Translations under genes and position numbers: made by a program
Part shown: positions 1 to 64,000 of the stretch, one piece after another
Numbering within the stretch: position 1 is the stretch's first letter
How the letters are laid out: each line of letters begins with the position of its first letter
Assembly (NCBI GenBank): GCA_003132425.1
Contig: PKXS01000142.1
Location: 653 to 64,652 of the forward strand
DNA: 64,000 nucleotides
Origin: Gammaproteobacteria bacterium
GTDB taxonomy: Bacteria > Pseudomonadota > Gammaproteobacteria > Steroidobacterales > Steroidobacteraceae
Direction: 5' to 3'
Notes under the pieces: generated by a model
The model's database searches: none
Seen by the model: the letters and a program-made list of their open reading frames with translations, nothing else
Told to the model about the DNA's origin: nothing

Positions 1-404
1 AGCAAATAGCCGCGGAGGATCAAAAGAAAGTCGAGGCGGCGCAGCGGGAAAGCCGCGACAGGAATCTGCTGAGCACCTACGTCTCGGTGCAGGAAATCGA
101 ACGTCTGCGCGATCAGCGCGTCACGCTGCTGCAGGATCAGATCAAGGTTACCGGTCAATTTCTCGAGACGCTCAATGGGCGTCTGCGCAAGCTGCGTGTC
201 AACAGCATGAATTTCAAACCGTACAGCGACGATCCGAAGGCCCCGCCCATGTCGGACCAAATGGCGGAAGACTTGGTGCATGTCGGCAACGATATCCGCA
301 CGCAGGAGCAAAACCTGCAGCAGAAGCGCAGCGAGGAAGAAACGATGAGCAAGCAATTCGACAGCGACATTGCTCGCTATAAAGAGTTGAAGGGCATCCA
401 TTGA
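1..404 (+). CDS. C-terminal part of a coiled-coil hypothetical protein (5' end outside window)
   Basis: Frame 3 is open from nt 3 to the TGA at 402-404; the track ORF 87..404 begins at an internal GTG. Charged coiled-coil-like sequence with no catalytic motif recognised. Its stop overlaps the TTG start of coaBC (TTGA). Confidence 0.5.
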   Translation, partial: QIAAEDQKKVEAAQRESRDRNLLSTYVSVQEIERLRDQRVTLLQDQIKVTGQFLETLNGRLRKLRVNSMNFKPYSDDPKAPPMSDQMAEDLVHVGNDIRTQEQNLQQKRSEEETMSKQFDSDIARYKELKGIH

Positions 405-1678
405 CCCCCAAGACACGCATCCTGTTGGGAGTAACGGGCGGGATCGCGGCGTACAAGAGTCCGGATCTGGTGCGGCGGCTGATCGAACGAGGCGCTGAGG
501 TGCAGGTGGTGATGACCGCCGCCGCGAAGAGATTCGTCTCGCCGATGAGTTTTCAGGCCGTGTCGGGCCGGCCGACGCGCAGCGACTTGTGGGACAGCAC
601 TGCGGAGTCGGCCATGGGACACATCGAGCTTGCGCGCTGGGCGCAGCTGGTGTTGATCGCCCCGGCAAGCGCGGATTTTATCGCCCGCCTGGCCGGCGGA
701 CGGGCAGACGATTTGTTATCGACCCTGTGCGTCGCGACCGAAGCGTCGATCGTGCTGGCGCCGGCAATGAATCGCATCATGTGGGCGAACAAGGCAACCC
801 AGGCGAATGTGGAGTTATTGATTTCCCGGGGAGTGCGGATATTAGGGCCGGCCGCGGGGAACCAAGCTTGCGGAGAAGTCGGCGCGGGGCGCATGTGGGA
901 GCCGGTCAAGCTTGCCGAAAGCCTGCTGGAGCCGCCGGCGAACGCGGGGCTGCTGGCGGGCCTGAACATATTGATCACCGCCGGTCCCACGCGCGAGCGC
1001 CTCGATCCGGTGCGCTATCTCACCAACCGCAGCTCCGGGAAGATGGGCTTTGCCGTGGCGGCGGCGGCGCGCGAAGCCGGCGCGCACGTCACCATCGTCA
1101 CCGGCCCGGTGCAACTGCCGACGCCTGCCGGAATCACGCGCATCAACGTGGAAAGCGCGCGCGACATGTACGCGGCCGTTCACCGGCACGTGGCCGAAGC
1201 CGACGTATTCATTGCGGCGGCGGCGGTGGCGGATTTTCAGCCGGTGACCATCGCCAAGCAAAAGATCAAGAAGCAGGGTGTGTCGGTCAATATCGAACTT
1301 GAACCCGCGCCCGACATCGTCAGATCGGTAGCCGAGATGGCCAAGCGGCCCTTTGTGGTCGGCTTCGCCGCCGAAACCGACGACGTCGAGAACAACGCGC
1401 GCAGCAAGCTGAAACGTAAAAAGCTCGACATGATCGCCGCCAACCAGGTGGGCGACGGGATCGCGTTCGATTGCGACGACAATGCGCTGACCGTTCTGTG
1501 GCCCGGCGGCAAAACCGATGTGGCGCGCGGGCCGAAAATCGACGTGGCGCGCGAGCTCATTGCGATCATCGCCAAACGCCTGCCGCCGCCCGGCGGCCCG
1601 CGGCGGGGCGCGCGCAAACGACGCACCGCCGTTGCGGACTCGCGCAACCGTTTACGCAGTCGCCGGGCGCGTCGCTGA
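401..1678 (+). CDS. coaBC: Bifunctional phosphopantothenoylcysteine decarboxylase / phosphopantothenate-cysteine ligase
   Basis: 425 aa. N-terminal flavoprotein motif ILLGVTGGIAAYK and C-terminal CoaB region (ITAGPTRERLDPVRYLTNRSSGKMG). TTG start. Sits upstream of dut, as in E. coli dfp-dut. Confidence 0.94.
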   Translation: MTPKTRILLGVTGGIAAYKSPDLVRRLIERGAEVQVVMTAAAKRFVSPMSFQAVSGRPTRSDLWDSTAESAMGHIELARWAQLVLIAPASADFIARLAGGRADDLLSTLCVATEASIVLAPAMNRIMWANKATQANVELLISRGVRILGPAAGNQACGEVGAGRMWEPVKLAESLLEPPANAGLLAGLNILITAGPTRERLDPVRYLTNRSSGKMGFAVAAAAREAGAHVTIVTGPVQLPTPAGITRINVESARDMYAAVHRHVAEADVFIAAAAVADFQPVTIAKQKIKKQGVSVNIELEPAPDIVRSVAEMAKRPFVVGFAAETDDVENNARSKLKRKKLDMIAANQVGDGIAFDCDDNALTVLWPGGKTDVARGPKIDVARELIAIIAKRLPPPGGPRRGARKRRTAVADSRNRLRSRRARR

Positions 1679-1684
1679 CCCTGC

Positions 1685-2143
1685 ATGCTGCGCACGATCA
1701 AGCTGCGGATCTTGGACCCGCGCATGGGCCGGGAATTTCCGCTGCCCAAGCGCGCCACGGCAGGTTCGGCCGGCGTCGACTTGCGTGCCTGCATCGATGC
1801 CCCGCTGGCGCTGCCGCCGGGCAACGCCGAGTTGATTCCGACCGGGATTTCGATTTACGTCGAAGAGCCTGGGTATGCCGCGATCTTGCTGCCGCGCTCC
1901 GGACTCGGCCACAAGCACGGCATCGTGCTCGGCAATTTGGTCGGGCTCATCGATTCGGACTATCAGGGACCTTTGATGGTCTCCTGTTGGAATCGCGGCG
2001 CCGCGCCCTTCACCATCAATCCCGGCGATCGCATCGCGCAATTGGTGATAGTGCCCGTCGTCCAAGTGGATTTCGAATTGGTGCAGGACTTTGCGGCAAC
2101 CACTCGAGGCGCGGGCGGTTTCGGCAGCTCTGGTCAGCGCTAG
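1685..2143 (+). CDS. dut: dUTP diphosphatase
   Basis: 152 aa with dUTPase motifs [16 protein letters not shown] and C-terminal [10 protein letters not shown]. Confidence 0.95.
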
Positions 2144-2206
2144 CAGGGCTTAAATCTCCTCTCTCGCCCGCGAAATGGCGCTAGGGAGTGTTGCGCGCCT
2201 TGGGCC

Positions 2207-2893
2207 ATGCTGGCGCGCATGGCAATCCGGGACTGGCCGAGCGACGAACGACCGCGCGAGAAGCTGCTCGATAAGGGCGCCGCGGCGCTCTCGGATGCGG
2301 AATTGCTGGCGATACTGCTGCGCACCGGCATGCGCGGCCACTCTGCCGTGGATCTTGCGCGCGACGTGCTGAAGAGTTTTCGTTCGCTGCGAAAGCTGAT
2401 CGCCGCCGATCGCCGGCGCTTCTGCGCGGAGCCCGGCCTCGGGCTGACGCGGTTCGCGGAGCTGCAGGCCGCGGTCGAAATCTCACGGCGGCAACTGTCG
2501 GAAAGCTTGCGCGCCGGCCCCTCGCTGGCAAGCCCCAGGGCAACCTGCGACTACCTGACCGCCCGGCTGCGCGACCTCGAACACGAGGTCTTCTGCTGTC
2601 TATACCTCGATAAGCGCCACCGCTTGATTCAGTTCGAGGAGCTGTTCCGCGGCACGATCGACGGCGCCAGCGTACATCCGCGCGAGATCGTGAAGCTGGC
2701 GCTGCAGCGCAACTCCGCTGCCGTCATCGTCGCGCACAATCACCCGTCGGGCATCGCCGAGCCCAGTCAGGCCGATGAGCTGATCACGCAGCGGGTGAAA
2801 GAGGCGCTGGCGCTGGTCGACATCCGGCTGCTCGATCACATCATCATCGGCGACGGCAGCAGCGTGTCGCTGGCCGAGCGTGGACTTCTGTAA
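2207..2893 (+). CDS. radC: RadC-family JAB/MPN domain protein
   Basis: 228 aa. N-terminal ERPREKLL...[11 protein letters not shown] and JAMM-like HNHPSG..SQAD motif. The ATG at 2219 is an equally plausible start. Confidence 0.88.
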
Positions 2894-3025
2894 AATGTGG
2901 AGTTAAATGGGTGCGCGCCTTGTTTTTGTGGGTTGGCGGCCGGGAGAACTTCACATATCCACGGTAAAGGGCCTGCAATCGGCCAGGAGCGGACACCGGC
3001 GCGTGGTTACGGCCGTCTGATAAGA

Positions 3026-3925
3026 TCAAAGAGGCGGTCGCGGATGCATCCAGTGCTGCTGCAAAAAATCTACGAAGGCGCGCACCTTCGGCAGGAGCAG
3101 GCGGTTGCGCAGGGTTAGGATGCTCAATGGCGTGGGCGGCCGCTGATAGGCCTCGAGCACAATCCTAAGCCGGCCGTCAGCGAGACAATGCGCAACCTGC
3201 CAGGACGGCACTCGGATGAGCCCGGCCCCTGCCAAAGCCGCACTGACCAACGTATCGAAGTCATTGGCGCAAAGCCGGGTTGGAATGCGCAGAGATCTTC
3301 GCACTGCCCCGTCTTGGAAGCTCCATTCCGCCACGCCTGGTGCATCGCCGAAGGCCAGGCAGTCCTGCTCGATCAGGTCGTCCGGCGTCGCCGGCTCGCC
3401 GCGCCGGCGCAGATAATCCGGCGCGGCGCAGACAACAAGCTGGATGTCGTCGAGCTTGCGGACAATTAGACCTGAGTCTTCCAGCGGTCCAATGCGAAGG
3501 GCAACATCGATACCTTCCTCGGCAAGACGTACCGGTCGATCCACCAGCATCAGATCGACCGAGACCCGAGTCTGCTCCACCAGAAAGCCGGGCAGCATTG
3601 GCGCCAACCGCAACCGACCGAGCAGCGACGGAGCGCTCACATGCAACCGACCGGACGCGACTCCCGTCTGCATCGTCAGGCCGCGTTCCATCTCGGCGAT
3701 TTCCTCCAAAATCTGCTTCGCCCGTTCGTAGTAGAGTCGACCGGACTCGGTCAGCGAGAGATGGCGCGTCGTCCTCTCGACAAGCGTGGTGTCGAGGACC
3801 TCTTCGAGTGCCATGAGTTGGCGGCTGACGGAGGTCAGAGAAAGACCCAACTGACGGCCTGCGGCCGACAGGCTCCCAGCATCCGCAATCCTAACGAACA
3901 CCCGCATCGCCGCGAACTTGTCCAT
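3026..3925 (-). CDS. LysR-family transcriptional regulator
   Basis: 299 aa. N-terminal wHTH (FVRIADAGSLSAAGRQLGLSLTSVSRQLMALE) followed by a LysR substrate-binding domain. Divergent from 4038..5033. Confidence 0.9.
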   Translation of the reverse strand: MDKFAAMRVFVRIADAGSLSAAGRQLGLSLTSVSRQLMALEEVLDTTLVERTTRHLSLTESGRLYYERAKQILEEIAEMERGLTMQTGVASGRLHVSAPSLLGRLRLAPMLPGFLVEQTRVSVDLMLVDRPVRLAEEGIDVALRIGPLEDSGLIVRKLDDIQLVVCAAPDYLRRRGEPATPDDLIEQDCLAFGDAPGVAEWSFQDGAVRRSLRIPTRLCANDFDTLVSAALAGAGLIRVPSWQVAHCLADGRLRIVLEAYQRPPTPLSILTLRNRLLLPKVRAFVDFLQQHWMHPRPPL

Positions 3926-4037
3926 GGGCGTATTATCGCGAAAAACGGGAAGATGTCTCGCTAAATCTACAGATACTCACCAAAACCGGGAGACTCTATG
4001 ATGTCGATCGTGGGAGGACAGAACAGAGGAGCGAGCG

Positions 4038-5033
4038 ATGAAGATCTGCGTATTCGGCGCCGGGGCGATCGGCGGTTACATGGCGGGGGAACTCGCATTG
4101 GCGGGCCATGAAGTGTGTGCAATTGCCCGCGGTGCGCATCTGGCGGCCATTCGGAGCCACGGGCTCAAGTTAATCGTGGAGGGACAGACGCGCACGGTAG
4201 ACTTGCCGGCGAGCGACGACCCCGCGACGTTCGGCCCGCAGGACGTCGTGATCTGCGCGCTGAAGGCGCAGCAGGCCCACGCCAGCGCGGGCGCGTTCGC
4301 TCCGCTCCTCGGTCCGCGCACCGCCGTTCTCACCGCGATGAATGGCATTCCCTGGTGGTATTTCTACAAGGAGCGCGGCCCGCTAGATGGCCATCATTTG
4401 GAAAGCGTCGATCCCGGCGCCGCGCAATGGAACGCGATTGGACCCGAGCGCGCCATCGGGTGTGTCGTCGATCCCGCCTGCGAGGTCGTGGCACCCGGGG
4501 TCATCGAACATCGCTTGTTCAAGCGCTTCACCATCGGCGAACCCGACGGCTCCGCCTCTGACCGCATCGTGGCCCTGCGCGATGCCCTGGTTTCGGCCGG
4601 CTTCGATGCACCGATCCGCGACACGATCCGCTGGAACATCTGGCTCAAGCTGTGGGGCAACGTCTGTTTCAACCCGATCAGCGCCCTTACCCTCGCGACT
4701 CTGGATCGCGTAACCTCCGAGCCCGGCCTCCGCGCCCTATGCAACTCCATGATGGCCGAAGCCCACGCGATAACTACATCGCTCGGTCTCACCATTCCAG
4801 AACAAATGATGGAGAGGCGACTGAACGCAGCCGGTTCCGTCGTCGGTCACAAAATTTCAATGCTGCAAGATCTCGAACGAGGCCGATCCCTAGAGATCGA
4901 TGCACTCGTCACCGCCGTCCAGGAAATGGGCCGCCTCGTCAAGGTCGCAACACCAACGATCGACACGGTGCTTGCGTTGGTACAAGAACGTGGCCGGCAG
5001 GCTGGACTCTACGGCAATGATGCCCAGCGCTAA
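4038..5033 (+). CDS. 2-dehydropantoate 2-reductase family (PanE/ApbA-like) oxidoreductase
   Basis: 331 aa. N-terminal Rossmann MKICVFGAGAIGG and ketopantoate-reductase-like C-terminal domain. Divergent LysR partner. Confidence 0.82.
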   Translation: MKICVFGAGAIGGYMAGELALAGHEVCAIARGAHLAAIRSHGLKLIVEGQTRTVDLPASDDPATFGPQDVVICALKAQQAHASAGAFAPLLGPRTAVLTAMNGIPWWYFYKERGPLDGHHLESVDPGAAQWNAIGPERAIGCVVDPACEVVAPGVIEHRLFKRFTIGEPDGSASDRIVALRDALVSAGFDAPIRDTIRWNIWLKLWGNVCFNPISALTLATLDRVTSEPGLRALCNSMMAEAHAITTSLGLTIPEQMMERRLNAAGSVVGHKISMLQDLERGRSLEIDALVTAVQEMGRLVKVATPTIDTVLALVQERGRQAGLYGNDAQR

Positions 5034-5197
5034 GCCCGGGCTTTCCTGCGCCAAACAGGGCACGCCTCGCGCCAGAGCAATCGCCCGCGCACAAAGTATT
5101 GAATATTAAAGTCTTTTCCCGTTCGTGTTGCCGCATTCGAGGCGGCCTGGTATAAAGCGCGGCTGTCCAAACACGTTCGAGCGCTAAGGTTTACCAC

Positions 5198-5434
5198 ATG
5201 TCGCGAGTCTGCCAGGTCACGGGCAAGGGCCCCAAAACGGGTAATACGGTCTCTCACGCGAACAATCGCAAGCGGCGCCGGTTTTTGCCCAATTTGCACT
5301 CTCACCGATTTTGGCTCGAGACGGAAAAACGCTTCGTGAGCCTGCGCGTGACGACGCGCGGTCTGCGCACCATCGAAAAGCGCGGCGTGGAGGTGGTGGT
5401 CGCGGATCTGCGCGCCCAGGGCGTCAAGGTGTAG
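5198..5434 (+). CDS. rpmB: 50S ribosomal protein L28
   Basis: 78 aa, [33 protein letters not shown] is canonical L28. Confidence 0.97.
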
Positions 5435-5446
5435 GGGGCATTGCCG

Positions 5447-5602
5447 ATGCGCGATAAAATCAAACTGGTCTCTTCGGCAGGCACCGGGCACTACTACACC
5501 ACCACGAAGAACAAGCGTCTGCATCCGGACAAGATGGAGACCAAGAAATTCGATCCGGTCGCGCGCAAGCACGTGGCCTATAAAGAATCGAAGATCAAGT
5601 AG
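5447..5602 (+). CDS. rpmG: 50S ribosomal protein L33
   Basis: Below the 60-aa cutoff of the track. Hand translation from ATG 5447 to TAG 5600-5602 gives 51 aa, [51 protein letters not shown]. It lies 12 nt after rpmB. Confidence 0.95.
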
Positions 5603-5656
5603 GCAGGAGTTTGATCCGCCGGCCGGCGGCATCGCTCGGAGCGGGCAAATCTAGCC

Positions 5657-6472
5657 ATGCCCGAGCTCCCTGAAGTAGAAACCACTCGGCGCGGCATCGC
5701 GCCCGCCCTATTGGAGCGGCGAGTCGTCGAGGTGATCGTGCGCGAGCGCCGGCTACGCTGGCCCATACCCGCAAGTCTAGAGTCCGTGCTTCCCGGTCAA
5801 ATCGTTCGCCGAATCGAGCGCCGGGCGAAATACATCTTGATCCGCTTCGATGCCGGCACCTTGATACTGCACCTCGGCATGTCGGGGAGTCTGCGGGTGC
5901 TTAAGTCGGACGTGCGGCCCGAGCTCCACGATCACTGGGATATCCGCATGGACACAGGGATGCTGCTGCGATTTCACGACCCGCGGCGCTTCGGCAGTTT
6001 GCATTGGACGGAATTCGATCCGCGATTGCACCCGCTGTTGGTCAAGCTCGCCCCGGAACCGCTGACTCAACGCTTCGACGGCGAGTATTTGTTTCGCCTC
6101 ACGCGCAAACGCGCGGTGGCCATCAAGCAATTCATCATGAACTCGCAGGCGGTGGTGGGGGTCGGCAATATTTACGCGAGCGAGGCGCTGTTTCGCGCGC
6201 GTATTGCGCCGCGGCGCGCAGCCCGGCGGATCAGCCGGACACAGGCCCACTTGCTGGCGCGGGCGATCAAAGACGTCCTGACCGAGGCGATCAAGATCGG
6301 CGGCACGACTTTGCGGGACTACGTCAATGCCGAGGGCACGCCGGGATATTTTCGGCAGAGGCTATTCGTGTACGAACGCGCGGGAGAACTCTGTCGCGTT
6401 TGCAAATCGCCGGTTAAACGCTTCGTGCAAGGACAGCGCTCGACGTATTGGTGCCCGGCCTGCCAGCACTGA
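5657..6472 (+). CDS. mutM: Formamidopyrimidine-DNA glycosylase
   Basis: 271 aa. N-terminal MPELPEVE catalytic Pro2/Glu3, H2TH, and C-terminal zinc finger CRVC...CPAC. Confidence 0.95.
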   Translation: MPELPEVETTRRGIAPALLERRVVEVIVRERRLRWPIPASLESVLPGQIVRRIERRAKYILIRFDAGTLILHLGMSGSLRVLKSDVRPELHDHWDIRMDTGMLLRFHDPRRFGSLHWTEFDPRLHPLLVKLAPEPLTQRFDGEYLFRLTRKRAVAIKQFIMNSQAVVGVGNIYASEALFRARIAPRRAARRISRTQAHLLARAIKDVLTEAIKIGGTTLRDYVNAEGTPGYFRQRLFVYERAGELCRVCKSPVKRFVQGQRSTYWCPACQH

Positions 6473-6485
6473 ACGGTTGGACCGC

Positions 6486-8198
6486 CTAGTAAACCAGGCC
6501 CTCGCCCTCGCCGCGGGGGTCGGATGCCGCCTCCACTTTGCCGTCGGCGAAATCCCAAGTGATCACCTGCATGTTGCCCCAACGCCGGCTGGATTCCTTG
6601 AGCGTCTGACCCTTGGCCTGAAGCTGAGCGATCTCGCTCCCCGACAGGGCGCCCGGTTCGTAGTCGACGACATCCGGCAAATACTGGTGGTGATAGCGGG
6701 GGTATTTCACGATCTGTGCGGCGTTCATTCCATCCAGATAATTGAGCGTCCCCAACAGCACCATGCTGATGATGTAACTGCCGCCCGGTGTTCCGATGAT
6801 CATCAAACCTTTGGGCGTTTCCACAAAGCTCGGCGTCATGCTGGAGAGGGGGCGCTTGTTGGGCGCAATCTCGTTGGCCTTGTCGCCCACCAGACCGAAC
6901 GCATTCGGCGTTGCGGGTTTGATGGAGAAATCGTCCATGGTGTCATTGAGCAAAACACCGGTCTTGGCGGGCATGAACCCTGAACCGAAAAACAGATTGA
7001 TCGAGATCGTGCCGGCGACGCGATTGCCGTCGGAATCCAGAATCGAGAAATGCGTGGTCTGCATTCCCGCCGGCCGAGCCTCGATGCCGGGCAGCATATC
7101 GCTGGGCATCGCCTTGTCGGGGCGAATGCTGGAGCGCTGGCCGGCGGCGTAGTCCGCACTGGTGAGCTGCGCGAGGGGCAGCTTGACGAAATCAGGATCG
7201 CCCAGGTACAGCGCCCGATCGCGGTACGCGCGGCGCATGGCCTCTATGACCAGGTGCTTGCGCGTGGCGGAGTCGTATTGGCGCAGGTCGAAGCCGGACA
7301 GGATATTAAGCGCGTCGAGCAACGCGACGCCTCCCGAAGACGGCGGCGAGGCGGAGACGATGCGCGCTCCTCGATACTCGCCCGTCACGGGCTTGCGCTC
7401 GATGACTTTGTAGGCCGCAAGATCGGCCAGCGTCCAAATCCCGCCGCTCGCCCGCACGCCGCTCACCAGGTCCTCGGCCACGCGACCGGCATAGAACCCC
7501 TTGGCGCCCTGCTGGGCAATGGCCTCGAACGTCGCGGCTAAATCGGGCTGCTTGATGATCGCGCCGACTTCCGGCACAGCGCCGTCGGCGGTCAAAAACA
7601 CCTTGGCCACATCGGCGGACCGCAGCAACATGTCGCGCTTGTAGCGAATGGCCCCTTGCAGGCGCGCGTACAAAGGGAACCCGTCGCGCGCCAGGCGAAT
7701 CGCCGGTGCCAGGCTTTGCCGCAGGGGCAATTTCCCGAACCTGCGCGCCAGGTATTCGAAGACCGCGGGCTCGCCCGGAATTGCCGCCGCCAGCGGCCCG
7801 TAAGTGGAGGCATTGGCGATCGGGTTGCCCGCCTTGTCCAGGTACATATCGCGCGAGGAGCCGCCGGGCGCTTTTTCGCGGGCATCCAGCATGGTTTCGA
7901 AGCCGTCGGCCTGGCGGTGCAGCAGATAAAACCCGCCTCCCCCTAAGCCGGAGCTGGTGGGCTCAACCACCGCCAGCGCCGCCGACACTGCCACGGCGGC
8001 GTCGAATGCATTGCCGCCCTGGGACAGAATCTCTTGGCCGGCCCGGCTCGCCAAGGGGTAGGCGCTCGCGATCGCGGATTTGTGTGGGGCGGCCGAGTCA
8101 TGGGCGCGCGACGCCGGCGATCCGGCGATCACCAGCGCGGTCAAGCAGGCTGCGGTAAAAGCCCAGCGCGCGGCGCGGGCTGCGGTTGAGTCCTTCAA
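6486..8198 (-). CDS. ggt: Gamma-glutamyltransferase
   Basis: 570 aa with a signal-peptide-like N-terminus and autoprocessing/nucleophile region [14 protein letters not shown] start overlaps the coaD stop. Confidence 0.9.
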
Positions 8199-8680
8199 CT
8201 TTGGCGATGCCGCTTCAGCTCGATCTCGACGATCGGGTGCACGAATTCGGAAACGTTGCCGCCCAACACGGCAATTTCGCGCACCAGAGTCGAGGAAATG
8301 AACGTGTATTGCTCTTGCGGCGTCATGAATACCGACTCGATTTCCGGCGACAGGTGGCGGCTCATATTAGCCAATTGAAACTCAAATTCGAAGTCCGACA
8401 CGGCGCGCAGGCCGCGCACGATCACGGCCAAATCCTGTTGCCGGGCAAAATCGACCGTCAGCCCCGCATAGCCCATCACATCGACATTGCGCACATCGGC
8501 GAGCACCCGGCGCGCCATGTCGACGCGCTCGTCGAGCGTGAACATCGGCGCCTTGTTGGGATTGGCGGCAATGGCGACCACCAAGCGATCGAAAATACTG
8601 GCGGCACGGCGCACCAGGTCATGGTGTCCATTGGTGATCGGATCGAATGTCCCAGGGTAAACGGCTGTTCTTTTGTGCAT
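8195..8680 (-). CDS. coaD: Phosphopantetheine adenylyltransferase
   Basis: Track ORF 8195..8755 trimmed to the ATG at 8680 ([23 protein letters not shown], the T/HxGH nucleotidyltransferase motif). This ATG overlaps the rsmD TAA by 1 nt (TAATG). Confidence 0.92.
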
Positions 8681-9294
8681 TAGCCAAACCGAGCGTGAGC
8701 GCGCACCAGATGATACCCCACCTGGCCCGCCGACTTCGATTTGAGCAGTTCCCAATGCGCCGGCAGTACCGGCACGCCGGCGGCTCGTTCATTTTCCAAA
8801 TACACCAGACCGCCTGCGTTAAGCCAATTGCCGGCATCGATCAGCGGGATATATTGCGCCAAGGCGTCGGAGCCGAACGGCGGATCCAGAAACACGATAT
8901 CGAAGGACTCCCCCGGCGCGCGCAAATAGCGCGCGGCGCCCATTTCCACGACTCGCCCCTTGAGACTGGCGCCCAATCGGGCGAGCTGCTCCTGCAATAC
9001 ACGCGAGGCCGCCACCGCCTGCTCGACGAAGACCGCCTCCTTGGCGCCGCGCGACAAGGCTTCGAGGCCGAGCGCGCCGGATCCGGCAAATAAATCCAGG
9101 CAACGAGCACCCATGATGGAATTCTGCAGCCAGTTGAACAGCGTTTCGCGCACCCGATCCGGCGTCGGACGAAGCCCCGGAGTGTCTGGGAAGCTGACGC
9201 GCCGGCCGCGCCACATCCCGCCGATAATTCGCACCGAGTTGCGGCCGCCGGGCACTGGCTGTTCCGTCTTAAGGGTGTTCATCGCTTTTATCAT
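8680..9294 (-). CDS. rsmD: 16S rRNA (guanine966-N2)-methyltransferase
   Basis: Track ORF (333 aa) trimmed to the ATG at 9294 (MIKAMNTLK...; alternative ATG 9282). Motifs [37 protein letters not shown]. Divergent from ftsY as in E. coli. Confidence 0.85.
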
Positions 9295-9357
9295 ACCCTT
9301 TAGATCCGCTGCATCCTCCAAGGTCAATGCCGCTCCCTCTGCTAAGCTCTGCATCCC

Positions 9358-10320
9358 ATGACGAACGACGGCGAGCCCGGCATCCGCGGCTTTTTCAAGC
9401 GCCTGCGCGCAAAATTGAACCAAGGCCCCGCGTGGCTCACCGCCGATCTGGCAGAGCTGCTGCCCGGGGGCAAGATCGACGCGCAGATTCTGGACCGGCT
9501 CGAAACCAGGCTGATAACCTCCGACGTGGGCGTCGAAGCGTCCTCCCGCATCCTCGAGGAGTTGCGCAAACGCGTGGCGCGTCAAGAGCTCGACGATGTC
9601 GGCGCATTGCTCAAGGCATTGCACGCAGCCATGTTCGATATCCTGAAGCCGGTAGAACAGGCCCTCATCGTCGACCGGCAAATCAAGCCCTACGTGATTC
9701 TCGTCGTGGGGATCAACGGCTCAGGCAAAACCACCACCATCGGCAAGCTGGCGCGCCGGCTGATGGCCGACGGCTGCAGCGTCTTGCTGGCCGCCGGCGA
9801 CACCTTTCGCGCGGCGGCTCGCGAGCAATTGGAGGTGTGGGCGGCGCGCAATCAGGTGCCCATCGTCGCTCAGTCTGCCGGAGCGGAGCCCGCCGCCGTC
9901 ATATTCGACGCCCTGCAGGCGGCGCGCGCACGCGGGATCGATGTCCTGATTGCCGATACCGCCGGACGCCTACACACACAGACGCATCTGATGGAGGAAT
10001 TGAAGAAGATCAAACGCGTCCTTGCGAGGCTCGACCCCGGTGCGCCGCATGAAGTCTTGTTGGTGTTGGACGGCACGATCGGCCAGAACGCCATTGCGCA
10101 AGCGGAGCAGTTTCATAAGGGCCTGGGTGTCACCGGTCTGGTCATCACCAAGCTGGACGGCACGGCCAAGGGCGGCGTCGTGCTCGCCATCGCGCAAAAA
10201 CTGAAAATACCCATTCGCTTCATCGGCGTCGGCGAGCAGTTGGATGATTTCGGCGTGTTCAATGCCGCGGATTTCGTCTCCGCCCTATTGAAGTCCGAGC
10301 CCGGCGAAGCGGCGGCATGA
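9358..10320 (+). CDS. ftsY: Signal recognition particle receptor FtsY
   Basis: 320 aa NG domain with GINGSGKTTTIGKLA, DTAGRL, TKLDGTAKGG. Short N-terminus, without the long acidic A domain. Confidence 0.95.
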   Translation: MTNDGEPGIRGFFKRLRAKLNQGPAWLTADLAELLPGGKIDAQILDRLETRLITSDVGVEASSRILEELRKRVARQELDDVGALLKALHAAMFDILKPVEQALIVDRQIKPYVILVVGINGSGKTTTIGKLARRLMADGCSVLLAAGDTFRAAAREQLEVWAARNQVPIVAQSAGAEPAAVIFDALQAARARGIDVLIADTAGRLHTQTHLMEELKKIKRVLARLDPGAPHEVLLVLDGTIGQNAIAQAEQFHKGLGVTGLVITKLDGTAKGGVVLAIAQKLKIPIRFIGVGEQLDDFGVFNAADFVSALLKSEPGEAAA

Positions 10321-10973
10321 TTCGCTTCGACCAGGTCCATAAACGATACCCCAACGGCCGCGAGGCGCTGGCCGGCATTTCGTTCAATGTCGAGCGCGGC
10401 GAGTTGTGTTTCTTGACCGGCCATTCAGGTGCGGGCAAGAGCAGCATTTTGAAATTGATTGCGCTCATCGAGCGCCCTACCCGCGGACAAGTGTTCGTCA
10501 ACAACCAAAACACGGCAGGCGTAAAATCCCGGGGCATACCGCAGTTTCGGCGGCAAATCGGCGTCGTGTTTCAGGATCACAAACTTCTGCATGACCGGCC
10601 CGTGTCGGACAACGTGGCGCTGCCGCTGATCATCGCGGGTGTCTCGAAGCGCGAGATCGACAAACGCGTGCGCGCGGCGCTCGATCAAGTGGGCTTGCTG
10701 GGCAAGGAGAAGAGCCGGCCATTGGAGCTTTCGACGGGGGAACAGCAGCGAGTGGGGATCGCGCGCGCCGTGGTCGCGAAGCCATCGCTGCTGATCGCCG
10801 ATGAGCCCACCGGTAATTTGGATCCGGATCTCGCGCTCGAGACAATGAAGCTATTCAAGCGTTTCAACGATGTCGGCGCCACGGTGGTCATCGCCACCCA
10901 CGATGTGCATCTCATCGAGCAATTGGCCGCCCGGCGTATCGTGATCGACGGCGGCCGCGTCGCCTCGCCATGA
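10317..10973 (+). CDS. ftsE: Cell-division ABC transporter ATP-binding protein FtsE
   Basis: 218 aa. Walker A GHSGAGKSS, signature LSTGEQQR, Walker B LLIADEPT. ATGA overlap with ftsY. Confidence 0.95.
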   Translation: MIRFDQVHKRYPNGREALAGISFNVERGELCFLTGHSGAGKSSILKLIALIERPTRGQVFVNNQNTAGVKSRGIPQFRRQIGVVFQDHKLLHDRPVSDNVALPLIIAGVSKREIDKRVRAALDQVGLLGKEKSRPLELSTGEQQRVGIARAVVAKPSLLIADEPTGNLDPDLALETMKLFKRFNDVGATVVIATHDVHLIEQLAARRIVIDGGRVASP

Positions 10974-11890
10974 ACATCAAGGCCTATTTCGCGCGGCATG
11001 CGCAAACTCTGGTCGGTTCTCTCGGCCGCATCGTGCAATCGCCGCTGGCGACGCTCATGACGATGGGCGTGATCGCCGTCGCGCTCGCTCTACCGCTATC
11101 GCTGAATTTGTTCGTGAAAAACGCCCGGATCGCCACCGGCAATTGGAACGAAGCCTTCGATTTGTCGGTCTATCTGGACAAGCAGGCAAGCGCAGCCCGG
11201 CTCCAGGAGATTGCCAAGCAACTGCGCGCGCGCGACGACGTGGCAGCGGTGCGCGTGATTACCGCGGACCAGGCGCTGGCGGAGTTTCGGCAATATTCAG
11301 GATTCGGAGCAGCGCTCGATGCGCTGAACGACAATCCCTTGCCGGATGCCTTGGTGGTGACGCCAACCATCGTCGCGAGCACTCCGGAGGGAACCGACGC
11401 TTTGAAAGCGGCCATCGCCTCGACGGCCGGCGTGCAAGCGGTGCAGCTCGACTCCGAATGGGTGAAGCGCTTACGCGCGATGCTGGATATCTTGCGGCGA
11501 GTCGTGGTGCTCACCGCCGCTTTGTTGGGCTTAGGGGTGGCGCTCATCGTCGGCAATACCATCCGATTGGACATATTGAACCGGCGCGCGGAAATCGAGG
11601 TGATGAAGTTGGTCGGCGCAACGGACGGCTTCGCCCGCCGGCCATTCCTGTACGGCGGTGTTTGGTATGGGGTGGGAGGAGGACTCATGGCGATTATCTT
11701 GGTTGCCTTGGCCGCCGCCGTGCTCGAAAGTCCGGTCGAGCGGCTGGCCCTGCTCTACGGCAGCCAGTTCCGATTGCAGGGTCTGGGGTTCAAGACGTCG
11801 GCCACCGTTTTGGCCGGTGCCGCCGCCCTCGGCTGGCTCGGTTCCTGGCTTGCTGCAACGCGGCATATTCGCGCCATAGAGCCCGCCTAA
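10970..11890 (+). CDS. ftsX: Cell-division ABC transporter permease FtsX
   Basis: 306 aa, four predicted TM helices with a periplasmic loop after TM1. ATGA overlap with ftsE. Confidence 0.9.
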   Translation: MNIKAYFARHAQTLVGSLGRIVQSPLATLMTMGVIAVALALPLSLNLFVKNARIATGNWNEAFDLSVYLDKQASAARLQEIAKQLRARDDVAAVRVITADQALAEFRQYSGFGAALDALNDNPLPDALVVTPTIVASTPEGTDALKAAIASTAGVQAVQLDSEWVKRLRAMLDILRRVVVLTAALLGLGVALIVGNTIRLDILNRRAEIEVMKLVGATDGFARRPFLYGGVWYGVGGGLMAIILVALAAAVLESPVERLALLYGSQFRLQGLGFKTSATVLAGAAALGWLGSWLAATRHIRAIEPA

Positions 11891-11982
11891 GTCTCTGTAA
11901 TCATTATATTTACTGCGATCGTGAACTCTCGTAGGCCTTAGCACTCAAAGCATAGGAGTGCTATTATTGCGTCCACGAATCG

Positions 11983-12864
11983 ATGGGAGGATTGCGCAAA
12001 ATGACTGCCGCCTTGGTTGCTAAACAGACTGGAATGGTATTCGCGGGCCCCGTGGGGAGCCTGGACTCTTATATTGACCGGGTTTCGCAGATTCCGGTTC
12101 TGACGAAGGACGACGAGGTCGCCCTCGCCGTTCGTTTCCGTTCCGAGGGCGATTTGGACGCCGCACGACAGATGGTGCTGTCGCACCTGCGGTTCGTCGT
12201 GCATATCGCCCGCGGCTACTTGGGCTACGGTCTGCCCATGGGCGATCTCGTGCAAGAGGGCAATGTCGGCCTGATGAAGGCGGTCAAGCGCTTTGACCCC
12301 GCGGTGGGCGTGCGTTTGGTGTCATTCGCCGTCCACTGGATCCGCGCCGAAATTCATGAATATGTGCTGCGCAATTGGCGGCTGGTGAAGGTCGCGACCA
12401 CCAAGTCGCAGCGCAAACTGTTCTTCAATCTGCGCAAGATGAAGAAGAACCTGGCATGGCTATCCGAGGCTGAAACTCTTGCGGTTGCGCAGGACCTCGG
12501 CGTGGAGGTGAGGGACGTGCGCGAAATGGAACAAAGGCTGTCCGCTCGCGATATGTCTTTCGACCCCGCGCCGGATACCGACGAGGAAGAGAGCTATTCG
12601 CCGGCCATGTACCTGCCTGCGAGCAATGCGGACCCGGCTGCCGAGGTCGAGCGCGCGGAATGGGAGCAGGACTCCAGCGATCGCTTGGAGCTGGCGCTCG
12701 GCATGCTCGATGAGCGCAGCCGCAGCATATTGAAACGCCGCTGGATGACGGACGACAAAGCCACACTGCATGAACTCGCGGATGAATATGGAATTTCCGC
12801 GGAGCGCGTGCGGCAGGTCGAGTCGAATGCCATCAACAAGCTCAAGGACTTGATGGCCGCCTGA
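11983..12864 (+). CDS. rpoH: RNA polymerase sigma-32 (heat-shock sigma factor)
   Basis: RpoH box [13 protein letters not shown], region 2 ([19 protein letters not shown]), region 4 HTH. The ATG at 12001 (MTAAL..., 10 nt after GGGAGG) is an alternative start. ftsYEX-rpoH synteny. Confidence 0.94.
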
Positions 12865-12875
12865 GCAGCGGCGCC

Positions 12876-13346
12876 ATGCGCACCGCCGATCAATGGCTGA
12901 ACGATTACGGTGACAGTCACCGAAACCCGGCGAACAAGCTGCTGCATTGGGTTTGCGTGCCGGTCATCGTCTGGTGCGTCATCGGGCTGCTATGGTTGCT
13001 ACCCTTTCCGAACGTCGTGCGCGCGACGCTCCCGGCGGCGAATTGGGGCAGCATTGCGGTCATCGCCGCGCTGGTTTATTACAGCATGCTGTCGGTTCGG
13101 CTCGCGCTCGGCGCACTGCCTTTGCTGCTTGCCTTTCTGTGGTCCATCGACCGGTTCGAGCGCTCGGCGCTCCTGCCGCTTTGGAGCGTGTGCGCCGGTC
13201 TGTTTGTCCTGGCGTGGATCGGCCAGTTCGTCGGTCATGCCATAGAAGGCAAGCGCCCCTCCTTCTTCAAGGACATGCAGTTCCTAATGATCGGACCGCT
13301 GTGGCTGCTGGCCGACGCCTATCGCAAGTTGGGGATTCGCTACTAA
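12876..13346 (+). CDS. DUF962 (Mpo1-like) membrane protein
   Basis: 156 aa. N-terminal YGDSHRNPANKLLHWVCVP and later GHAIEGKRPSF, typical of DUF962. Four hydrophobic segments. Confidence 0.78.
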   Translation: MRTADQWLNDYGDSHRNPANKLLHWVCVPVIVWCVIGLLWLLPFPNVVRATLPAANWGSIAVIAALVYYSMLSVRLALGALPLLLAFLWSIDRFERSALLPLWSVCAGLFVLAWIGQFVGHAIEGKRPSFFKDMQFLMIGPLWLLADAYRKLGIRY

Positions 13347-13471
13347 TCCGCTGCGCGCGCGGCGCGGGTTATACCGCCGACATTACCGCGCGATTGCCGG
13401 CCTCGCGCGCCTTCTCTTGGCGTTCGTCGAGCGCCGCGAACCAGCGGCGCTCCAGAAAATCCGATGCGGCC

Positions 13472-13711
13472 TCAACACTCAGGTAGCGCTTGCTCATGAG
13501 CCTCTCCATCGGACTTCCCTGCGTGTTGGGCCAGCATGGCCTCCTCCAGGCGCTCCAATTTCGCCATGATCCGCGCCTTCAAGGCCTCGGCACGATCCAC
13601 ACGCACGCGCGCAACGATGCTGGCCTCGTAGAGCCGGCGCCATTCGAATTCCAGACTTCCTTCGCGATCCAGGTCGAGACTGCTCATGTCGCGATATTGC
13701 CGCTCGAACAT
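13472..13711 (-). CDS. Small hypothetical protein (start uncertain)
   Basis: Track ORF 13472..13738 starts at a TTG; in-frame ATGs lie at 13711 and 13687. Charged helical sequence, no family recognised. It sits downstream of the lpxH-like terminator, so it would need its own promoter. Confidence 0.3.
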   Translation of the reverse strand: MFERQYRDMSSLDLDREGSLEFEWRRLYEASIVARVRVDRAEALKARIMAKLERLEEAMLAQHAGKSDGEAHEQALPEC

Positions 13712-13743
13712 GACCGTTCGCGGACAGTTTTGCGGCAATTCTG

Positions 13744-13771
13744 TGAAAGAAAAGGCCTCGCGAAGAGGCCT
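13744..13771 (-). terminator. Rho-independent terminator of the LpxH-like gene
   Basis: On the minus strand, AGGCCTC-TTCGC-GAGGCCT (13771..13753) is followed by TTTCTTTCA, about 20 nt after the stop at 13790. Confidence 0.6.
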
Positions 13772-13789
13772 AGGGGGCGAAATACGGGA

Positions 13790-14599
13790 TCAGGCTGCCT
13801 CGCCGACCGGGACCGCGACACGCGCAACCGCAACTTGGTCGAGCAACTTCGGCCAGTCGATCAATCGCAATTCCCCGCTCATTTCTTCGACCAGGGACGT
13901 GCAACTCTCGACCCAGTCGCCGTCGTTGCAATAGAGAATGCCGCCGATATCGCGCATCTCCGCGCGGTGGATGTGGCCGCAGACCACCGTGTCGACGCCG
14001 CGCTTGCGCGCAGCCTGCGCGACCGCCTCTTCGAAACTGCCGATGTATTGCACGGCGGTCTTGGCCTTATTTTTCAGGTACGACGATAAGGACCAGTGGG
14101 GCAGGCCGAACAAACGGCGCACCCGGTTGATGTAGGGATTGGCCGCCAGCAGCAGGTCATAAATGGAACTGCCCAGTCTGGCGAGCCACGGGCTGCACTT
14201 CACGACGCTGTCGAACTCATCGCCGTGCAGCACCAACATGCGCCGGCCGCCGGCGCCCTGATGGACGTATTCCCGGTGAATCTCCAAATTTCCGAAGACG
14301 GCGCCGTCGAAGTCGCGAAATACCTCGTCATGATTGCCGGGTATGAATATGACCTTGGTGCCGCGCTTGGCCTTGCCCAAAATGGTGCGCAGGACATTGT
14401 CGTGCGACTGCGGCCAAAACATGCTCTTTTGCATGCTCCACACATCGATGATATCGCCCACCAAGAACAGGCGATCCATCTGCACGTGGTGCAGGAAATC
14501 GAGCAATAGATCGGCGCTGCAGCCCTTAAAGCCCAGATGGATGTCTGAGATAAAGACGCTTCGCAATCGCAGCGGCAACGGCGCGCCTCGCTCCACCAT
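13790..14599 (-). CDS. LpxH-family metallophosphoesterase (UDP-2,3-diacylglucosamine diphosphatase-like)
   Basis: 269 aa with calcineurin-like motifs SDIHLG, GDIIDVW, GNHDE, GHIH. Confidence 0.8.
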   Translation of the reverse strand: MVERGAPLPLRLRSVFISDIHLGFKGCSADLLLDFLHHVQMDRLFLVGDIIDVWSMQKSMFWPQSHDNVLRTILGKAKRGTKVIFIPGNHDEVFRDFDGAVFGNLEIHREYVHQGAGGRRMLVLHGDEFDSVVKCSPWLARLGSSIYDLLLAANPYINRVRRLFGLPHWSLSSYLKNKAKTAVQYIGSFEEAVAQAARKRGVDTVVCGHIHRAEMRDIGGILYCNDGDWVESCTSLVEEMSGELRLIDWPKLLDQVAVARVAVPVGEAA

Positions 14600-14679
14600 G
14601 CTCGAGCCTCCGAAGTCTTTCGCGCCGCCAGAATCTCAATTCGGTGTTACAAATGCATGACTCGGGAGAGAATATTTGT

Positions 14680-15384
14680 TTACAAAAAGCCACTTAGGCG
14701 TGAAACATCGCGTGGAACAATAACAAACCGGTAGCCGAAGCCACGCAGGGTCTGAATGCAGCCCTCAAACCCGGATTCGGCGAGAATCTTGCGCAATCTC
14801 TGCACGTTGACATCGACGGTACGCTCGTCCACCACCCTATCGTCGCCCCACACCTGGACCAGCAACTGGTTGCGATTGAAGGTTCTGCCGGGATTCGACA
14901 TCAGAAACTTGAGCAATCGACCGTGCACGGTCACGCGATCGCCGCGGGCGTCCAGCGCGAGATCGCCGCAGTTGGGCGCGGCCCGTGGACAGGGATGCTG
15001 GTGTGAGCGCAGCACCGCGCGGACGCGAGCGACGGCCTCAGGCAGGGAAAATGGCTTGGCGATGTAATCGTCGGCACCCATATTGAGCCCCGTCACCACG
15101 TCGTCTTCGCCCGACAAGGCGGAGATGATGATGAGCCTGACTGCTTGCGGCAAGCGCGCCTTGCGAACGCCCTCGATGACTTCCAGGGCTGCGAAGCCCC
15201 GCATGTTCCAATCGATGATCACCAGGTGCGGCGGCCGGTCCGCCACCTCCTTGACCGCTGCCGTCCCCTCCGCTATCACGCGAACGAAAAATCCGTCGTC
15301 GGTGAGCTTATGACGAAGCGGCTCGGCGGCAGCCGCATCTCGATCGACGATCAGTATCTGCTTATTGGTTTCGGTTGCGGGCAT
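14680..15384 (-). CDS. OmpR/PhoB-family response regulator, atypical (orphan)
   Basis: Track ORF (356 aa) trimmed to the ATG at 15384 (MPATETNKQILIVDRD...). Receiver with IIDWNM phospho-Asp and AKPF Lys, plus C-terminal wHTH (RTVDVNVQRLRKIL...LRGFGYRF). No kinase on the same strand. Confidence 0.85.
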   Translation of the reverse strand: MPATETNKQILIVDRDAAAAEPLRHKLTDDGFFVRVIAEGTAAVKEVADRPPHLVIIDWNMRGFAALEVIEGVRKARLPQAVRLIIISALSGEDDVVTGLNMGADDYIAKPFSLPEAVARVRAVLRSHQHPCPRAAPNCGDLALDARGDRVTVHGRLLKFLMSNPGRTFNRNQLLVQVWGDDRVVDERTVDVNVQRLRKILAESGFEGCIQTLRGFGYRFVIVPRDVSRLSGFL

Positions 15385-15824
15385 ATCGACCGCACCATTA
15401 AAGATACTGCGCTTTACACTACGTTTACGCTTTTGTGACCTTTGAAAGCTCAATCGACCGCGGCGGCGCGCTGTACCGCCCGCACGGAGATATTCGAATA
15501 CGCGCGCAAGGAATCCGGCCGGCGCCGGGAGGCTTGCGAGGCATCGTTGTCCGATGCGTTCCACGCAGCTAGAAGCAGCCCAAGCGCCAGCCAATTGAGC
15601 GAGGCCTCGCGATGCTGGGACCAGAAATTTCGCGGCGCTGCGAAATTGCACCGTACCGTTCGATCTTGCATGGACATCTCCTCGAGGGGTTTCATTTCGA
15701 GGATCAGTGTCTGCGCCGACTGTGTAATCGAGGGGGTCCGAATCAGGCACGCTGCGGGCGAATTCTGATGAATTCTGGCAGCGGATTTTTCAACCGGGTG
15801 CCCGCCATCAGCTATGATTTGACG

Positions 15825-16514
15825 ATGAAAAAGCACATCGCCATCGTCGAGGACGAGCCTGCATTGCGCGACAATTACGCGGCGGCGCTGGCAAGGCACG
15901 GCTATTTGGTCAAGACTTACGCTAACCGCAAACTCGCCATGCAGGCTTTCGACAGCCACTTGCCGGATCTCGCGATCATCGACATTTCTTTGGAGGACGA
16001 AGCGGAGGGCGGGTTCGACCTGTGCCGCGACTTGCGCGCCCTGTCGGCGGAGCTGCCCATCATCTTCCTGACGGCGCGCGACAGCGAGCTGGACGCCGTT
16101 TCGGGCTTGCGCTTGGGGGCCGATGATTTCCTGACCAAGGACGTGAGCCTGCCGCATTTGGCCGCGCGAGTCGCCGCCCTGTTCAGGCGGATCGATGCAT
16201 TGCGGCGACCGGACAATGCCGCGCAGATCGTGCGGCGTGGCGCGTTGTCGATCGACGGAGAGAAGATGCAGACCGCTTGGAACGGGGAGCCGGTCACCCT
16301 GTCGCTGACCGAGTTCTGGATCGTGCATGCCTTGGCGCGCAATCCCGGACACGTCAAGAACCGGCAGCAATTGATGGACGCCGCCAACGTCGTTTTGGAC
16401 GACAACACGATTACTTCGCACATCAAGCGCGTGCGGCGCAAATTCCAGCTCGTCGATGCGAAATTCGACGCGATTCAGACGGTTTATGGAATGGGCTATC
16501 GCTGGGTCGAGTGA
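15825..16514 (+). CDS. OmpR-family response regulator
   Basis: Track ORF trimmed to the ATG at 15825 (MKKHIAIVEDEPALRDNY...). Receiver (DLAIIDISL), wHTH (LTEFWIVHALARNPGHVKNRQQLM...VYGMGYRW). Stop overlaps the kinase start. Confidence 0.9.
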   Translation: MKKHIAIVEDEPALRDNYAAALARHGYLVKTYANRKLAMQAFDSHLPDLAIIDISLEDEAEGGFDLCRDLRALSAELPIIFLTARDSELDAVSGLRLGADDFLTKDVSLPHLAARVAALFRRIDALRRPDNAAQIVRRGALSIDGEKMQTAWNGEPVTLSLTEFWIVHALARNPGHVKNRQQLMDAANVVLDDNTITSHIKRVRRKFQLVDAKFDAIQTVYGMGYRWVE

Positions 16515-18550
16515 GCATCCGCTTTCAATTGCTGATCGTAGCGCTCACCACACTGGTGCTGCCGTGGGCCGGCTGCCAATATGCGCGCGAGCTCGAGACC
16601 GCGCTGCGCGTCGCGCAGGAAAATGCGCTGCTCGCCAGCGCCGACACCATCGCGCGCGCGCTGTCGGCAGAACCGCAGCGTGTATTCCGCGATGTGGATG
16701 ACACCCCGGCGTTCAATGCCGCTCAGGGAGACATTTATGTCTTTCGGCTGCGCAGTCAACCTCTGCTGGACGGTTACCGCGACGATTGGGATATTCCGGC
16801 GGATCTACGGTCCCTGCCGGCGACGGGGAGCTTGACCGCGCGCCTGCAAGCGGGACTGACGGACCAATATCTGTACCTGTATCTCGAGGTCGATGAGCCT
16901 CATTTCACCCCCGAGCCCAGCAATGTTCATCCGGACCGCGATCGATTCGATAGAGTCGATCTGACTCTGCAACGGCCCGATGGGGCGCTGGAGTCTTACT
17001 TCTTCGCGACCAGCGCGCCTGGACTCATTGGAGCGCAAAGCGTCGTCAAAGGCGACGACGGCGTCGGTCATGCGGTGAGCGAGCCGCGCATTCAGGCCTT
17101 TTGGCTGCAGAGAGCAACAGGCTATCACTTGGAAGCGCGCCTGCCGCTCCGCCTGGTGGGGTCACGCCTGTGGATTGAAGCCATCGACGGCGAGGGCGGC
17201 GGAAAATCCGGCTTTGCCGGCGCGGACCCCCCGGCGGGGGGCCGATTGTTTTATGCGACGCCCGGCCTCGATGAGTTGCTGGCGACCTTCATACGCGCCG
17301 GCACCCGCGCCACGGTAATCGACTCCAACGCGCTGAAGCTCGGGGTGGCCGGCGATCTGCATTCTCACGACATCGGCGAGGAATCAGAGTCCGGCGAGAA
17401 TTGGTATCGGCGCTTCATGGCGGTCGACTCCTCGCAATGGCCGATTGCCTCGAACGCGCCCGATCGCCTCGAAGGGAAGAGCGTGACAACGGCCCTCGCC
17501 GGGCAACCGTACGCGGAATGGTTGCGGTCGGGGTCCCAAGAGTTACTGCTGTCGGCAGCCGCCCCCATCGTCATCGGCGGCCATCCGCGCGGCGCCGTGG
17601 TGCTCGAGCAAGCCGGCGATCAACTGCTGGACTTGCGGGATCACGCGCTGGCGCGCCTGTTCAACTTCACCTTGTCGGCCACCGCTCTGGCGGTGATCAT
17701 CATGTTCGGCTTCGCCACCTGGATCAGCCTGCGCATAGGGCGCCTGCGCGCCGCCGCCGATTCCGCGGTGAGCAACGATGGGAAAATCCGCTTGAATATG
17801 CCCGAAGCAGCAAGCAAGGACGAAATCGGCGCCTTGGCGCGTGGTTTCGAGCGCCTGCTGGCGCGCCTTAACGAGCACACGCAATACCTGCGGACGTTGG
17901 GCGGCAAGCTTTCCCACGAACTGCGCACGCCGCTCACCATCGTTCGCTCCTCGCTGGATAATCTGGAATCCGAGGGGGTGCGCGAGGACCAAAGAAAGTA
18001 TGTCACGCGTGCGCGCGACGGCGCCCAGCGCCTGCAATCGATCTTGAGCGCTCTGGGAGCGGCGGCGCGGGTCGAGGAGAGCATCAAACAGGCGGAACGC
18101 GTGAACTTCGATCTGCGCGAATTGTTGGTCTCGGCGACCGGCGCTTACCGGGATGGTTTTCGCGATGTGCGATTCGAGCTCGAGGCGCCCCCAGACGCCT
18201 GTTTCATGCGGGGCGCGCCGGACTTGATCGTCCAGATGCTCGACAAGCTCATCGAGAACGCCGTCGATTTCTGCCCCGCTGCGGGCCTGATTACCGTGCG
18301 CCTGGGCAGGTCTTTCGATCACTACGAACTCGAGGTGATCAATGATGGCCCGCCGATTCCGCAGGCCATGCTGGGGCGCTTGTTCGAATCGCTGTTCGAA
18401 CAGCGCCAGGGTCATGACGACAAACCGCATTTCGGCCTGGGTTTGTACATCGTGCGGCTGGTCGCGGAATTTCACGCGGGGCGCGCGGTCGCTGCCAATC
18501 GCGAGGGGGGGAGCGGTGCGGTATTCAAGGTGATGCTACCGCTGATTTAA
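16511..18550 (+). CDS. Sensor histidine kinase with large periplasmic domain
   Basis: GTG at 16511 overlaps the regulator stop (GTGA). TM1 (FQLLIVALTTLVLPW), a periplasmic region of about 430 aa, TM2, HAMP-like linker, H-box LSHELRTPLT, HATPase (NAVDF..., GLGLYIV). 679 aa. Confidence 0.9.
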   Translation: MSIRFQLLIVALTTLVLPWAGCQYARELETALRVAQENALLASADTIARALSAEPQRVFRDVDDTPAFNAAQGDIYVFRLRSQPLLDGYRDDWDIPADLRSLPATGSLTARLQAGLTDQYLYLYLEVDEPHFTPEPSNVHPDRDRFDRVDLTLQRPDGALESYFFATSAPGLIGAQSVVKGDDGVGHAVSEPRIQAFWLQRATGYHLEARLPLRLVGSRLWIEAIDGEGGGKSGFAGADPPAGGRLFYATPGLDELLATFIRAGTRATVIDSNALKLGVAGDLHSHDIGEESESGENWYRRFMAVDSSQWPIASNAPDRLEGKSVTTALAGQPYAEWLRSGSQELLLSAAAPIVIGGHPRGAVVLEQAGDQLLDLRDHALARLFNFTLSATALAVIIMFGFATWISLRIGRLRAAADSAVSNDGKIRLNMPEAASKDEIGALARGFERLLARLNEHTQYLRTLGGKLSHELRTPLTIVRSSLDNLESEGVREDQRKYVTRARDGAQRLQSILSALGAAARVEESIKQAERVNFDLRELLVSATGAYRDGFRDVRFELEAPPDACFMRGAPDLIVQMLDKLIENAVDFCPAAGLITVRLGRSFDHYELEVINDGPPIPQAMLGRLFESLFEQRQGHDDKPHFGLGLYIVRLVAEFHAGRAVAANREGGSGAVFKVMLPLI

Positions 18551-18644
18551 CGGTCCCCTCACAATTCGCAAACGCGGAGAAGCGCGCGCCTGATTTCTCG
18601 GCAAGACTGTGGCCAACGGTCTGGAAACTAAGGAGGGTGATCCC

Positions 18645-18917
18645 ATGAAGACGAATCACAAGTTGGCGCTGGCGGCGCTGGCGGGCGTCTCGATCGGTCT
18701 TGCCGCCGCCCAGGTGATTCATGCGCAGCAGGTGAAGACACCCCCTGCCTACGTCATCGCAGAAGTCGAAAAGGATCCCACGAAAATTGCGGATGCCGCC
18801 GCGCGGCGTTTTCGCCTACCTGACCACCGATATTCGATGAATGGAGTGCTGCATCGATCCCTCGTGCGCGAGCAGCCAGCGCTTGCGCTGCAAACCGCCG
18901 CCGTAGCCGGTCAGTGA
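18645..18917 (+). pseudogene. Possible truncated DUF1330-like secreted protein remnant
   Basis: From ATG 18645: signal peptide MKTNHKLALAALAGVSIGLAAAQVIHA, then PPAYVIAEVEKDP (DUF1330-like first strand). Similarity is then lost and the ORF runs about 100 nt into the 3' end of convergent ogt. Confidence 0.3.
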
Positions 18918-19325
18918 GCCGTCCGCGCCGATCACTCGATGGCAGGGAACGACGATGGCGATCGGATTGCGCCCGTTGGCGAGCCCCACCGCTCGCGACG
19001 CGCCGGGATTGTCGAGCCGCTTGGCAAGGGCCCCGTAGCTCCAGGTCGCGCCATAGGGAATTTCGCCCAACATGCGCCACACGCGCGTTTGAAACACGGT
19101 GCCCTGAAAACTCAACGGTATATCGAACTCGCGGCGAGAGCCTGCAAAATATTCGCTCAGCTGCCGCGCTGCCGCCGCCAACGGTCCGGCGGCGCCATCT
19201 TCCACCCAACCATCGGTCGATTGCGGCTTGCGGCTCGGCTCCATGTAAAGACCGCTCAGAGCAGTCCCGTCGCAGGTGAGCAATAGGCGGCCGATCGGGC
19301 TGTCGAAGTAGCTGAAGGTGTTCAT
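18816..19325 (-). CDS. ogt: Methylated-DNA--protein-cysteine methyltransferase
   Basis: Trimmed to the ATG at 19325 (MNTFSYFDSPIGRLLL...). Active site IVVPCHRVIGADGSLTGYGGG. ATGA overlap with the upstream ada/alkA gene. Confidence 0.9.
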   Translation of the reverse strand: MNTFSYFDSPIGRLLLTCDGTALSGLYMEPSRKPQSTDGWVEDGAAGPLAAAARQLSEYFAGSRREFDIPLSFQGTVFQTRVWRMLGEIPYGATWSYGALAKRLDNPGASRAVGLANGRNPIAIVVPCHRVIGADGSLTGYGGGLQRKRWLLAHEGSMQHSIHRISVVR

Positions 19326-20758
19326 GGATTGGTTCCCAGTGACTGCCACAAATAATGTACCGCGTATGCCCGCCACGGCCGCCACGCCTGTGAGCGCTCT
19401 TGTAATTGCCTCTGATTGGCGTTCGCGGCTCTCATGAGCATCAGATCGCCGCTGGGGAAAGCATCCGGCCAATGCAGCGCCCGCATGGCGATGTATTGCG
19501 CCGTCCAGGGCCCAATGCCCGGCAGGCGCATCAACGCCTCGATCTGCTCATCGACATTCGGTGCGAACGTCAATACCACGCGCCGCTCCAGAATTGCCGG
19601 CGCGAGCAAGGATAGGCATCGCGCCCGAGCACTCACGACCCCCAGCGCGGAGATTTCATTTGCCGCGACGCAAGCCATGCGCTGCGCGGCCGGCGTCAGA
19701 CGATTGAGCTCAGGATAGGGAGTGGCGATCGGTACACCGAAGGCGCACGCCCAGCGCCCCGCAAGCGTCGTCGCGCCCTTCACCGATATTTGTTGCCCAA
19801 GAATTGCGCGCACCGCCAGCTCGAAGCCGTCGAATGCCCCGGCAACGCGCAATCCGGGAATCCGGCGTACCACCCGGGCGAGCGTCGGATCCTTCAGCAG
19901 CAGTGCGCTCACTGCATCAGGCACCGCTCCCAGATCGAAAAGCCGCTTCACCCGGACGATGACCGCGGCGATCACCGGCGCCAGCGACGGCGACATCTCT
20001 AGGTTCAGCGAATTGGCTCTTTTGCCCAAGGAAACGGCGATCCAGCCCCGACAGTCGTCGATGGCGACCGTGCGTCGGTAATGGGTTTCATCCACCATCT
20101 CGACGCCCGGGATGGCACGCCGGCGCAGGTATTCCAGCAAGCTATGCCAGGCGAACGGCGGGCGATATTCCAACTGGCAGTGCAGCCCCGCGGCGGCAGT
20201 CGCGGTGCCGCGCAGCGCGCGGGGACTAAGGCCGTAACGTGATTTGAACAAGGCGTTGAAGCGCCGCACACTGCCAAAACCGCTGGCAAATGCAATTTCC
20301 GTCTGACTCAAGCGGGTGTCGCCGAGTAATCGCTTCGCCAGCAGCAGGCGCTGCGTCTGCGCCAGTTCAATCGGCGACACGCCGAGTTCGGCCTCGGTGA
20401 CGCGGCGCAGGTGCCGATCGCTCACGCCCAATGACGCCGCGAGTTCACCCACGCGCGCGCTCGAGAGCGCATGTTCTTCAATGCCGGCGATCGCCGCGCC
20501 GACCAGGCGGCTCACCGCATCGATGGGCGCAAGGCCCGGCGCGCGCTCCGGCCGGCAGCGCAGACAGGGTCTGAAGCTTGCTGCCTCGGCCGCCGCCGCG
20601 CTGGAATAGAACCGCATATTCTCGCGCTTTGCCGGCCGCGCCGGACAAATGGGCCGGCAATAAATGCGGGTCGAGGTAATGGCGACGAAAAAGCGGCCGT
20701 CAAAACGCCGGTCGCGGGCGCGGACCGCGCGAAAACACGCATCGGAGTCAAGTTCCAT
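19322..20758 (-). CDS. Ada N-terminal (methylphosphotriester-DNA methyltransferase / AraC regulator) fused to AlkA-type DNA-3-methyladenine glycosylase II
   Basis: 478 aa. Zn-Cys4 region YCRPICPARP...FRPCLRCRP, AraC HTH, then HhH-GPD (LPGIGPWTAQYIAMRAL...FPSGDL). Confidence 0.88.
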   Translation of the reverse strand: MELDSDACFRAVRARDRRFDGRFFVAITSTRIYCRPICPARPAKRENMRFYSSAAAAEAASFRPCLRCRPERAPGLAPIDAVSRLVGAAIAGIEEHALSSARVGELAASLGVSDRHLRRVTEAELGVSPIELAQTQRLLLAKRLLGDTRLSQTEIAFASGFGSVRRFNALFKSRYGLSPRALRGTATAAAGLHCQLEYRPPFAWHSLLEYLRRRAIPGVEMVDETHYRRTVAIDDCRGWIAVSLGKRANSLNLEMSPSLAPVIAAVIVRVKRLFDLGAVPDAVSALLLKDPTLARVVRRIPGLRVAGAFDGFELAVRAILGQQISVKGATTLAGRWACAFGVPIATPYPELNRLTPAAQRMACVAANEISALGVVSARARCLSLLAPAILERRVVLTFAPNVDEQIEALMRLPGIGPWTAQYIAMRALHWPDAFPSGDLMLMRAANANQRQLQERSQAWRPWRAYAVHYLWQSLGTNP

Positions 20759-20822
20759 GACCCCAGACTAGCGAAATTTCGCACCCGATACTCGCCGTTT
20801 TCGGACATCGATATGTCCGCGG

Positions 20823-22271
<1,449 letters not shown>

Positions 22272-22274
22272 TCA

Positions 22275-25200
22275 TTACGCGGCGCGCCGCAAATTGACCA
22301 GCAACGAATCGATTTCCGCCGCCTTCGGTTTCACCACCCAGAACTTGCCGATGTAGCTGCGAAAATCGTTCAGCAATTGCTCTCCCCACACGCTCTCCGT
22401 AGCCTCGACGTGGTGCTCGATCAGGCCTCGCAGGTGCTGAACATGGGTGCCCATGCCTTCCGGCGACACGCGGTGAATATCGATCAGCTCGTGGTTGTAG
22501 CGATCGACGAAGTCGCGCTCCATATCGAGCACGTAGGCGAAACCGCCGGTTAAGCCGGCGCCGAAATTCACGCCGGTGCGCCCCAGCACGCACACCACTC
22601 CACCCGTCATGTATTCGCAGCAGTGGTCGCCCGTTCCCTCGATCACTGCAAGGGCACCGGAATTACGCACGGCAAACCGTTCGCCGGCGGTGCCCGCGGC
22701 ATACAGTTCGCCCCCCGTCGCTCCATATAAGCAGGTATTGCCCATGATCACCGTCTCGCGTGCGACAAAACCGCAGTGCGGGTGCGGTTTCAATACGATC
22801 TTGCCGGCCGCCATGCCCTTGCCGACGTAATCGTTGGCTTCGCCTTCCAGGTGCAGGTGCAGTCCTCCGGCGTTCCAGACGCCGAAGCTTTGGCCGGCGG
22901 AGCCTTTCAGATTGACGATGATCGGCGAGTTGCTCATCCCGGTGTTTCCCCAGCGCTTGGCGATCTCGCCGGAAATGCGCGCGCCGATGGAGCGGTGGAA
23001 GTTGCTCACCGCGTAGGTGAATTCGCCTCCGGACCTCTTGGCGATGGCCTCTTGCATGTCGATCAGCATGCTCTCGGCAAGAAGGCCCTTGTCGAACGGC
23101 TCATTGCGATGTTCGAGGCAGTACTGCGGCTTGCTCGGCGCCAACTCGCAATTCGCCAACACCGGCCGCAGATCGAGCTTGCGCTGCTTCGCAGTTTCGC
23201 CCGGCAGAATCTCCAGGTGCTCGGTGCGCCCGATGAGCTCCTCAAGGGTCCGCACCCCCATCTGAGCCATGATTTCCCGGCATTCCTGCGCCACGAACTT
23301 AAAATAGTTGATCACCATCTCAGGCAGCCCGACGAAGAACTTGGCGCGCAGCACATTGTGCTGGGTCGCCACGCCGGTCGCGCAGTTGTTGAGGTGGCAG
23401 ATTCGCAAGTACTTGCACCCCAACGCCACCATCGGCGCGGTGCCGAAGCCGAAGCTCTCGGCGCCGATGATGGCGGCTTTGATGACGTCGAGACCCGTCT
23501 TCAAGCCGCCGTCGGTTTGCAGCCGCACGCGATGCCGCAAATCGTTGGCACGCAGCGTTTGATGCGTTTCCGCAAGCCCCAATTCCCACGGCGTGCCGGC
23601 GTACTTGATCGAGGACAGCGGGCTCGCGCCGGTGCCGCCGTCGTAACCGCTGATCGTGATCAAATCCGCGTAGGCCTTCACCACGCCCGCCGCGACCGTG
23701 CCGACGCCGGGCTCCGCCACCAGCTTTACCGAGACCAGGGCGCGAGGATTGACTTGTTTCAAGTCAAATATCAGCTGCGCGAGATCTTCGATGGAATAGA
23801 TATCGTGATGCGGCGGCGGTGAAATCAAGCCCACGCCGGGCCGCGCAAATCGCAACCGCGCGATCATGTCGTTTACCTTGTGGCCCGGGAGCTGTCCGCC
23901 TTCGCCCGGCTTCGCGCCTTGGGCGATTTTGATTTGCAGCACTTCGGCATTGATCAAGTATTCCGGCGTCACTCCGAATCGCCCTGAAGCCACTTGTTTG
24001 ATCTTGGAATTCTTCTCCGTGCCGTAACGCACGGGATCCTCGCCGCCTTCGCCGGAATTCGAGCGCGCGCCCAAACGATTCATGGCGATTGCCAAAGCCT
24101 CGTGCGCTTCGGGGGACAACGCTCCCAACGACATGCCCGCGCTGTCGAAGCGCGCGATGATCGCCGCCAGCGGTTCGACTTCGTCGACGGGAATCGCGGC
24201 GCCGAGATTCCTTAGCTTCAACAGATCCCGGATGCAGGACACCGGCCGATCGTTGACCAGAGCGGCAAATTGCTTGTATTGCGCGTAATCGCCGGTCATC
24301 ACTGCCGACTGCAGCGTGGCAATGACATCCGGGTTGTACATATGGTACTCGCCGTTGTGCATGTACTTGAGCAGGCCACCCTGCTCCACGCTCTCGGCAG
24401 GATTCCAGGCGCGCCGGGTCAAGTACTCGGAATCGGCTTTCAGGTCGGTGAAGTCGGCTCCCTGGATCCGGCTTTCCGAGCCCGCGAAGCACAGGGCGAC
24501 CACCTCCTCGCCCAATCCCACGATCTCGAACAGCTGCGCGCTGCGGTAGCTCGCGATGGTTGAAATGCCCATCTTGGACATGATCTTGAACAGGCCCTTG
24601 CGAATCCCGCGCCGGTAACTGCGTCCCAGCTCTTGGCGCGTATCCGCTTCCATTTTTACGGCCCCCGTACGCATCAGATCGAACAAGGTCTGATACGCAA
24701 GATAGGGGTACACCGCGGTCGCGCCATAGCCGATCAGGCACGCGAAATGATGAGCGTCGCGGGCGGTGCCGGTCTCCACCAAGATGTTGCACTTGCAGCG
24801 CAGGCCCGTATTGACCAGTCGATGGTGCACGGCGCCGGTGGCGAGCAGGGCATGGATCGGCATCTTGCCCTTCACAGGGTACCGATCGGAAAGCAGCAGC
24901 ACGAGCTTACCGGCGCGCACCGCCGACTCCGCCTGATCGCAAACCTTCACGATCGCGGCATCGAGATCCAAGCGCTCGTCGAATTGCAGATCGATGAATT
25001 CGTGCGGGACTCCGCAGTCCGCAAGGCCCATGATCTGCCGCAGTTTGCGCTGCGACAGCACCGGCGAGCTGAGCACGATCTGTTCGGCGTGCTGCTGTGC
25101 CGGGACGAAGATATTGCACTCCGGGCCTATCTGCGTCTGCAGCGACATCACCACGCTTTCGCGCAAGGAATCGATCGGCGGGTTCGTGACTTGGGCGAAC

Positions 25201-26804
25201 TGCTGGCGGAAATAATCGTACAAAGAGCGCACCTTCCTCGACAGCACCGGCATCGGGGTGTCGTCGCCCATCGACCCTACCGCTTCGCTTTCGTCCTCGG
25301 CCAGCACGCGGATGATCTCGTCGCGCTCCTCGGCCGACACGTTGAACAACTTTTGAAACAGCGACAGCGTGTCGCGATCAAAAGGCTCGGCCGCCAGCCG
25401 CGGATCGATGAGGTCGGTTTGCAAATACCGCACGCTCTTTTTGAGCCAGGCTTTGTAGGGATGGCGGCTCTTCAACAGGTCATCGACCCGCTTGGTATCC
25501 ATGAGCTCGGAGGTCTGTAAATCGAGCGCCAAGATTTCGCCGGGGCCCAATTTGCCCTTCTTAAGGACATCCTCCGGCGAGTAATCCCAGACGCCTGCTT
25601 CCGATGCGATGGTGATGTGCCGATTCTTGGTGATGACCCAGCGCGCGGGCCGCAGCCCATTGCGGTCCAGCGTGCAGCAGGCATAGCGGCCGTCGGTGAG
25701 CGCGATGCCGGCGGGGCCGTCCCAGGGCTCCATGTGGGTGGCATAGTATTCGTAGAATGCTTTGACATCCGGATCGATCATGTCGACCGACTGCCACGCC
25801 GGCGGCACCAACATCCGCATGGCATGCATCGGATCGAGGCCGCCGACCAGCAACAGTTCCAGCATGTTGTCGAGCGATTGCGAATCGGAACCCGTGAGCG
25901 TTACGACGGGCAAAATGTCGCTGAGGTCGGGCAGCAGCGGCGACCGAAACAGCGGACCGCGCGCCACCGCCCAACTGCGGTTGCCCTGCACCGTGTTGAT
26001 CTCGCCATTGTGCGCAAGATAGCGATACGGGTGGGCAAGCCGCCATTGCGGCAGCGTGTTGGTGGAAAAGCGCTGGTGAAATACGACCACCGAGGCCTCC
26101 ATCCGCGGATCCTTCAGGTCCGGATAGAACTGCGCCAGGAATTGCGGCATCACCATGCCTTTGTAGACGATGGTGCTCGCCGACAATGACGGGATGTAAA
26201 AGTCGGGGTCGTTCGCTTCCAAAGCCTTTTCGGTACGTCGCCGCGCCAAAAAAAGCTTGCGGTTGAAGACCGCCTCCTCGATGTCCTCGCCCGCATTGAC
26301 GAACACCTGCTCGATGGTGGGCAGCGTCTTGATGGCTTCCAGACCGCAGGCATTGGGGTCTACGGCCACGGAGCGAAAGCCTGCGACCTGCAATTTCTCC
26401 CGCTCAATGTGCTCGGTGAGAACCCGGCGCGCGTAGCCGGCCTTCGCCGAATCGCGGCTAAGGAACACCGAGCCTGCCGCGAACAGGTGATTGAGCGAGA
26501 ATCCGGCTTCGTGAGCCGCCGCCCGCAAGAAGCCCACGGGCTTCTTGATCAACAGACCACAGCCATCCCCCGTCTTGCCATCGGCGGCAATCGCACCGCG
26601 ATGGGTGAGACGATTGAGCGAGCTGATGGCTGTCTGCAGCACCCAATGACTGGGGTGATCGTCGAGACTCGCGATCAAGCCGAAACCACAGCAGTCCCTT
26701 TCATAGGTAGGCTTGTAAAGACCCCATTTCTCGATGCGCGGATCCTGAAGCCGAGGGTCCGCCTTCAGTGCCGAAAATTCCGCGCCAATACGCCGCTGTG
26801 CCAT
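22275..26804 (-). CDS. gltB: Glutamate synthase large subunit
   Basis: 1509 aa. N-terminal amidotransferase (CGFGLIA after processing), FMN/3Fe-4S central domains, C-terminal GXGXG beta-helix. Confidence 0.97.
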
Positions 26805-27017
26805 AACTTCAAGCCCGAATTAAGCCGTGCCCTGCGGTTGATTCCGCAGAGTCTTTCAAAAACAATAACTTAACTCGGTTAGGCGCCCAAAATTTGCGCG
26901 CCGGTGGGGCAATCGCCGTTAGGCGCGCCTGTGCATGCGAGTCATGATACCTAGGTGGTAGTCATCGTCAATCGCCGCGTGGGCGGCGGCGGCCCTGACC
27001 GGCGCCTTCCAAGCTCC

Positions 27018-27446
27018 TCAACCGGCGATGTAGTGCTCCAGCTGCTCGATGCGCTGGCTCTGCTCCTCGATCACGGCCTTGACCAAGTCGCCGATCGATA
27101 ACATGCCCACGACTCGTCCGGATTTCATCACCGGCAAATGTCTAAAGCGTTTCTCGGTCATGATTTCCATGCAGCGGTGCACCGTATCATCCGGCGAGAC
27201 GGTCACCGCCGGTGCGGTCATGATGTCGCTGACCGGAGTGTCGTGCGACGAGCGGTTCTTGAGGATGACCTTACGGGCGTAATCACGCTCGGAGACGATG
27301 CCGAGCAGCGACTCGCGTTCCATGACGAGAAGTGCGCCCACATGCCAGGTCGCCATCATTTCCACGGCGTGCAGTACGGAGTCACTCGGAGCGACGGAAA
27401 AAACCTGTGTGCCCTTGCCCTTCAGCAGTTGATTCACGGTTTGCAT
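27018..27446 (-). CDS. CBS-pair domain protein
   Basis: Trimmed to the ATG at 27446 (MQTVNQLLKGKGTQVFSV...). 142 aa, two CBS repeats. Confidence 0.85.
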   Translation of the reverse strand: MQTVNQLLKGKGTQVFSVAPSDSVLHAVEMMATWHVGALLVMERESLLGIVSERDYARKVILKNRSSHDTPVSDIMTAPAVTVSPDDTVHRCMEIMTEKRFRHLPVMKSGRVVGMLSIGDLVKAVIEEQSQRIEQLEHYIAG

Positions 27447-27547
27447 AATGCCCCCGGGTGATTCTCGCGATATCGGACGTCTGCGGCGCCCGTTCTCATG
27501 ACTATACTCCCGCCTTGGCCTAGGACAAGTACGCCCTAATTCGCACC

Positions 27548-29620
27548 ATGATCCCACCGCAAATCAAGCCTCCCGTCGCGGCCGTGCGCCCGCATACGAT
27601 CGCCTCGCCGCATGGCGCGCGAACGGACCCCTACTACTGGTTACGCGATGATGATCGCCGCAACCCCGAGATCTTGGCCTATCTCAACGCGGAAAATTCC
27701 TACCGGGAACATCGCCTGGCTGCGGTCAAGCCGCTGGAGAACAAGCTCTATGAGGAGATCATCGCGCGCTTGAAGCAGGACGATGCGACCGTTCCGTACT
27801 TCAAACGCGGCTATTGGTACGCCACCCGCTACGAGTCCGGCAAGGAGCACCCCGTCTACGTGCGGCGCAAGGGAACGCTCGACGCAGCCGAAGAAATCAT
27901 GCTGGATGCCAACACACTGGCCACCGGACATGACTACTACCAAATCGGTGCGCTCGAGATCTCGCCGGATTCACGGTGGCTGGCATTTTGCGAGGATACG
28001 GTCGGCCGGCGCCAATACTGCCTGCGCTTCAAGCATTTACCGACCGGCGAGATTCCGGCTGATCGGATCGAGAATGTCGAGCCGGATGTGGCGTGGGCCA
28101 ACGACAACGAGACGGTGCTCTATGTCGAGAAGGATCCGGAAACACTGCTGGGCCTGTTCGTCAAAAAGCACCTCCTGGGCACGGATCAGCAGCACGATGT
28201 TCTGGTGTTTCGGCAGAGCGAGACAGCCTTTTACACCGGCCTCTGCAAATCGAAATCCGAGCGCTTCATATTCATTCACATGGAAAGCACCGTGTCCTCG
28301 GAATGGCGCTACGCAGACGCGGACGACCCGTCCTTGGGATTCCAGCTTTTTCTGGCGCACGAGCGCGACCACGAGTACCAGGTCGAGCACCTTGGGCATG
28401 ACTTCATGGTCAGAACTAACTGGCTGGCCCGCAATTTTCGTCTGATGCGGGTAAGGATCGGCGAGGAAGGCTCCCGCGCCAACTGGCAGGACGTGGTGGC
28501 GCACCGGAACGACACATTCATTCAGGACTTCGAGGTCTTTGACGGCTTTATCGCGCTCTCGGTGCGTACCGGCGGCCTGCGTAAAATCCGCATAAAACTC
28601 CTGCGCCCGCGCGGCGGCGAGGAATACGTCATCGCAAGCGATGAGCCGGCCTGCACGATGTCGATATCGATCAATCCGCAACTCGATACCGACGTACTAC
28701 GCTATGCGTACTCCTCGCTGACCACGCCGACCAGCGTTTACGATTACGACGTGCGCAGCGGCGAAAGGACCTTGCTGAAGCGCGATCCGGTGCTCGGCGG
28801 CTTCGATCCCGCGAACTACCGGTCCGAGTTCCTATTTGCGAAGGCTGCGGACGGTACTCGGATTCCGGTGTCGCTGGTTTACCGCCGTGGCTTCGTGCGC
28901 AATGGGTCGGCCCCTCTGCTTCAGTACGCGTACGGATCGTACGGTCTATCGGCCGATCCGGGCTTTTCCTCGGCACGCTTCAGCCTGATCGACCGTGGAT
29001 TTGTCTACGCGATCGCGCATGTCCGCGGCGGCCAAGAGATGGGGCGTGCCTGGTATGACGACGGGCGCTTGCTGCACAAGAAAAATTCGTTTACGGACTT
29101 CGTCGACGTCACGCGCTTTCTGGTTGCCGAAGGGTACGCAGCGAGCAATAAGACATTTGCGATGGGCGGCAGCGCCGGCGGACTGTTGATGGGAGCCGTC
29201 GCGAACTTAAGTCCCCAAGACTATCTGGGCATCGTCGTGCAGGTACCCTTCGTCGACGTCGTCACGACGATGTTGGACGACAGCATCCCGTTGACCACGA
29301 ACGAATATGACGAGTGGGGCAATCCGGCCGACAAGACTTTCTACGACTACCTCCTGTCCTATTCCCCGTACGACAATGTGCGCGCGCAGCGCTATCCCGC
29401 CATGTTCGTCGCCACCGGCCTATGGGACAGCCAGGTGCAGTACTACGAACCCGTCAAGTGGGTGGCGAAGCTGCGGGCGCTCAAGACCGACGAAAATCCC
29501 CTGCTGATGCACATCGACATGGAGGCCGGCCACGGCGGCAAGTCCGGCCGCTTCCAGCGCTATCGGGAAACCGCCATGGAGTACGCATTCATATTGGATC
29601 AACTGGGGGTGCGGCAATAA
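27548..29620 (+). CDS. ptrB: Oligopeptidase B (S9A prolyl-oligopeptidase family)
   Basis: 690 aa. Beta-propeller N-domain, catalytic GGSAGGLLMG serine, C-terminal GHGG. Confidence 0.9.
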   Translation: MIPPQIKPPVAAVRPHTIASPHGARTDPYYWLRDDDRRNPEILAYLNAENSYREHRLAAVKPLENKLYEEIIARLKQDDATVPYFKRGYWYATRYESGKEHPVYVRRKGTLDAAEEIMLDANTLATGHDYYQIGALEISPDSRWLAFCEDTVGRRQYCLRFKHLPTGEIPADRIENVEPDVAWANDNETVLYVEKDPETLLGLFVKKHLLGTDQQHDVLVFRQSETAFYTGLCKSKSERFIFIHMESTVSSEWRYADADDPSLGFQLFLAHERDHEYQVEHLGHDFMVRTNWLARNFRLMRVRIGEEGSRANWQDVVAHRNDTFIQDFEVFDGFIALSVRTGGLRKIRIKLLRPRGGEEYVIASDEPACTMSISINPQLDTDVLRYAYSSLTTPTSVYDYDVRSGERTLLKRDPVLGGFDPANYRSEFLFAKAADGTRIPVSLVYRRGFVRNGSAPLLQYAYGSYGLSADPGFSSARFSLIDRGFVYAIAHVRGGQEMGRAWYDDGRLLHKKNSFTDFVDVTRFLVAEGYAASNKTFAMGGSAGGLLMGAVANLSPQDYLGIVVQVPFVDVVTTMLDDSIPLTTNEYDEWGNPADKTFYDYLLSYSPYDNVRAQRYPAMFVATGLWDSQVQYYEPVKWVAKLRALKTDENPLLMHIDMEAGHGGKSGRFQRYRETAMEYAFILDQLGVRQ

Positions 29621-29659
29621 AAAGGGCGCCGCGAGCGGGGGAAGCTCAAGCGCGGCGCC
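29617..29659 (-). terminator. Hairpin plus T-run terminator for the 73-aa minus-strand gene
   Basis: Arms GGCGCCGCG (29625-33) and CGCGGCGCC (29651-59). On the minus strand the hairpin is followed by CTTTTTATT. It overlaps the ptrB stop codon. Confidence 0.5.
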
Positions 29660-29687
29660 GGGAGATAACCTTGGGAGAAAATCCGCT

Positions 29688-29909
29688 CTAGACCTGCGCA
29701 ACCTCCGTCATCTCGTAGCCGACGACCTTGGAGGTGTCGGGGTCCACGATCGGCGCGCCCTTGCGAAACCAGGCCGCCGCCACACGCGTGGCGGCGGCCA
29801 CGCGCGCGTCGATGCGTTCGAGAGCAAACTGGCCATCGGCGCGCCGCACCAGCATGGTGGCCTTGAGACTGCCCGGCGGCACCAACAACGCGATGATTTG
29901 CGATTGCAT
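29688..29909 (-). CDS. Small hypothetical protein
   Basis: 73-aa ORF followed by its own terminator-like hairpin. No family recognised. Confidence 0.4.
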   Translation of the reverse strand: MQSQIIALLVPPGSLKATMLVRRADGQFALERIDARVAAATRVAAAWFRKGAPIVDPDTSKVVGYEMTEVAQV

Positions 29910-30056
29910 ACCTTAAGGTGAAGCAAACCGCGTGCCAGGGTGGCCGACCAATTAATTCAAATAGTTAGGCATCATCCCCAGGCTGCGCGCGTGACAGGAA
30001 TTGTCATTGGTGACGCATACCGACCGTCGCGACCATCCCCACCCGGTTGTGCCCGC

Positions 30057-30788
30057 TCAGTGATGGGCGGGGGGTACCACAACGCAGGGCTGCGACTTCG
30101 CCTTGAGCCTGCGACAGACGAGGCGCGCATGCGTTTCGCTGAGCCCTGTCGCCTGCAATCGATAAACAGTGCCCGCCGCCGTTTTCCGCGGCGATACCTT
30201 CGGCGTAAGCCCCGCCAGAATTGTTGGATATTTATTTTGCAGCCGCGCCCAGCGCTTGTCGGCGGCGGCACTGCGGGACTTAAAGGCGCCCAGCTGAATA
30301 CGGTAGTCGCCGGCCTTGGCCGAGGACTTTGCCTCCGGCACCGGGGGCGGCGCGGACTGAGGTTTGGCAGCGACGGCCGCGGCGGCGCCCGCCGCCGTAG
30401 CCGCGCCGGCGACCGCGCCGTTGGCGGCCGGGGTCGGAGCCGCGGCAGTCGAGCCTGAGGGAGCCTGCGCCAAGGTGAAGTTTTCCACGCGGATGCGTGC
30501 TTCCTCCGTCCACTTGCCTTCCGGATATTGCTTCAGAAACGCTTGATAGGCCTCGGCTGTATCGGCGTCCCGCGCCTTTTGCCAGTCGCGCTCCTCGTAG
30601 AGCTCCTTGACGCGGGCCTGCGCCTGGACGGTGAATTCGCCGGCCGGGTATTTCTTGAGAAATTGCTCGTAGGAGTCCGTGCTGTTTGCAGCCCGGGCTT
30701 TCTCCCAGTCACTCTGTTGGCGGCTGCAGCCGCAAAGACCGAGCGCCACCGCGCACCATACGACCAAGACTATTTTTTTGCTGACCAT
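30057..30788 (-). CDS. SPOR-domain lipoprotein
   Basis: 243 aa. Lipobox LGLCGC, TPR-like repeats (YEQFLKKYPAGEF / YQAFLKQYPEGKW), Ala/Pro linker, C-terminal SPOR (YRIQLGAFKSRSAAADKRWARL...YRLQATGL). Confidence 0.8.
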   Translation of the reverse strand: MVSKKIVLVVWCAVALGLCGCSRQQSDWEKARAANSTDSYEQFLKKYPAGEFTVQAQARVKELYEERDWQKARDADTAEAYQAFLKQYPEGKWTEEARIRVENFTLAQAPSGSTAAAPTPAANGAVAGAATAAGAAAAVAAKPQSAPPPVPEAKSSAKAGDYRIQLGAFKSRSAAADKRWARLQNKYPTILAGLTPKVSPRKTAAGTVYRLQATGLSETHARLVCRRLKAKSQPCVVVPPAHH

Positions 30789-30908
30789 TTGGGTACTCGA
30801 GCCATGGGTTGCCTGTACGAGGCAGCATTCTACTGTGAATTGCGGCGTCTGTCGGCGACGCCAAGCTCGTCACATCACGAGCGGTCTTGGATGGGATAAT
30901 AGGCTTCC

Positions 30909-31304
30909 ATGAGCGAACAGAAGCGGCGGTTTTTGGAGGCCAGCGCGGCGACCCCGACCTTTATCGCCGCCGAATCCGTGGTCATCGGCAACATCCGCGG
31001 CACCGGTCTTTTCGTGGTTTCGGGCGAAATACACGGCGACGGCGAGCTGCAAGGCGCTCTCAATCTGTCGGTCACCGGAAGCTGGCACGGCTTTATTCAG
31101 GCGCAGCAAGCCGTGGTCGCCGGAAAGATCATCGGCGGCCTGAGCGTCAAGGATAAATTGGAAATCGGCTATACGGCCGTCATTCGCGGCAAAGTCAGCG
31201 CCCGTACGGTGGCGATTGCCAAAGGGGCGATCGTCGACGGCGAAATCGAGGTCACCTCGGGCGCACCGGTGCTGGAATTCGAGGAAAAGCGCGACGGCAA
31301 ATGA
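30909..31304 (+). CDS. Bactofilin (polymer-forming cytoskeletal protein)
   Basis: 131 aa. DUF583-type beta-helix repeats (VVIGNIRGTG..VSGEIHGDG...VVAGKIIGGLSV..LEIGYTAVIRGKVSA..IAKGAIVDGEI). Confidence 0.85.
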   Translation: MSEQKRRFLEASAATPTFIAAESVVIGNIRGTGLFVVSGEIHGDGELQGALNLSVTGSWHGFIQAQQAVVAGKIIGGLSVKDKLEIGYTAVIRGKVSARTVAIAKGAIVDGEIEVTSGAPVLEFEEKRDGK

Positions 31305-31407
31305 TGGACCTGCGAGGATTGTTCGCGAAAAGCGACAGTGGCGCAAAATTTTGTGTGTTGCCGTCCATTCCCGCATCCTATGGAAAATTCAAACCGCCTT
31401 GAGTCAC

Positions 31408-32589
31408 ATGAAAGAATACGATGTCATCGTCGTGGGTGGCGGCATTCACGGTGCCGGCGTGCTGCAGGCCGTCGTGGCCGCCGGCCACAGCGCCCTGCTT
31501 CTGGAGAGGCGCGCGCTCGCGAGCGGCACGTCGAGTCGATCCAGCAAATTGATTCACGGCGGACTGCGTTATCTGGAATCGGGACAATTCGCGCTGGTGC
31601 GCGAGAGCTTGCGGGAACGCGCCATTCTTTTACGAATTGCCTCGGACCTGGTCGAACTCAGGCCGTTCTTCATTCCCGTCTATCGCGACACGCGGCGTAG
31701 GCCTTGGCAGCTAAGGCTAGGGCTATCGATGTATGCACTGCTCGGTGGATTCGATGCCAGCACGCGATTTGGCAGCGTGCCGCGCCGCGAGTGGGAAACA
31801 CTGGACGGACTCGACACGCGCGGCCTTGATGCCGTGATTCGATATCACGACGCGCAAACGGATGATGCGCAGCTGACCCGCGCCGTGGTGCAGTCGGCCA
31901 TGTCGCTGGGCGCCGAGATTGCGATGCCCGCCGGCTTCGCCGAAGCGCGTCTGGCGCAAAGCCACGTCGATGTGTCGTACCGGCAGGGCTCCTCGACGGT
32001 CGAGTGCCGCGCGCGAGTTCTGGTCAACGCCGCCGGGCCTTGGGCGGCCCAAGTCGCGCACGCGATCCAACCCGCCATCGCAATTCCCGCCATCGATCTG
32101 GTGCAGGGCACGCATATCGTGGTCCCGTTGCAGGTGACGGCCGGGATTTACTATGTCGAAAGCCCACAGGACGGCCGCGCCGTCTTCATCATGCCCTGGA
32201 AGGGAGCAACCCTGATCGGCACTACCGAGACGCCCTTTCGGGGCGAGCCGGATCGAGTTCATCCGCTCCCTGCGGAAGAGGACTACTTGCTTGCCGTGGC
32301 GCGCCGTTACTTTCCCGCGCTCAAGGACATCACCCGCGAGCGCATTGTCGAACGATTCGCCGGTCTGCGCGTGCTGCCCGCCGCGACCCAAGCGGCGTTC
32401 GACCGCTCTCGCGAAACCATTTTCGTCGCGGATCGCGAACCGCATCCGCGCGTGCTCGGGATCTACGGCGGCAAACTCACCGGGTGGCGCGCCGCCGCCG
32501 CGCATGTGCTCGCGCGCATCAGCCCCTCGCTTCCCGTGAGTTCGAGGCGGGCCGAAACGGAAGATCTGGTATTGAGGAGGACGACATGA
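31408..32589 (+). CDS. FAD-dependent oxidoreductase, GlpD-like (short form)
   Basis: Trimmed to the ATG at 31408 (MKEYDVIVVGGGIHGAG...SSRSSKLIHGGLRYLE). 393 aa, lacking the usual GlpD C-terminal domain. Confidence 0.8.
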   Translation: MKEYDVIVVGGGIHGAGVLQAVVAAGHSALLLERRALASGTSSRSSKLIHGGLRYLESGQFALVRESLRERAILLRIASDLVELRPFFIPVYRDTRRRPWQLRLGLSMYALLGGFDASTRFGSVPRREWETLDGLDTRGLDAVIRYHDAQTDDAQLTRAVVQSAMSLGAEIAMPAGFAEARLAQSHVDVSYRQGSSTVECRARVLVNAAGPWAAQVAHAIQPAIAIPAIDLVQGTHIVVPLQVTAGIYYVESPQDGRAVFIMPWKGATLIGTTETPFRGEPDRVHPLPAEEDYLLAVARRYFPALKDITRERIVERFAGLRVLPAATQAAFDRSRETIFVADREPHPRVLGIYGGKLTGWRAAAAHVLARISPSLPVSSRRAETEDLVLRRTT

Positions 32590-33404
32590 TCAAGAATGGC
32601 ATGACCATGCTGTGGCTCGCGCTCGCCGCGCCGCTTGCTCACGCCGACGGCGACTACCTCAGCCCGACGGATGACCGCGTACGCTTATCTCTTGGCATCA
32701 TGCGCATGTCCTCGTCGACCACCCTGCAGGTGGACAGCAGCACGGGCACGCCGGGCACGGACATCAATGCGGAAAACGACTTGGGACTGGATCGCTCGGA
32801 CATCGAACCGAAGTTTCAGGCGATGGTGCGGGTCGGGGAGCGGCAGCGGCTGCGCTTCGACTATTTCACGCTCGACAGAAACGATCAGAAGACCCTTCCC
32901 CTCGACGGTGAGCCGATCATGTTCCGCGATGTGGTGCTGCTGCCCGGCGATCCGGTACAGACCAGTCTCAGCCTGCGCACCCTCGGTATTGCCTATGGAT
33001 ACTCGTTCTGGCATAGCGAGACGCTCGAATTCGCCGCAACGGTCGGCATCAACGATACCCAGATCTCGACCAGCGCCCGCGTGCAATCGCAGACTCGCCA
33101 TATATATGACAACGAGGATCTGGCGGGTCCGGTCCCCACGCTCGGCATCGACGCCACCTGGGTAGTCAGCAAGCGCTTTTATTTCGACGGCCGTGCGCAA
33201 TATTTGCAGCTGCACATCAACGATTTGGACGGCTCGCTTGGCATTTACGAATTGGACGCTCTGTATCGCTTTCGTCCCAACGTATCGTTCGCACTGGGAT
33301 ACAACTCCGTAACGGCGCACCTTGCGTCCACGAAGATCAAGCAAGCCGGCCTTTTCGACTTCGACTCGAGGGGCCCTCAGCTGTTCGTCAGAGTCGAGTT
33401 CTGA
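32586..33404 (+). CDS. Predicted outer-membrane beta-barrel protein
   Basis: ATG at 32586 overlaps the upstream stop (ATGA). Signal peptide MLWLALAAPLAHA, alternating amphipathic strands, C-terminal ...FVRVEF. Confidence 0.6.
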   Translation: MIKNGMTMLWLALAAPLAHADGDYLSPTDDRVRLSLGIMRMSSSTTLQVDSSTGTPGTDINAENDLGLDRSDIEPKFQAMVRVGERQRLRFDYFTLDRNDQKTLPLDGEPIMFRDVVLLPGDPVQTSLSLRTLGIAYGYSFWHSETLEFAATVGINDTQISTSARVQSQTRHIYDNEDLAGPVPTLGIDATWVVSKRFYFDGRAQYLQLHINDLDGSLGIYELDALYRFRPNVSFALGYNSVTAHLASTKIKQAGLFDFDSRGPQLFVRVEF

Positions 33405-33429
33405 TCACCGGTGAGAAATTCCGGCGCAT

Positions 33430-34833
33430 TCACGGGGCGAGGCCGGGTTCCGCCGCGAATTCGACCCGGTTGTTGGCGGCGGCCGCTCGATTCCAGTCCC
33501 CGGCCGTGAGAGTCTCGCTGCGCGCGGGATAGGGAGCGATCGGGCGAGTCGATCCGGCGCTTGCAAGAGACACCGCGATTTGCCCCTGGGTGCGCTGGCG
33601 GACGCCCGCGACCAGATTCGCAAATGCGAGCGATTGGCGCTGTTGCCCCGTTAAAGCTTCCTCGAATGGATTGCCGATGACATCGCATTTTCCGGCGGGC
33701 ATGCCGGCGCTTGCCGGCGTAAACCCGTCCGTCGGATTGCCGGTGAGACAAAATAATCCGGCATAACTGGTGATCCTGACCACGCCATGAAATCCCTGGC
33801 CTTCGAGTCTCGCCAGAAGATCGCGCAATGCATCCAGACGGCCGCGATCAAACGGCAGTTCGCCGTAAGGAACCGTTTCCGTACGCGACGCGGACGTGCC
33901 TGGGCTCGCGGCAAAGACCGTAGCGCCCGGCGCGGCGCCAGTGCTGGGCGACGCCGCCAGGGCGGCCGTGAGATCCTTGACGGTTGAAGTAAGATCCGAC
34001 CGCGCACGGTTGAGTTCCGCATTGGCCGAGGTCAACGACGCGATTTGCGCGCGCGATTTGGCCAAATCATCGCGGGCAAGCGCCCATAAAATGAGAAACA
34101 GAACGGCAATCGCGCAAACCGCCGCGGGCGCCGCCCATCGCGGCCATTCCGGCTGAGTTGCCGGCGCCGCCATCGGCGCAGACTGAATCGGCGGCGGCGA
34201 GGGAAGCACGTCGCGCACGTCGCGCACGTCGCGCACGTCGCTGACGATCCGCGACGCGAAGCTGTCCAGGCTTGCGACGATGAACCGGCGCATATCGACG
34301 GCCTGGTCCTTTACCGCCGCCTCGATGCGCCGCCCCCAATCCACGCGAGGGACAACAGGGTCATACGCCGCCGCGGCCGCGGCGGCGGGGACTTTATCGA
34401 CCGCCAGACTACCTTCCAGCTCGACCGGGAGAAGCGCGGCCTCCGTCATATCTCGACGCTCGGGCAAAAGATGCAGTTCGTACAACACTTTGGATACATC
34501 GACCGGGCGAACCTGCTTCGGCAATACGCCCATCGCCCCCAGCGCGCGCGCTTGCCCGACATACAGCTCGCCCTCCTGCGAGGTGTACATCATGATCGGG
34601 ATCATGGCGGTCTGAGGATTGCTCTTGATCGCTTGAACGGCCTGCAAGCCATCCATACCGGGCATGAGATGATCCATGAAAATCGCGTCAGGCCTATGCC
34701 GCGTCAGATAATCGATCGCCTGCTCGGCTGATTCCGCCATGTCGACTTCAATGTCGTATTTCTCGAGCATGCGGCTCAGGATGACGCGAGCCGACTTGGA
34801 ATCGTCGACGATTAGTGCACGTTTGCGGGCCAT
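33430..34833 (-). CDS. Response-regulator receiver protein with TM helix, coiled coil and C-terminal OmpA-like domain
   Basis: 467 aa. CheY-like REC (LIVDDSKSAR...IFMDHLMPGMDG...LPKQ), DVRDVRDVRDV repeat, TM (AAVCAIAVLFLILWALA), coiled coil, then a degenerate OmpA-like end (...ANNRVEF). Confidence 0.75.
   Translation of the reverse strand: MARKRALIVDDSKSARVILSRMLEKYDIEVDMAESAEQAIDYLTRHRPDAIFMDHLMPGMDGLQAVQAIKSNPQTAMIPIMMYTSQEGELYVGQARALGAMGVLPKQVRPVDVSKVLYELHLLPERRDMTEAALLPVELEGSLAVDKVPAAAAAAAYDPVVPRVDWGRRIEAAVKDQAVDMRRFIVASLDSFASRIVSDVRDVRDVRDVLPSPPPIQSAPMAAPATQPEWPRWAAPAAVCAIAVLFLILWALARDDLAKSRAQIASLTSANAELNRARSDLTSTVKDLTAALAASPSTGAAPGATVFAASPGTSASRTETVPYGELPFDRGRLDALRDLLARLEGQGFHGVVRITSYAGLFCLTGNPTDGFTPASAGMPAGKCDVIGNPFEEALTGQQRQSLAFANLVAGVRQRTQGQIAVSLASAGSTRPIAPYPARSETLTAGDWNRAAAANNRVEFAAEPGLAP
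34207..34242. repeat. In-frame 9-nt tandem repeat (about 4 copies)
   Basis: cacgtcgcg x3 followed by cacgtcgct; encodes (DVR)n inside the 33430..34833 CDS. Confidence 0.9.
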
Positions 34834-35004
34834 AAGAATAGTGTAACGCAGTCCTCTTGAGTACGAATTGCGTCGGCCGGCGGCGACGCTAATGCCGCGG
34901 CCGTGCCCGTGAATTCGCGGCGGCGGCGCTAGCCGTCCGCCGCCGCGACTCCAGGCTTACGCACCGCACTGCGCGCGGAAACGCTTGGGGTACCCGCGCC
35001 GAGC

Positions 35005-35217
35005 TTATGCGGGGTCCGTGCTCTGCGATTCCTTGTTCTGGCCAATCCACGTCAAGGCGGATTCAACGTCGGCGAGTTCGCTGGCCGTGAATCCTTCGAT
35101 CCTGACGCCGGTGGCCTCGGCCTTTTTCTTCGCCAGCTCCGCGGCTGCGATCGTGTGCACCCATACCAGACCACGGCGTACCTTGGCCGTGAATTTTTGC
35201 TGCTTTTCTTCCGTCAT
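35005..35217 (-). CDS. Small hypothetical protein (70 aa)
   Basis: The ATG at 35217 is preceded by AAGGAGAGG with a 4-nt spacer. MTEEKQQKFTAKVRRGLVWVHTIAAAELAKKK...; no family recognised. Confidence 0.45.
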   Translation of the reverse strand: MTEEKQQKFTAKVRRGLVWVHTIAAAELAKKKAEATGVRIEGFTASELADVESALTWIGQNKESQSTDPA

Positions 35218-35387
35218 CGTTCCTCTCCTTGAGATTGTCTCACCGTCATTCCCGCACGATACACGACTCATGCAGCGATAAGGAACCTGCCAGCGAGGTC
35301 CCAGCGACGCTTTTTGATCGCTTGTCGAATACCCGGCAGGGTCTTAAGAAGGTAGCCGGCATGGTTGCCCCTTTCAATCGCCCTCTT

Positions 35388-36170
35388 TCAATCGCGAATG
35401 CCGGTGCCTCTGTTCAGCAGCGTCACGGCCAGTGCGAACATGAACACGGCGGCGGATATCATGATCCCATAGGCCAGCCTGAGATCAACATCCGACGTGC
35501 CGAGAAAGCCGTAGCGGAATGAGCTGACCATGTACAGGATGGGGTTTGCGTTGGAGGCGACGTGCGCCCAATCGGGGAGCATCTTGACGGAGTAAAATAC
35601 GCCTCCAAGGTAAGTCAACGGCGTGAGAACAAAGGTCGGAAACCAGGAAATTTGATCGAAATTCTTGGCAAATATTGCGTTGACGAACCCGCCCAGAGCA
35701 AACACGATGCTGGTGAGCAGCACCGCGGAGACGACCGCGAACACATGCAGCGGCACGAGACGCGTGAAGAACAACGACACCACCGTAACGACCGACCCCA
35801 CGAGTACCCCGCGCAAGACTCCGCCGATCGCATAACCCGCAACGATCAGCCAATTGGGCAGCGGCGAGACCAACAGCTCTTCAAGGTGCTTGCCGAACTT
35901 GGCGCCGAAGAACGAGGACACGACATTGCCGTATGAATTGGTGATGATCGTCATCATGATGAGTCCGGGAGCGATGAACTGCATGTAATCGTAGCCGCCC
36001 ACTTGGCCGACCCGTCTGCCGATCAAGCTGCCGAAAATGATGAAATACAATGTGGCGGTGACGGCGGGCGGCACGATCGTTTGCCCCCAAATGCGCACGA
36101 TGCGATTGAATTCGCGAATGACGATGGTTTTAAAGCCGATCCACTCGGTCCTGGCGCGCGACGCTCGCAT
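35388..36170 (-). CDS. ABC-2 type transporter permease (YadH-like)
   Basis: 260 aa, six TM segments, ABC-2 signature region. 3 nt downstream of the ATPase gene. Confidence 0.9.
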   Translation of the reverse strand: MRASRARTEWIGFKTIVIREFNRIVRIWGQTIVPPAVTATLYFIIFGSLIGRRVGQVGGYDYMQFIAPGLIMMTIITNSYGNVVSSFFGAKFGKHLEELLVSPLPNWLIVAGYAIGGVLRGVLVGSVVTVVSLFFTRLVPLHVFAVVSAVLLTSIVFALGGFVNAIFAKNFDQISWFPTFVLTPLTYLGGVFYSVKMLPDWAHVASNANPILYMVSSFRYGFLGTSDVDLRLAYGIMISAAVFMFALAVTLLNRGTGIRD

Positions 36171-36173
36171 GAT

Positions 36174-37112
36174 TTACGCGCTCTTGACGGCGGCGTCTTT
36201 GGCCCCGCCGTCGACGAGGCGAATGAACAGCTCCTCGAGCCGATTGACCTTGTTGCGCATGCTGTTGACTTCGATTCCCTGCGAGGAGAACTGCGCAAAA
36301 ATATCGTTCAAACTCTGCGACTTCGACATTTCGATCTCGAGCGTATGGTCATCGGACAGCAAAGCGTTGAAGCCCGTCAATTGCGGCGGCGTGCTCCTGG
36401 AATTGCGTAGATTGAATACGAAAACTTCCGTCTGCAGCTTACGAAGTACGTTGGTCATGCTGTCGCGCTCGATGATCTTGCCGCCGTCGATGATCGCGAT
36501 ATGGCGGCAAAGATTTTCCGCTTCCTCCAGGTAGTGGGTCGTCAGGATTATCGTGGTGCCCTGCTCGTTGATATTGCGCAGAAACTCCCACATCGACCGG
36601 CGAATCTCGATGTCGACGCCCGCGGTCGGCTCATCCAGAATCAACAGCTGCGGTTCGTGCATCAAGGCGCGCGCAATCATGAGGCGCCGCTTCATGCCGC
36701 CCGACAAAGTGCGCGCGATCGAGCCGCGCCGGTCCCACAACTGCAATTGCTTCAAGTACTTTTCGGCGCGTTGTTTGGCGAGCGGCCGCGGTATTCCGTA
36801 GAATCCCGCTTGGTTCACTACGATCGTAAACACCGTCTCGAACATGTTGAAATTGATTTCCTGCGGCACCAGGCCGATGCAGGACTTCGCTACTTCAAGC
36901 TCGCGATCGATGTCGTGGCCGAAGACTTCGACAACGCCGCTGGTCTTGTTGACCAGGGAAGTGATGATGCCGATTGCCGTCGTTTTGCCGGCGCCGTTCG
37001 GTCCCAACAGCGCGAAGAAATCCCCCTCCGCTACTTCCAGGTCGATGCCTTTGAGCGCCTTGACGCCATTTTTGTAGATCTTCGTGAGCTGGCGGAGGAC
37101 TAGGGCATGCAT
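36174..37112 (-). CDS. ABC transporter ATP-binding protein (YadG-like)
   Basis: 312 aa. Walker A GPNGAGKTT, signature LSGGMKRR, Walker B LLILDEPT. Confidence 0.93.
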   Translation of the reverse strand: MHALVLRQLTKIYKNGVKALKGIDLEVAEGDFFALLGPNGAGKTTAIGIITSLVNKTSGVVEVFGHDIDRELEVAKSCIGLVPQEINFNMFETVFTIVVNQAGFYGIPRPLAKQRAEKYLKQLQLWDRRGSIARTLSGGMKRRLMIARALMHEPQLLILDEPTAGVDIEIRRSMWEFLRNINEQGTTIILTTHYLEEAENLCRHIAIIDGGKIIERDSMTNVLRKLQTEVFVFNLRNSRSTPPQLTGFNALLSDDHTLEIEMSKSQSLNDIFAQFSSQGIEVNSMRNKVNRLEELFIRLVDGGAKDAAVKSA

Positions 37113-37175
37113 AAGAGCCGGTTAGACTAAACCTCGCGAGGCGTCGCCCGCAACTCGCGCGGCGTTCTTCGGGCT

Positions 37176-37793
37176 TCAGGGCAGCCGCGCCGCAGCAGCG
37201 AGTTGCAACCCGTAGAGCTGGACGCGTCGCAGGCCCGCAGGGTCGGAGCGCGACGCCGCGCCCACCAGCGCGCTCCAATATGCCCCGCAATAGCTCCATC
37301 GTGCGGTCAAATTGACAGCCTCGGTGGCGACCAACGCCGGCAGATAGTCGAGCGTCGTGCGGCGGAACGCAGCGGCCGTGTCGGCGTTCATTCCCAGCAG
37401 CAGTTGCGCCGCCAGCCCCGCGGTAGAGGCGACATGCCATGCATAAAAAAGCGCCAAACGCACGAAATTGGCGGTGTCGCTGTCGAGCGCCGGCTCGTCC
37501 GCCACGCACCAGCGGCCGGTGTTCTGCAAACGCGACTGCCAATGCCCGTCATCCTGAAAGCGTAAGTCGAACAACGCGTAAGGACAGTTGGCCGCCGCCG
37601 CCCGTTGCGCCGGCGAGAGCGGCGCCACCTGCCTGCCCAAGTCCGCTGCACCGCCCCTGCCCGCGGCACTCCAGCCCCCAGCCCGTGCGCCGGCCAAGTC
37701 GAGGAACCGATGATTCAAGTCGCGCAAGGAGGCGAGTATTTCAACCGACAGATGCGAATCGGCCGCCCAACTGCTGACGAATGCCTGCTGCAT
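37176..37793 (-). CDS. Hypothetical protein with two weak FlhD-like segments
   Basis: 205-aa ORF, 63 nt upstream of the ABC genes on the same strand and divergent from the FlhC-like gene. By-eye similarity to FlhD in residues about 15-92 and about 105-180 (see findings). Confidence 0.5.
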   Translation of the reverse strand: MQQAFVSSWAADSHLSVEILASLRDLNHRFLDLAGARAGGWSAAGRGGAADLGRQVAPLSPAQRAAAANCPYALFDLRFQDDGHWQSRLQNTGRWCVADEPALDSDTANFVRLALFYAWHVASTAGLAAQLLLGMNADTAAAFRRTTLDYLPALVATEAVNLTARWSYCGAYWSALVGAASRSDPAGLRRVQLYGLQLAAAARLP

Positions 37794-37976
37794 GACCGCC
37801 TCCAGACGCCGTTAAACGATTTCCAGGCTTTTGGGTGGAGTTTTTGCGCATTTCGCTGCGAACACAGCGGCAATCGCGTGTCAACCACTTGGCAGCAACG
37901 CTAACTTTGTGATTAATTTCTGTCAAATTCTTTTTGAGGTCAAAACCGCGCGAATTGCACTGCAAGGGAGACGACA

Positions 37977-38579
37977 ATGAGAGTATCCGACGACCGCTAC
38001 ACCCGCGACCGCCAGCGCCTGGACCTGGCCCTGCGCTTGATCCGCCATGAGGCCCGGACCTTCACCATTCGCCAATGGACCGGCTTGAGCGACGATCGAA
38101 TCCGCAAGCTGTACCGCAGCTATGTCATGAACCAGGATGCACGATGCATTCTTAGGCACCGCGGCAAGTCGCCGCGCCAGGCCGCCTTTTTCTTCAGGAA
38201 CGCCGAATTGAACTTCCAGGGCGCGCAGCTTGCGAGCTTGTTCCTCATGTATGGGCTGTTGAGCGGCACCGCCCTGGGCCTCGAGGCGCGCTATCGCATC
38301 GGATCGCTGGAGTCGGGGACTTTATTTTGCCAGGCCTACGAGGCGTACCTCGAGCTGCACGCGCCCGCAGGCATCTCTTTCGAGCACGCGTGGTTCTTAT
38401 TGCTCGCGCTGGCACGGCGCGACGAATTAGGAATTTTCCGCTGCGGCGCTTGTGGCGGAGTGCAGCTGCGCGACCTGCTCGCACGGCGCGCGCGCTCCTG
38501 CGGGAATTGCCGGCCGGCCGCCGCCGGGGGCACCGGGGCCGCCTTGCAGCCCATAATCGAGTACGTCGCGCCCTGCTAG
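37977..38579 (+). CDS. FlhC-like zinc-ribbon transcriptional regulator (non-flagellar context)
   Basis: 200 aa, GGGAG RBS. Collinear with E. coli FlhC: LSDDRIRKLYRSY vs LSRGRLIKLYKEL, RGKSPRQAAFF vs KGMLPFSTDWF, AYEAYLEL vs AYRLYLEQ. Also a CGAC-x15-CGNC four-Cys site where FlhC has CNCC-x16-CSLC. Confidence 0.7.
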   Translation: MRVSDDRYTRDRQRLDLALRLIRHEARTFTIRQWTGLSDDRIRKLYRSYVMNQDARCILRHRGKSPRQAAFFFRNAELNFQGAQLASLFLMYGLLSGTALGLEARYRIGSLESGTLFCQAYEAYLELHAPAGISFEHAWFLLLALARRDELGIFRCGACGGVQLRDLLARRARSCGNCRPAAAGGTGAALQPIIEYVAPC

Positions 38580-38589
38580 AATCCAATCG

Positions 38590-39534
38590 ATGCAGCAAAG
38601 GAACATTTTCGCGGGCCCGTATCTGGACCGCGCCGCGCATCTGCGCCAGGATCCGGCCTGGTTCGCAGCCGCGCTCGCCGACCCGCATAGCCGCGCGGTT
38701 CCGGTCTGGAATTCCCGCTGCCTCATTGTCGTGGGCGATTCCCCGCGAGCGGCGTTTTTAGAACTCTCCCATGTGGCGCAGAACCGGTTGAACAGCAGCG
38801 ATCTGATCCTGCTGGGCCGATTTGGCGATGCCGATTATTTTGCCTACGAGATCGAAGCGGCCGACCCGCCGCCACTGCTGGACGGCGCGCGCTTCGAGGA
38901 TCTGCGCCAGATCGCGTCGCTCCTGCCCGCCGATGAAGCCGGCGTGTTGGGCTATGCCAAGGCGATGATCTCTTGGCGCCGGCGGCACCGCTTTTGCGGC
39001 AATTGCGGCGCAAAGACGCTGCCGGTCAAGGGCGGACATGTTCTGGTGTGCAGCGATCCGGCCTGTCGCAATGAACAATTTCCGCGCATCGATCCAGCCA
39101 TCATCGTCCTGGTCAACGATGGGGAGCGGGCGCTACTCGGCCGCCAAAGCTCCTGGCCGCTTGGGCGCTACTCCACCATCGCGGGCTTCGTCGAGCCCGG
39201 AGAGTCGCTCGAAGATGCGGTGGCGCGCGAGGTGCGGGAGGAAACGGGGATCGCGGTCGATGGGATCGAATACCACTCATCGCAGCCGTGGCCGTTTCCG
39301 GCCTCGTTAATGCTGGGGTTCACCGCGCGGGCGCTGACTCATGAGGTGCATCTGGGGGATCAGGAGCTCGAGGACGCGCGCTGGTTTTCGCGCGCCGAGC
39401 TCGCCGCGGGCGTGCCGCTCCTGCCTCCGATTCAGTCGATATCCTATCGTTTGATCGAACATTGGTACGATGCCGGCGGGAATCAGCGCCTGCATGATGT
39501 TCAGGGAGCTGCCCCCTGGCCATCGTCCCGCTAG
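38590..39534 (+). CDS. nudC: NAD(+) diphosphatase (NADH pyrophosphatase)
   Basis: 314 aa. Zinc ribbon CGNCGAKT...CSDPACRNEQFPR, Nudix box GFVEPGESLEDAVAREVREETGI, SQPWPFP motif. Confidence 0.9.
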   Translation: MQQRNIFAGPYLDRAAHLRQDPAWFAAALADPHSRAVPVWNSRCLIVVGDSPRAAFLELSHVAQNRLNSSDLILLGRFGDADYFAYEIEAADPPPLLDGARFEDLRQIASLLPADEAGVLGYAKAMISWRRRHRFCGNCGAKTLPVKGGHVLVCSDPACRNEQFPRIDPAIIVLVNDGERALLGRQSSWPLGRYSTIAGFVEPGESLEDAVAREVREETGIAVDGIEYHSSQPWPFPASLMLGFTARALTHEVHLGDQELEDARWFSRAELAAGVPLLPPIQSISYRLIEHWYDAGGNQRLHDVQGAAPWPSSR

Positions 39535-39626
39535 GCGGCAGTGCTGCGACCTTCGCCTTCGTACTGGGCGCCGCATTCTTTGCCGGACTCGTCGATTCCA
39601 TCGTCGGCGGCGGCGGTCTAATTCAA

Positions 39627-40301
39627 GTGCCGGCGTTGCTTACCGGCTTTCCCAGCGTCGCGCCGCCGTTGCTGTTGGGTACGAATAAGCTAGGCAGCAT
39701 TTGCGGTACGGGGAGCGCCGTCCTTCGCTATGCACGCTTCGTGCGCATCCCGTGGCGGGTGCTCCTTCCTGCGGCCGGCGCGGCATTCTTGGCGGCGCTC
39801 GGCGGCGCCAGCTTGGTCAGCGCCGTATCGCCCGCGCTGTTTCGTCCCTTGGTGCCCGTCATGCTGTCCGTGGCGTTGCTGTACGTACTGTGGCACCGGG
39901 ATCTTGGCGCGAAGCATGTTCCAGTAGCCCTGTCGCGCCTGCGCAGCGGCGCGGCGATGGCCGGCATCGCCGCCATCGGATTCTACGACGGCTTTTTCGG
40001 TCCCGGCACGGGCAGCTTTCTGATGCTGCTGTTTATCCGCGTCTACGGTTTCGATTTTTTGCACGCCTCCGCCGGCGCCCGCGTAATCAACGTGGCGACC
40101 AATGCGGGAGCGCTGCTGTATTTCGGCTGGCACGCCGACATCTACTGGGGTCTCGGGCTTGCACTGGGCATATGCAATGCCGCAGGCAGCCTTGTCGGAA
40201 CACGAATAGCGTTCAAGCACGGCAGCAAGTTCGTGCGGGCGCTGTTTATCGTGGTTGGGCTAGCTCTGATCGTGAAAACCGCCCGAGACGCCCTTGCCTA
40301 G
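39627..40301 (+). CDS. TauE/SafE (DUF81) family membrane transporter; real N-terminus probably upstream of this start
   Basis: Track ORF starts at GTG 39627. However, the same frame is open from 39498 and encodes FAGLVDSIVGGGGLIQ, the conserved first TauE motif, upstream of any ATG/GTG/TTG. Confidence 0.8.
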   Translation: MPALLTGFPSVAPPLLLGTNKLGSICGTGSAVLRYARFVRIPWRVLLPAAGAAFLAALGGASLVSAVSPALFRPLVPVMLSVALLYVLWHRDLGAKHVPVALSRLRSGAAMAGIAAIGFYDGFFGPGTGSFLMLLFIRVYGFDFLHASAGARVINVATNAGALLYFGWHADIYWGLGLALGICNAAGSLVGTRIAFKHGSKFVRALFIVVGLALIVKTARDALA

Positions 40302-40333
40302 GACACCCGGCGCTATCGGCGGCACAGGCGCTA

Positions 40334-40663
40334 TCAGCGTTCCCAATGTCCGGGCTTCATGCGCCAGCCGTCGCCCTGCCTGACCCACTGATGGGCCACC
40401 CAATGCCGACCGGGGTGTGGAGCTGACCAATGTCCCGCGACCCATTCGTGACGGTCGCCGGTCCAGTTCCAATATCCGCCAAGCCAAACGTAGCCCGGCA
40501 CCGGCGGCACCCCAATGACTTCCACGCGAGGCGGCGGCGGCGCCACCATCACGACGCCGCCGGCATAGTGGCGCTGATCCGGTACGACGACGCAACCCGC
40601 GAGAGCGATGCTCAAGCAAAGGCTGCAACCTAAGTGCGCGCTGAACCACCGGTACTTATTCAT
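40334..40663 (-). CDS. YXWGXW-repeat lipoprotein
   Basis: ATG at 40663 (MNKYRWFSAHLGCSLCLSIALAGC lipobox). Repeats YVWLGGYWNW, HEWVAGHW, HWVAHQW, DGWRMKPGHW. Confidence 0.7.
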   Translation of the reverse strand: MNKYRWFSAHLGCSLCLSIALAGCVVVPDQRHYAGGVVMVAPPPPRVEVIGVPPVPGYVWLGGYWNWTGDRHEWVAGHWSAPHPGRHWVAHQWVRQGDGWRMKPGHWER

Positions 40664-40760
40664 GACGGCAACCACGTATTGCAAAGTTGATATCGAAGTC
40701 CAACGTCCTCGGCCTGCCGCCGTTGACCGTCACTTCGAATACGCAGGATAACGCGCTCGC

Positions 40761-41453
40761 CTAAGGATCTCCATCCGCGGACTGCTTTATCGGGCGCAAG
40801 AGGCGCGACTTTGCGCGGTACATTGACGCATCCGCCCGCTGCAGCAACACTTCCGCGCTCTCTCCGTCGTCGGGATAGATCGCCAACCCGACTGCCGCGG
40901 TCAACTGCAGCGACTGACCATCTATACAGTACGGCGCGGCCACCCGGCGGCGGATCATATTCGCGACCTTCGCCGCGTCGCCCGCATCCGACAGGCACGG
41001 CAGCAACACCACAAACTCATCGCCGCCGTAGCGGCATACCATGTCGCCGTTGCGTGTGCGCGCTGCGATCCGCGCGCCCACGGCCGCCAATATCTTGTCG
41101 CCGACCGCGTGGCCGAATTCATCATTGATGCCTTTGAACCCGTCCAGGTCGACGAATAAGAGCCCGGCCCCGTGCCGCCGGCGGGCGGCTTCCGCGATCG
41201 CCAGCGCCAATTGCTCCTGCATGCGTCGGCGGTTATACAGACCGGTGAGTTCGTCCAGATCGGCAAGCCGTTGCACCTGCACCTCGCGCTGCTTCAGGCG
41301 CGTGACCTCGCGGATCAAGTGGGCATTGACCAGGCGCAGCGCGGCAATCTCGCGGCGCGCCTCGGGCAGGCCCGGCGCGGTGGGGTCGGGCAGCGCCAGG
41401 TGCCGTTGTTCCACAACGCTGTGAACATAGAGCTTGCTTGGCATATATGACAT
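40761..41453 (-). CDS. Diguanylate cyclase (GGDEF) with N-terminal coiled coil
   Basis: 230 aa. DELTGLYNRRR, FVDLDGFKGINDEFGHAVGD, RYGGDEFVVLL. Confidence 0.9.
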   Translation of the reverse strand: MSYMPSKLYVHSVVEQRHLALPDPTAPGLPEARREIAALRLVNAHLIREVTRLKQREVQVQRLADLDELTGLYNRRRMQEQLALAIAEAARRRHGAGLLFVDLDGFKGINDEFGHAVGDKILAAVGARIAARTRNGDMVCRYGGDEFVVLLPCLSDAGDAAKVANMIRRRVAAPYCIDGQSLQLTAAVGLAIYPDDGESAEVLLQRADASMYRAKSRLLRPIKQSADGDP

Positions 41454-41606
41454 GGTCGAGTTCCACCTCTATGACGACCCAATCTTGGGCATCGGACACG
41501 CCGTGCGGGGTCAGCTATGCCCGTGTTGATCTGTAGGAATTAGCCGACGTCCCAGGAGTGCGACAGGGAGCGTCAACGCCCGCGGCGCTGCGCCGTTAGA
41601 GTTCGG

Positions 41607-43004
41607 ATGGTGCAATCTGAAATAGCCGTGCTGCGCTTTGGCCTGGGCGCCCGCCCGGGCGATCTGAACGCTGCGGCGGGGGACCCGCGAGCCTGGCTGC
41701 GGGCACAGATCCACGGCGGCGTTGCGCTTGCCGGAAACACCGTTCTCGCGCCTTCGGCGCAGATATTCGGCGACGTCCTGGCGGCGCGCGAGCAGCGTCG
41801 GAAAATGCAGCTCGAGGCCGCAAATGAGCCTGCCGCCGACGCCAAGACCGACTTGAATGTGCTGCGCGACGCCTACATGCCTCACTACCGCGCGCAAGTG
41901 CTGGCGCGCGCTTGCAGTGCCGCGCTCACCTCGCGTCCCTTCGCCGAACGATTGGTGCACTTTTGGGCCAATCATTTTGCAGTGTCAGCCGACAAAGGCG
42001 CGATTTACGGGCTGGCGGGCACCCTCGAGAACGAGGCTATAAGGCCTCGCGTCAACGGGCGATTTATCGATCTACTGACCGCAGTGGATCAGCACCCGGC
42101 AATGATCGCTTTTCTCGACAACCAATATTCCGTGGGTGCGGATTCCGATGCGGCTCGATACGCTGCGCGGCGCAATGTGAAACGCGAATTCGGCATCAAT
42201 GAAAATCTGGCGCGAGAAATTCTGGAACTGCACACCTTGGGCGTGAACGGCGGCTACACGCAAACCGACGTAATGGCCTTCGCCCAGATCATTACCGGCT
42301 GGTCGATCGGCGGCGGCAAGGGCCGGCTCGCCGGCGGCGAGACCGGCTGCTTCTACTTCCGGGAGAATCTGCACGAACCCGGCGCCAAAATCTTCCTCGG
42401 CAAGACTTACGCGCAAGTCGGCCAAGCGCAGGGCGAAGCGGTACTTGCGGATCTCGCACGGCATCGGTCGACGGCGCGATTTATCGCGACCAAGCTGGCA
42501 CGCCACTTCATTGCCGACGATCCGCCGCAGGCCGCAGTAGAGCGCATCGCGCGGGCATTTCTTAAATCGGACGGCGACCTGCCTCATGTGTATGCCGCGC
42601 TGATCGACTCGCACGAAGCGTGGAATGCCGATGCACGCAAGTTCAAGACGCCCGAGGATTTGGTATTTTCCACCTTGCGGGCGTTCAACGCATCGCCCCG
42701 CGAACCCGAGGAAGTCATCCGCAGCTTCGAGCTGCTGGGCCAGCGCCAATACACGCCGGGATCGCCCGCGGGCTGGGCGGATACCGCCAAGAGTTGGGAC
42801 GGCTCGGATGCGCTGATGCATCGCATTTTATGGACATCCCGCGTTGCCGAACACTACGATCGCGGCATTGATCCGCTGGATATCGCCGCATCGAGCCTCG
42901 GTGGATACGCGCGCGCAGAGACACTGACGGCGATGCGGCGCGCCGCCTCCGGCGCACAGGCCGTGACACTGCTGTTGATGAGCCCTGAATTTCAACGGAG
43001 ATAG
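41607..43004 (+). CDS. DUF1800 family protein
   Basis: 465 aa. HFWANHFAVS and ELHTLGVNGGYTQTDV motifs typical of DUF1800. Paired with DUF1501 downstream. Confidence 0.85.
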   Translation: MVQSEIAVLRFGLGARPGDLNAAAGDPRAWLRAQIHGGVALAGNTVLAPSAQIFGDVLAAREQRRKMQLEAANEPAADAKTDLNVLRDAYMPHYRAQVLARACSAALTSRPFAERLVHFWANHFAVSADKGAIYGLAGTLENEAIRPRVNGRFIDLLTAVDQHPAMIAFLDNQYSVGADSDAARYAARRNVKREFGINENLAREILELHTLGVNGGYTQTDVMAFAQIITGWSIGGGKGRLAGGETGCFYFRENLHEPGAKIFLGKTYAQVGQAQGEAVLADLARHRSTARFIATKLARHFIADDPPQAAVERIARAFLKSDGDLPHVYAALIDSHEAWNADARKFKTPEDLVFSTLRAFNASPREPEEVIRSFELLGQRQYTPGSPAGWADTAKSWDGSDALMHRILWTSRVAEHYDRGIDPLDIAASSLGGYARAETLTAMRRAASGAQAVTLLLMSPEFQRR

Positions 43005-43006
43005 CG

Positions 43007-44236
43007 ATGCGCAGCTCAATTGATACCCTGAATCGGCGCCGCTTTCTCTTAAGTTCCGGCGCGCTGGCGGCAAGCGCTGCGATGCCGAACGTCCTGTTCG
43101 CGTACACCGGCGGCTCCGCGCCCCTCGTGGTCGTGATCCTGCGCGGCGCGCTGGATGGTCTCGCGGCCGTGCCGCCTTACGCCGATCCGGATTACGCAGG
43201 GCTGCACCGCGAGCTGGCGATTGCCGCGCCGGGCGGCGCCGACGGGGCGCTCGCGCTCGACAACACTTTCGGCCTGCATCCTTCGCTCGGGTTTTTGCAT
43301 GAGCGATACCTTGGCGGAGAACTGATCGTGTTCCAGGCGGCTGCCTCGCCGTATCGGGACCGATCGCATTTCGACGGCCAGAACGTCCTTGAGAACGGTC
43401 TCACCAAACCCATCGGCACGGCGGATGGTTGGCTCAATCGGGCTCTCGCGGCCTTGCCGAGAAGCGCCCGATTCACCAGGCGCGCCGTTGCAATAAGTCA
43501 AAACGTTCCCCTGATTTTGCGCGGCGACGCACCGGCACTCTCGAAATCGCCGGCGGCGACACCGGATATCGACGAAGACCTGTTGGCTCGCCTGGCCGAC
43601 CTATACTCGAAAGACGATTGGTTCTCGGCGCGCTTGAGCGAGGGTGTTCAGACCGAGAAACTCGCGGACGACAGCGGCGCCATGGCTTCGCAGCAGCATA
43701 TGGCTGCGCGGCCTGCCCCCGACCGCATCACCAGCGAGGCGCGCATGGCGGCCACCCTGATGCGCAGCGACGGCGGCCCCAACATCGCGGTGCTGGAAGC
43801 GTCCGGTTGGGACACCCACGCCAATCAAGGAGGGGCGACGGGTGCGCTTGCGCAGCGCCTGTTAGGCCTCGATCATGCCCTACGGACTTTAGCCGATGAA
43901 TTGGGCCCGCTCTGGTCGCAGACCGCCGTGCTGGTGGTGACCGAATTCGGCCGTACCGCCGCGATGAACGGCACCCGGGGGACCGATCACGGTACAGGAG
44001 GCTGTGCGTTTCTCGCCGGCGGGGCCGTGCGTGGCGGCCGGGTCATTGCCGATTGGCCCGGCCTCGCGCACAACGCGCTGCTCGACGGCCGCGACCTGCG
44101 GCCCACGCTGGACCTGCGCAGCGTATTCAAAGGGGTGCTCGTCGAGCACTTGCACGTCGACGCCAGTACCCTGGCCGCCAGGGTATTCCCGGACAGTAGC
44201 GGCGCACGCCCTCTCCAAGGGCTGATGCGCAGCTAA
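43007..44236 (+). CDS. DUF1501 family (sulfatase-like) protein with Tat signal
   Basis: 409 aa. Twin-arginine leader NRRRFLLSSGALAASA, C-terminal TEFGRT...GTDHG motif. Confidence 0.88.
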   Translation: MRSSIDTLNRRRFLLSSGALAASAAMPNVLFAYTGGSAPLVVVILRGALDGLAAVPPYADPDYAGLHRELAIAAPGGADGALALDNTFGLHPSLGFLHERYLGGELIVFQAAASPYRDRSHFDGQNVLENGLTKPIGTADGWLNRALAALPRSARFTRRAVAISQNVPLILRGDAPALSKSPAATPDIDEDLLARLADLYSKDDWFSARLSEGVQTEKLADDSGAMASQQHMAARPAPDRITSEARMAATLMRSDGGPNIAVLEASGWDTHANQGGATGALAQRLLGLDHALRTLADELGPLWSQTAVLVVTEFGRTAAMNGTRGTDHGTGGCAFLAGGAVRGGRVIADWPGLAHNALLDGRDLRPTLDLRSVFKGVLVEHLHVDASTLAARVFPDSSGARPLQGLMRS

Positions 44237-44254
44237 GCCGCCCTCAGCGCAAGC

Positions 44255-44788
44255 CTATGTGGAAGACGGTCCGCCGATGGGCGTGATCGTCGACGCCGGC
44301 GCCGGCTCCGGGGCCGCCGGCGCGGACGACGGGTAGGCAGGCGTCAGCACCACAGGCGCCGCCGGTTTCGGCATCGCCATCGGCTTCGGCATCGCAACTG
44401 GCTTCGGCATCGAAACCGGTTTCGGCGTTGCCACCGGCCTCGCAATCGCCACCGGAGTCGGCGCGGCAACGGGCTTCGGCATCGCCATCGGTTTCGGCAT
44501 CGCCATCGGTTTCGGCACCGACACTGGTTTCGGCATCACAATGGGTGTCGGCTTCGAAACGGCCTTGACGGCGACAGGCTTGGCTTTGGCCTTAGCCTTC
44601 CTCGGCGCAGCCTTAGCCGCTCTTTTCGCGGCCTTAAGCGGTTTGCTCCGCCTTTTTGCCTTCGCCTTCACCGGGTGCGTCTTGCGTCTCGCAGCGCGCA
44701 GCTTCCTTCGCGCGACGCTCGATTTTGCGGCTGCGCGCTTGGCCTTTCTTGCCACCGGACGCTTCTTAGATTTGCTCTTCTTTGCCAT
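44255..44788 (-). CDS. Lys/Ala-rich histone H1-like (AlgP-like) protein with PKPxAM hexapeptide repeats
   Basis: ATG at 44788 (MAKKSKSKKRPVARKAKRAAAK...). The C-terminal half is about 11 tandem hexapeptides (MPKPVA/MPKPMA). Confidence 0.6.
   Translation of the reverse strand: MAKKSKSKKRPVARKAKRAAAKSSVARRKLRAARRKTHPVKAKAKRRSKPLKAAKRAAKAAPRKAKAKAKPVAVKAVSKPTPIVMPKPVSVPKPMAMPKPMAMPKPVAAPTPVAIARPVATPKPVSMPKPVAMPKPMAMPKPAAPVVLTPAYPSSAPAAPEPAPASTITPIGGPSST
44364..44561. repeat. 18-nt tandem repeat, about 11 copies (coding)
   Basis: Units ggyttcggcatcgccatc read directly (for example 44364-44381, 44382-44399, 44472-44489, 44490-44507). In frame with CDS 44255..44788. Confidence 0.9.
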
Positions 44789-44905
44789 GGTCCCTCTACT
44801 CCTCGCGGTCGTGTCACTACATGCTGTGAGAGTAGCCCTGAACAAGTCCGCTGTCATCTGCGTCTGCTGCTGGAGTCGGTCACGAGGATTGCGTAGGCTG
44901 CCCAC

Positions 44906-45559
44906 GTGCTACCGACAGAACCCGTCCGCCCGTTGCAAGATGTGTGGCTGCGACCCAGACGCGTGATTCGCGAATTATCCGCGCGGCCCATCGGCGTGGT
45001 CGATTACCTGTTGGGGTCGGCGCAAGGCGTCGCCACTTGGCTCGCCGTGAGCAGGATCCAAGAGCTGGGAGCCAGCAAAAGCGTCGAGGAAATCATCGCC
45101 AGGGCCTTCGTCATCGGACCCCCATTGGGCGTTGCCACGCTGTTTTTGCTGTCTGCCATTTATGCGCGTCTCGCGAATCGCGCAGGCGCGGGGCCTACGC
45201 GTACCCAAATGTTCCACGTGCTGGCCTACGGCGGCGTGCCCATCGTCGCATCGCTGGGGATTTGGCTGGTAACCGCGCTGCTGGTCGGCGAGACCACTTT
45301 CGTCGATACGCCGCGCCCTGATTTGGAAGGCTTTGCGGCGCTATTGTTACAGGCGCAAATCATCGCGCAGACCGTGCTGTTTTTCTGGAACGTGCTGCTG
45401 CAAGTGATGGGACTCAGCGAAATCCAGGGCGTTACGCCGGGCCGGGCATTCTTGGTGTGGCTCTTGGGCCAGGTCCTGGGGGCGCTCGCAATGACGCTGA
45501 TTGCGATTGTATTGGTGGCCTTGGGCCTTAAGCTTGCGATCGGCCCGGCGGCCGGCTAA
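44906..45559 (+). CDS. Yip1-family integral membrane protein
   Basis: 217 aa, GTG start. N-terminal LWLRPRRVIREL-type segment followed by five hydrophobic helices. Confidence 0.55.
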   Translation: MLPTEPVRPLQDVWLRPRRVIRELSARPIGVVDYLLGSAQGVATWLAVSRIQELGASKSVEEIIARAFVIGPPLGVATLFLLSAIYARLANRAGAGPTRTQMFHVLAYGGVPIVASLGIWLVTALLVGETTFVDTPRPDLEGFAALLLQAQIIAQTVLFFWNVLLQVMGLSEIQGVTPGRAFLVWLLGQVLGALAMTLIAIVLVALGLKLAIGPAAG

Positions 45560-45924
45560 GCCGCCTGGGAGGCCAATTCCTCAGGCTGGTTCGGCGCCGC
45601 CGGCAATCCGACCGGTACCTCCTCAAGACGTGCGACAACCGGTTTTGCAGCCGGCCGCCGGGCAACCGGGGTTCGCGTTTTCCGGGGAGCCGCCGCCTTT
45701 GCGCGCTTCCATGCAAGCGCGGCGGTCTCGGCTTTCTTGCGGGCCTGTTTCGCGGCTTTCTTCCATTGCTTGGACAATTTGCGGGCTCGCTTGAGCCGCG
45801 CCTTCGCCGCACGCACCCGCTGTTTTGCCGCTTGCGCGCGCACCGCGATCTTTTCCGCGTCCTGGCTCAGGCGTTGCGCCGCAGCACTCATATTGGCCCG
45901 GGCCTTTGAACCAGCAGTCGCCAC
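45556..45924 (-). CDS. Lys/Ala-rich coiled-coil hypothetical protein
   Basis: 122-aa ORF (AAKQRVRAAKARLKRARKLSKQWKKAAKQARKKAE...). Its 3' end overlaps the Yip1 gene stop by 4 nt. Confidence 0.45.
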   Translation of the reverse strand: MATAGSKARANMSAAAQRLSQDAEKIAVRAQAAKQRVRAAKARLKRARKLSKQWKKAAKQARKKAETAALAWKRAKAAAPRKTRTPVARRPAAKPVVARLEEVPVGLPAAPNQPEELASQAA

Positions 45925-46001
45925 GTTGTGTCCCCGCTCTAGTTGAGGCCGGTGAGCTTAGCGCCGGCGCCGCGTGCTGTCACGGAGCCGCCGCCGGAGC
46001 T

Positions 46002-46661
46002 CTAAGGCAGGACCCGAAACAAGAATTCACGAATATCCGCGACCTCCGCGGCGCAGACTGCGTGCCCCATCGGATAGGCGTGCCACTCGATCGCGAAGCC
46101 CAGGCTCTTGAGGAAATTGCGCGACTCCAGCCCCATGGCGATGGGCAGCGTCTCATCGCCCTGCCCGTGGGCCATGAATATGGGCGTGGCGTCGTTCGCC
46201 GGTGCGCGTTCCGCGCTGAGACTCCCCGCCAACGGTAAGTAGCAGGACAGCGCCATGACGCCGGCCAAGCGTTCGGCGAAACGGGGCGCGGTATAAAGGG
46301 ATGCAGCGCCCCCTTGAGAGAACCCTGCGAGCACGATTCTGCTCGCCGGTATGCCGCGCTCAATCTCCTTGGCGATCAGCCAACGAATGCGCATGTCGGT
46401 GTCGCGAAAGCCCGCGGCATCCTCCGCGGCCTTCCGGTCGAATCCTTGGATGTCGTACCAGGCGCGCATCGCCATGCCGCCGTTGATGGTCACGGGGCGA
46501 ACGGGCGCGTTCGGAAACACGAAGCGCCAAGCCCGTTCGCCGCGGCGAACGAGCTCCGGCACGATGGGTTCAAAATCATGCCCGTCGGCGCCAAGGCCGT
46601 GCAGCCATAACACCGCGGCATCCGGCGTTGCGGCGGTTTCTACTTCGATGGTTTCCAACAC
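46002..46661 (-). CDS. Carboxylesterase / phospholipase family alpha-beta hydrolase
   Basis: 219 aa. LHGLGADGHDF, nucleophile elbow GFSQGGA, catalytic His near the C-terminus (HAYPMGH). Confidence 0.88.
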   Translation of the reverse strand: MLETIEVETAATPDAAVLWLHGLGADGHDFEPIVPELVRRGERAWRFVFPNAPVRPVTINGGMAMRAWYDIQGFDRKAAEDAAGFRDTDMRIRWLIAKEIERGIPASRIVLAGFSQGGAASLYTAPRFAERLAGVMALSCYLPLAGSLSAERAPANDATPIFMAHGQGDETLPIAMGLESRNFLKSLGFAIEWHAYPMGHAVCAAEVADIREFLFRVLP

Positions 46662-46717
46662 TCAATCAGGTTACTAGCCTCGGAGAGCGAAACCAAACCT
46701 GGATCATTGACAGCGCA

Positions 46718-46752
46718 TGCATTTTTATGCAGGATATGTGCAACTTTATGCA
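46718..46752 (+). promoter_or_regulatory. Tandem ARG-box-like operator upstream of argR
   Basis: TGCATTTTTATGCA (46718-46731, perfect palindrome) and TGCAACTTTATGCA (46739-46752), 21 bp start-to-start. A TTGACA -35-like hexamer lies at 46707-46712. Confidence 0.6.
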
Positions 46753-46764
46753 TTGAGTCGGAAA

Positions 46765-47235
46765 ATGCTCAGACCTGCGGGAGAAATCACCAGCGCGCCG
46801 GCGCGCCGAACGATGCTTGCGAAGATCATTCGCGAGCAGGCGGTCGGCCGTCAATCGGAGCTGGTCGCCATGTTGCGCAGGTACGGCCATTTCGCGACCC
46901 AATCGAGCGTGAGCCGGGATTTGCGCGAGCTGGGCGTGGCCAAATTGGGCGATCGCTATGTTCTCTCCGGCGGGCTGCTCGAGGCGGCGGCCGCCAAGAA
47001 TGATTTCTCGACGCTGAAGCAATTCGTCAATGCACAGTTGACGGCAGGCACGAATCTGACCGTGTTGAAGACGACGGTGGGCTCGGCGCAGAGCGTGGCG
47101 GTGGCCATCGACACCGCCCGATGGCCCGAAGTGGTCGGTACGATTTCCGGCGACGACACGATATTCATCGCCACTGCCGGAGCACGCGAGCAACGCAAGC
47201 TCGGCGAGCGGCTGCGCGCCGTCTTCGGACGCTGA
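46765..47235 (+). CDS. argR: Arginine repressor
   Basis: Track ORF starts at 46717, inside the operator. The ATG at 46765 gives 156 aa with wHTH (QSELVAMLRRYGHFATQSSVSRDLRELG) and C-terminal oligomerisation domain (GTISGDDTIFI). The ATG at 46813 is also possible. Confidence 0.88.
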   Translation: MLRPAGEITSAPARRTMLAKIIREQAVGRQSELVAMLRRYGHFATQSSVSRDLRELGVAKLGDRYVLSGGLLEAAAAKNDFSTLKQFVNAQLTAGTNLTVLKTTVGSAQSVAVAIDTARWPEVVGTISGDDTIFIATAGAREQRKLGERLRAVFGR

Positions 47236-47240
47236 TCCGC

Positions 47241-48467
47241 ATGACATCGACCTCGCTCAAGGGCGCAGAGCCCATTCTTCTGGCATTTTCGGGCGGTTTG
47301 GATACCTCCTTCTGCGTCCCGTGGCTCAAGGATACCTACCGGCGCCCCGTCATCACCGTCACGGTCGATACAGGCGGCATCGACCGCGAAGCCGCGAAGT
47401 CGCTGGCCGAGCGTTCGGTTCTGCTCGGCGCCGTCGAGCATCATTTGATCGACGCGCGCGACGCGTACTTCGAGCATGTGCTCAAATTCTTGATCATGGG
47501 CAATGTGCGGCGCGGCGCGGTCTATCCCTTGTGCGTAGGCGCGGAGCGCGTGCTGCAGGCGCAAACCATCGCGCAATTCGCCCTCAAGCTCCAAACCAAG
47601 ATGGTCGCGCACGGTTGCACGGCCGCGGGCAATGATCAGGTTCGCTTCGAAGTGGCGCTGCGTACCTTGGCGCCGGATTTGGAAATTATCGCGCCGGTGC
47701 GCGACCGCGCATTCAAGCGGCCGGAACAGCTCAAGTATCTTGAGGATCATGGGCTGCCCATTCCGCCATTCGGCGGCGCGTATTCGGTGAACCGCGGGCT
47801 CTGGGGCGTCACCATCGGCGGCAAGGAGACGCTGACCTCTCAGGGCAGCATTCCCGACGGCGCGTGGGTGCTGTCCAAAGACGCCTATTCGAATCCACGC
47901 CCGCCCGAGCGTCACCGTATCGGTTTCGAGCGGGGCGTTCCGGCGAGCCTCGACGGCCAGAAGCTGCCCGCCGTGGCGATCATAGAGGCGCTCGAATCGC
48001 TGGCGGGCCCCTTCGGTATTGGGCGCGGCATTCACTTGGGCGACACCGTCATCGGCACCAAGGGGCGCGTGGCGTTCGAAGCGCCCGCCGCCGAGGTGCT
48101 GCTGACGGCGCATCGGGAGCTGGAGAAACTGGTGTTGACGGGCAAACAGGCGCGCATCAAGGACTCCGTGGCCCAGCCCTACGGCGACCTGGTGCACGAG
48201 GGACAGCACTTGGATCCGGTGTGCCGCGACATCGAAGCACTGCTCGTGTCCTCGCAAGCTCGCGTCAGCGGGGAGGCCATCGTGTCGTTCCGCCCGGGGT
48301 CGGTATTCGTCGAAGGGGTAAGCTCGCCGTATTCGCTGATGGCGGCATCCAAAGGCGTGTATGGGGAAGCCGCCGGCGAATGGACGCCGACCGATGCCCT
48401 CGGCTACTCGAAGATGCTCGCGCTGACCGGAATCTTTTACAGACGCGCGGGAGCGAATCGACGATGA
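47241..48467 (+). CDS. argG: Argininosuccinate synthase
   Basis: Trimmed to the ATG at 47241. AFSGGLDTS ATP-PPase motif, HGCTAAGNDQVRFE. 408 aa. Confidence 0.95.
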   Translation: MTSTSLKGAEPILLAFSGGLDTSFCVPWLKDTYRRPVITVTVDTGGIDREAAKSLAERSVLLGAVEHHLIDARDAYFEHVLKFLIMGNVRRGAVYPLCVGAERVLQAQTIAQFALKLQTKMVAHGCTAAGNDQVRFEVALRTLAPDLEIIAPVRDRAFKRPEQLKYLEDHGLPIPPFGGAYSVNRGLWGVTIGGKETLTSQGSIPDGAWVLSKDAYSNPRPPERHRIGFERGVPASLDGQKLPAVAIIEALESLAGPFGIGRGIHLGDTVIGTKGRVAFEAPAAEVLLTAHRELEKLVLTGKQARIKDSVAQPYGDLVHEGQHLDPVCRDIEALLVSSQARVSGEAIVSFRPGSVFVEGVSSPYSLMAASKGVYGEAAGEWTPTDALGYSKMLALTGIFYRRAGANRR

Positions 48468-49552
48468 ACGGCATGCGCACGGTGGTTGTCGACAAAATCG
48501 CCTCGGTCACTCAGGCGCTCGGCCTGGCGCACGAGATTCGCATCGCCACGGAAATTCCTTGCGAGGAAGGGGTGGTATTGGTCGTCGAGATTCTCAACAA
48601 CAAGTCGACTTACAATACGCTGGAGCTCACCAGCGGCCGCATGGCGAAAGTCGCGCGCGGCGACGTGGTGGTCGGCGCGCTGGGTCATCGCAAGGCTTTG
48701 TTCGGCTATTCGGGGCACATCCCGCAGGCGCTCAAACCCGGCGACGTGATTCAGATGCTGAATATCGGCGGTGTGCTCGGAATCTGCGATTCCGCGACGC
48801 CGGACAAGGGCAAGCCTTTCGACTGCAGGGTGCTGGGCACGGTGCTCGCATTTCCCTTTCTGGGTGAGCGCATCGGCGTCCCCGCCAAGGCAGGATACAG
48901 GGCCTTGGACTACGACGCGGCGCTCGACGTGCGCGGCGTGCCGGTAGTCGCGCTTGCCGGCACCTGCATGGAGGCCGGCAAGACCGCCGCGGCATCCGCC
49001 ATCATTGCGCGCATGCGGCATCGCGGATTGGTCGTGGATGCCTTCAAAGCGACCGGTGTTTCGCTGCGCCGTGACATCATGGCGTTCGAGGATTCGGGCG
49101 CGCGCCGCACGATGATCTTTACGGACCTAGGAATCGTGACCACCACGGAGAAGTGCGGCCCGGCGCTGACGCGCGCCATGCTCACGGAGATGGCAAGCGG
49201 GCAGCCCGACGTCATCGTGTTCGAGCTGGGAGACGGTCTGCTGGGAACATACGGCGTACAATCGATCCTGCGTCAACCGGATATCAAGGCCGCACTGACC
49301 TGCGTCGTCCTTTCCGCCAACGATCCGGTCGCCGCTTGGGGAGGCGTGAAGTTGCTGCGCGAGCGTTTCGGCATCGAGCCCAGCGTCGTGACGGGCCCCG
49401 CAACGGACAATCAGGTCGGCGTCCAGATCATTCGCGACCAAATGAACGTCGCGGCGTTCAATGCGATCAGCAGTCCCGCGGATCTGGGCGACCATATCCT
49501 CGCCAAGTTGCGGCTGAGCAATGTGCGCGAGCCCAAAGTCGCCGGCGAATGA
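48464..49552 (+). CDS. Uncharacterised P-loop protein embedded in the arginine operon
   Basis: 362 aa. ATGA overlaps with the argG stop (48464-48467) and the argC start (49549-49552). GTCMEAGKT loop at aa 166-174. Does not resemble any canonical Arg enzyme. Confidence 0.8.
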   Translation: MNGMRTVVVDKIASVTQALGLAHEIRIATEIPCEEGVVLVVEILNNKSTYNTLELTSGRMAKVARGDVVVGALGHRKALFGYSGHIPQALKPGDVIQMLNIGGVLGICDSATPDKGKPFDCRVLGTVLAFPFLGERIGVPAKAGYRALDYDAALDVRGVPVVALAGTCMEAGKTAAASAIIARMRHRGLVVDAFKATGVSLRRDIMAFEDSGARRTMIFTDLGIVTTTEKCGPALTRAMLTEMASGQPDVIVFELGDGLLGTYGVQSILRQPDIKAALTCVVLSANDPVAAWGGVKLLRERFGIEPSVVTGPATDNQVGVQIIRDQMNVAAFNAISSPADLGDHILAKLRLSNVREPKVAGE

Positions 49553-50610
49553 GCCCACGCATGCCAACGATCGTGCTGGGGGGCACCGGCTACGTCGCCG
49601 GCGAGCTGCTGCGGCTGATCGCCGGACACCCGCGGCTCGAGCTTGCCGCCATTCTGTCGGATAGCCAGCCGGGCGCGCCCGTCGCGGCCGCCTTCCCGCA
49701 TCTGCGCGGCGCCTATCCGCACCTGAAATTCGCGAGCATCGATGACATCGACGCCATCATGCGGGCCACGCGAGAATCGGCGCTGTTTTGCGCCGCGCCC
49801 CACGGCGTTGCCGCAGGGATCATCGATCGTCTGCTCAAGGCCGCGGAGAATTCGGGCACGCTCGCGCATTGCGTCGATATCTCGGCGGACTTTCGCTACA
49901 CGAGCGCCGGCGCCTACGAAGCCGTGTACAAACACGCACACGGCGCGCCGGCAAGACTCAGGGAATTTACCTGCGCCATTCCGGAACACTTGCAAAAGTC
50001 GCCGACTCCGCACGTCGCGCATCCAGGGTGCTTTGCGACCGCGACGCTGCTCGCGAGCGTGCCGCTATTGGCATTGGGATTGACCGATACACGCCTGTTC
50101 GTGACGGGCATTACCGGCAGCACCGGCTCCGGCCGCAAACCGACCGCAGGCACGCATCACCCGCAGCGGCACAGCGATCTGTATACCTACGGCGCGCTCA
50201 GTCATAGGCATGTGCCGGAGGTCATCGCCTGCGCGAAGCTCGCCACCGGCGTCGAGGCAGAATTCAATTTCGTGCCGCATTCAGGCCCCTTTGCCCGCGG
50301 CATTCACGTCACCGTGCAAGCGAGTCTGAAGAAACCGCTGAGCAGCGCTCAGGCGCTGCAAGCGTTGGCGTCGTACTACCAGCACTGTCCGTTCGTGCGG
50401 GTCGGCGATACGGCACCGCGCGTCAAGGATGTCGCCACCAGCAACTACGCGCATTTAAGCGCGGTGACGAACGGCAACTCGATCGCCGTCATGTCGGCGC
50501 TCGACAATCTCAACAAAGGCGCCGCGGGCGGCGCCGTGCAATGGATGAACCGGCTTTTGGGCTTTGAGGAAATAACAGGTCTCACGGCGCCGGCTCCCGG
50601 TTGGACCTGA
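49549..50610 (+). CDS. argC: N-acyl-gamma-glutamyl-phosphate reductase
   Basis: Trimmed to the ATG at 49549 (alternative 49561, MPTIVLGGTGYVAGELLRL). Active-site HPGCFATA; C-terminal DNLNKGAAGGAVQ. Confidence 0.92.
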   Translation: MSPRMPTIVLGGTGYVAGELLRLIAGHPRLELAAILSDSQPGAPVAAAFPHLRGAYPHLKFASIDDIDAIMRATRESALFCAAPHGVAAGIIDRLLKAAENSGTLAHCVDISADFRYTSAGAYEAVYKHAHGAPARLREFTCAIPEHLQKSPTPHVAHPGCFATATLLASVPLLALGLTDTRLFVTGITGSTGSGRKPTAGTHHPQRHSDLYTYGALSHRHVPEVIACAKLATGVEAEFNFVPHSGPFARGIHVTVQASLKKPLSSAQALQALASYYQHCPFVRVGDTAPRVKDVATSNYAHLSAVTNGNSIAVMSALDNLNKGAAGGAVQWMNRLLGFEEITGLTAPAPGWT

Positions 50611-50619
50611 GGTGCATCC

Positions 50620-51786
50620 ATGGCGGCAACGAGTCTGACGGCAAAAGCCCTTACCAGCCACCTCGCGCAAGTATTCGCGCAATATCCGATCGAAGTGGCG
50701 CACGGCGAGGGTGTTTGGCTGTACGCGCGCGATGGGCGCAAGATCCTGGACTTTTACGGCGGCCACGCGGTCGCGGGCCTTGGCTACGGCCACCCCCATT
50801 GGCTGGCCGCGCTCGAACGGCAAGCCCGGCAAATGGCGTTTCAAACCAATGCCGTGGGCGTGGCGATTCGCGAGCACGCCGCGGCGCGCTTGGCGAAGTT
50901 TGCAGACCTTGGTCTCGATACGGTGTTCTGGATCAATAGCGGCGCCGAAGCCAATGAGAATGCGCTCAAGCTGGCCTTCAAACAGACCGGGCGCGGCAAG
51001 GCCGTGGCGCTGGAGCAGGGATGGCACGGCAGAACCGCCGCGGCCGGCGCGGTCACCTGGGGAGCGTTACACACCTGGTATGGCTTTCCGCGCACGCCTT
51101 TCGATGCGAGCTTCGCGCCGCGCAACGATCCCGCCGCCGTTGAGCGATTCGTCGACCGAGATACGGCCGCCGTCATCGTCGAGCCGGTGCAGGGCGTGGG
51201 CGGCGCCTATGATGTGGGAAAACCGATGTTGCAGGCGCTGCGCCGGCGATGCGACGAGGTGGGCGCCTTACTGATCTTCGACGAAGTGCAATGCGGAATG
51301 GGCCGCACCGGATCGCCGTTCGCCGCGAATCATCACGGCGTGACGCCGGACATCATCACCACCGCAAAAGCATTGGGAAACGGCTTTCCGGTTTCAGCGT
51401 TGCTGCTGTCAAAGCACGTGGCGAAACATATCAAGTACAACGACATGGGAACGACCTTCGGCGGCGGCCCGATGGCCTGTGCTGCCGCCGAAGCCGTGAT
51501 CGAGACGATCGAATCGGAATCGCTGCTCGCGAACGTGCGTCAAGTGTCGGCGTACATCCGTTCGAACTGCATCGTCGGACCGATCACCGGGTCGCAGGGC
51601 GCCGGCTTTTTGCTGGGTTTGAAGACATCGCGGCCCGCCAAGGAAGTGCAGGCGGCGCTGCTGGAAAAAAATATTTTGACCGGTACCAGCGGCGACCCCA
51701 ACGTGCTGCGCCTGTTACCGGCGTACATTTTGAACGAAGGCCATGTCGATCAATTATGCGATGCGTTGGTGAAGATTCCGGCATGA
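50620..51786 (+). CDS. argD: Acyl-ornithine aminotransferase (class III PLP aminotransferase)
   Basis: 388 aa. GHPH, SGAEANE, DEVQCGMGRTG, TTAKALGNGFP (PLP lysine). Confidence 0.9.
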   Translation: MAATSLTAKALTSHLAQVFAQYPIEVAHGEGVWLYARDGRKILDFYGGHAVAGLGYGHPHWLAALERQARQMAFQTNAVGVAIREHAAARLAKFADLGLDTVFWINSGAEANENALKLAFKQTGRGKAVALEQGWHGRTAAAGAVTWGALHTWYGFPRTPFDASFAPRNDPAAVERFVDRDTAAVIVEPVQGVGGAYDVGKPMLQALRRRCDEVGALLIFDEVQCGMGRTGSPFAANHHGVTPDIITTAKALGNGFPVSALLLSKHVAKHIKYNDMGTTFGGGPMACAAAEAVIETIESESLLANVRQVSAYIRSNCIVGPITGSQGAGFLLGLKTSRPAKEVQAALLEKNILTGTSGDPNVLRLLPAYILNEGHVDQLCDALVKIPA

Positions 51787-52778
51787 GGCGCTTCATTGAT
51801 CTGGCGGATTTCAATCGAGATCAGATTCTCGACCTGCTGGCGCTCGCGCGGGCGCTGCAGGACAAGCCGGAACCGCGGGCGCTCGCCGGCAAGATCCTGG
51901 GGTTGGTGTTCTTGAACCCCTCCTTGCGCACGTTGGCCTCCTTCCAAGCGGGCATGGCGCGGCTCGGCGGGAGCTCGTTCGTGATCACGCCAGGGCAGGG
52001 CACCTGGCAGCTGGAAACTCATCTCAATGCAATCATGAACGGTGCCGCCGCCGAACATATTCGCGAAGGCATACCGGTGCTGGCATCCTACTGCGACGCG
52101 CTCGGCGTGCGCGCATTCGCCGATGGTCGAAGCTTGAACGAGGATCTGCGCGAGCCGCTGTTCGAAATGATTGACGGGCTATGCGATAAGCCGCTCATCA
52201 ATATGGAATCGGCAATGAACCACCCCTGCCAAGCACTCGCGGACTGGCGGACGATGGACGAGCTGAAGGTTCCGGCGCGGGCCAAATTCGTCTTAAGTTG
52301 GGTCTATCATCCAAAGGCGTTGCCCTTGGCGGTTCCCGCCGCGGCCGTGCAAATGGCGGCGATGCGCGGCATGGAAGTGGTGGTCCTGCGTCCGGACGGA
52401 TTTGCGATGCCGCCGCAAATCATGGACAAGGCCCGCTTGGCGGCCGCAAGCGCCGGCGGTTCGGTCACCGAGACCGGCGATCGCGCGGCCGCGATGGCCG
52501 GCGCGAGCGTGCTGTATGCGAAGGAATGGGGCACGACTCTGTATTACGGCGACACCGAGGCCGATTCACGCCTGCGGGCGGATCTTTCGCAATGGTGTGT
52601 CCGGGAAAGTTGGTTTACCGGCGCCCTGCCCGATGCCAAGCTCATGCATTGCCTACCGGTGCGCCGCAACGTCGCGGTCGCCGATGAAGTACTGGACGGT
52701 CCCCGCGCCGTGGTCAAGCGCGAGGCCTTCAATCGTCTGACGGTGCAGATGGCCGTTCTGCACCGCATGCTGGCGTGA
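51783..52778 (+). CDS. N-acyl-L-ornithine carbamoyltransferase (AOTCase/SOTCase-type, ArgF')
   Basis: ATGA overlap with argD. 331 aa. NPSLRT instead of the OTCase STRTR, plus HPCQ and HCLPVRRN. Gapless by-eye alignment to remembered Xanthomonas AOTCase. Confidence 0.87.
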   Translation: MRRFIDLADFNRDQILDLLALARALQDKPEPRALAGKILGLVFLNPSLRTLASFQAGMARLGGSSFVITPGQGTWQLETHLNAIMNGAAAEHIREGIPVLASYCDALGVRAFADGRSLNEDLREPLFEMIDGLCDKPLINMESAMNHPCQALADWRTMDELKVPARAKFVLSWVYHPKALPLAVPAAAVQMAAMRGMEVVVLRPDGFAMPPQIMDKARLAAASAGGSVTETGDRAAAMAGASVLYAKEWGTTLYYGDTEADSRLRADLSQWCVRESWFTGALPDAKLMHCLPVRRNVAVADEVLDGPRAVVKREAFNRLTVQMAVLHRMLA

Positions 52779-52802
52779 ACGACCCGCTTAGGAGTAATTG
52801 CG

Positions 52803-53750
52803 ATGATCATGAGCCGACCTGATCCTTCAGTTGCGGTGCGGGCGCTGAAGAGCGCCGCGCCTTATATCCGCATGTACAAGAACAAAGTTTTCGTCATCAA
52901 AGCGGGCGGCGCCGTGTTCAGCGACGAGATTTCCACGCGTGGTCTGATCGAACAAGTCGCGATCCTGCATCAGGTGGGCATCAAAACCGTATTGGTCCAC
53001 GGCGGGGGTCCGCAGCTCGACAGCCTGCAAGCGTCGTTGGGGATAGACACGCGCATGGTGAACGGCCGGCGCGTGACCGATCAGAAGTCGATCGACGTGA
53101 CATCGATGGTGCTCAACGGCCTCATCAACACCCGCATCTTAGGCATATGCCGGGAACTCGATATCGAAGCCATCGGATTGAGCGGCGTCGACGCCGGCCT
53201 CATACGCGCGCACAAGCGCCCGCCGGTCCCGGTGTCGGCAGGGTCGAGCGAAACCGTGGACTACGGCCTCGTCGGCGATATCGATTCCGTCAACACCATG
53301 GTCATCGAGAAGCTGTTGGCGGACGGTTTGATGCCGGTGGTCAGTCCACTATCGGCGGACTCGAACGGCACTTTGCTGAATATCAACGCCGACACGGTGG
53401 CGGCGGCTATCGGCGGCGCGCTCGCGGCGGAAAAACTGGTGCTATGCACCGGCGCGCCGGGAATTCTCGAGCGCGTCGGGGATCCGAGATCAGTGATCTC
53501 CTTCACGGACATCCAGGGCTTGAAGCGATTGCGCGACCAGGGCAGCTTGAAGGACGGTATGCTGCCCAAGGCGCTTGCCATCGAAAATGCGATTCGCGGC
53601 GGCGTGCGGCGCGTGCACGTGATAACGTACAAGTCGGCTGATAGTTTGCTCGCCGAAATCTTCACCAACGAGGGCACGGGCACGCTGGTGGTTGCGGATC
53701 TGAAGGCCTTGAGCCCCGCCGAGCAACAAAGCGCCGCGGCAAACGCTTAA
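52803..53750 (+). CDS. argB: Acetylglutamate kinase (stand-alone, no fused GNAT domain)
   Basis: 315 aa. VIKAGGA, VLVHGGGPQ, NINADTVAA. Confidence 0.93.
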   Translation: MIMSRPDPSVAVRALKSAAPYIRMYKNKVFVIKAGGAVFSDEISTRGLIEQVAILHQVGIKTVLVHGGGPQLDSLQASLGIDTRMVNGRRVTDQKSIDVTSMVLNGLINTRILGICRELDIEAIGLSGVDAGLIRAHKRPPVPVSAGSSETVDYGLVGDIDSVNTMVIEKLLADGLMPVVSPLSADSNGTLLNINADTVAAAIGGALAAEKLVLCTGAPGILERVGDPRSVISFTDIQGLKRLRDQGSLKDGMLPKALAIENAIRGGVRRVHVITYKSADSLLAEIFTNEGTGTLVVADLKALSPAEQQSAAANA

Positions 53751-53772
53751 TACCGGCGAACGCCTAATACCT

Positions 53773-54963
53773 ATGACTCGACTTTGGGACAAGGGGACTT
53801 TACTCGACGCGCGCGTCTTGAGCTACACCGCGGGGGACGATTACCTCCTGGATAACCGCCTGGTGCGTTACGACATTCAGGCATCCATCGCGCATGCCGA
53901 GATGCTCGGCGAGCAATCGCTCGTATCGACCAAGGATGTGGCCGAGATTCGCGACGCGTTGACCGCCATCGGCGCCGAACACGCGAGCGGCGCGTGGCGC
54001 ATCACGCTGGAGCAGGAAGATTGCCAAACGGCCATCGAGAACCTGCTCATCGCGCGCATCGGCGCGACCGGCGGACGCTTGCACGCGGGCCGCTCGCGCA
54101 ACGACCAAGTGCTCGCCGCCCTGCGCCTGTACCTAAGCGAGGCGGCGCAGGCGCTGCGCAACGGCGCAATCGCAGTCGCGGCGGCGCTCGAGGCCCTGGC
54201 CGCGCGCGACGGCGCCGTCGTGTTGCCCGGCTACACCCATATGCAGCAGGCGATGCCGAGCAGCGTCGCGCTGTGGGCGCTTGGGTTTGCATCCGAGATC
54301 CACGACGATGCCGAAGGTCTGCAACAGTGCCGGCGGCGCATCGCCAAGAATCCGCTGGGGTCGGCCGCGGGTTATGGAACGCCGAATCTTGACGTGAGCC
54401 GCGAGGCGACCCGCCGGCGGCTAGGCTTTGCGGTGAATCAGGAACCAGTGACCGCGGTTCAGCTGTCACGCGGCAAGGCGGAAGCGCAGCTATTGTTCGA
54501 GATCACGCTGCTCACCCAGGATACCGGACGGCTGGCGGCGGATTTATTGCTCTTCTATACGCAAGAGTTCGGTTTCGTGAGCCTGCCCGACGGTTTCACC
54601 ACCGGTTCTTCGATCATGCCGCAAAAGCGCAATCCCGATGTGTTCGAATTGATCCGCGGGCGAAGCGCGGTGGCGCAAGCGGCGCTGAACGAAGTGCTTG
54701 GCATTTCGCAAAAGCTCAGCTCCGGCTACCATCGTGATCTGCAGCTCATCAAGCAGCCGTTGTTTCGCGCCATCGATTCTTGTCAGCAGACGCTCGAGAT
54801 CTTGCCGAGCGCGCTCGAGGGGGTGCGTTTCAGAGCGGAAAATATCCGGCTGGATCCCGGCATTCATGCCGCCGCCGCGGCAAATGCCCTGGTGGCGAAA
54901 GAAGGCATTCCATTTCGCGAGGCCTACCAGCGGGTGGCCGGCACGCTCAAGAAAACAAAATGA
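53773..54963 (+). CDS. argH: Argininosuccinate lyase (short form)
   Basis: 396 aa. RYDIQASIAHAEML, GRSRNDQV, fumarate-lyase signature GSSIMPQKRNPD. Ends right after GIPFREAYQRV. Confidence 0.9.
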   Translation: MTRLWDKGTLLDARVLSYTAGDDYLLDNRLVRYDIQASIAHAEMLGEQSLVSTKDVAEIRDALTAIGAEHASGAWRITLEQEDCQTAIENLLIARIGATGGRLHAGRSRNDQVLAALRLYLSEAAQALRNGAIAVAAALEALAARDGAVVLPGYTHMQQAMPSSVALWALGFASEIHDDAEGLQQCRRRIAKNPLGSAAGYGTPNLDVSREATRRRLGFAVNQEPVTAVQLSRGKAEAQLLFEITLLTQDTGRLAADLLLFYTQEFGFVSLPDGFTTGSSIMPQKRNPDVFELIRGRSAVAQAALNEVLGISQKLSSGYHRDLQLIKQPLFRAIDSCQQTLEILPSALEGVRFRAENIRLDPGIHAAAAANALVAKEGIPFREAYQRVAGTLKKTK

Positions 54964-55397
54964 CGATTTGGCGCAGCCTGCTCACCCTCGACGCCTTGAA
55001 TGCCGGAGGCGACGGCACACTCATCCGGCACCTGGGCATCGTATTCACGGAAATCGGCGCGGACTTCGTGCGCGGCACCATGCCCGTGGATGAGCGCACC
55101 AAGCAACCCTTTGGTTTGCTGCACGGTGGGGCGTCGGTCGCCCTCGCCGAGACCCTGGGCAGCATGGGCGCGACAATGTGCGTCGATAGGTCTCAATATG
55201 TGTGCGTGGGCCAGGAGATCAACGCCAATCATGTGCGCGCGGCGCGCAGCGGCCAGGTCACCGGCACGGCACGGCCGCTGCACATCGGCGGCCGCACTCA
55301 GGTTTGGACCGTCGAAATCCTCAATGAGGCCGGAAAATTGGTTTGCACCTCGCGATTGACCATGGCGGTCATCCGGGTCGACGGCCGCGACCCATGA
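54960..55397 (+). CDS. PaaI-family hotdog thioesterase
   Basis: ATGA overlap with the argH stop. 145 aa. QPFGLLHGGASVALAETLGS motif typical of PaaI/YigI/EntH-type thioesterases. Confidence 0.85.
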   Translation: MTIWRSLLTLDALNAGGDGTLIRHLGIVFTEIGADFVRGTMPVDERTKQPFGLLHGGASVALAETLGSMGATMCVDRSQYVCVGQEINANHVRAARSGQVTGTARPLHIGGRTQVWTVEILNEAGKLVCTSRLTMAVIRVDGRDP

Positions 55398-55434
55398 AAA
55401 TCGCGCTAGCAATTGCAGCACGGAGAGGGGTATC

Positions 55435-56265
55435 TTGCGCGCCATGAAACAATCCATCGTCAATGATCTGAGGCGAAGCTGCGGAATTTGGATATTGCTT
55501 GCGGCCGCGCCTCTTGCCGGCGCACAAACTCCCCCCCCTGCGCCCACTTCGCCGGCGGCGCCTGCCGCCGCACCGGCCGGACCCTCCGCCGCGCCACCCA
55601 GCGAATCGCCCAGCTACGTATTCGGCTTGACGTTCGGCGAGCAAATGCATCGCGTCGGCATTACCAATGAAGTCGACGTGAACGAGATTGCGCGCGGGCT
55701 CAGGGACGCATTGCAGGGCAAGAAGACCACCCCCGCCGATCAGCAGCAATTGCAGGCGTACGTGCATTCGATCATAGAGGCGACCGTGGCGCGCAACAAA
55801 GCCGCCGCACGCGATTTCCTCGCACGCAATGCGCACGAGAAGGGCGTGAAAACGACCGCATCGGGATTGGAATATAAGATCAGCGCGGCGGGAAATACCA
55901 AGGCTCCCGCGATCGTTCCCACGGATCAAGTGACGGTGCAGTACCGCGGCAAATTGCTCGACGGCACGGAATTCGACAGCTCTTACTCGCGCGGCGTGCC
56001 GGCGACCTTTCCGGTGGGCGGCGTGATCAAGGGATGGCAAGAGGGGCTGGTGCTCATGAAGCCGGGCGCGAAATTTCAGTTGTTCATCCCGCCCGAGCTC
56101 GGCTATGACACGAACCCGCGGCCAGGAATTCCGGCCGGATCGCTGTTGATATTCGATGTGGAGCTGCTTAGCGTCAAATCGAGCGCCGCGAGCGCCCCGC
56201 CCCCAAAGACCCAGGCGCCGCAAGGCCCGCAGTCGAATTCGAACGTCAAGTCCCTGTCCCAATAG
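55435..56265 (+). CDS. FKBP-type peptidyl-prolyl isomerase (FkpA/Mip-like)
   Basis: Signal peptide, Pro/Ala-rich linker, dimerisation helices, FKBP domain (VTVQYRGKLLDGTEFDSS...GGVIKGWQEGL...LIFDVELL). Track start is TTG 55435; ATG 55444 is an alternative. Confidence 0.88.
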   Translation: MRAMKQSIVNDLRRSCGIWILLAAAPLAGAQTPPPAPTSPAAPAAAPAGPSAAPPSESPSYVFGLTFGEQMHRVGITNEVDVNEIARGLRDALQGKKTTPADQQQLQAYVHSIIEATVARNKAAARDFLARNAHEKGVKTTASGLEYKISAAGNTKAPAIVPTDQVTVQYRGKLLDGTEFDSSYSRGVPATFPVGGVIKGWQEGLVLMKPGAKFQLFIPPELGYDTNPRPGIPAGSLLIFDVELLSVKSSAASAPPPKTQAPQGPQSNSNVKSLSQ

Positions 56266-56286
56266 GCGTGCGCCCGCGGTTGCCGG

Positions 56287-57981
56287 CTAGGGCAAAAGCT
56301 CCAGCGCATTGGTGAGATCGCCCATCGGCTGCTCGCCATGCTCCGCCAGTTGTTGATTGCGCCTCGCCATGCCCGGCAGCGCCTCGAGATCGAAGCGGCG
56401 GGCGATCAGGCGCAGAATCGACTCCGTGTCGTACTGCGTGTGATCGACAGTGCCCCGTTTCCCGAACGGCGAAATGATCAACGCCGGAATTCGCGCACCC
56501 GGACCCAGCAGATCCCCCTTCGGCGGCGCGACCTGGTCCCAAGTGCCGCCGAACTCATCGTAGGTGATGACGATCACCATGTTTTTCCATTGCGGACCCG
56601 CCTGCAATTTCGCGACCAGACCGGCGATATGCGCATCGCCGTCCGCAATCGACGCGTAGCCTTCATGCTGATTGAGGTTTCCCTGCGGCTTGTAAAACGC
56701 GACCGCCGGCAGGCGGCCGGCAGCAATGTCGCCGATGAGATCACGATAGTCCTTCAAGTGCGCGGCACGCTCATCGGCGTGAGCCACGGGATCGAAGCTC
56801 GAATAGTAATTGAAGGGCTGGTGGTGGGGCTGAAAATCCGGACTTCCCGCGGCCGTGTACGGCGCGTAGATCACCGTGCGTGTTTCAGAGGCGGGGCGCC
56901 CGCCGTCCGCAACGGCCGCATCCCACGCGCCCGCATACCAGACCCACGCGATTTTCTTTGCATCCAATAAGCCGCCGATCGTGCGCTGCGTCTGCGGCGG
57001 CAGAGTCGTCGGGTTCTTCGGATCGGCATACCCGTAAGCGTTGCGATCCGCAGGCGGCCCGTTGCCGCTCGGCTGATAGGCGGGTTGCATGGTATTGACG
57101 GCATAGAACTTCGCATCGCCGAAATAGTTGGCGGGCGTGATATCGCCGCTGTCCGCAAATATGGGCGGCCCGTCGAGCGCCGAGGCGGGCGATGTCTTGG
57201 CAAGCCGGAGCCGCGGTAAATAGCCCCCGGCAGGATCCTGGTCGAGAATCGCAATCGTAGGCTTGGCCGGCACCGTATCGGCGTTGGGATATTCCGGCGC
57301 GCAGGCACAAACCAGGTATTGGTGATTCAGGAAGGAGCCGCCGAACGCTCCCTGAAAAAAATTATCCGCCAGCACGTATTGCCGCGCGAGCGCATAGAGC
57401 GCGGTTCGGCTGGTGTCGTAGTGTCCCATGGTGAGGCCGCCGGCGTCCGTCCAGGCGGCATATCCATCGTTCTTGCCGCCGTCGATCTGCATCTGATGCT
57501 CGAAGAATCGGTGATACAGATCCCGGGTCACGGCCGAGGTCGATAGAGTGACGTTCGATTGCGCGGTGAATGCGTGCTCGATGGAAAATGGCGCATTCGG
57601 CAAGCCGTTGCTTTGCGCCTGCGTGACCACCGGGGTGTAGCCCGGCGCGGTTACGCCACCCCAGGTCTGCGGCAACTCCGCAAGTACGGATCCGTCGCGA
57701 TCCCGCTGCGGGACGTAGGCAGGCAGCGGCCGGCCGTCGCTGTCCACCACCTCGCTTAGGCCTCGCGCACCGGGAAAGTTTCCATACAGGTTATCGAACG
57801 CGCGATTCTCGGCGTAGATGACCACAATGGTGCCGACCTTGCTGCGCAATCCTTGAGTCGTGGCGTCGCCTTGGCGGCCGGACGCCGGGAGATGGTTATG
57901 GACGCATGCGCCAACAGAAAAGCTGAAGGCGATTGCCGGCAAAAGATGCCACGCATTGTTGCGACACGTTCGATATTTCAT
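56287..57981 (-). CDS. AcpA-type acid phosphatase / phosphoesterase family protein
   Basis: 564 aa. IVVIYAENRAFDNLYGNFPG and C-terminal VITYDEFGGTWDQV, typical of the phospholipase C / AcpA phosphoesterase family. Signal or lipoprotein leader. Confidence 0.85.
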   Translation of the reverse strand: MKYRTCRNNAWHLLPAIAFSFSVGACVHNHLPASGRQGDATTQGLRSKVGTIVVIYAENRAFDNLYGNFPGARGLSEVVDSDGRPLPAYVPQRDRDGSVLAELPQTWGGVTAPGYTPVVTQAQSNGLPNAPFSIEHAFTAQSNVTLSTSAVTRDLYHRFFEHQMQIDGGKNDGYAAWTDAGGLTMGHYDTSRTALYALARQYVLADNFFQGAFGGSFLNHQYLVCACAPEYPNADTVPAKPTIAILDQDPAGGYLPRLRLAKTSPASALDGPPIFADSGDITPANYFGDAKFYAVNTMQPAYQPSGNGPPADRNAYGYADPKNPTTLPPQTQRTIGGLLDAKKIAWVWYAGAWDAAVADGGRPASETRTVIYAPYTAAGSPDFQPHHQPFNYYSSFDPVAHADERAAHLKDYRDLIGDIAAGRLPAVAFYKPQGNLNQHEGYASIADGDAHIAGLVAKLQAGPQWKNMVIVITYDEFGGTWDQVAPPKGDLLGPGARIPALIISPFGKRGTVDHTQYDTESILRLIARRFDLEALPGMARRNQQLAEHGEQPMGDLTNALELLP

Positions 57982-58036
57982 TTGCCGGCATTATAGTCGG
58001 CAATGCGAACCCGTTGCGCCGCGGCGGCTTACGCCG

Positions 58037-58675
58037 CTAGAAGGCCCAGGTCACGCCCACCGTCACCGCATCGGGATTGCCGCCGGTTTGATCGATGCGT
58101 TCGTATTCGGCGCGGACCGCGAAACCGGGAAAGAATTTCGCTTGTATGCCGACGCCGTAGGCAAAATCCGTGTTCCACTGATTTTGGCGGTACGGCGTCC
58201 CGCTCGGCTGCGTGCACACTCCACTGGGAGCGCAGCCCGAGTTCACAAATCCGCTGATGTCGGATTGCAGGCGCGCGACACCCAATTTGCCGTAGACGTC
58301 CAACAACGGCACCGGTATGGGCAAGTAGCCGACGGCGAATAACGCGGTAGCCGTCGGATGGTCGTTCTGGCCAAAATAATTATTGCTGTTATATCCGTAG
58401 CCGGTGCCGGGGTTGCCGAAGTCGATGTATTCCAACTCAGCTCCCACAGGGGCAATTGGCCGCACGCCGGCCATCACCTTCCATGCAGCGTGGTGCTCAT
58501 CATAGTAGCCGGGGTAGCCAAAATCGTACGGCGCATTATTGTTCCTGACATTGGATTCACCGAACCCGGCGCCGATATAGAAGCCGATCGGATTCAGTGG
58601 GTCGGCTAATGCCGTCGAGGCGCAACCGGCGCCCATAGCGAGGGCCGCGCATATGCCAGTTAACAATCTCTTCAT
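58037..58675 (-). CDS. Outer-membrane beta-barrel protein (OmpA-like barrel / PF13505-like)
   Basis: ATG at 58675 (MKRLLTGICAALAMGAGCASTALA). Aromatic-girdle strands, C-terminal VGVTWAF. Confidence 0.75.
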   Translation of the reverse strand: MKRLLTGICAALAMGAGCASTALADPLNPIGFYIGAGFGESNVRNNNAPYDFGYPGYYDEHHAAWKVMAGVRPIAPVGAELEYIDFGNPGTGYGYNSNNYFGQNDHPTATALFAVGYLPIPVPLLDVYGKLGVARLQSDISGFVNSGCAPSGVCTQPSGTPYRQNQWNTDFAYGVGIQAKFFPGFAVRAEYERIDQTGGNPDAVTVGVTWAF

Positions 58676-58774
58676 GTGGAAACTCCTACAATGATCCATG
58701 TCCTATCGGACCGATGACCGATGACGGAAGTTCCAGTCGGCCTAGCCGACAGCAGCAGGCGCTATACTTCGCGA

Positions 58775-58981
58775 ATGAGGTATGCGTTGGCCTTTCTCCT
58801 GTTTGGCGCGGCCGAAATCCTCGCGGGGTGTGGCCAGAAGGGCCCTCTTGTGCATCCGGATGCGCACAAGCCCAAGGTAGTCACTCCGAGCGCTCCCGCT
58901 GCGCCGTCGGCCGCCGGGGCATCGCCCGTTTCGACGACGCAAAAGGACGACGCCAAGCCGGTCGCAGCGCCGCAGCCTTGA
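58775..58981 (+). CDS. Small lipoprotein, LptM/YifL-like
   Basis: ATG at 58775: MRYALAFLLFGAAEILAGCGQKGPL, the lipobox plus GCGxKGPL motif of YifL/LptM. Pro/Ala-rich tail. 68 aa. Confidence 0.6.
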   Translation: MRYALAFLLFGAAEILAGCGQKGPLVHPDAHKPKVVTPSAPAAPSAAGASPVSTTQKDDAKPVAAPQP

Positions 58982-59003
58982 GGTGAACACTTCTCCGGCT
59001 GCC

Positions 59004-61748
59004 ATGAACGCACTCAAACTCGTCCTCGTCGACGGCTCCTCGTATCTGTATCGAGCCTTTCATGCATTGCCGCCGCTCAACAATTCCAAGGGCGAGCCGA
59101 CCGGCGCTGTGCTCGGCGTGCTGAACATGCTGACCAAGCTGGTGAAGGATGAATCGCCGCAGCGGATCGCGGTGGTGTTCGATGCCCCGGGGCGCACTTT
59201 CCGAGACGATCTGTTCGATCAGTACAAGGCGCATCGCCCACCGATGCCCGATGATTTGCGCTCGCAAGTGCAACCGCTGCTGGATGCGGTCGAAGCGATG
59301 GGACTGCCGCTGCTGCGCATACCCGGCGTGGAAGCGGATGACGTCATCGGCACGCTTGCGAAGCAAGGCGCCGACGCGGGCTACGAGGTATTGATCTCGA
59401 CCGGCGACAAGGACATGGCGCAACTCGTCGGCCCGCGCATCGGGCTGATCAACACCATGAGCAATACGCGACTCGATCGCGATGGGGTGAAAGCCAAGTT
59501 CGATGTATTTCCTGAACAGATCGTCGACTATCTCGCGCTGGTCGGCGACAGCTCGGACAACATTCCGGGCGTCACCGGCGTGGGCCCCAAGACTGCGGCG
59601 AAGTGGCTGCTTCAATATCAGACTCTGGATGCATTGATCGCTCACGCCGGCGAGATCGGCGGCAAGGTGGGCGAGAACCTGCGCAACGAACTTGCGATCC
59701 TCGATCTGTCGCGCAGGCTCGCCACCATCGATATCGCGCTCAAGTTGTCGTTGACGCCCGAAGAACTTAGCGCAGGTCCGCCGGACCTGTCGCGGCTGCG
59801 GGAATTGTATGGGCGACTCGAGCTGCGTTCGCTACTCAAGTCTCTGGATGCGCCTGCGTCCGTCGACGCGCAAACGGAAAACACCTCGGCCGCAGGCCCA
59901 CCGAGCGCCGCCACGATGGCTCAACCCACTCAAGCGTCCGCTGGCGACTACCGGAAGATCGTCTCGCAGCAGGCAATGGACTCGTGGCTCGTCAGGCTCG
60001 CGGCGGCGGCGCTCGTTTCCTTCGACACCGAGACCGATAGCCTCGACTATATGCGCGCGCGAATCGTGGGTGTGTCGTTTGCAATCGCGCCGGGAGAAGC
60101 GGCTTACGTCCCGCTGACCCATGATTATGCGGGCGCGCCGGAGCAGCTTAATCTGGAAACAGTGTTGGCGGCGCTCAAACCCCTGCTGGAAGATGCCGCG
60201 AGACCCAAACTAGGACATCACCTCAAATACGACATGCATATCCTTGCGAACTACGGCATCGCGCTTGCCGGTCAGCGATATGATTCGATGTTGGAGTCCT
60301 ATGTGCTGGACAGCGTGGCGACGCGCCATGATATGGATTCGACCGCCGAGAAATATCTCGGCATCAAGACCATTCATTTCGAGGATGTCGCGGGAAAGGG
60401 TGCGAAGCAAATCACCTTCAACCAAGTCGATGTGGACCGGGCAACCGAATACTCCGCTGAGGACGCCGATGTGACTCTGCGGCTGCACCTGGCGCTATGG
60501 CCGAAAATCGAAGCGCTGCCGCGCTTGAAACAACTCTATGAGACCATCGAGCAACCGCTGGTCGCGGTGTTGTATCGCATGGAGCGCACCGGCGTGCTCG
60601 TGGATCCTGAACTTCTCAAGATACAGAGCGCGCAACTAGCCGCCCGCATGTTGGAGTTGCAGGCGCAGGCTCATATCGAGGCCGGCGGCGCATTCAATGT
60701 CGATTCACCGAAGCAACTGCAGGAGATTTTATTCGGCAAGCTCGGCATTCCGGTGATTCGCAAGACGCCCACAGGGCAGCCCTCGACGGCGGAGGATGTG
60801 CTCGAAGAGCTGGCCGCGGCGCATTCCTTGCCAAAATTGATTTTGGAATATCGCGGCGTCGCCAAACTCAAATCCACCTATACGGAGAAGCTGCCCGAGC
60901 AGATCAATCCGCAGACCGGGCGCATCCACACTTCTTATCATCAAGGCGTCGCCGCCACGGGCAGGCTCTCTTCGACCGACCCGAATCTGCAAAACATCCC
61001 GATCCGCACGCCGGAGGGGCGGCGCATCCGCCAGGCCTTCGTGGCGCCGCCGGGGCATTCGCTCATCGCCGCCGATTACTCGCAAATCGAATTGCGCATC
61101 ATGGCGCATCTGTCCGGCGACGAGGCCCTATTGCGAGCCTTCGCCGAGGATCGCGACATTCACCGGGCGACCGCAGCGGAGGTGTTCGGCACCTCGCTCG
61201 CGGCGGTCAGTGCCGATCAGCGACGCTCCGCCAAAGCAATCAACTTCGGCTTGATTTACGGAATGTCGGCTTTCGGACTTGCGCGTCAATTAGGGATAGG
61301 GCGCGGCGAAGCGCAAAAATATGTGGAGCTTTACTTCGAGCGCTATCCCGGCGTGAAGCGCTATATGGACGAGACACGCCGCCAGGCGCGCGAGGCGGGC
61401 TTCGTGGAAACGGTATTTGGCCGCAGGCTATATCTGCCTGAAATTCAGTCCCGCAACCAGGCGCTGCGCCAGTATGCGGAACGCAGCGCCATCAACGCAC
61501 CCATGCAGGGAACGGCTGCCGATATTATCAAGCGCGCCATGATCGACGTCGATGCGTGGCTGCAGAGTTCGCGCGTCCCCGCGCGGCTGATCATGCAAGT
61601 CCACGATGAATTGGTGCTGGAGGCGGCGGACTCGGCGGTCCAGTCGGTGTCGGAGCAATTGCGTGAACGGATGGCGAATGCGGCGCAGCTCAAGGTGCCG
61701 CTCAAAGTCGATGTGGGCGTCGGCCGCAATTGGGACGAAGCGCACTAA
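59004..61748 (+). CDS. polA: DNA polymerase I
   Basis: MNALKLVLVDGSSYLYRAFHA (5' nuclease), 3'-5' exonuclease FDTETDSL, polymerase motifs DYSQIELR and QVHDEL. Track start GTG 58983 is an alternative. Confidence 0.97.
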   Translation: MNALKLVLVDGSSYLYRAFHALPPLNNSKGEPTGAVLGVLNMLTKLVKDESPQRIAVVFDAPGRTFRDDLFDQYKAHRPPMPDDLRSQVQPLLDAVEAMGLPLLRIPGVEADDVIGTLAKQGADAGYEVLISTGDKDMAQLVGPRIGLINTMSNTRLDRDGVKAKFDVFPEQIVDYLALVGDSSDNIPGVTGVGPKTAAKWLLQYQTLDALIAHAGEIGGKVGENLRNELAILDLSRRLATIDIALKLSLTPEELSAGPPDLSRLRELYGRLELRSLLKSLDAPASVDAQTENTSAAGPPSAATMAQPTQASAGDYRKIVSQQAMDSWLVRLAAAALVSFDTETDSLDYMRARIVGVSFAIAPGEAAYVPLTHDYAGAPEQLNLETVLAALKPLLEDAARPKLGHHLKYDMHILANYGIALAGQRYDSMLESYVLDSVATRHDMDSTAEKYLGIKTIHFEDVAGKGAKQITFNQVDVDRATEYSAEDADVTLRLHLALWPKIEALPRLKQLYETIEQPLVAVLYRMERTGVLVDPELLKIQSAQLAARMLELQAQAHIEAGGAFNVDSPKQLQEILFGKLGIPVIRKTPTGQPSTAEDVLEELAAAHSLPKLILEYRGVAKLKSTYTEKLPEQINPQTGRIHTSYHQGVAATGRLSSTDPNLQNIPIRTPEGRRIRQAFVAPPGHSLIAADYSQIELRIMAHLSGDEALLRAFAEDRDIHRATAAEVFGTSLAAVSADQRRSAKAINFGLIYGMSAFGLARQLGIGRGEAQKYVELYFERYPGVKRYMDETRRQAREAGFVETVFGRRLYLPEIQSRNQALRQYAERSAINAPMQGTAADIIKRAMIDVDAWLQSSRVPARLIMQVHDELVLEAADSAVQSVSEQLRERMANAAQLKVPLKVDVGVGRNWDEAH

Positions 61749-61908
61749 CTTGGGTCCGGCCGAGTGCTGACCGTCCGGTGTAGGACTAATCTTACTTTGG
61801 TGTTACGCGGCGGGGATTTTGACGGTTTTCCACACACTAATTCATATTTCTTTGCATATCAGGCACCTGGCAATCGAGCCGGCGCGGATTATTGTCTGCT
61901 GTAGGACT

Positions 61909-61936
61909 GGAACTTTTGCGAGGCATCCCCATCTAA
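61909..61936 (+). promoter_or_regulatory. Sigma-E (RpoE/AlgU)-type promoter
   Basis: GGAACTT (61909-61915), a 16-nt spacer, then TCTAA (61932-61936). Compare the consensus GGAACTT-N16-TCnaA. Confidence 0.55.
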
Positions 61937-61942
61937 TCTCAT

Positions 61943-62060
61943 GAGCGTTAACGACGCTCCCCGCTCCTCTCCCTGAGCGGGAATGACCCGGTTTGTCATC
62001 CCCATGCCGGGTTGGTCTGCCTCGGTGGTTGCTTCCAAGCGCCCACCGGGGCCTTTTTTT
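61943..62060 (+). ncRNA. Candidate sigma-E-dependent small RNA in the polA-engB spacer (Spot42/ErsA position)
   Basis: About 118 nt between the promoter and a terminator. Stems GAGCG/CGCTC (61943-59) and CCCGCTC/GAGCGGG (61960-81) with a CUCUCCCU loop. Terminator CCTCGGTGG (62020-28)/CCACCGGGG (62043-51) plus T7 (62054-60). Confidence 0.45.
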
Positions 62061-62649
62061 ATGCGACGGCCAACCAGCGGTCCATGACTTGGCGCGCGTC
62101 TTCAAATCCCTGCTTTGCATGCGCGGAAAATAACTGCACAGTCACCGCGGTGTCGGCGCACGCCGCGATGGTTTCTCGCAACACTTGTTGCGAATCACGG
62201 CGGTTCAATTTATCGGCTTTCGTCAGCAGCACATGCGCTGAGCGGTCCCGTGCGAGCGCCCATTCGAGCATCGCAGCGTCTTGCTCGCCAAGTCCGCGAC
62301 GGCTGTCGACGATGAGAATCAATCCCACCAGCGACTCGCGTACGTTGAAATAGTGCTCCATCAATTCCAACCAATGCAGGCGTATCCTCTGCGGCACCTT
62401 GGCGAACCCGTAGCCCGGCAAATCGACCAATCGGCGCTCAGGCGCCAATTCGAAGAAATTGATCAGCTGCGTGCGGCCCGGTGTCCTGCTGACCCGCGCA
62501 AGACCTGCACGCTGAGTAATCGCATTGATTGCGGATGATTTGCCGGAATTGGACCGACCGGCAAAGGCGATTTCCCGTCCCGTGTCCGGCGCCAGTTGAT
62601 ACGCCTCGGCGGCACTCGTCACGAATTTCACCTGGGAGTAAGTCGACAT
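62059..62649 (-). CDS. engB: Ribosome-biogenesis GTPase EngB/YihA
   Basis: 196 aa. G1 GRSNSGKSSAIN, G3 DLPGYG, G4 TKADK. Confidence 0.93.
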   Translation of the reverse strand: MSTYSQVKFVTSAAEAYQLAPDTGREIAFAGRSNSGKSSAINAITQRAGLARVSRTPGRTQLINFFELAPERRLVDLPGYGFAKVPQRIRLHWLELMEHYFNVRESLVGLILIVDSRRGLGEQDAAMLEWALARDRSAHVLLTKADKLNRRDSQQVLRETIAACADTAVTVQLFSAHAKQGFEDARQVMDRWLAVA

Positions 62650-62735
62650 GGCCGCCGCCTGGACGCAATTTATTGACTGTAGTGTACAATTTGGGACGAA
62701 TAACGGTTCACTTTAGAATGGGGACAGAGGCGATC

Positions 62736-63344
62736 ATGAAGCGGTTTTGGATTCTTGCGGCGATGATTTCCGGCTCCATCGTCAGCAGCGCGGCGCTATC
62801 TGCCGGCAACGTCGAGACCGGCGCAACCAAGGCCGTTGTGTGCCAGGCGTGTCACGGTGCGAATGGCAACAGCACGAATCCCCAGTGGCCCAGCCTGGCG
62901 GGCATCGGCGCGGATTACATCGCCGAGCAGCTGCAGAATTTTAAGTCGGGAAAACGCAACAATCCCGTCATGATGCCGAATGCGATGACTTTGAGCGCGG
63001 ACGACATGGCCAATCTAGGCGCGTACTTTGACAGCTTGGTCAATACCGGGCTGGAAGCGGATCCGTCATATTGGCAAGCGGGCGAGAAGCTTTATCGCGG
63101 CGGGGACAAGGCCCGCGAAATTCCGGCCTGCATGGCTTGTCACGGCCCGTCCGGTCGCGGCAACGAACCTGCGAAATTTCCGGCACTTCGCGGCCAGCAA
63201 TCAGTCTACGTGGCAAAGCAGTTGAACGACTATGCGTCCGGCGCCCGTACGACGAGTCCGAACGGCATCATGGAGACCATCGCCAAACGGCTCTCCGCCG
63301 AAGATATTCGAAATCTCGCTTCCTATGTGCAGGGGATACGCTGA
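62736..63344 (+). CDS. Di-haem cytochrome c4
   Basis: Trimmed to the ATG at 62736 (MKRFWILAAMISGS...). Two CxxCH motifs (CQACHG, CMACHG) with distal Met regions. 202 aa. Confidence 0.9.
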   Translation: MKRFWILAAMISGSIVSSAALSAGNVETGATKAVVCQACHGANGNSTNPQWPSLAGIGADYIAEQLQNFKSGKRNNPVMMPNAMTLSADDMANLGAYFDSLVNTGLEADPSYWQAGEKLYRGGDKAREIPACMACHGPSGRGNEPAKFPALRGQQSVYVAKQLNDYASGARTTSPNGIMETIAKRLSAEDIRNLASYVQGIR

Positions 63345-63345
63345 A

Positions 63346-64000
63346 ATGTGGGCCCGACAACTGGTATTGCTCTTCAGTCTGGCGTTCGTACTAGCTGCCT
63401 GCGGCAGACAGCAATCGGCGGATTTAGGATCAAATCCCAACAGCCCCGGGGCCGCTGCGACATCGCCGGCAACGGCCGGCTCGCAAAAGGCGCGCGCGTC
63501 GGCCGCGGAATCCTCGAAGATTACGATTGCCAACGAAGACGGCTCCGAGAAGGTCGAGGATACGACCGGCGACAACGGCGCGCATAATCCGCTGCTGGCC
63601 GCAGTCGCCTCGACGGTCGCCGCCGCGACAGCATCAGCGTCGGCCGCCACCACCACCGGACCCACGCTGTGGCAGGAAGGGGTCAATTACACGCGGCTCG
63701 TGCCGGCACAACCCACCGCGGTGCCCGCGGGGCAGGTCGAAGTCTTGGAATTTTTCTGGTATGCGTGTCCACACTGCTATGCGATCGACCCACTGGTCGA
63801 ATCGTGGAAGAAAACCAAGCCGGCATACATCAGCTTCTCGCGTGTTCACGTGATGTGGAGCGAGGGACACCGCTCGCTGGCACGGCTCTATTACACGCTG
63901 GAGAGCCTCGGTAAGTTGAATCAGCTGCACGGCGAGGTGTTCAAGGAGATTCACGTCAACGGCAATCCCTTGGTCGCGAGCGATCCGAACGACGTTGCGG
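63346..64000 (+). CDS. dsbA: Thiol:disulfide interchange protein DsbA, lipoprotein form (3' end outside window)
   Basis: Not in the track because there is no stop in the window. ATG 63346, lipobox LAAC, low-complexity linker of about 100 aa, then FFWYACPHCY thioredoxin active site. Synteny engB-cyt c4-dsbA. Confidence 0.85.
   Translation, partial: MWARQLVLLFSLAFVLAACGRQQSADLGSNPNSPGAAATSPATAGSQKARASAAESSKITIANEDGSEKVEDTTGDNGAHNPLLAAVASTVAAATASASAATTTGPTLWQEGVNYTRLVPAQPTAVPAGQVEVLEFFWYACPHCYAIDPLVESWKKTKPAYISFSRVHVMWSEGHRSLARLYYTLESLGKLNQLHGEVFKEIHVNGNPLVASDPNDVA

Follow-up and report, generated by a model that had tools for sequence, protein, structure and literature searches.

A pair of divergently transcribed core-chromosome genes from an uncultured soil gammaproteobacterium of the Steroidobacteraceae is read here, with moderate confidence, as a chromosomally fixed, heteromeric activator of the FlhDC family that has the AcaCD/SetCD type of architecture, is probably autoregulated and would act on a host regulon. 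The pair is neither flagellar nor located on a mobile element, unlike every characterised member of the family. The 200-aa FlhC-like protein (the C subunit) is encoded at positions 37977..38579 on the + strand of the window, i.e., the whole 64-kb stretch of DNA that was analysed, and its 205-aa partner (the D subunit) at 37176..37793 on the - strand. A spacer of 183 bp (37794-37976) separates the two open reading frames. Ordinary core genes, identified by Pfam, lie on either side. The earlier note held that no flagellar or ICE genes are nearby, and tblastn and Pfam searches bear this out for the 64-kb window: Flg queries detected no flagellar homologues by tblastn, and integrase, relaxase and type IV secretion genes are likewise absent. 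An Rfam search of the pair region and of the whole window gave zero RNA families. Literature searches found no description of the family.

On sequence grounds the 200-aa protein is genuinely, if remotely, homologous to FlhC, and homology at the superfamily level is secure. Pfam PF05280 matches it over its full length (E 5.9e-5), although the 23.3 bits are below the gathering score of 27; the Pfam check proposed earlier thus succeeds in extent and falls short in score. The NCBIfam FlhC equivalog NF009365 gives 23 bits, far below its cutoff of 216; for many close homologues, PF05280 is among the precomputed hits. Family profiles match the FlhC structures in the PDB at E 1.7e-5, improving with the diverse profile A3 (36 homologues) to 1.8e-11 against 8j56_C; the match to 2avu_E (9.5e-9) is full length, with residues 5-185 on 3-168. 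The FlhC of the FlhD4C2 complexes of Enterobacterales and Burkholderiales (PDB 2AVU, 8J56) is collinear with the window protein, Cys4 site included, as had been proposed by eye, and the quoted motifs LSDDRIRKLYRSY, RGKSPRQAAFFF and AYEAYLEL are all present in the 200-aa protein. Identity with E. coli FlhC is 24% (BLASTP). An hhalign comparison of A3 with AcaC of pAR060302, the source of the AcaC and AcaD sequences used for comparison, gave a probability of 95% and E 3e-8 over 142 columns. AlphaFold2 monomer models built from shallow alignments of close homologues were poor (pLDDT 50 and 56); in Foldseek the best matches of the C-subunit model were 8j56_F and 8j56_C, FlhC of C. necator.

The Cys4 zinc-ribbon site C156-x2-C159-x15-C175-x2-C178 (38442..38510, + strand) is strongly conserved. 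All four cysteines, which the earlier note had picked out as a zinc site, are invariant in the alignment of 22 close homologues (A1) and in that of 50 diverse members (A4); in A3, C156 and C159 are invariant and C175 and C178 are at least 90% conserved. C156 and C159 align with C137 and C140 of E. coli FlhC (BLASTP). The CxxC...CxxC arrangement is retained in 68 of 88 full-length representatives, and those that do not have it mostly resemble frameshifted or fragmentary gene calls. The family is large, comprising 629 clusters at 50% identity at E <= 1e-10, and it is abundant in soil metagenomes; the distant alignment of 50 sequences proved too diverse to be of use in the metagenome scan. The word "unrecognised", used earlier of the pair, applies to one half of it. 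Some C-subunit homologues have been annotated automatically as "FlhC family transcriptional regulator" or "Flagellar transcriptional activator (FlhC)", whereas in the sources searched the partner has no functional name, being a "hypothetical protein" or unannotated, with occasional precomputed FlhD Pfam hits.

The 205-aa partner is FlhD-like, and its sequence can be divided into two FlhD-like domains in tandem, each of which matches FlhD separately; the resemblance noticed earlier as weak segments therefore extends to both halves. The window protein itself shows zero Pfam or NCBIfam matches, and FlhD is matched by the partner family profiles and by individual partner homologues. The N-terminal domain (aa 16-88; 37530..37748, - strand) matches 8j56_A FlhD with profile A2 at E 1.7e-4, and in hhalign with canonical FlhD gives a probability of 84%, E 8e-6 and a score of 32.8, compared with scores of at most 15.2 in 30 shuffled controls. 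Of 7 close homologues, 4 have a Pfam FlhD match on residues 17-88, and two N-terminally longer gene calls have one in the corresponding region (E 9e-5 to 0.015 across all matches). The C-terminal domain (aa 114-186; 37236..37454, - strand) matches 8j56_A with profile A6 at E 3.6e-5, and canonical FlhD in hhalign with a probability of 88%, E 3e-6 and a score of 37.3. Relatives of the partner in a clade linked to type IV secretion genes have NCBIfam and Pfam FlhD matches in the C-terminal half, and the partner of the chromosomal clade is homologous to them over its full length. When the N half was aligned directly with the C half in hhalign, the match was not significant, so that the description as a tandem duplication rests on the separate FlhD match of each half. 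No match was found in Foldseek with the poor AlphaFold2 monomer model of the partner.

In subunit sizes and architecture the pair appears from sequence to be nearer to AcaCD/SetCD than to flagellar FlhDC. Both AcaCD/SetCD and the window pair are two-subunit members of the FlhDC family with a C subunit of about 180-200 aa that ends in a CxxC...CxxC region (AcaC has 183 aa and the window C subunit 200 aa). The D subunit of about 200 aa is also close to AcaD in length; AcaD has 202 aa (PMC3915882) and likewise appears to consist of two FlhD-like halves. The A6 partner profile and AcaD are collinear over 169 columns, although weakly (E 4.6e-3, probability 7.6%). By contrast, the FlhD of flagellar systems has one domain and 99-116 aa, and its gene immediately precedes flhC in the same orientation, whereas the window partner has 205 aa and two domains, each half aligning with FlhD, and is divergent. 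Neither mark of flagellar FlhDC, a single-domain upstream FlhD and an association with flagellar genes, was found for the pair. Among described systems, the AcaCD/SetCD-type activators of mobile elements are the closest analogues, and not the flagellar FlhDC taken as a model in the earlier note. AcaCD and SetCD serve as heteromeric master activators for IncA/C plasmids, SXT/R391 ICEs and SGI1-type islands, and SgaCD, AqaCD and AsaCD are further putative pairs.

The differences from AcaCD/SetCD are in gene order, location and neighbours. AcaCD and SetCD form an overlapping, co-directional D-C operon, and the divergent order of the window pair differs from all characterised D-C operons. They lie on an MOBH/MPF_F element, whereas the window pair belongs to the core chromosome throughout an order, and their F-type transfer genes contrast with the VirB-type genes of the mobile relatives of the window pair. 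Similarity between AcaCD/SetCD and the pair is too low for tblastn. Encoding on a mobile element and activation of transfer genes, which would mark AcaCD/SetCD members, do not apply to the pair and do apply to its sister clade. BisDC of ICEclc was also considered. It is a two-protein activator analogous to FlhDC with positive autoregulation, in which BisD carries a ParB/CTP clamp domain at its N terminus and BisC has no zinc site (bioRxiv 10.1101/2024.09.16.613209). No ParB-type Pfam match was found in the partner, which differs from BisD in having no ParB-like domain, and the Cys4 zinc site of the C subunit is invariant; on these two grounds the pair was not assigned to the BisDC type.

The C and D genes co-occur at 130 of 138 loci, 123 of them with adjacent divergent pairs, which answers the co-conservation check proposed at the outset; at most of the remaining 8 loci the upstream sequence is too short to reach the partner. 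Genomes of 451 GTDB species carry the pair, for instance on contigs CAVYKH010000004.1 and CAWECC010000001.1. Displacement of nudC or of the ABC genes leaves the pair intact, and the two genes stay together in clades whose surroundings are wholly different (chromosomal, DUF6502 and type IV secretion settings), even where partner identity is as low as about 25%. dN/dS is 0.12 for the C gene and 0.18 for the D gene, with dS > 1; the pair is under purifying selection. These data bear on the suggestion that the two genes are not a functional pair, that their adjacency is inherited synteny and that each protein, or only C, acts alone. The genes are divergent rather than a single operon, and single-sequence family matches of the partner are weak or absent, both of which favour separate action. 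Nevertheless the idea is highly improbable: pairing survives in clades with different neighbours, each gene keeps a copy of the control block described below when the two are separated, and the C subunits of FlhDC and AcaCD are unstable or inactive when D is missing (PMC4605294). AcaD co-purifies with AcaC (PMC4542580, PMC4605294).

The spacer contains an AT-rich control block of 49 nt (37888..37936), most positions of which are at least 95% identical in 78 species, although coding dS exceeds 1. It is the only segment of the 64-kb window with at least 70% A+T over 40 nt. Inside it is an imperfect palindrome, TTTGTGATTAATTTCTGTCAAA (37906-37927). Related clades, including the type IV secretion clade, show palindromes of the form TTTGG(G/T)A-AT-rich-(T/A)CCAAA at the same position; the palindrome spacer of the window clade is 2 bp longer than that of the others. 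Where pairs have been split (L020, L162, L166), the block is duplicated, with a copy accompanying each gene. A candidate promoter is also present within the block on the - strand, with a perfect -35 (TTGACA, 37926-37921), a 17-nt spacer and TAGCGT, and we infer that a promoter lies here; a sigma-70 consensus scan of the spacer returned no promoter at the threshold used. Folding of the putative 5′UTR of the partner was no better than that of shuffled sequences (z = 0.21).

AcaCD operators, with the core GCCCTAAAAGGGC (PMC4605294), are likewise short inverted repeats, A/T-rich in the middle, although their sequence differs from that of the block. FlhDC, SetCD and AcaCD are class II activators with operators that overlap the -35 (PMC4542580, PMC4605294). 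By analogy, the window pair would form a heteromeric activator from a C subunit (about 200 aa) that bears a Cys4 zinc ribbon and a D subunit (about 205 aa), whose two fused FlhD-like domains could replace the FlhD homodimer of FlhD4C2. Both genes would be transcribed divergently from the common, highly conserved AT-rich palindromic block, and the complex most likely binds the block at 37888-37936, giving autoregulation in class II style with an operator overlapping the -35. In this way it would drive at least its own units, i.e., the C gene with nudC, and the D gene, perhaps with an ABC-2 exporter. From these comparisons we infer the existence of a D-C complex, its contact with the block, its role as an activator and not a repressor, and the genes it targets. 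The block could also be bound by another factor; its layout, TGnnA-N6-TnnCA, resembles CRP/FNR-type sites. A second copy of the block was found neither in the 64-kb window nor in about 2.5 Mb of related loci, in searches of the window and 170 loci that used the exact block with up to 3 mismatches, TTTG-N-CAAA scans and a per-locus fuzzy search. Thus a regulon beyond self-regulation, to which the pair was earlier suggested to have been recruited, is unsupported.

The gene downstream of the C gene is nudC (38590..39534, + strand), an NADH pyrophosphatase with the Pfam domains NUDIX, NUDIX-like and Zn_ribbon_NUD. The gap between the C-gene stop and the nudC start is 10 nt, exactly as reported earlier, and no terminator-like site is found in it; nudC and the C gene are probably co-transcribed. 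Throughout a Steroidobacterales-wide clade the locus is constant, adjoining nudC and near arg genes, and the FlhC-like/nudC linkage is retained across this chromosomal clade down to about 46% identity. On the other side of the pair is an ABC-2 exporter (35388..37112, - strand; Pfam ABC_tran and ABC2_membrane), made up of an ATPase (36174-37112) and a permease (35388-36170). The D-gene stop and the ATPase start are 63 nt apart, with a weak terminator-like hairpin (37153-37134) in the gap. The exporter adjoins the partner in the window clade and lies within about 3.5 kb of it at more distantly related chromosomal loci such as L104 and L134, and in most of the wider chromosomal clade it is absent beside the partner. 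The proposal that the FlhD-like gene heads a YadGH-type operon accordingly holds for the window sub-clade, with its 63-nt gap and weak hairpin, and fails for the wider family. As judged from these distributions, the nudC linkage is much older than the exporter linkage, and the exporter was rejected as a conserved target because its linkage is clade-specific.

A rough neighbour-joining tree, which has no support values, places the chromosomal clade as sister to the type IV secretion clade, with both beyond the FlhC-family protein of a MobH plasmid (pRI-1) and flagellar FlhC. In the sister clade the same divergent pairs recur, placed at the head of VirB-type type IV secretion operons carried by integrative elements; relatives there sit on an ICE together with an integrase, tRNA-Ser and virB3/4/5/6/8. 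Heading conjugation (type IV secretion) genes is a further likeness of this clade to AcaCD/SetCD.

Since FlhDC control of flagella is the founding function of the family, the pair might be a divergent flagellar class I master regulator of Steroidobacterales, with the flagellar genes elsewhere in the genome. FlhDC-dependent class II promoters are of the sigma-70 type, and polar flagellar systems are usually controlled by FleQ/FlrA. In GCA_016707425.1 (L083/L084) the pair is directly beside flgBCDEFGHI and flgAMN. However, such adjacency is seen at only 2 of about 167 loci, both from one organism. At this flg locus the sigma-54 motif TGGCAY-N5-TTGC occurs twice, compared with 0.06 hits expected, and both hits are in the flgB/flgA spacer in the correct orientation, while no TTTGG..CCAAA box is found near the flg genes. 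The flgB and flgA promoters are thus of sigma-54 type, which argues against FlhDC-type control there. Moreover, the family branches in the unsupported tree with element-borne activators and not with flagellar FlhC, and its D subunit is about 200 aa like AcaD, rather than about 110 aa. Several Steroidobacteraceae are motile; those described either lack motility or carry one polar flagellum (PMC7966939). Overall, we consider a flagellar role very unlikely.

The sister clade, with its VirB operons on ICEs, raises another explanation, namely that the pair continues to work for a mobile module or a secretion module, either as a trans-acting activator of an element elsewhere or as a hijacking or "listening" device for incoming elements. 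AcaCD, SetCD, BisDC and the putative Sga, Aqa and Asa pairs control element transfer (PMC4542580; bioRxiv 10.1101/2024.09.16.613209), and SgaCD shows that such a pair is able to act on another element. Against this, the chromosomal locus is fixed, syntenic and vertically inherited order-wide, down to about 46% identity, and within 64 kb there is no integrase, relaxase or type IV secretion gene. The operator variants of the chromosomal clade differ from those of the type IV secretion clade, and a mobile target would be unexpected in each of hundreds of species. We regard service to a mobile module as unlikely. A tblastn search of 72,556 plasmids with C proteins of the window clade and the type IV secretion clade gave zero hits.

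An extension of the favoured reading, that of a chromosomally fixed activator acting on host genes, is offered tentatively. An element-type activator (AcaCD/SetCD-like, with a fused double FlhD) may have been domesticated, or the chromosomal lineage may be the stock from which elements drew theirs; either way the pair would control an autoregulated, possibly bistable host programme that is non-flagellar and non-conjugative. Its candidate targets would include the neighbourhood of nudC (NAD-cap/NADH hydrolase), TANGO2 and tamAB, which points to an envelope or RNA-decapping response.

The FlhDC-family activators characterised so far govern either flagella or the transfer of mobile elements through which antibiotic resistance spreads, whereas the pair described here is chromosomal and vertically inherited. 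If the favoured reading is true, the module would be able to move between element and host regulation, and the pair would be a natural system for studying the domestication or recruitment of master switches. The two-domain D subunit, a layout that AcaD also appears to have, offers a structural idea for the whole non-flagellar branch of the family, in which a single fused D chain may take the place of an FlhD dimer.

Two divergent open reading frames, separated by a 183-bp spacer, were confirmed at 37977..38579 (+), encoding the 200-aa FlhC-like protein (C protein), and at 37176..37793 (-), encoding its 205-aa FlhD-like partner (D protein). An identical 205-aa protein with the same neighbours is a called gene in several independent metagenome assemblies. 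The gene nudC, with NUDIX, NUDIX-like and zinc-ribbon domains, begins 10 nt past the C gene, and an ABC ATPase gene followed by an ABC-2 permease gene lies downstream of the D gene across a 63-nt gap. Outside the pair the window is ordinary core chromosome, with the genes of glutamate synthase, ada, prolyl oligopeptidase, a SPOR protein, a response regulator, TauE, a GGDEF protein, DUF1800/DUF1501, argG/C/D/B/H and polA. A tblastn search with flagellar rod, hook and ring proteins gave no match within the 64-kb window, in agreement with the earlier note, which saw no flagellar genes nearby. In the response regulator (33430-34833, minus strand; 467 aa) a receiver domain was the sole domain found; the long stretch C-terminal to it is uncharacterised and contains a VRDVRDVRDV repeat. 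Across the window clade this gene is kept next to the ABC-2 genes, on their upstream side. A tRNA-SeC called by ARAGORN between argG and argC (49007-49106, plus strand) is probably a false positive, as the Rfam tRNA and tRNA-Sec models found none at gathering score across the whole window.

The C protein alone gives a full-length match to the Pfam FlhC model that does not reach the threshold (E 5.9e-5; 23.3 bits against 27), and it falls far under the cutoff of the NCBIfam FlhC equivalog. Its identity to E. coli FlhC is 24%, and in that alignment C156/C159 fall on C137/C140. With a profile made from close homologues, solved FlhC was matched at 1.7e-5; with one made from 36 diverse homologues, the E-values were 1.8e-11 for 8j56_C, the FlhC of Cupriavidus necator, and 9.5e-9, along the whole length, for 2avu_E, the E. 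coli protein. The AF2 model of the C protein is poor (pLDDT 56), and its sole meaningful fold match is FlhC of 8J56 (prob 1.0, TM 0.47/0.57). All four cysteines are invariant or nearly so across the homologue alignments. The profiles and the conserved cysteines indicate that the C protein is a remote FlhC homologue with a four-Cys site, as had been proposed by eye.

The D protein alone has no family match in Pfam or NCBIfam. The Pfam FlhD model, however, matches the N-terminal FlhD-like region in six of seven close D homologues (E 9e-5 to 0.015), at residues 17-88 in four of them and, in two with a longer N-terminus, at the corresponding, displaced positions. A close-homologue profile matched FlhD 8j56_A through residues 11-88 (E 1.7e-4), and a profile of 26 diverse partners matched the same protein through its C-terminal half (E 3.6e-5); NCBIfam and Pfam FlhD matches of distant partners likewise fall in the C-terminal half. 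Compared profile to profile with five aligned canonical FlhD proteins, the window D protein has two separate matches, aa 16-88 to FlhD 4-74 (prob 84%, E 8e-6, score 32.8) and aa 114-186 to FlhD 18-91 (prob 88%, E 3e-6, score 37.3); one reversed and 30 column-shuffled controls never scored above 15.2. A direct comparison of the N- and C-terminal halves gave no match, thus the duplication is deduced by way of FlhD. The D protein, in which the earlier note had seen weak FlhD-like segments, consists of two FlhD-like domains in tandem.

An exhaustive profile search for the C family, with clustering at 50% identity, yielded 887 clusters under a limit of E <= 1e-3 and 629 under one of E <= 1e-10. Three groups of genomic contexts are found. 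In the chromosomal group the C proteins are 46-88% identical to that of the window and the neighbourhood is the same, in the order D(-)/C(+)-nudC-(TANGO2)-tamA-tamB-...-argR-argG. In the second group (33-46% identity) the divergent pair heads a virB operon, with virB3, virB4, a VirB5-like gene, virB6/trbL and virB8 coming right after it (L088:10001-17328 and L099:5039-18413; likewise L101, L118 and L141). The pair and virB genes of L099 adjoin a tyrosine integrase gene and tRNA-Ser(GCT) beside alaS, which marks an integrative conjugative element. Integrative elements of the VirB type that carry an activator of the FlhDC family appear to be a class not described before. The third group, a sub-clade, has two or three DUF6502 (PF20112) paralogues between D and C (L093:1720-5022; likewise L094-L097, L113, L115, L120 and L122). 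In this group the DUF6502 genes precede C on the same strand, the D-like gene is 3-4 kb upstream, and the C protein terminates in a conserved Q..LF motif. Partner proteins from all groups are alignable over their full length. A rough neighbour-joining tree, without support values, branches from the root in the order flagellar FlhC, a MobH-plasmid FlhC-family protein, and then two sister clades, the chromosomal one and the type IV secretion (T4SS)/DUF6502 one. C proteins of the window and type IV secretion clades had no tblastn match among 72,556 plasmids.

When GTDB was scanned with one genome for each species, close relatives of the C gene turned up in 451 genomes. The 80 top-ranking ones are without exception Steroidobacteraceae or Steroidobacterales MAGs, and these keep the order ABC2-ABC-D(-) / C(+)-nudC. 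Adjacency of D and C persists where nudC or the ABC genes are displaced. Among all 138 fetched loci having at least 1 kb of upstream sequence, the divergent partner is adjacent to the C gene in 123 and present somewhere in the locus in 130; in the remaining eight the upstream sequence is mostly too short to reach it. The co-conservation suggests that the D and C genes form a unit. Both evolve under purifying selection (dN/dS 0.12 for C and 0.18 for D, compared with 0.16 for nudC and 0.07 for the ABC ATPase, all with synonymous sites saturated at dS >1).

The spacer contains a control block (37888-37936) with at least 95% identity at most positions across 78 species, the sole stretch of the window with at least 70% A+T over 40 nt. 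It includes the imperfect palindrome TTTGTGATTAATTTCTGTCAAA. Its minus strand has a perfect TTGACA separated by 17 nt from TAGCGT; this site, which a consensus promoter scan did not call, is inferred to be the likely promoter of the D gene. More distant chromosomal relatives have TTTGG(G/T)A-(A/T-rich)-(T/A)CCAAA palindromes at the same location, sometimes with a second box, TTTTGGGAAAATTTTCCCAAAA, and element-borne relatives have their own box variants. Where an insertion splits the pair, the whole block is duplicated with one copy per gene (L020, with a D/C spacer of 410 bp, L162, L166 and L130). Further copies were found neither in the window nor in ~2.5 Mb of related loci. The block's TGnnA-N6-TnnCA layout would suit a CRP/FNR-type regulator just as well. 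Arms that vary with clade, and the dependence of both genes on the block, fit autoregulation, in which the D/C pair would bind its own control block. Autoregulation is described for BisDC (bioRxiv 10.1101/2024.09.16.613209) and debated for SetCD. FlhDC, SetCD and AcaCD are class II activators with operators overlapping the -35 (PMC4542580), and the AcaCD core site, like the candidate box here, is a short inverted repeat with an A/T centre, within a ~40 bp footprint (PMC4605294). A second, less conserved block (GCGCATTTCGCYGCRAA..CAGCGGCAAT, 37846-37880), with a short hairpin, lies in the presumed D-gene 5′ leader and is missing from the sub-clade with 113-115-nt spacers; the complete leader did not exceed shuffled sequences in folding.

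A role of the pair as flagellar regulator should also be considered, since in GCA_016707425.1 (L083/L084) it lies directly beside flgBCDEFGHI and flgAMN. However this adjacency is seen in one organism only, among about 167 loci, and the flgB/flgA spacer of L083 has none of the pair's boxes. Instead it has two correctly oriented sigma-54 type -24/-12 promoters (TGGCAY-N5-TTGC; 0.06 expected by chance) facing flgB and flgA, at L083:5281-5295 (-) and 5473-5487 (+). FlhDC-dependent class II promoters are of the sigma-70 type. Those Steroidobacteraceae that have been described either lack motility or bear one polar flagellum (PMC7966939). A flagellar role is therefore unlikely.

Described members of the FlhDC family are flagellar FlhDC, the characterised activators SetCD and AcaCD, the pairs SgaCD, AqaCD and AsaCD, identified by sequence, and the more distant BisDC of ICEclc. 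SetCD, AcaCD and the three sequence-identified pairs come from MOBH-type elements of Enterobacteriaceae and Vibrionaceae (PMC4542580). In BisDC, BisD has a ParB clamp domain and BisC has no zinc site (bioRxiv 10.1101/2024.09.16.613209), and identity of the window pair with BisDC was rejected. In the sizes of its subunits, its D subunit of two domains and its zinc ribbon the window pair is most like AcaCD/SetCD, and AcaC aligns with the family at prob 95% (hhalign); in gene order and location on an element, which define those activators, it differs. Literature searches turned up no account of a chromosomal FlhDC-family member that is neither flagellar nor mobile, or of VirB-type elements with divergent D/C pairs. 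The window pair is a member of the FlhDC family with an AcaCD/SetCD type of architecture, in a genomic context that is neither flagellar nor conjugative. The earlier note had proposed an unrecognised FlhDC-type master regulator recruited to a different regulon, with the D gene heading an ABC-2 exporter operon. Family membership and the non-flagellar, non-conjugative context hold, but the architecture is that of AcaCD/SetCD and the exporter link is local, the ABC2-ABC-D order being that of the window clade.

AcaD is usually described as having only "very weak" similarity to FlhD. In the 202-aa AcaD of IncC plasmids (PMC3915882), here from pAR060302 (L177:43425-44030), residues 107-169 match FlhD at E 1.5e-5 and residues 23-98 more weakly (E 2e-3, score 24.9), the same two-part pattern as in the window D protein. 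AcaD also looks like two FlhD-like domains in tandem, and a fused double-FlhD subunit may be general among the non-flagellar members of the family.

Follow-up and report, generated by a model that had tools for sequence, protein, structure and literature searches.

The first step of arginine biosynthesis has been thought to depend on enzymes of the GNAT or ArgJ type. In the succinyl route of Bacteroidetes, for instance, a GNAT synthase (BT3761/Cabys_1732) is combined with a SOTCase (BT3717) and a desuccinylase (BT3549), and SOTCases are told apart by A/S/P/V/Q where AOTCase has Glu92, P in place of Asn185 and V/I/E in place of Lys302 (PMC4581275). An alternative N-succinylglutamate synthase has been predicted, as a prediction only, by Price et al. 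(GapMind, bioRxiv 10.1101/2024.10.14.618325, Appendix 2) for the protein A0A127FCT3. The same preprint takes DgcN as its model in assuming an acyl-CoA transferase: DgcN uses acetyl-CoA, and A0A127FCT3 matches the DgcN structure 7XRJ with a Foldseek E-value of 1.4e-7 and an rmsd of 5.6 Å. The thioesterase gene is not mentioned there.

Here, we present the analysis of a nine-gene arginine operon from a soil Steroidobacteraceae bacterium, located in a window of 64,000 nucleotides (the whole stretch of DNA analysed). The host genome is a metagenome-assembled genome of 146 contigs, with a completeness of 96.6% and a contamination of 5.7%. We consider it fairly probable that this ArgR-controlled operon follows an N-succinyl route, with its third gene, hereafter X, encoding the first enzyme and with the desuccinylase encoded elsewhere. 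Gene identities, gene inventory and conservation were observed directly, as were the synteny, fusions and ArgF' signature which, together with the distribution of X, independently corroborate the case for the synthase prediction already published for the X family. New here are the finding that the thioesterase is not the deacylase, the likeness of X to BioD, the lack of a PDB neighbour for the N-domain of X and the DapE hypothesis for the desuccinylase.

ORF calls and profile searches identified nine plus-strand ORFs in the order argR-argG-X-argC-argD-argF'-argB-argH-thioesterase (Table 1), with ATGA overlaps at argG/X, X/argC, argD/argF' and argH/thioesterase and gaps of 5, 9, 24 and 22 nt at the remaining junctions, an order and a set of junctions that an earlier note on this DNA had correctly described. 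One caveat concerns X, whose second in-frame ATG is codon 4 (48473), where most orthologs, including the Steroidobacter denitrificans protein, begin; with this start, argG and X would be separated by 5 nt and would not overlap. The overlapping start is favoured by a GGGAG motif lying 10 nt before 48464. The argR product scores under the TIGR01529 cut-off (102 bits, cut-off 130), as does the argD product for the acetylornithine/succinylornithine transaminase family TIGR00707 (318 bits). The argH match to TIGR00838 spans model positions 23-389 of 455, with about 55-65 C-terminal residues missing, and this short form is family-wide in Steroidobacteraceae, with or without the thioesterase gene. 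Also in line with the earlier note, ArgB has no fused GNAT domain, the profile search returning the amino-acid-kinase domain alone and the ArgA and NAGS/K profiles covering just the kinase part (positions 7-292 of 441), and steps 1 and 5 are missing from the operon, neither ArgA/ArgJ-type nor ArgE-type genes being found among the nine ORFs.

Table 1. Features of the arginine operon and of its upstream region (positions in the window).
Feature	Length	Positions	Strand	Basis
Putative promoter/operator region		46707-46752	+	TTGACA hexamer and two ARG-box-like palindromes, sequence read
argR, arginine repressor	156 aa	46765-47235	+	Pfam Arg_repressor E 5e-12, Arg_repressor_C E 2.6e-18
argG, argininosuccinate synthase	408 aa	47241-48467	+	TIGR00032 277 bits (cut-off 268); both Pfam domains
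X, predicted N-succinyl-L-glutamate synthase	362 aa	48464-49552 (alternative start 48473)	+	Orthology, context, AF2 model
argC		49549-50610	+	TIGR01850 279 bits (over cut-off 234)
argD, N-acyl-ornithine aminotransferase	388 aa	50620-51786	+	Aminotran_3 E 5.6e-87
argF', N-acylornithine carbamoyltransferase		51783-52778	+	NF003384 333 bits (cut-off 288)
argB, N-acylglutamate kinase	315 aa	52803-53750	+	TIGR00761 210 bits (cut-off 151)
argH, argininosuccinate lyase, short form	396 aa	53773-54963	+	TIGR00838 302 bits (cut-off 280)
Hotdog-fold (PaaI/YbdB/MenI-like) acyl-CoA thioesterase	145 aa	54960-55397	+	PF03061, TIGR00369

Upstream of argR, a TTGACA hexamer (46707-46712) precedes two 14-bp palindromes, TGCATTTTTATGCA (46718-46731) and TGCAACTTTATGCA (46739-46752), which lie 21 bp apart and would be bound by ArgR. 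Of 73 related loci, 62 have a TGCA-N6-TGCA palindrome within 200 bp 5' of argR, and at least 18 of these 62, among those listed, show two perfect copies at a 21-bp spacing.

All pathway steps have a gene in the genome except step 1, for which no known enzyme gene was recovered. Profile searches of the 96.6%-complete genome detected neither ArgA nor ArgJ, nor a synthase of the short GNAT type, extending to the whole genome the absence of a glutamate N-acyltransferase that the earlier note had claimed for the cluster. ArgA profiles match the ArgB kinase domain only, and the short GNAT synthase models gave weak GNAT noise, with matches on contigs C79, C131 and C59 that neither reach a synthase-model cut-off nor lie near arg genes. 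ArgJ is likewise found in none of the 61 family genomes, and neither ArgA nor ArgJ in five further X-bearing genomes from four families. By contrast with these absent synthases, X is a core gene, present in 60 of the 61 Steroidobacteraceae genomes (73-90% identity, 40 genera) and linked to arg genes across phyla, which makes it a strong candidate for step 1.

This linkage takes several forms. Here, as at 80 related loci, X is flanked by argG and argC, and arg operons with X occur in at least four phyla. The argR-argG-X-argC... order is also found in Eisenbacteria and Fimbriimonadaceae, a rearranged operon (argD-argF'-argB-argH-argG-X-argC) in three other gammaproteobacterial genomes, a cluster without argG (argR-X-argC-argD-argF'-argB) in Thermoanaerobaculia, and argG-X-argC, with no argR called, on the metagenome contig L127. 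An X homolog at 30% identity still lies between argG and an OTCase gene. Furthermore, some metagenome proteins join X to ArgB or to ArgC in a single chain; the X-ArgB fusion (626 aa), carried by four metagenome contigs with three examples from three separate samples, parallels known synthase-kinase fusions. Relatives of X form 1,449 clusters at 50% identity, and paralogs adjoin M20 peptidases or, for one archaeal paralog, an AstE/aspartoacylase-type deacylase, neighbourhoods that fit an X family producing N-acyl amino acids. Since two X operons of other phyla include an M20 deacylase, X is not the deacylase.

The ArgF' protein bears on the acyl group, which the earlier note had left unspecified while claiming an N-acyl-citrulline (ArgF'-type) route that our data support. 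Encoded by the sole OTCase-family gene found in the genome (tblastn, E 1e-5), ArgF' has Ala/Pro/Ala at the positions of Xanthomonas campestris Glu92/Asn185/Lys302 in the PDB alignment, the top-scoring PDB structure being 3l02 (E92A mutant). Two of these three residues fit the SOTCase rule, the third (Ala) being neither the Lys of the acetyl enzyme nor one of the listed V/I/E. The X-linked ArgF' proteins without exception (73/73) show Pro at 185 and one of A, S, V and P at 92, as in the succinyl signature of PMC4581275. Given this N-succinylornithine signature, the operon probably encodes the succinyl form of the pathway, working through N-succinylated intermediates.

For the pathway as a whole, we infer the reaction of X, its acyl donor and the identity of the desuccinylase as follows. 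X would convert glutamate into N-succinyl-L-glutamate, taking the place of a GNAT-type synthase (ArgA, ArgJ, BT3761). The acyl donor would be succinyl-CoA if X acts like DgcN, or ATP-activated free succinate if X acts like BioD. ArgB would phosphorylate N-succinyl-L-glutamate, ArgC would reduce the ArgB product and ArgD would transaminate the ArgC product into N-succinylornithine, which ArgF' would carbamoylate into N-succinylcitrulline. Citrulline would then be freed by a desuccinylase encoded outside the operon, either or both of an ArgE homolog on contig C21 and DapE, and ArgG and the short ArgH would complete arginine synthesis, the thioesterase being presumably co-transcribed with the operon and outside the core pathway.

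X combines a beta-rich N-domain (about residues 1-155) with a BioD-like P-loop C-domain carrying the motifs GTCMEAGKT (166-174), Lys195 and E254-L-G-D-G. In 44 diverse homologs, G172, K173, T174, K195 and E254 (E-x-G-D-G) are invariant and D204 nearly so, residues that correspond to the ATP/Mg site of BioD. Counting against its predicted role as synthase, X displays no recognised acyltransferase domain, and its likeness to DUF1611/DgcN is sub-threshold: no Pfam family matched above threshold, Acetyltransf families did not match even at E ≤ 10, and DUF1611_C (PF07755) reached 13.5 bits (cut-off 25) over residues 159-198 only, about 40 residues covering the P-loop. In the AF2 model (pLDDT 94.4), the N-domain is all-beta (pLDDT 89), and the structure search returned no PDB neighbour for it (best match E 0.88, TM <0.3). 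PDB sequence-profile matches are restricted to dethiobiotin synthetases (M. tuberculosis BioD, E 3.3e-4; E. coli BioD, E 0.03), in alignments pairing the GT-x4-GKT P-loops and the downstream Lys (BioD Lys37); BioD family models did not match X in the profile search. The top Foldseek matches include BioD 3of5 and 1dts (target-normalised TM up to 0.61), SRP GTPases are also among the matches, and 7XRJ appears neither among the best 50 of 168 Foldseek matches (E ≤ 0.001) nor in the profile searches. The P-loop half of X appears closer to dethiobiotin synthetase than to DgcN.

This BioD-like half makes ATP-dependent ligation of free succinate a live alternative. BioD/CobQ-class enzymes typically form amide or ureido bonds via phosphorylated carboxylates, and X could be an amide ligase of this type, turning free succinate into an acyl phosphate that is transferred to the glutamate amino group with no CoA involved. 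The PDB profile matches, the BioD structures among the top Foldseek matches and the invariance of the P-loop, K195 and E254 argue for such a ligase, which we regard as possible rather than likely, as the characterised relative DgcN uses acetyl-CoA according to Price et al. and an intact P-loop is uninformative on the donor, CoA having an ADP moiety. X could also act in arginine synthesis other than as primary synthase, either as an ArgJ-like recycler returning the succinyl group of N-succinylcitrulline or N-succinylornithine to glutamate, or as a nucleotide-dependent accessory or regulatory subunit of ArgB/ArgC. With canonical ArgE in only 10 of 61 family genomes, a single enzyme for both gaps would be economical, while the fusions to ArgB or ArgC would suit a subunit, SIMIBI P-loop proteins such as the SRP GTPases being often regulators or chaperones. 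These roles are nevertheless unlikely: X operons of other phyla have their own M20 deacylase and do not need X for deacylation, a recycler needs a priming synthase and none was found in the genome inventory, and the 73-90% identity of X across 40 genera is typical of a strongly constrained enzyme. Finally, a divergent GNAT may be encoded elsewhere in the genome and be the real synthase, X being a conserved passenger of unrelated function. GNATs are numerous and hard to assign, as with the weak matches on three contigs, and L127 encodes, in addition to X, a 152-aa GNAT beside an M20 gene and argH, X and GNAT being therefore not strictly exclusive. However, no homolog of the L127 GNAT was found in the host genome, no GNAT match there reaches a synthase cut-off or adjoins arg genes, and a passenger would leave the cross-phylum synteny and the ArgB fusion unexplained, which makes this scenario very unlikely.

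The deacylation step departs further from the earlier note, which had set the two unknown genes of the operon against the two missing steps, a pairing that does not hold, and had described ArgE as missing from the cluster. The genome inventory revealed a canonical ArgE on another contig (C21:1533-2654, TIGR01892 383 bits, cut-off 298). The thioesterase (PF03061 E 2.2e-18, 66.8 bits; TIGR00369 127 bits, cut-off about 37 (36.6)) misses the equivalog cut-offs of MenI (170 vs 226) and EntH (159 vs 237). That X would perform step 1 and the thioesterase step 5, deacylating N-acyl-citrulline directly or via a CoA thioester, could be read from its start overlapping the argH stop and from its coming after argH in the complete operons of the family (about 35 of about 60). 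This is, however, an acyl-CoA thioesterase and not an amidase, and we know of no PaaI/YbdB-type hotdog protein that hydrolyses amides. Of the 61 family genomes, 42 have its ortholog, usually straight after argH but unlinked in several, and 19 do not; the gene is missing from the X operons compared outside the family, and its identity within the family (47-67%) is far lower than that of X. Moreover, both the thioesterase and a canonical ArgE are lacking from 17 genomes of the family, indicating that the thioesterase is not a general deacylase. Its assignment to step 5 is extremely improbable; the thioesterase is a lineage-specific and dispensable accessory gene. For deacylation, this leaves DapE as the sole conserved candidate. 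More speculatively, and with more doubt than conviction, X could be the first of a class of N-acyl-amino-acid ligases that depend on ATP and not on CoA, with a BioD-like P-loop and a previously unseen beta-domain, and could start arginine synthesis by linking free succinate to glutamate, and DapE could double as N-succinylcitrulline desuccinylase in most Steroidobacteraceae; if true, the arginine and diaminopimelate routes would share a deprotection step through this lysine-pathway desuccinylase.

As first enzyme of an N-succinyl route, X would represent a third, unrelated solution to arginine step 1, present in at least four phyla and mostly in uncultured bacteria; if true, this would close a recurring gap in metabolic reconstructions, and X genomes would no longer be called arginine auxotrophs. 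X is the ortholog (72% identity, 360 aligned residues) of S. denitrificans DSM 18526 ACG33_RS14135 (ACG33_14140, A0A127FCT3; the G043 protein is UniRef100_A0A127FCT3), whose operon has X in the same position, a succinyl-type ArgF', the thioesterase last and no ArgA/ArgJ; nothing material differs. Like DgcN (D-glutamate N-acetyltransferase, DUF1611, PF07755, 7XRJ), X has a BioD/CobQ-class P-loop and is predicted to act on the glutamate amino group. Unlike DgcN, its substrates would be L-glutamate and a succinyl group instead of D-glutamate and an acetyl group, and its N-domain is all-beta with no PDB neighbour, the N-domain of DUF1611 being Rossmann-like. BioD (3fgn, 1dts, 3of5), the best sequence-profile and structural match of the X C-domain, shares with it GT-x4-GKT, a Lys after strand 2, E-x-G-x-G and a matching fold, but is a single domain of about 225 aa closing a ureido ring, whereas X has an extra 155-aa N-domain. 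The Bacteroidetes route differs in that X is unrelated to GNATs and in that the desuccinylase lies outside the host operon; the two systems have in common the same pathway logic, a SOTCase-type ArgF' and a synthase gene (X here, predicted) within the first three positions of an operon headed by argR.

The nine-gene arginine operon described from the window was borne out in gene order and junctions by ORF listing, family scans and direct reading of the junctions. argR, argG, the gene named X here, argC, argD, argF' (encoding an N-acylornithine carbamoyltransferase), argB, argH and a hotdog thioesterase gene follow one another in one direction, with ATGA overlaps at argG/X, X/argC, argD/argF' and argH/thioesterase and gaps of 5, 9, 24 and 22 nt at the remaining junctions. 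Because X has an alternative ATG at codon 4, the start used by most orthologs, the argG/X overlap hinges on the start codon chosen. argR is preceded by a TTGACA hexamer and by a pair of 14-bp palindromes with a spacing of 21 bp, and 62 of 73 related loci had a TGCA-N6-TGCA palindrome 5' of argR; a scan for promoters and terminators gave a result not above chance. By family scan, the argB product (315 aa) consists of the kinase domain only. ArgH is a short form, truncated at its C-terminus by 55-65 residues relative to the usual enzyme (model positions 390-455), that was shared by essentially all Steroidobacteraceae loci, one genome of the same order and one Fimbriimonadaceae operon (loci L044-L123, L033 and L126 together); full-length ArgH is retained in other X-bearing lineages.

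The operon was previously said to lack steps 1 and 5 of the pathway, acylation and deacylation, with two genes of unknown role, X and the thioesterase gene, present instead. Both steps are indeed missing from the operon, and the inventory of its own genome (an uncultured Steroidobacteraceae, going by the names of near-identical proteins and contigs; 4.08 Mb in 146 contigs, completeness 96.6%, contamination 5.7%) extended this to step 1 but not to step 5. Profile searches of this genome gave no match to ArgJ, the ArgA model TIGR01890 hit nothing but the kinase portion of the ArgB encoded in the operon, and the short GNAT synthase models NF005921 and NF005840 yielded nothing beyond weak GNAT noise, which leaves step 1 without an assigned enzyme. 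By contrast, step 5 is covered, though by a gene outside the operon: the genome's only canonical ArgE, scoring 383 bits (cut-off 298), is encoded on contig C21. This 6.3-kb contig carries, on both sides of ArgE, ORFs that by eye resemble an IS transposase and an integrase. DapE was also detected above its cut-off, no AstE-type desuccinylase was found in the genome, and the operon ArgF' is its sole OTCase-family gene (tblastn, E 1e-5).

Positions of the features discussed (window coordinates, or those of the contig or locus named)
Feature	Location	Positions	Strand	Remark
Arginine operon	window	46765-55397		
X	window	48464-49552	+	362 aa, between argG and argC
ArgH, short form	window	53773-54963		396 aa
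Alpha/beta-hydrolase	window	46002-46661	-	219 aa
Canonical ArgE	C21, own genome	1464-2675		
X-ArgB fusion	L128	8001-9881		
X-ArgB fusion	L129	6077-7957		
X-ArgB fusion	L130	402-2282		
GNAT protein	L127, metagenome contig	17613-18071		152 aa
X-paralog and fused ABC exporter set	L038	7501-12445		other Gammaproteobacteria, ~30% identity to X
X-paralog and fused ABC exporter set	L039	7690-12507		other Gammaproteobacteria, ~30% identity to X
X-paralog and fused ABC exporter set	L034	6406-9176		other Gammaproteobacteria, ~30% identity to X
Archaeal X-family member and neighbouring genes	L137	5984-8923		AstE/aspartoacylase-type deacylase gene directly upstream

The interpretation of X as the step-1 enzyme holds on distribution, synteny, fusion to ArgB and absence of ArgA and ArgJ, its catalysis being predicted. 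X was recovered from 60 of the 61 sampled Steroidobacteraceae genomes at 73-90% identity, the single miss being an 83%-complete genome, and ArgJ from none of the 61; five additional genomes with X yielded no ArgA and no ArgJ. A search for related loci built on 10 sequences recovered Steroidobacteraceae alone. Across a class-wide sample of 301 genomes, full-length orthologs were restricted to a few lineages, three of which have a rearranged operon (argD-argF'-argB-argH-argG-X-argC) that keeps the argG-X-argC core. Elsewhere, X stands between argR-argG and argC in Eisenbacteria and Fimbriimonadaceae, directly after argR in a Thermoanaerobaculia cluster devoid of argG, and within argG-X-argC on the metagenome contig L127, where argR was not called; even a homolog at 30% identity is flanked by argG and an OTCase gene. 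Two of these operons carry an M20 peptidase gene between argB and argH, so that X and a deacylase coexist. L127 also encodes a GNAT protein, without homolog in the genome under study, that adjoins an M20 peptidase gene and argH on the opposite strand, an example of X and a GNAT occurring together close to arg genes. A 626-aa fusion of X to ArgB occurs on four contigs, the three tabulated coming from three separate samples. This X-like/ArgB-kinase fusion is free-standing, outside any arg operon, with an arginase gene ~230 bp away in opposite orientation and a 40-aa ORF in between. An X-ArgC fusion exists too, which could be an assembly frameshift across overlapping genes.

A role as alternative N-succinylglutamate synthase has already been predicted for A0A127FCT3, the X of Steroidobacter denitrificans, by Price et al. 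('Novel enzymes for amino acid biosynthesis in diverse bacteria and archaea: GapMind 2026', bioRxiv 10.1101/2024.10.14.618325), on the grounds of its gene neighbourhood, its anti-correlation with ArgA, its weak Foldseek match to the D-glutamate N-acetyltransferase DgcN (7XRJ) and ArgF' position 92. They further noted a missing ArgE, and growth of S. denitrificans on defined medium; the thioesterase is not mentioned there. The window X being 72% identical to A0A127FCT3, the present system is a further member of a family whose function is already predicted in print.

The nature of the acyl group was approached through ArgF', whose best PDB match was 3l02, the E92A mutant of Xanthomonas N-acetylornithine carbamoyltransferase. 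Three positions tell the two forms of the enzyme apart, being E, N, K in the acetyl form and A/S/P/V/Q, P, V/I/E in the succinyl form (Shi and colleagues, review, PMC4581275), and Glu92, Asn185 and Lys302 of the Xanthomonas enzyme align with Ala, Pro and Ala in the window ArgF'. Each of 73 X-linked ArgF' had Pro at position 185 and one of A, S, V and P at position 92. Since these two residues are of the succinyl type, the NCBIfam label 'N-acetylornithine carbamoyltransferase' is probably imprecise, a naming problem that GapMind also raised for Bacteroides BT3717 (PMC7311316). The best-supported reading is that X makes N-succinylglutamate, a predicted activity that we hold to be reasonably probable.

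As deacylase, the thioesterase, a PaaI/YbdB/MenI-like hotdog protein by family scans and the product of one of the two genes that the earlier note had pointed to in place of steps 1 and 5, was rejected on its distribution. Its orthologs were found in 42 of the 61 family genomes, mostly right after argH, as in S. denitrificans, and sometimes on another contig or distant on the same chromosome (genomes G009, G059 and G029). They were absent from the other 19 and from all X operons outside the family. Canonical ArgE occurred in only 10 of the 61 genomes, and 17 had neither protein; the thioesterase is therefore neither a pathway requirement nor an ArgE substitute. The alpha/beta-hydrolase, by eye of carboxylesterase/phospholipase type and transcribed divergently from the ARG-box region, was also rejected: homologs occurred in just 31 of the 81 X loci whose upstream sequence was long enough, in just 16 of them immediately 5' of the operon (~2-2.5 kb ahead of X), and were absent outside the order. 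The other M20 proteins of the genome fared no better as a conserved deacylase, the copy on the 2.9-kb contig C40, which may be contamination, having no counterpart in 60 relatives, the carbamoylase-like copy on C115 being patchy (19/61 genomes), and those on C105, C135 and C91 showing hydrophobic N-termini, signal-peptide-like by eye. In the ~100%-complete genomes (S. denitrificans, G001 and G030), DapE was the only DapE/ArgE-type protein detected (E<=1e-5). We infer that DapE, which desuccinylates N-succinyl-diaminopimelate, also serves N-succinylcitrulline; alternatively, the latter would be desuccinylated by an unrelated hydrolase. Sharing between the arginine and DAP pathways has a precedent in E. 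coli ArgD, which doubles as the DAP-pathway aminotransferase.

The X family comprises 1,449 clusters at 50% identity (E<=0.001), and its named members are annotated as hypothetical in every source naming one. Its more distant paralogs adjoin M20 peptidases or a conserved set of ABC exporter, esterase and porin genes, which may represent a system making and exporting an N-acyl amino acid or small amide. Two of the exporter sets (L038 and L039) add a phosphate-selective porin O/P and a 297-298-aa protein, which in L038 marginally matches a PHB-depolymerase-type esterase and in L039 has no Pfam match. The archaeal paralog converges on a RimK-type ATP-grasp ligase gene, with ribosomal and eIF2-gamma genes around.

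X itself belongs to no Pfam family, the sole hints being sub-threshold matches of ~40 residues near the P-loop, to DUF1611_C and MobB. Its AlphaFold model (pLDDT 94.4, built on 76 homologs) combines a beta-rich N-domain (~residues 1-155) with an alpha/beta P-loop domain. Foldseek against the PDB matched the C-domain alone, to dethiobiotin synthetases and SRP-type GTPases; the N-domain modelled separately (pLDDT 89) retrieved nothing structurally similar from that database (best E 0.88). Searching PDB sequences with profiles also put dethiobiotin synthetase (BioD) first (E 0.03 for the profile of 76 sequences, E 3.3e-4 for that of 44 diverse ones), in an alignment that superposes the P-loop and the conserved Lys that follows it. 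The invariant residues of the 44 diverse homologs include, in the C-domain, G172-K173-T174, K195, E254 and D287, together with R76 of the N-domain. DUF1611 membership was ruled out, the match being below threshold and the N-domain unmatched among solved structures.

For the acyl donor, analogy with DgcN would argue for succinyl-CoA, and the closer resemblance of X to BioD, with the nucleotide- and Mg-site residues intact, for succinate plus ATP via an acyl phosphate.

Follow-up and report, generated by a model that had tools for sequence, protein, structure and literature searches.

An unannotated P-loop gene between argG and argC is a candidate N-succinylglutamate synthase gene of Steroidobacteraceae

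Steroidobacter denitrificans is reported to grow in minimal medium without an ArgA homologue, to encode nothing that resembles a characterised N-acylglutamate synthase, and to be devoid of ArgE as well (GapMind 2026 preprint, 10.1101/2024.10.14.618325). In the same preprint, the protein ACG33_RS14135 is put forward for the glutamate N-acylation step of arginine synthesis and labelled 'predicted', on the basis of its gene neighbourhood, position 92 of the linked ArgF' and a distant link to DgcN, a D-glutamate N-acetyltransferase reported to use acetyl-CoA. A Foldseek comparison of its AFDB model with the DgcN structure (7XRJ) gave E 1.4e-7 and an rmsd of 5.6 Å, and homologues of this protein are never found together with classical ArgA, an exclusion test that covers the classical P. 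aeruginosa ArgA only (10.1101/2024.10.14.618325). In Bacteroides, BT3761 is a GNAT-type N-succinylglutamate synthase encoded in an equivalent succinyl-pathway operon, GNAT-argG-argC-argD (PMC8121099).

We analyzed the arg cluster of a Steroidobacteraceae contig within one window, which is the whole 64-kb stretch of DNA under study. The genes are arranged in the order argR-argG-X-argC-argD-argF'-argB-argH-hotdog thioesterase (Table 1). The earlier note on this DNA described X as a 362-aa protein located between argG and argC with an ATGA overlap on each side, and both the ORF listing and the sequence agree with this description. The start ATG of X and the argG stop share the ATGA at 48464-48467, and the stop TGA of X and the earliest possible argC start share the ATGA at 49549-49552, each forming a 4-nt overlap; argC has a second candidate start at 49561. 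A GGAG about 10 nt 5' of 48464 favours this position as the start of X, and a further in-frame ATG at 48473 (M4) is chosen in some homologue annotations (359-aa forms). The exact protein is present in public collections, within a 90% cluster of 980 members, and X is a real gene. All motifs named in the earlier note can be located in the protein: two N-terminal motifs at residues 66-87 and 91-106, GTCMEAGKT at residues 166-174, and VIVFELGDGLLGTYG at residues 250-264.

Table 1. Positions of the arg cluster genes and of the domains and motifs of X in the window.
Feature	Position	Strand	Basis
argR, arginine repressor, first gene of the cluster	46717..47235	+	Pfam Arg_repressor + Arg_repressor_C; TIGR01529 3.8e-29
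argG, argininosuccinate synthase	47241..48467	+	Pfam Arginosuc_synth + Arginosuc_syn_C; TIGR00032 277 bits (cut-off 268)
X, unannotated gene, candidate N-succinylglutamate synthase	48464..49552	+	ORF listing, family, context, AF2 model
X N-terminal all-beta domain (~residues 1-150)	48464..48919	+	AF2 secondary structure + pLDDT
X C-terminal SIMIBI-type (BioD-like) P-loop domain (~residues 160-362)	48941..49552	+	Foldseek, family profile
Walker A, G166-TCMEAG-K173-T174	48959..48985	+	sequence, invariant columns
K195 codon, end of strand beta2	49046..49048	+	profile alignment to BioD; invariant
E254-L-G-D-G motif, Walker-B position, after strand 250-254	49223..49237	+	sequence, secondary structure, invariant columns
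argC	49549..50610	+	TIGR01850 279 bits (cut-off 233.6)
argD, N-acylornithine aminotransferase (class III)	50620..51786	+	Pfam Aminotran_3 5.6e-87
argF', N-acylornithine carbamoyltransferase, succinylornithine-type signature	51783..52778	+	NF003384 331 bits (cut-off 288)
argB, N-acylglutamate kinase	52803..53750	+	TIGR00761 209.7 bits (cut-off 151.3)
argH, argininosuccinate lyase, short 396-aa form	53773..54963	+	TIGR00838 301.8 bits (cut-off 279.5)
hotdog-fold thioesterase (4HBT, EntH/MenI-like)	54960..55397	+	Pfam 4HBT 2.2e-18; NF007631 170 bits, under cut-off 226

X and ACG33_RS14135 both belong to Steroidobacteraceae, both are hypothetical proteins within similar arg clusters, and the same role is proposed for both by the same reasoning. 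Judged by taxonomy, operon position and family size, X is very probably the orthologue of ACG33_RS14135. The other cluster genes are assigned as listed in Table 1. argR is found 5' of argG in most related loci. The top NCBIfam matches of argD are of the argD type and score under the equivalog cut-offs, ArgB retains intact KAGG, HGGG and NINAD motifs, and the TIGR00838 match of the short ArgH spans profile positions 23-389 of 455. The earlier note had remarked that ArgA and ArgJ are absent from the cluster, and neither is found among the cluster genes. A tblastn search of the window for a second amino-acid-kinase domain, an M20 deacylase or a GNAT of the type encoded at the distant locus L082 (see below) found none of the three, and ten large ORFs of the window are unrelated housekeeping genes. 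The thioesterase gene is translationally coupled to argH in the window; of the 65 Steroidobacteraceae loci that are informative, 52 have it 3' of argH, and in 45 the two genes overlap by 4 nt.

The X family contains 1449 cluster representatives at 50% identity (E<=1e-3) and extends over Steroidobacteraceae, Woeseia, Acidobacteriota, Myxococcota-like MAGs and MAGs labelled archaeal. Neither Pfam nor NCBIfam holds a model of this family, and X matches no family of either collection above threshold. Relatives that share 83-92% identity with X are found in 80 different GTDB species genomes, and the order argR-argG-X-argC-... is conserved in 80/80 related Steroidobacteraceae loci to the limits of each contig. 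When gene neighbourhoods were tabulated as the earlier note had proposed, homologues were also linked to arg genes in 11 of 13 more distant contexts (Acidobacteriota, Woeseia, Myxococcota-like and archaeal-labelled MAGs, and one 5.98-Mb contig), with X immediately 5' of argC. One homologue, at L093 of a Planctomycetota MAG, lies outside any arg cluster. argC immediately follows X in every arg-cluster context seen.

Five of the distant clusters (L082, L084, L085, L089 and L091) carry X together with an M20 ArgE/DapE-type deacylase gene. Because the deacylase is also encoded there, seven steps of the pathway can be assigned in these clusters and only the N-acylation of glutamate has no gene. The L091 operon starts with X-argC-argD-argB-M20, which corresponds to the Glu-to-ornithine block. 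No M20 gene is present within 10 kb on either side of X in the 80 Steroidobacteraceae loci, nor in the window. The L082 cluster encodes, besides X, a 157-aa GNAT that is matched best by models of short N-acetylglutamate synthases, which indicates that X and a GNAT-type synthase are not strictly exclusive. Apart from L082 and L093, X occurs with other arg genes where step 1 is otherwise unassigned. In at least three metagenome samples, full-length X is fused to an amino-acid-kinase (ArgB-like) domain in a 673-aa protein, a build that resembles the kinase-domain plus catalytic-domain architecture of classical N-acetylglutamate synthases.

The nature of the acyl group can be read from ArgF'. According to the published rule, a carbamoyltransferase of the succinylornithine type has a residue other than Glu at position 92 (A/S/P/V/Q), Pro at position 185 and a residue other than Lys at position 302 (V/I/E) (PMC4581275). 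Positions were mapped by alignment to the X. campestris AOTCase structures. The window ArgF' has Ala, Pro and Ala at positions 92, 185 and 302, respectively. In the linked ArgF' proteins (n=80), Pro185 is present in 80/80 and neither Glu92 nor Lys302 is found in any; position 92 is occupied by A/S/V/Q/T and position 302 by A/S/V/I/E, of which Thr at 92 and Ala or Ser at 302 are outside the lists of PMC4581275. The signature of an N-succinyl-type (SOTCase-based) pathway is hence present in the window ArgF' and in 80/80 linked ArgF', and this residue pattern suggests that the acyl group in the X-linked pathway is most likely succinyl rather than acetyl.

The AF2 model of X (pLDDT 93.6) contains two domains. 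The earlier note could not place the N-terminal 150 residues or so, which it regarded as a small beta-rich domain; the model confirms an all-beta fold, no Pfam family matches residues 1-150, and a Foldseek search of the PDB yields no structural neighbour of this domain (best E 0.96, TM 0.2-0.3). R76, P87 and G102-G103 of this domain are invariant in the family alignments. For the P-loop domain, the top matches of the Foldseek search that the earlier note had suggested are SRP GTPases, BioD, FleN, CTP synthase and HypB, and the best 50 matches have E values of 1.2e-6 to 7.2e-5. BioD structures occupy ranks 2, 7, 9, 11 and 13 and have the highest target-normalised TM (0.5-0.6). The only PDB sequences detected by the X family profile are BioD (E 3.3e-4), FtsY and MobB. 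Weak matches to DUF1611_C, MobB and CbiA also fall in the P-loop domain. DUF1611_C is by a small margin the commonest weak Pfam match (64/78 family members, over the same P-loop stretch), CbiA (PF01656) is weakly matched in 52/78 members (best E 1.3e-5, under the gathering score), and AAA_26 (PF13500) is found in 10/78 members (best E 0.014). No match to the BioD-like amidoligase HMMs (PF13500 AAA_26, PF01656 CbiA) is above threshold in the X family. The P-loop domain lies within the BioD/CobQ/DUF1611 neighbourhood and its fold class is established, in line with the type assigned in the earlier note, although the sequence similarity to that type is weak, sub-threshold and confined to about 40 residues.

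Some conserved residues of the P-loop domain recall those of BioD. G172, K173 and T174 are invariant in alignments of 44 and 78 X-family sequences, and K195, E254 and G256 are invariant as well across the larger set, in which identity falls to about 33%. The profile-to-BioD alignment places K195 on the lysine of the BioD 'KP' motif ('vaaaKl..tG' vs 'vavcKPvqTG'), and we infer that the two lysines are functionally equivalent; the BioD residue is presumably Lys37 in E. coli numbering. The E254-L-G-D-G motif resembles, by motif alone, what we take to be the E-G-A-G-G motif of BioD (Glu115-GAGG-type). With BioD and the related ATP-dependent amidoligases (CobB/CobQ, CTP synthase N-domain), which form C-N bonds, X has in common a GTxxxxGKT Walker A and may also share a Lys that ends the second strand and, behind the Walker-B strand, an acidic residue with a Gly-rich turn. 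In contrast to X, BioD has no N-terminal beta domain, and what similarity there is between them stays below threshold and does not extend past the nucleotide-binding core.

The earlier note also saw in X an arrangement that recalls DUF1611. X reaches 13.5 bits against PF07755 (DUF1611_C; cut-off 25), with a match restricted to P-loop residues (profile positions 12-50 of 201), and membership in DUF1611 is rejected; among the 78 members, only P0330 just passes the cut-off (25.8 bits). The other Pfam families that had been suggested, CbiA and BioD, likewise give no match above threshold for X. No DUF1611 structure matches X by sequence or profile at E<=10, and the DgcN structure 7XRJ is absent among the best 50 Foldseek matches. 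DgcN, a DUF1611 (PF07755) protein (PDB 7XRJ), is said to have been described by Yu et al. 2023 in ISME J. The DUF1611 N-domain, which we take to be Rossmann-like (PF17396), is absent from X: no Pfam match covers this region, and the AF2 model is all-beta instead. Thus, DgcN and X are alike in a P-loop domain of the same broad BioD-like neighbourhood and, if the putative role of X is correct, in glutamate as the substrate of N-acylation, but they differ in the N-domain. They also differ in reaction context, as DgcN acetylates D-Glu in catabolism whereas X would act on L-Glu, probably with succinyl, in biosynthesis. By our analysis, the link between DgcN and X is weak.

Taken together, the sequence and context data argue that X catalyses the first step of arginine synthesis, the N-acylation of glutamate for which an enzyme is missing, with a probability of about 0.7-0.75. 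The earlier note had proposed X as such an enzyme, and this is the best-supported reading given the conserved context, the M20 co-occurrence and the kinase-domain fusion; the idea is not new, however, and the acyl group is probably succinyl. X would succinylate L-glutamate at its alpha-amino group, and the product, N-succinyl-L-glutamate, would be the substrate of ArgB and then pass through ArgC, ArgD, ArgF' (as a succinylornithine carbamoyltransferase), a desuccinylase, ArgG and ArgH. X would thereby stand in for GNAT-type ArgA or ArgJ as an unrelated two-domain protein composed of an all-beta N-domain and a BioD/DUF1611-like P-loop domain. Succinyl-CoA is considered the most likely donor because DgcN, the sole characterised distant relative, uses acetyl-CoA on D-glutamate. 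In such a reaction, K173/T174 of the P-loop may hold the nucleotide-diphosphate part of CoA, E254 or K195 may help to deprotonate or position the glutamate amine, and the invariant R76 and R203 may bind substrate carboxylates. Reaction, donor and residue roles are all predicted, and the full account of X as a succinyl-CoA-using N-succinylglutamate synthase is held at slightly less than even odds. The proposed reaction and pathway position are those of the GNAT-type synthases (ArgA, short NAGS and BT3761), and the kinase-domain fusion follows the domain logic of classical ArgA (kinase-like domain plus GNAT). In contrast to these enzymes, X is built of a P-loop and a beta domain, an unrelated fold, and no Acetyltransf_* match was found by Pfam in X or 78 relatives; X would thus be an analogue by non-orthologous displacement and not a family member.

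If X does acylate glutamate, succinyl-CoA is favoured as the donor, and ATP plus succinate is a serious second choice. In the latter case, X would be an ATP-dependent succinate:L-glutamate ligase of the BioD/CobQ/CTP-synthase amidoligase type with the same pathway role: the P-loop would bind Mg-ATP, the succinate carboxylate would be converted to succinyl phosphate, and attack by the glutamate alpha-amine would give N-succinylglutamate, ADP and phosphate with no CoA ester involved. C-N bond formation by BioD, CobB/CobQ and CTP synthase proceeds in each case via phosphorylated intermediates. By analogy with BioD enzymology, the invariant G172-K173-T174, K195 and E254-x-G256 are all the residues expected of an enzyme that binds Mg-NTP and transfers its gamma-phosphate, and this strictly invariant phosphoryl-transfer pattern favours the ligase on the question of the donor. 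The profile matches and the Foldseek ranks of BioD, with CTP synthase also among the matches, point the same way, and a BioD/SRP GTPase-like P-loop domain with BioD-like Lys and Glu keeps the ligase a live alternative. However, the sequence similarity to BioD spans only about 50 residues, and SRP GTPases equal BioD in Foldseek score, which means that the match may reflect merely the general SIMIBI fold. DUF1611_C is marginally the most frequent weak match, and DgcN, the glutamate N-acyltransferase of this fold neighbourhood, is reported to use acetyl-CoA. To our knowledge, all characterised enzymes for glutamate N-acylation use acyl-CoA or transacetylation. We therefore regard the ligase as possible but less probable than the CoA-dependent enzyme. 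A more specific form, in which the BioD-like domain makes succinyl phosphate and the novel all-beta domain presents L-glutamate, is slightly less probable again; the rare fusion with a kinase domain would then correspond to a form regulated by arginine, comparable with classical NAGS.

A glutamate N-acylating X is also preferred over two readings in which X does something else. X may be linked to arginine synthesis without acylating glutamate: as a P-loop NTPase it could be an accessory or regulatory partner of ArgC/ArgB, it could act on the labile acyl-glutamyl phosphate as a metabolite-channelling or repair factor, or it could provide or activate the acyl donor. Step 1 would then fall to a GNAT encoded at an unlinked site of the genome. 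The short-NAGS-like GNAT that accompanies X in L082 fits this reading, as do the regulatory SIMIBI NTPases among the closest folds (SRP, FleN/MinD, HypB and MobB); the constant position 5' of argC and the kinase-like fusion in one lineage would also suit a physical partner of ArgC/ArgB, and the preprint's exclusion covered only one classical ArgA. It is nevertheless unlikely. It would leave 10 of 11 complete clusters without a step-1 gene, and S. denitrificans, in which nothing similar to a characterised N-acylglutamate synthase is reported, grows in minimal medium. In addition, the L091 operon begins with X, and the large, highly conserved N-domain with its invariant Arg and Gly resembles a substrate-binding module and not a switch. 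The other reading makes X a substitute for ArgE that desuccinylates N-succinylcitrulline or N-succinylornithine. It would account for the Steroidobacteraceae clusters without M20 (10 kb on each side in 80 loci, and the window) and for the reported lack of ArgE in S. denitrificans, and the arg cluster of Xanthomonas presumably has an argE-like gene between argG and argC. It is very improbable: X and an M20 ArgE/DapE-type deacylase are encoded in the same operon in five distant clusters, so X is not the deacylase there, and we know of no precedent for a P-loop NTPase fold acting as an amidohydrolase.

The role proposed for X is not new, as the GapMind 2026 preprint predicts the same for the S. 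denitrificans family member, and with the main idea already in the literature as a prediction, the window adds confirmation and detail rather than discovery. The points that go beyond the preprint are the novel N-domain, the BioD-like catalytic residues with the ATP-ligase alternative, the kinase fusion, the co-occurrence with a GNAT, the coupled thioesterase, and the finding that X fails the Pfam-score and N-domain tests of DUF1611/DgcN membership. If the ligase reading were true, X would represent a new enzyme class for the committed arginine step that draws directly on free succinate and ATP, and an ATP-dependent donor would be surprising. If X is the N-acylating enzyme, its family would add to GNAT-type ArgA and ArgJ a third way of carrying out the committed step, unrelated to them in structure, and a function would be assigned to more than 1000 sequence clusters for which neither Pfam nor NCBIfam has a model. 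The N-succinyl pathway variant would then reach well past Bacteroidota. Such an assignment would also close a gap in the metabolic reconstruction of lineages that are abundant in soil and sediment, Steroidobacteraceae, Woeseia and Acidobacteriota among them, which are wrongly predicted to be arginine auxotrophs when the function of X is left out.

X is a 362-aa reading frame, seen both in the ORF listing and in the nucleotide sequence itself, and joined to its neighbors by ATGA overlaps on each side, as the earlier note had described. The argG stop and the ATG of X share the first overlap (48464–48467), and the TGA of X shares the second with the first candidate argC start (49549–49552). The GT-x4-GKT loop reported in that note is the Walker A motif GTCMEAGKT (residues 166–174) and lies exactly at nt 48959–48985; the remaining motifs quoted there were located at residues 66–87, 91–106 and 250–264. 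The X gene is real: a protein identical to X is present in public collections, in a 90% cluster of 980 members labelled Steroidobacteraceae, and relatives with 83–92% identity occur in 80 GTDB species genomes. These close Steroidobacteraceae relatives are all that the genome-contig scan returned, and the distant contexts were fetched individually. In an exhaustive HMMER search, 1449 50%-cluster representatives fall in the family at E≤1e-3; with the stricter limit of E≤1e-30 the number is 210.

Coordinates of X, its neighbors and related features (window positions unless a locus is named)
Feature	Coordinates (strand)	Basis or remark
X	48464–49552 (+)	ORF list and raw sequence
argR	46717–47235	Pfam and NCBIfam
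argG, argC, argF´, argB, argD-type class-III aminotransferase		Neighbors of X; Pfam and NCBIfam
argH	53773–54963 (+)	Neighbor of X; Pfam and NCBIfam
Hotdog thioesterase	54960–55397 (+)	4HBT
Lys/Ala/Pro-rich ORFs	44255–44905 (-); 45556–45924 (-)	ORF listing
coaBC	401–1678	Housekeeping
Other housekeeping regions	20823–26804 (-); 6486–8198 (-); 9358–10320 (+); 58983–61748 (+)	
X-kinase fusion	L086:8860–10881; L087:6077–7957 and L088:402–2282 as called	Metagenome
GNAT protein	L082:7193–7666 (+)	157 aa
Conserved 150-aa protein	L081:16289–16741 (+); L083:15360–15812 (+)	Acidobacteriota
X homologue outside arg cluster	L093:9001–10632 (+)	Planctomycetota MAG

X lies among arginine biosynthesis genes, which Pfam and NCBIfam assign with scores that reach the curated cut-offs or come close to them. 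The order argR-argG-X-argC-argD-argF´-argB-argH, in which argF´ encodes the N-acylornithine carbamoyltransferase, is found in 80 of 80 Steroidobacteraceae loci as far as the contigs reach. We also examined 13 more distant contexts. The order argG-X-argC-argD-argF´-argB-(M20)-argH recurs in two Acidobacteriota loci (L081 and L083), an unplaced 797-kb JGI contig, L084, L085, an archaeal-labelled locus (L089), a Myxococcota-like locus (L090) and Woeseia (L092). A Woesearchaeota-labelled MAG (L082) carries the same cluster plus a GNAT gene, and a 5.98-Mb contig (L091) shows the order X-argC-argD-argB-M20-argR-argG-argH. The comparison of gene neighborhoods suggested in the earlier note finds the homologues linked to arginine genes in Steroidobacteraceae and in 11 of the 13 distant contexts. 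Of the other two, one is a lineage in which X is fused to a kinase domain, and the other is a Planctomycetota MAG (L093), where X lies outside any arg cluster and a NUDIX hydrolase gene follows 4 nt downstream of the X homologue. NUDIX genes also occur near the X clusters of L085 and L092, which may be a coincidence. X and an M20 ArgE/DapE-type deacylase are found together in five clusters, which rules out X as the deacylase of the pathway, and X was rejected as a replacement of ArgE. The N-acylation of glutamate is the sole reaction without a gene in these five clusters.

Three further features of the clusters were observed. In L082, whose cluster has both X and an M20 deacylase, the GNAT gene lies directly upstream of argG; its best NCBIfam matches (NF005840, NF005921 and the ArgA part of the ArgH-ArgA fusion model) are all of the N-acetylglutamate-synthase type and below cut-off. 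The two Acidobacteriota clusters, which have no M20 deacylase, encode a conserved 150-aa protein just downstream of argB; it has no Pfam or NCBIfam match, and no sequence relation to the thioesterase of the window was found. The window ArgH is short (396 aa, covering positions 23–389 of the 455 in TIGR00838, with a marginal ASL_C2 match); short forms (398–400 aa) are also present in the Woeseia and L082 clusters, and the ArgH forms of other X-linked clusters have 448–469 aa.

The nature of the acyl group was read from ArgF´. The window ArgF´ is closest to the N-acetylornithine carbamoyltransferase of X. campestris, and the top-scoring PDB sequence is its E92A mutant. In the X. campestris numbering, acetylornithine enzymes are marked by Glu92, Asn185 and Lys302, and succinylornithine enzymes by A/S/P/V/Q at 92, P at 185 and V/I/E at 302 (PMC4581275, a transcarbamylase review). 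The window ArgF´ has Ala, Pro and Ala at these positions. Pro185 is present in all X-linked ArgF´ (80/80), and Glu92 and Lys302 are present in none (0/80 each), although some of them carry residues outside the published lists (Thr at 92, Ala or Ser at 302). This signature suggests that the pathway most likely runs on N-succinyl intermediates.

No Pfam family matches X at E<0.01, and its sole NCBIfam match is MobB (19.7 bits). No match was obtained in a PDB sequence search with X itself; over the searches with X, the family profile and the member closest to DUF1611, the result was generic P-loop matches or none. From an alignment of 78 sequences, AlphaFold2 gives a confident model (mean pLDDT 93.6, pTM 0.90) with two domains. 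The N-domain (residues 1 to about 150), described in the earlier note as beta-rich and unplaceable, is all-beta in the model, is again confident when modelled separately (pLDDT 89) and has no Foldseek neighbor in the PDB (best E 0.96, TM 0.2–0.3). The C-domain (residues about 160–362) is modelled as a P-loop domain of the SIMIBI type. The 50 best Foldseek matches comprise SRP/FtsY GTPases, BioD, FleN, CTP synthase and HypB, with BioD (dethiobiotin synthetase) at ranks 2, 7, 9, 11 and 13 and a target-normalized TM of 0.5–0.6. Among PDB sequences the family profile matches BioD best (E 3.3e-4), followed by FtsY and MobB, and the profile alignment places K195 on the "KP" lysine of BioD. Scored over 44 to 78 relatives with identity down to about 28–33%, the invariant residues are K11, S14, R76, P87, G102-G103, G172-K173-T174, K195, G198, D204, G212-A213, E254-x-G256-D257-G258, D287 and G311.

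Weak Pfam matches among the 78 members (DUF1611_C in 64, MobB in 55, CbiA in 52 and AAA_26 in 10) all lie within a stretch of about 40 residues that surrounds the P-loop. Together with the BioD matches, they make the description of the loop as BioD/CobQ/DUF1611-type a fair one. Membership of X in DUF1611 was rejected: the score of 13.5 bits falls short of the cut-off of 25, the N-domain differs from that of DUF1611, and 7XRJ, the structure of the DUF1611 D-glutamate N-acetyltransferase DgcN, is absent from the Foldseek top 50. No DgcN or DUF1611 sequence turned up in a motif scan over all the loci that were fetched. X should no longer carry the DUF1611 label and is better described as a member of an unmodelled family that combines a new beta domain with a BioD-like P-loop domain.

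A role for this family in arginine synthesis has been predicted before (GapMind 2026, bioRxiv 10.1101/2024.10.14.618325). According to this preprint, S. denitrificans grows in minimal medium and has neither ArgE nor any protein similar to characterized ArgA enzymes. The hypothetical protein ACG33_RS14135 (A0A127FCT3) is encoded in its arg cluster; homologues of this protein lie "virtually always" in arg operons and never occur alongside classical ArgA homologues, and Foldseek gave a weak link from it to DgcN (7XRJ, rmsd 5.6 Å, E 1.4e-7). The neighboring ArgF´ proteins (n = 70) have A/P/S/V at position 92 in 90% of cases, and ACG33_RS14135 was entered in GapMind as a predicted ArgA (bioRxiv 10.1101/2024.10.14.618325). 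From taxonomy, operon position and family structure, we infer that X is its ortholog. The proposal of X as a missing arginine-pathway enzyme in the earlier note is an independent rediscovery of this published prediction. Our literature search found no further paper mentioning the ACG33_RS14135 prediction, and nothing directly useful on DUF1611 with arginine or DgcN with D-glutamate. The L082 cluster, with both X and the GNAT gene, shows that X and GNAT-type step-1 enzymes do not always exclude each other.

X is the best candidate for the N-acylation of glutamate, a reading that is neither new nor proven and that draws on arginine-linked neighborhoods and a step otherwise without a gene. We put the probability that X makes N-succinyl-L-glutamate, the substrate of ArgB, at about 0.7–0.75. 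X might do so as an ATP-dependent ligase, which we consider rather unlikely. In favor of this route, the Lys and Thr of Walker A, the second Lys of BioD type and the Glu at the Walker B position are all invariant, BioD is the top sequence-profile match, and BioD, CobQ and CTP synthase form C-N bonds through phosphorylated intermediates. To our knowledge, however, all known enzymes for this step use acyl-CoA or transacetylation, and DgcN, the sole characterized glutamate N-acyltransferase in the fold neighborhood of X, is reported to use acetyl-CoA, which by analogy makes succinyl-CoA the more likely donor. On this reading, X would be a succinyl-CoA-dependent N-succinylglutamate synthase.

That X is a non-catalytic or accessory protein appears unlikely. 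It would fit the coexistence of X and the GNAT protein in L082 and the one homologue that lacks arg linkage, and other step-1 enzymes may lie beyond the 64-kb window. 

The X family also includes P0229, whose annotation is "acetylglutamate kinase" with 626 aa. When an in-frame ATG farther upstream (L086:8860) is taken as the start, the protein has 673 aa and joins a full-length X through a linker to an amino-acid-kinase domain; X is in this way physically linked to the enzyme that consumes the step-1 product. It is the only X-kinase fusion among 133 matches and occurs in at least three metagenome samples, outside an arg cluster; the gene stands alone, beside an arginase-family gene of divergent orientation. 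The fused kinase domain most resembles N-acetylglutamate kinases of cyanobacteria and plants (150 bits to 2jj4), with KYGG (KxGG) changed to KIAD and NINAD (NxNAD) to AVASD. These changes strike what we take to be the phosphate-binding glycines and substrate-binding asparagines of the kinase, which suggests that the domain may be regulatory, as in classical N-acetylglutamate synthase. P0229 was kept as a fusion owing to its clean sequence, the full X from the upstream ATG and its recurrence in several samples. P0176 (X-ArgC), P0209 (ArgG-X) and P0214 were rejected as true fusions; their long low-complexity Arg/Ala/Pro stretches are typical of frameshifted merged gene calls, and they show adjacency only.

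The window argH is translationally coupled through an ATGA overlap to a gene for a 145-aa hotdog thioesterase, which is EntH/MenI-like and below the equivalog cut-offs. Among 65 informative Steroidobacteraceae loci, 52 have the thioesterase gene after argH, and in 45 the two genes overlap by 4 nt; X-linked clusters with an M20 ArgE lack the thioesterase. No M20 ArgE was found within 10 kb on either side of the Steroidobacteraceae X loci. The thioesterase could be connected with a use of acyl-CoA by X, or with the desuccinylase step that is missing.

The ORF listing also contains two ORFs for very Lys/Ala/Pro-rich proteins, which may or may not be real genes; in one, a basic region of AKKSKSKKR type precedes tandem PKPVxMPKPMAM repeats, an arrangement that resembles histone-H1-like or AlgP-like proteins. 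The rest of the window is ordinary housekeeping: gltB/gltD (glutamate synthase), gamma-glutamyltranspeptidase, ftsY, coaBC, a panE-like gene, an Ada/AlkA fusion, prolyl oligopeptidase, a phosphoesterase and polA, which lies downstream of the arg cluster in synteny with the Woeseia locus.

Beyond the preprint, this analysis contributes the failed DUF1611 tests, the unplaced N-domain and the conserved set of phosphoryl-transfer residues. It further adds the full three-residue signature of succinylornithine-type enzymes in all X-linked ArgF´, the X-kinase-domain fusion, the GNAT counter-example and, for the clade without ArgE, a conserved hotdog thioesterase translationally coupled to argH.
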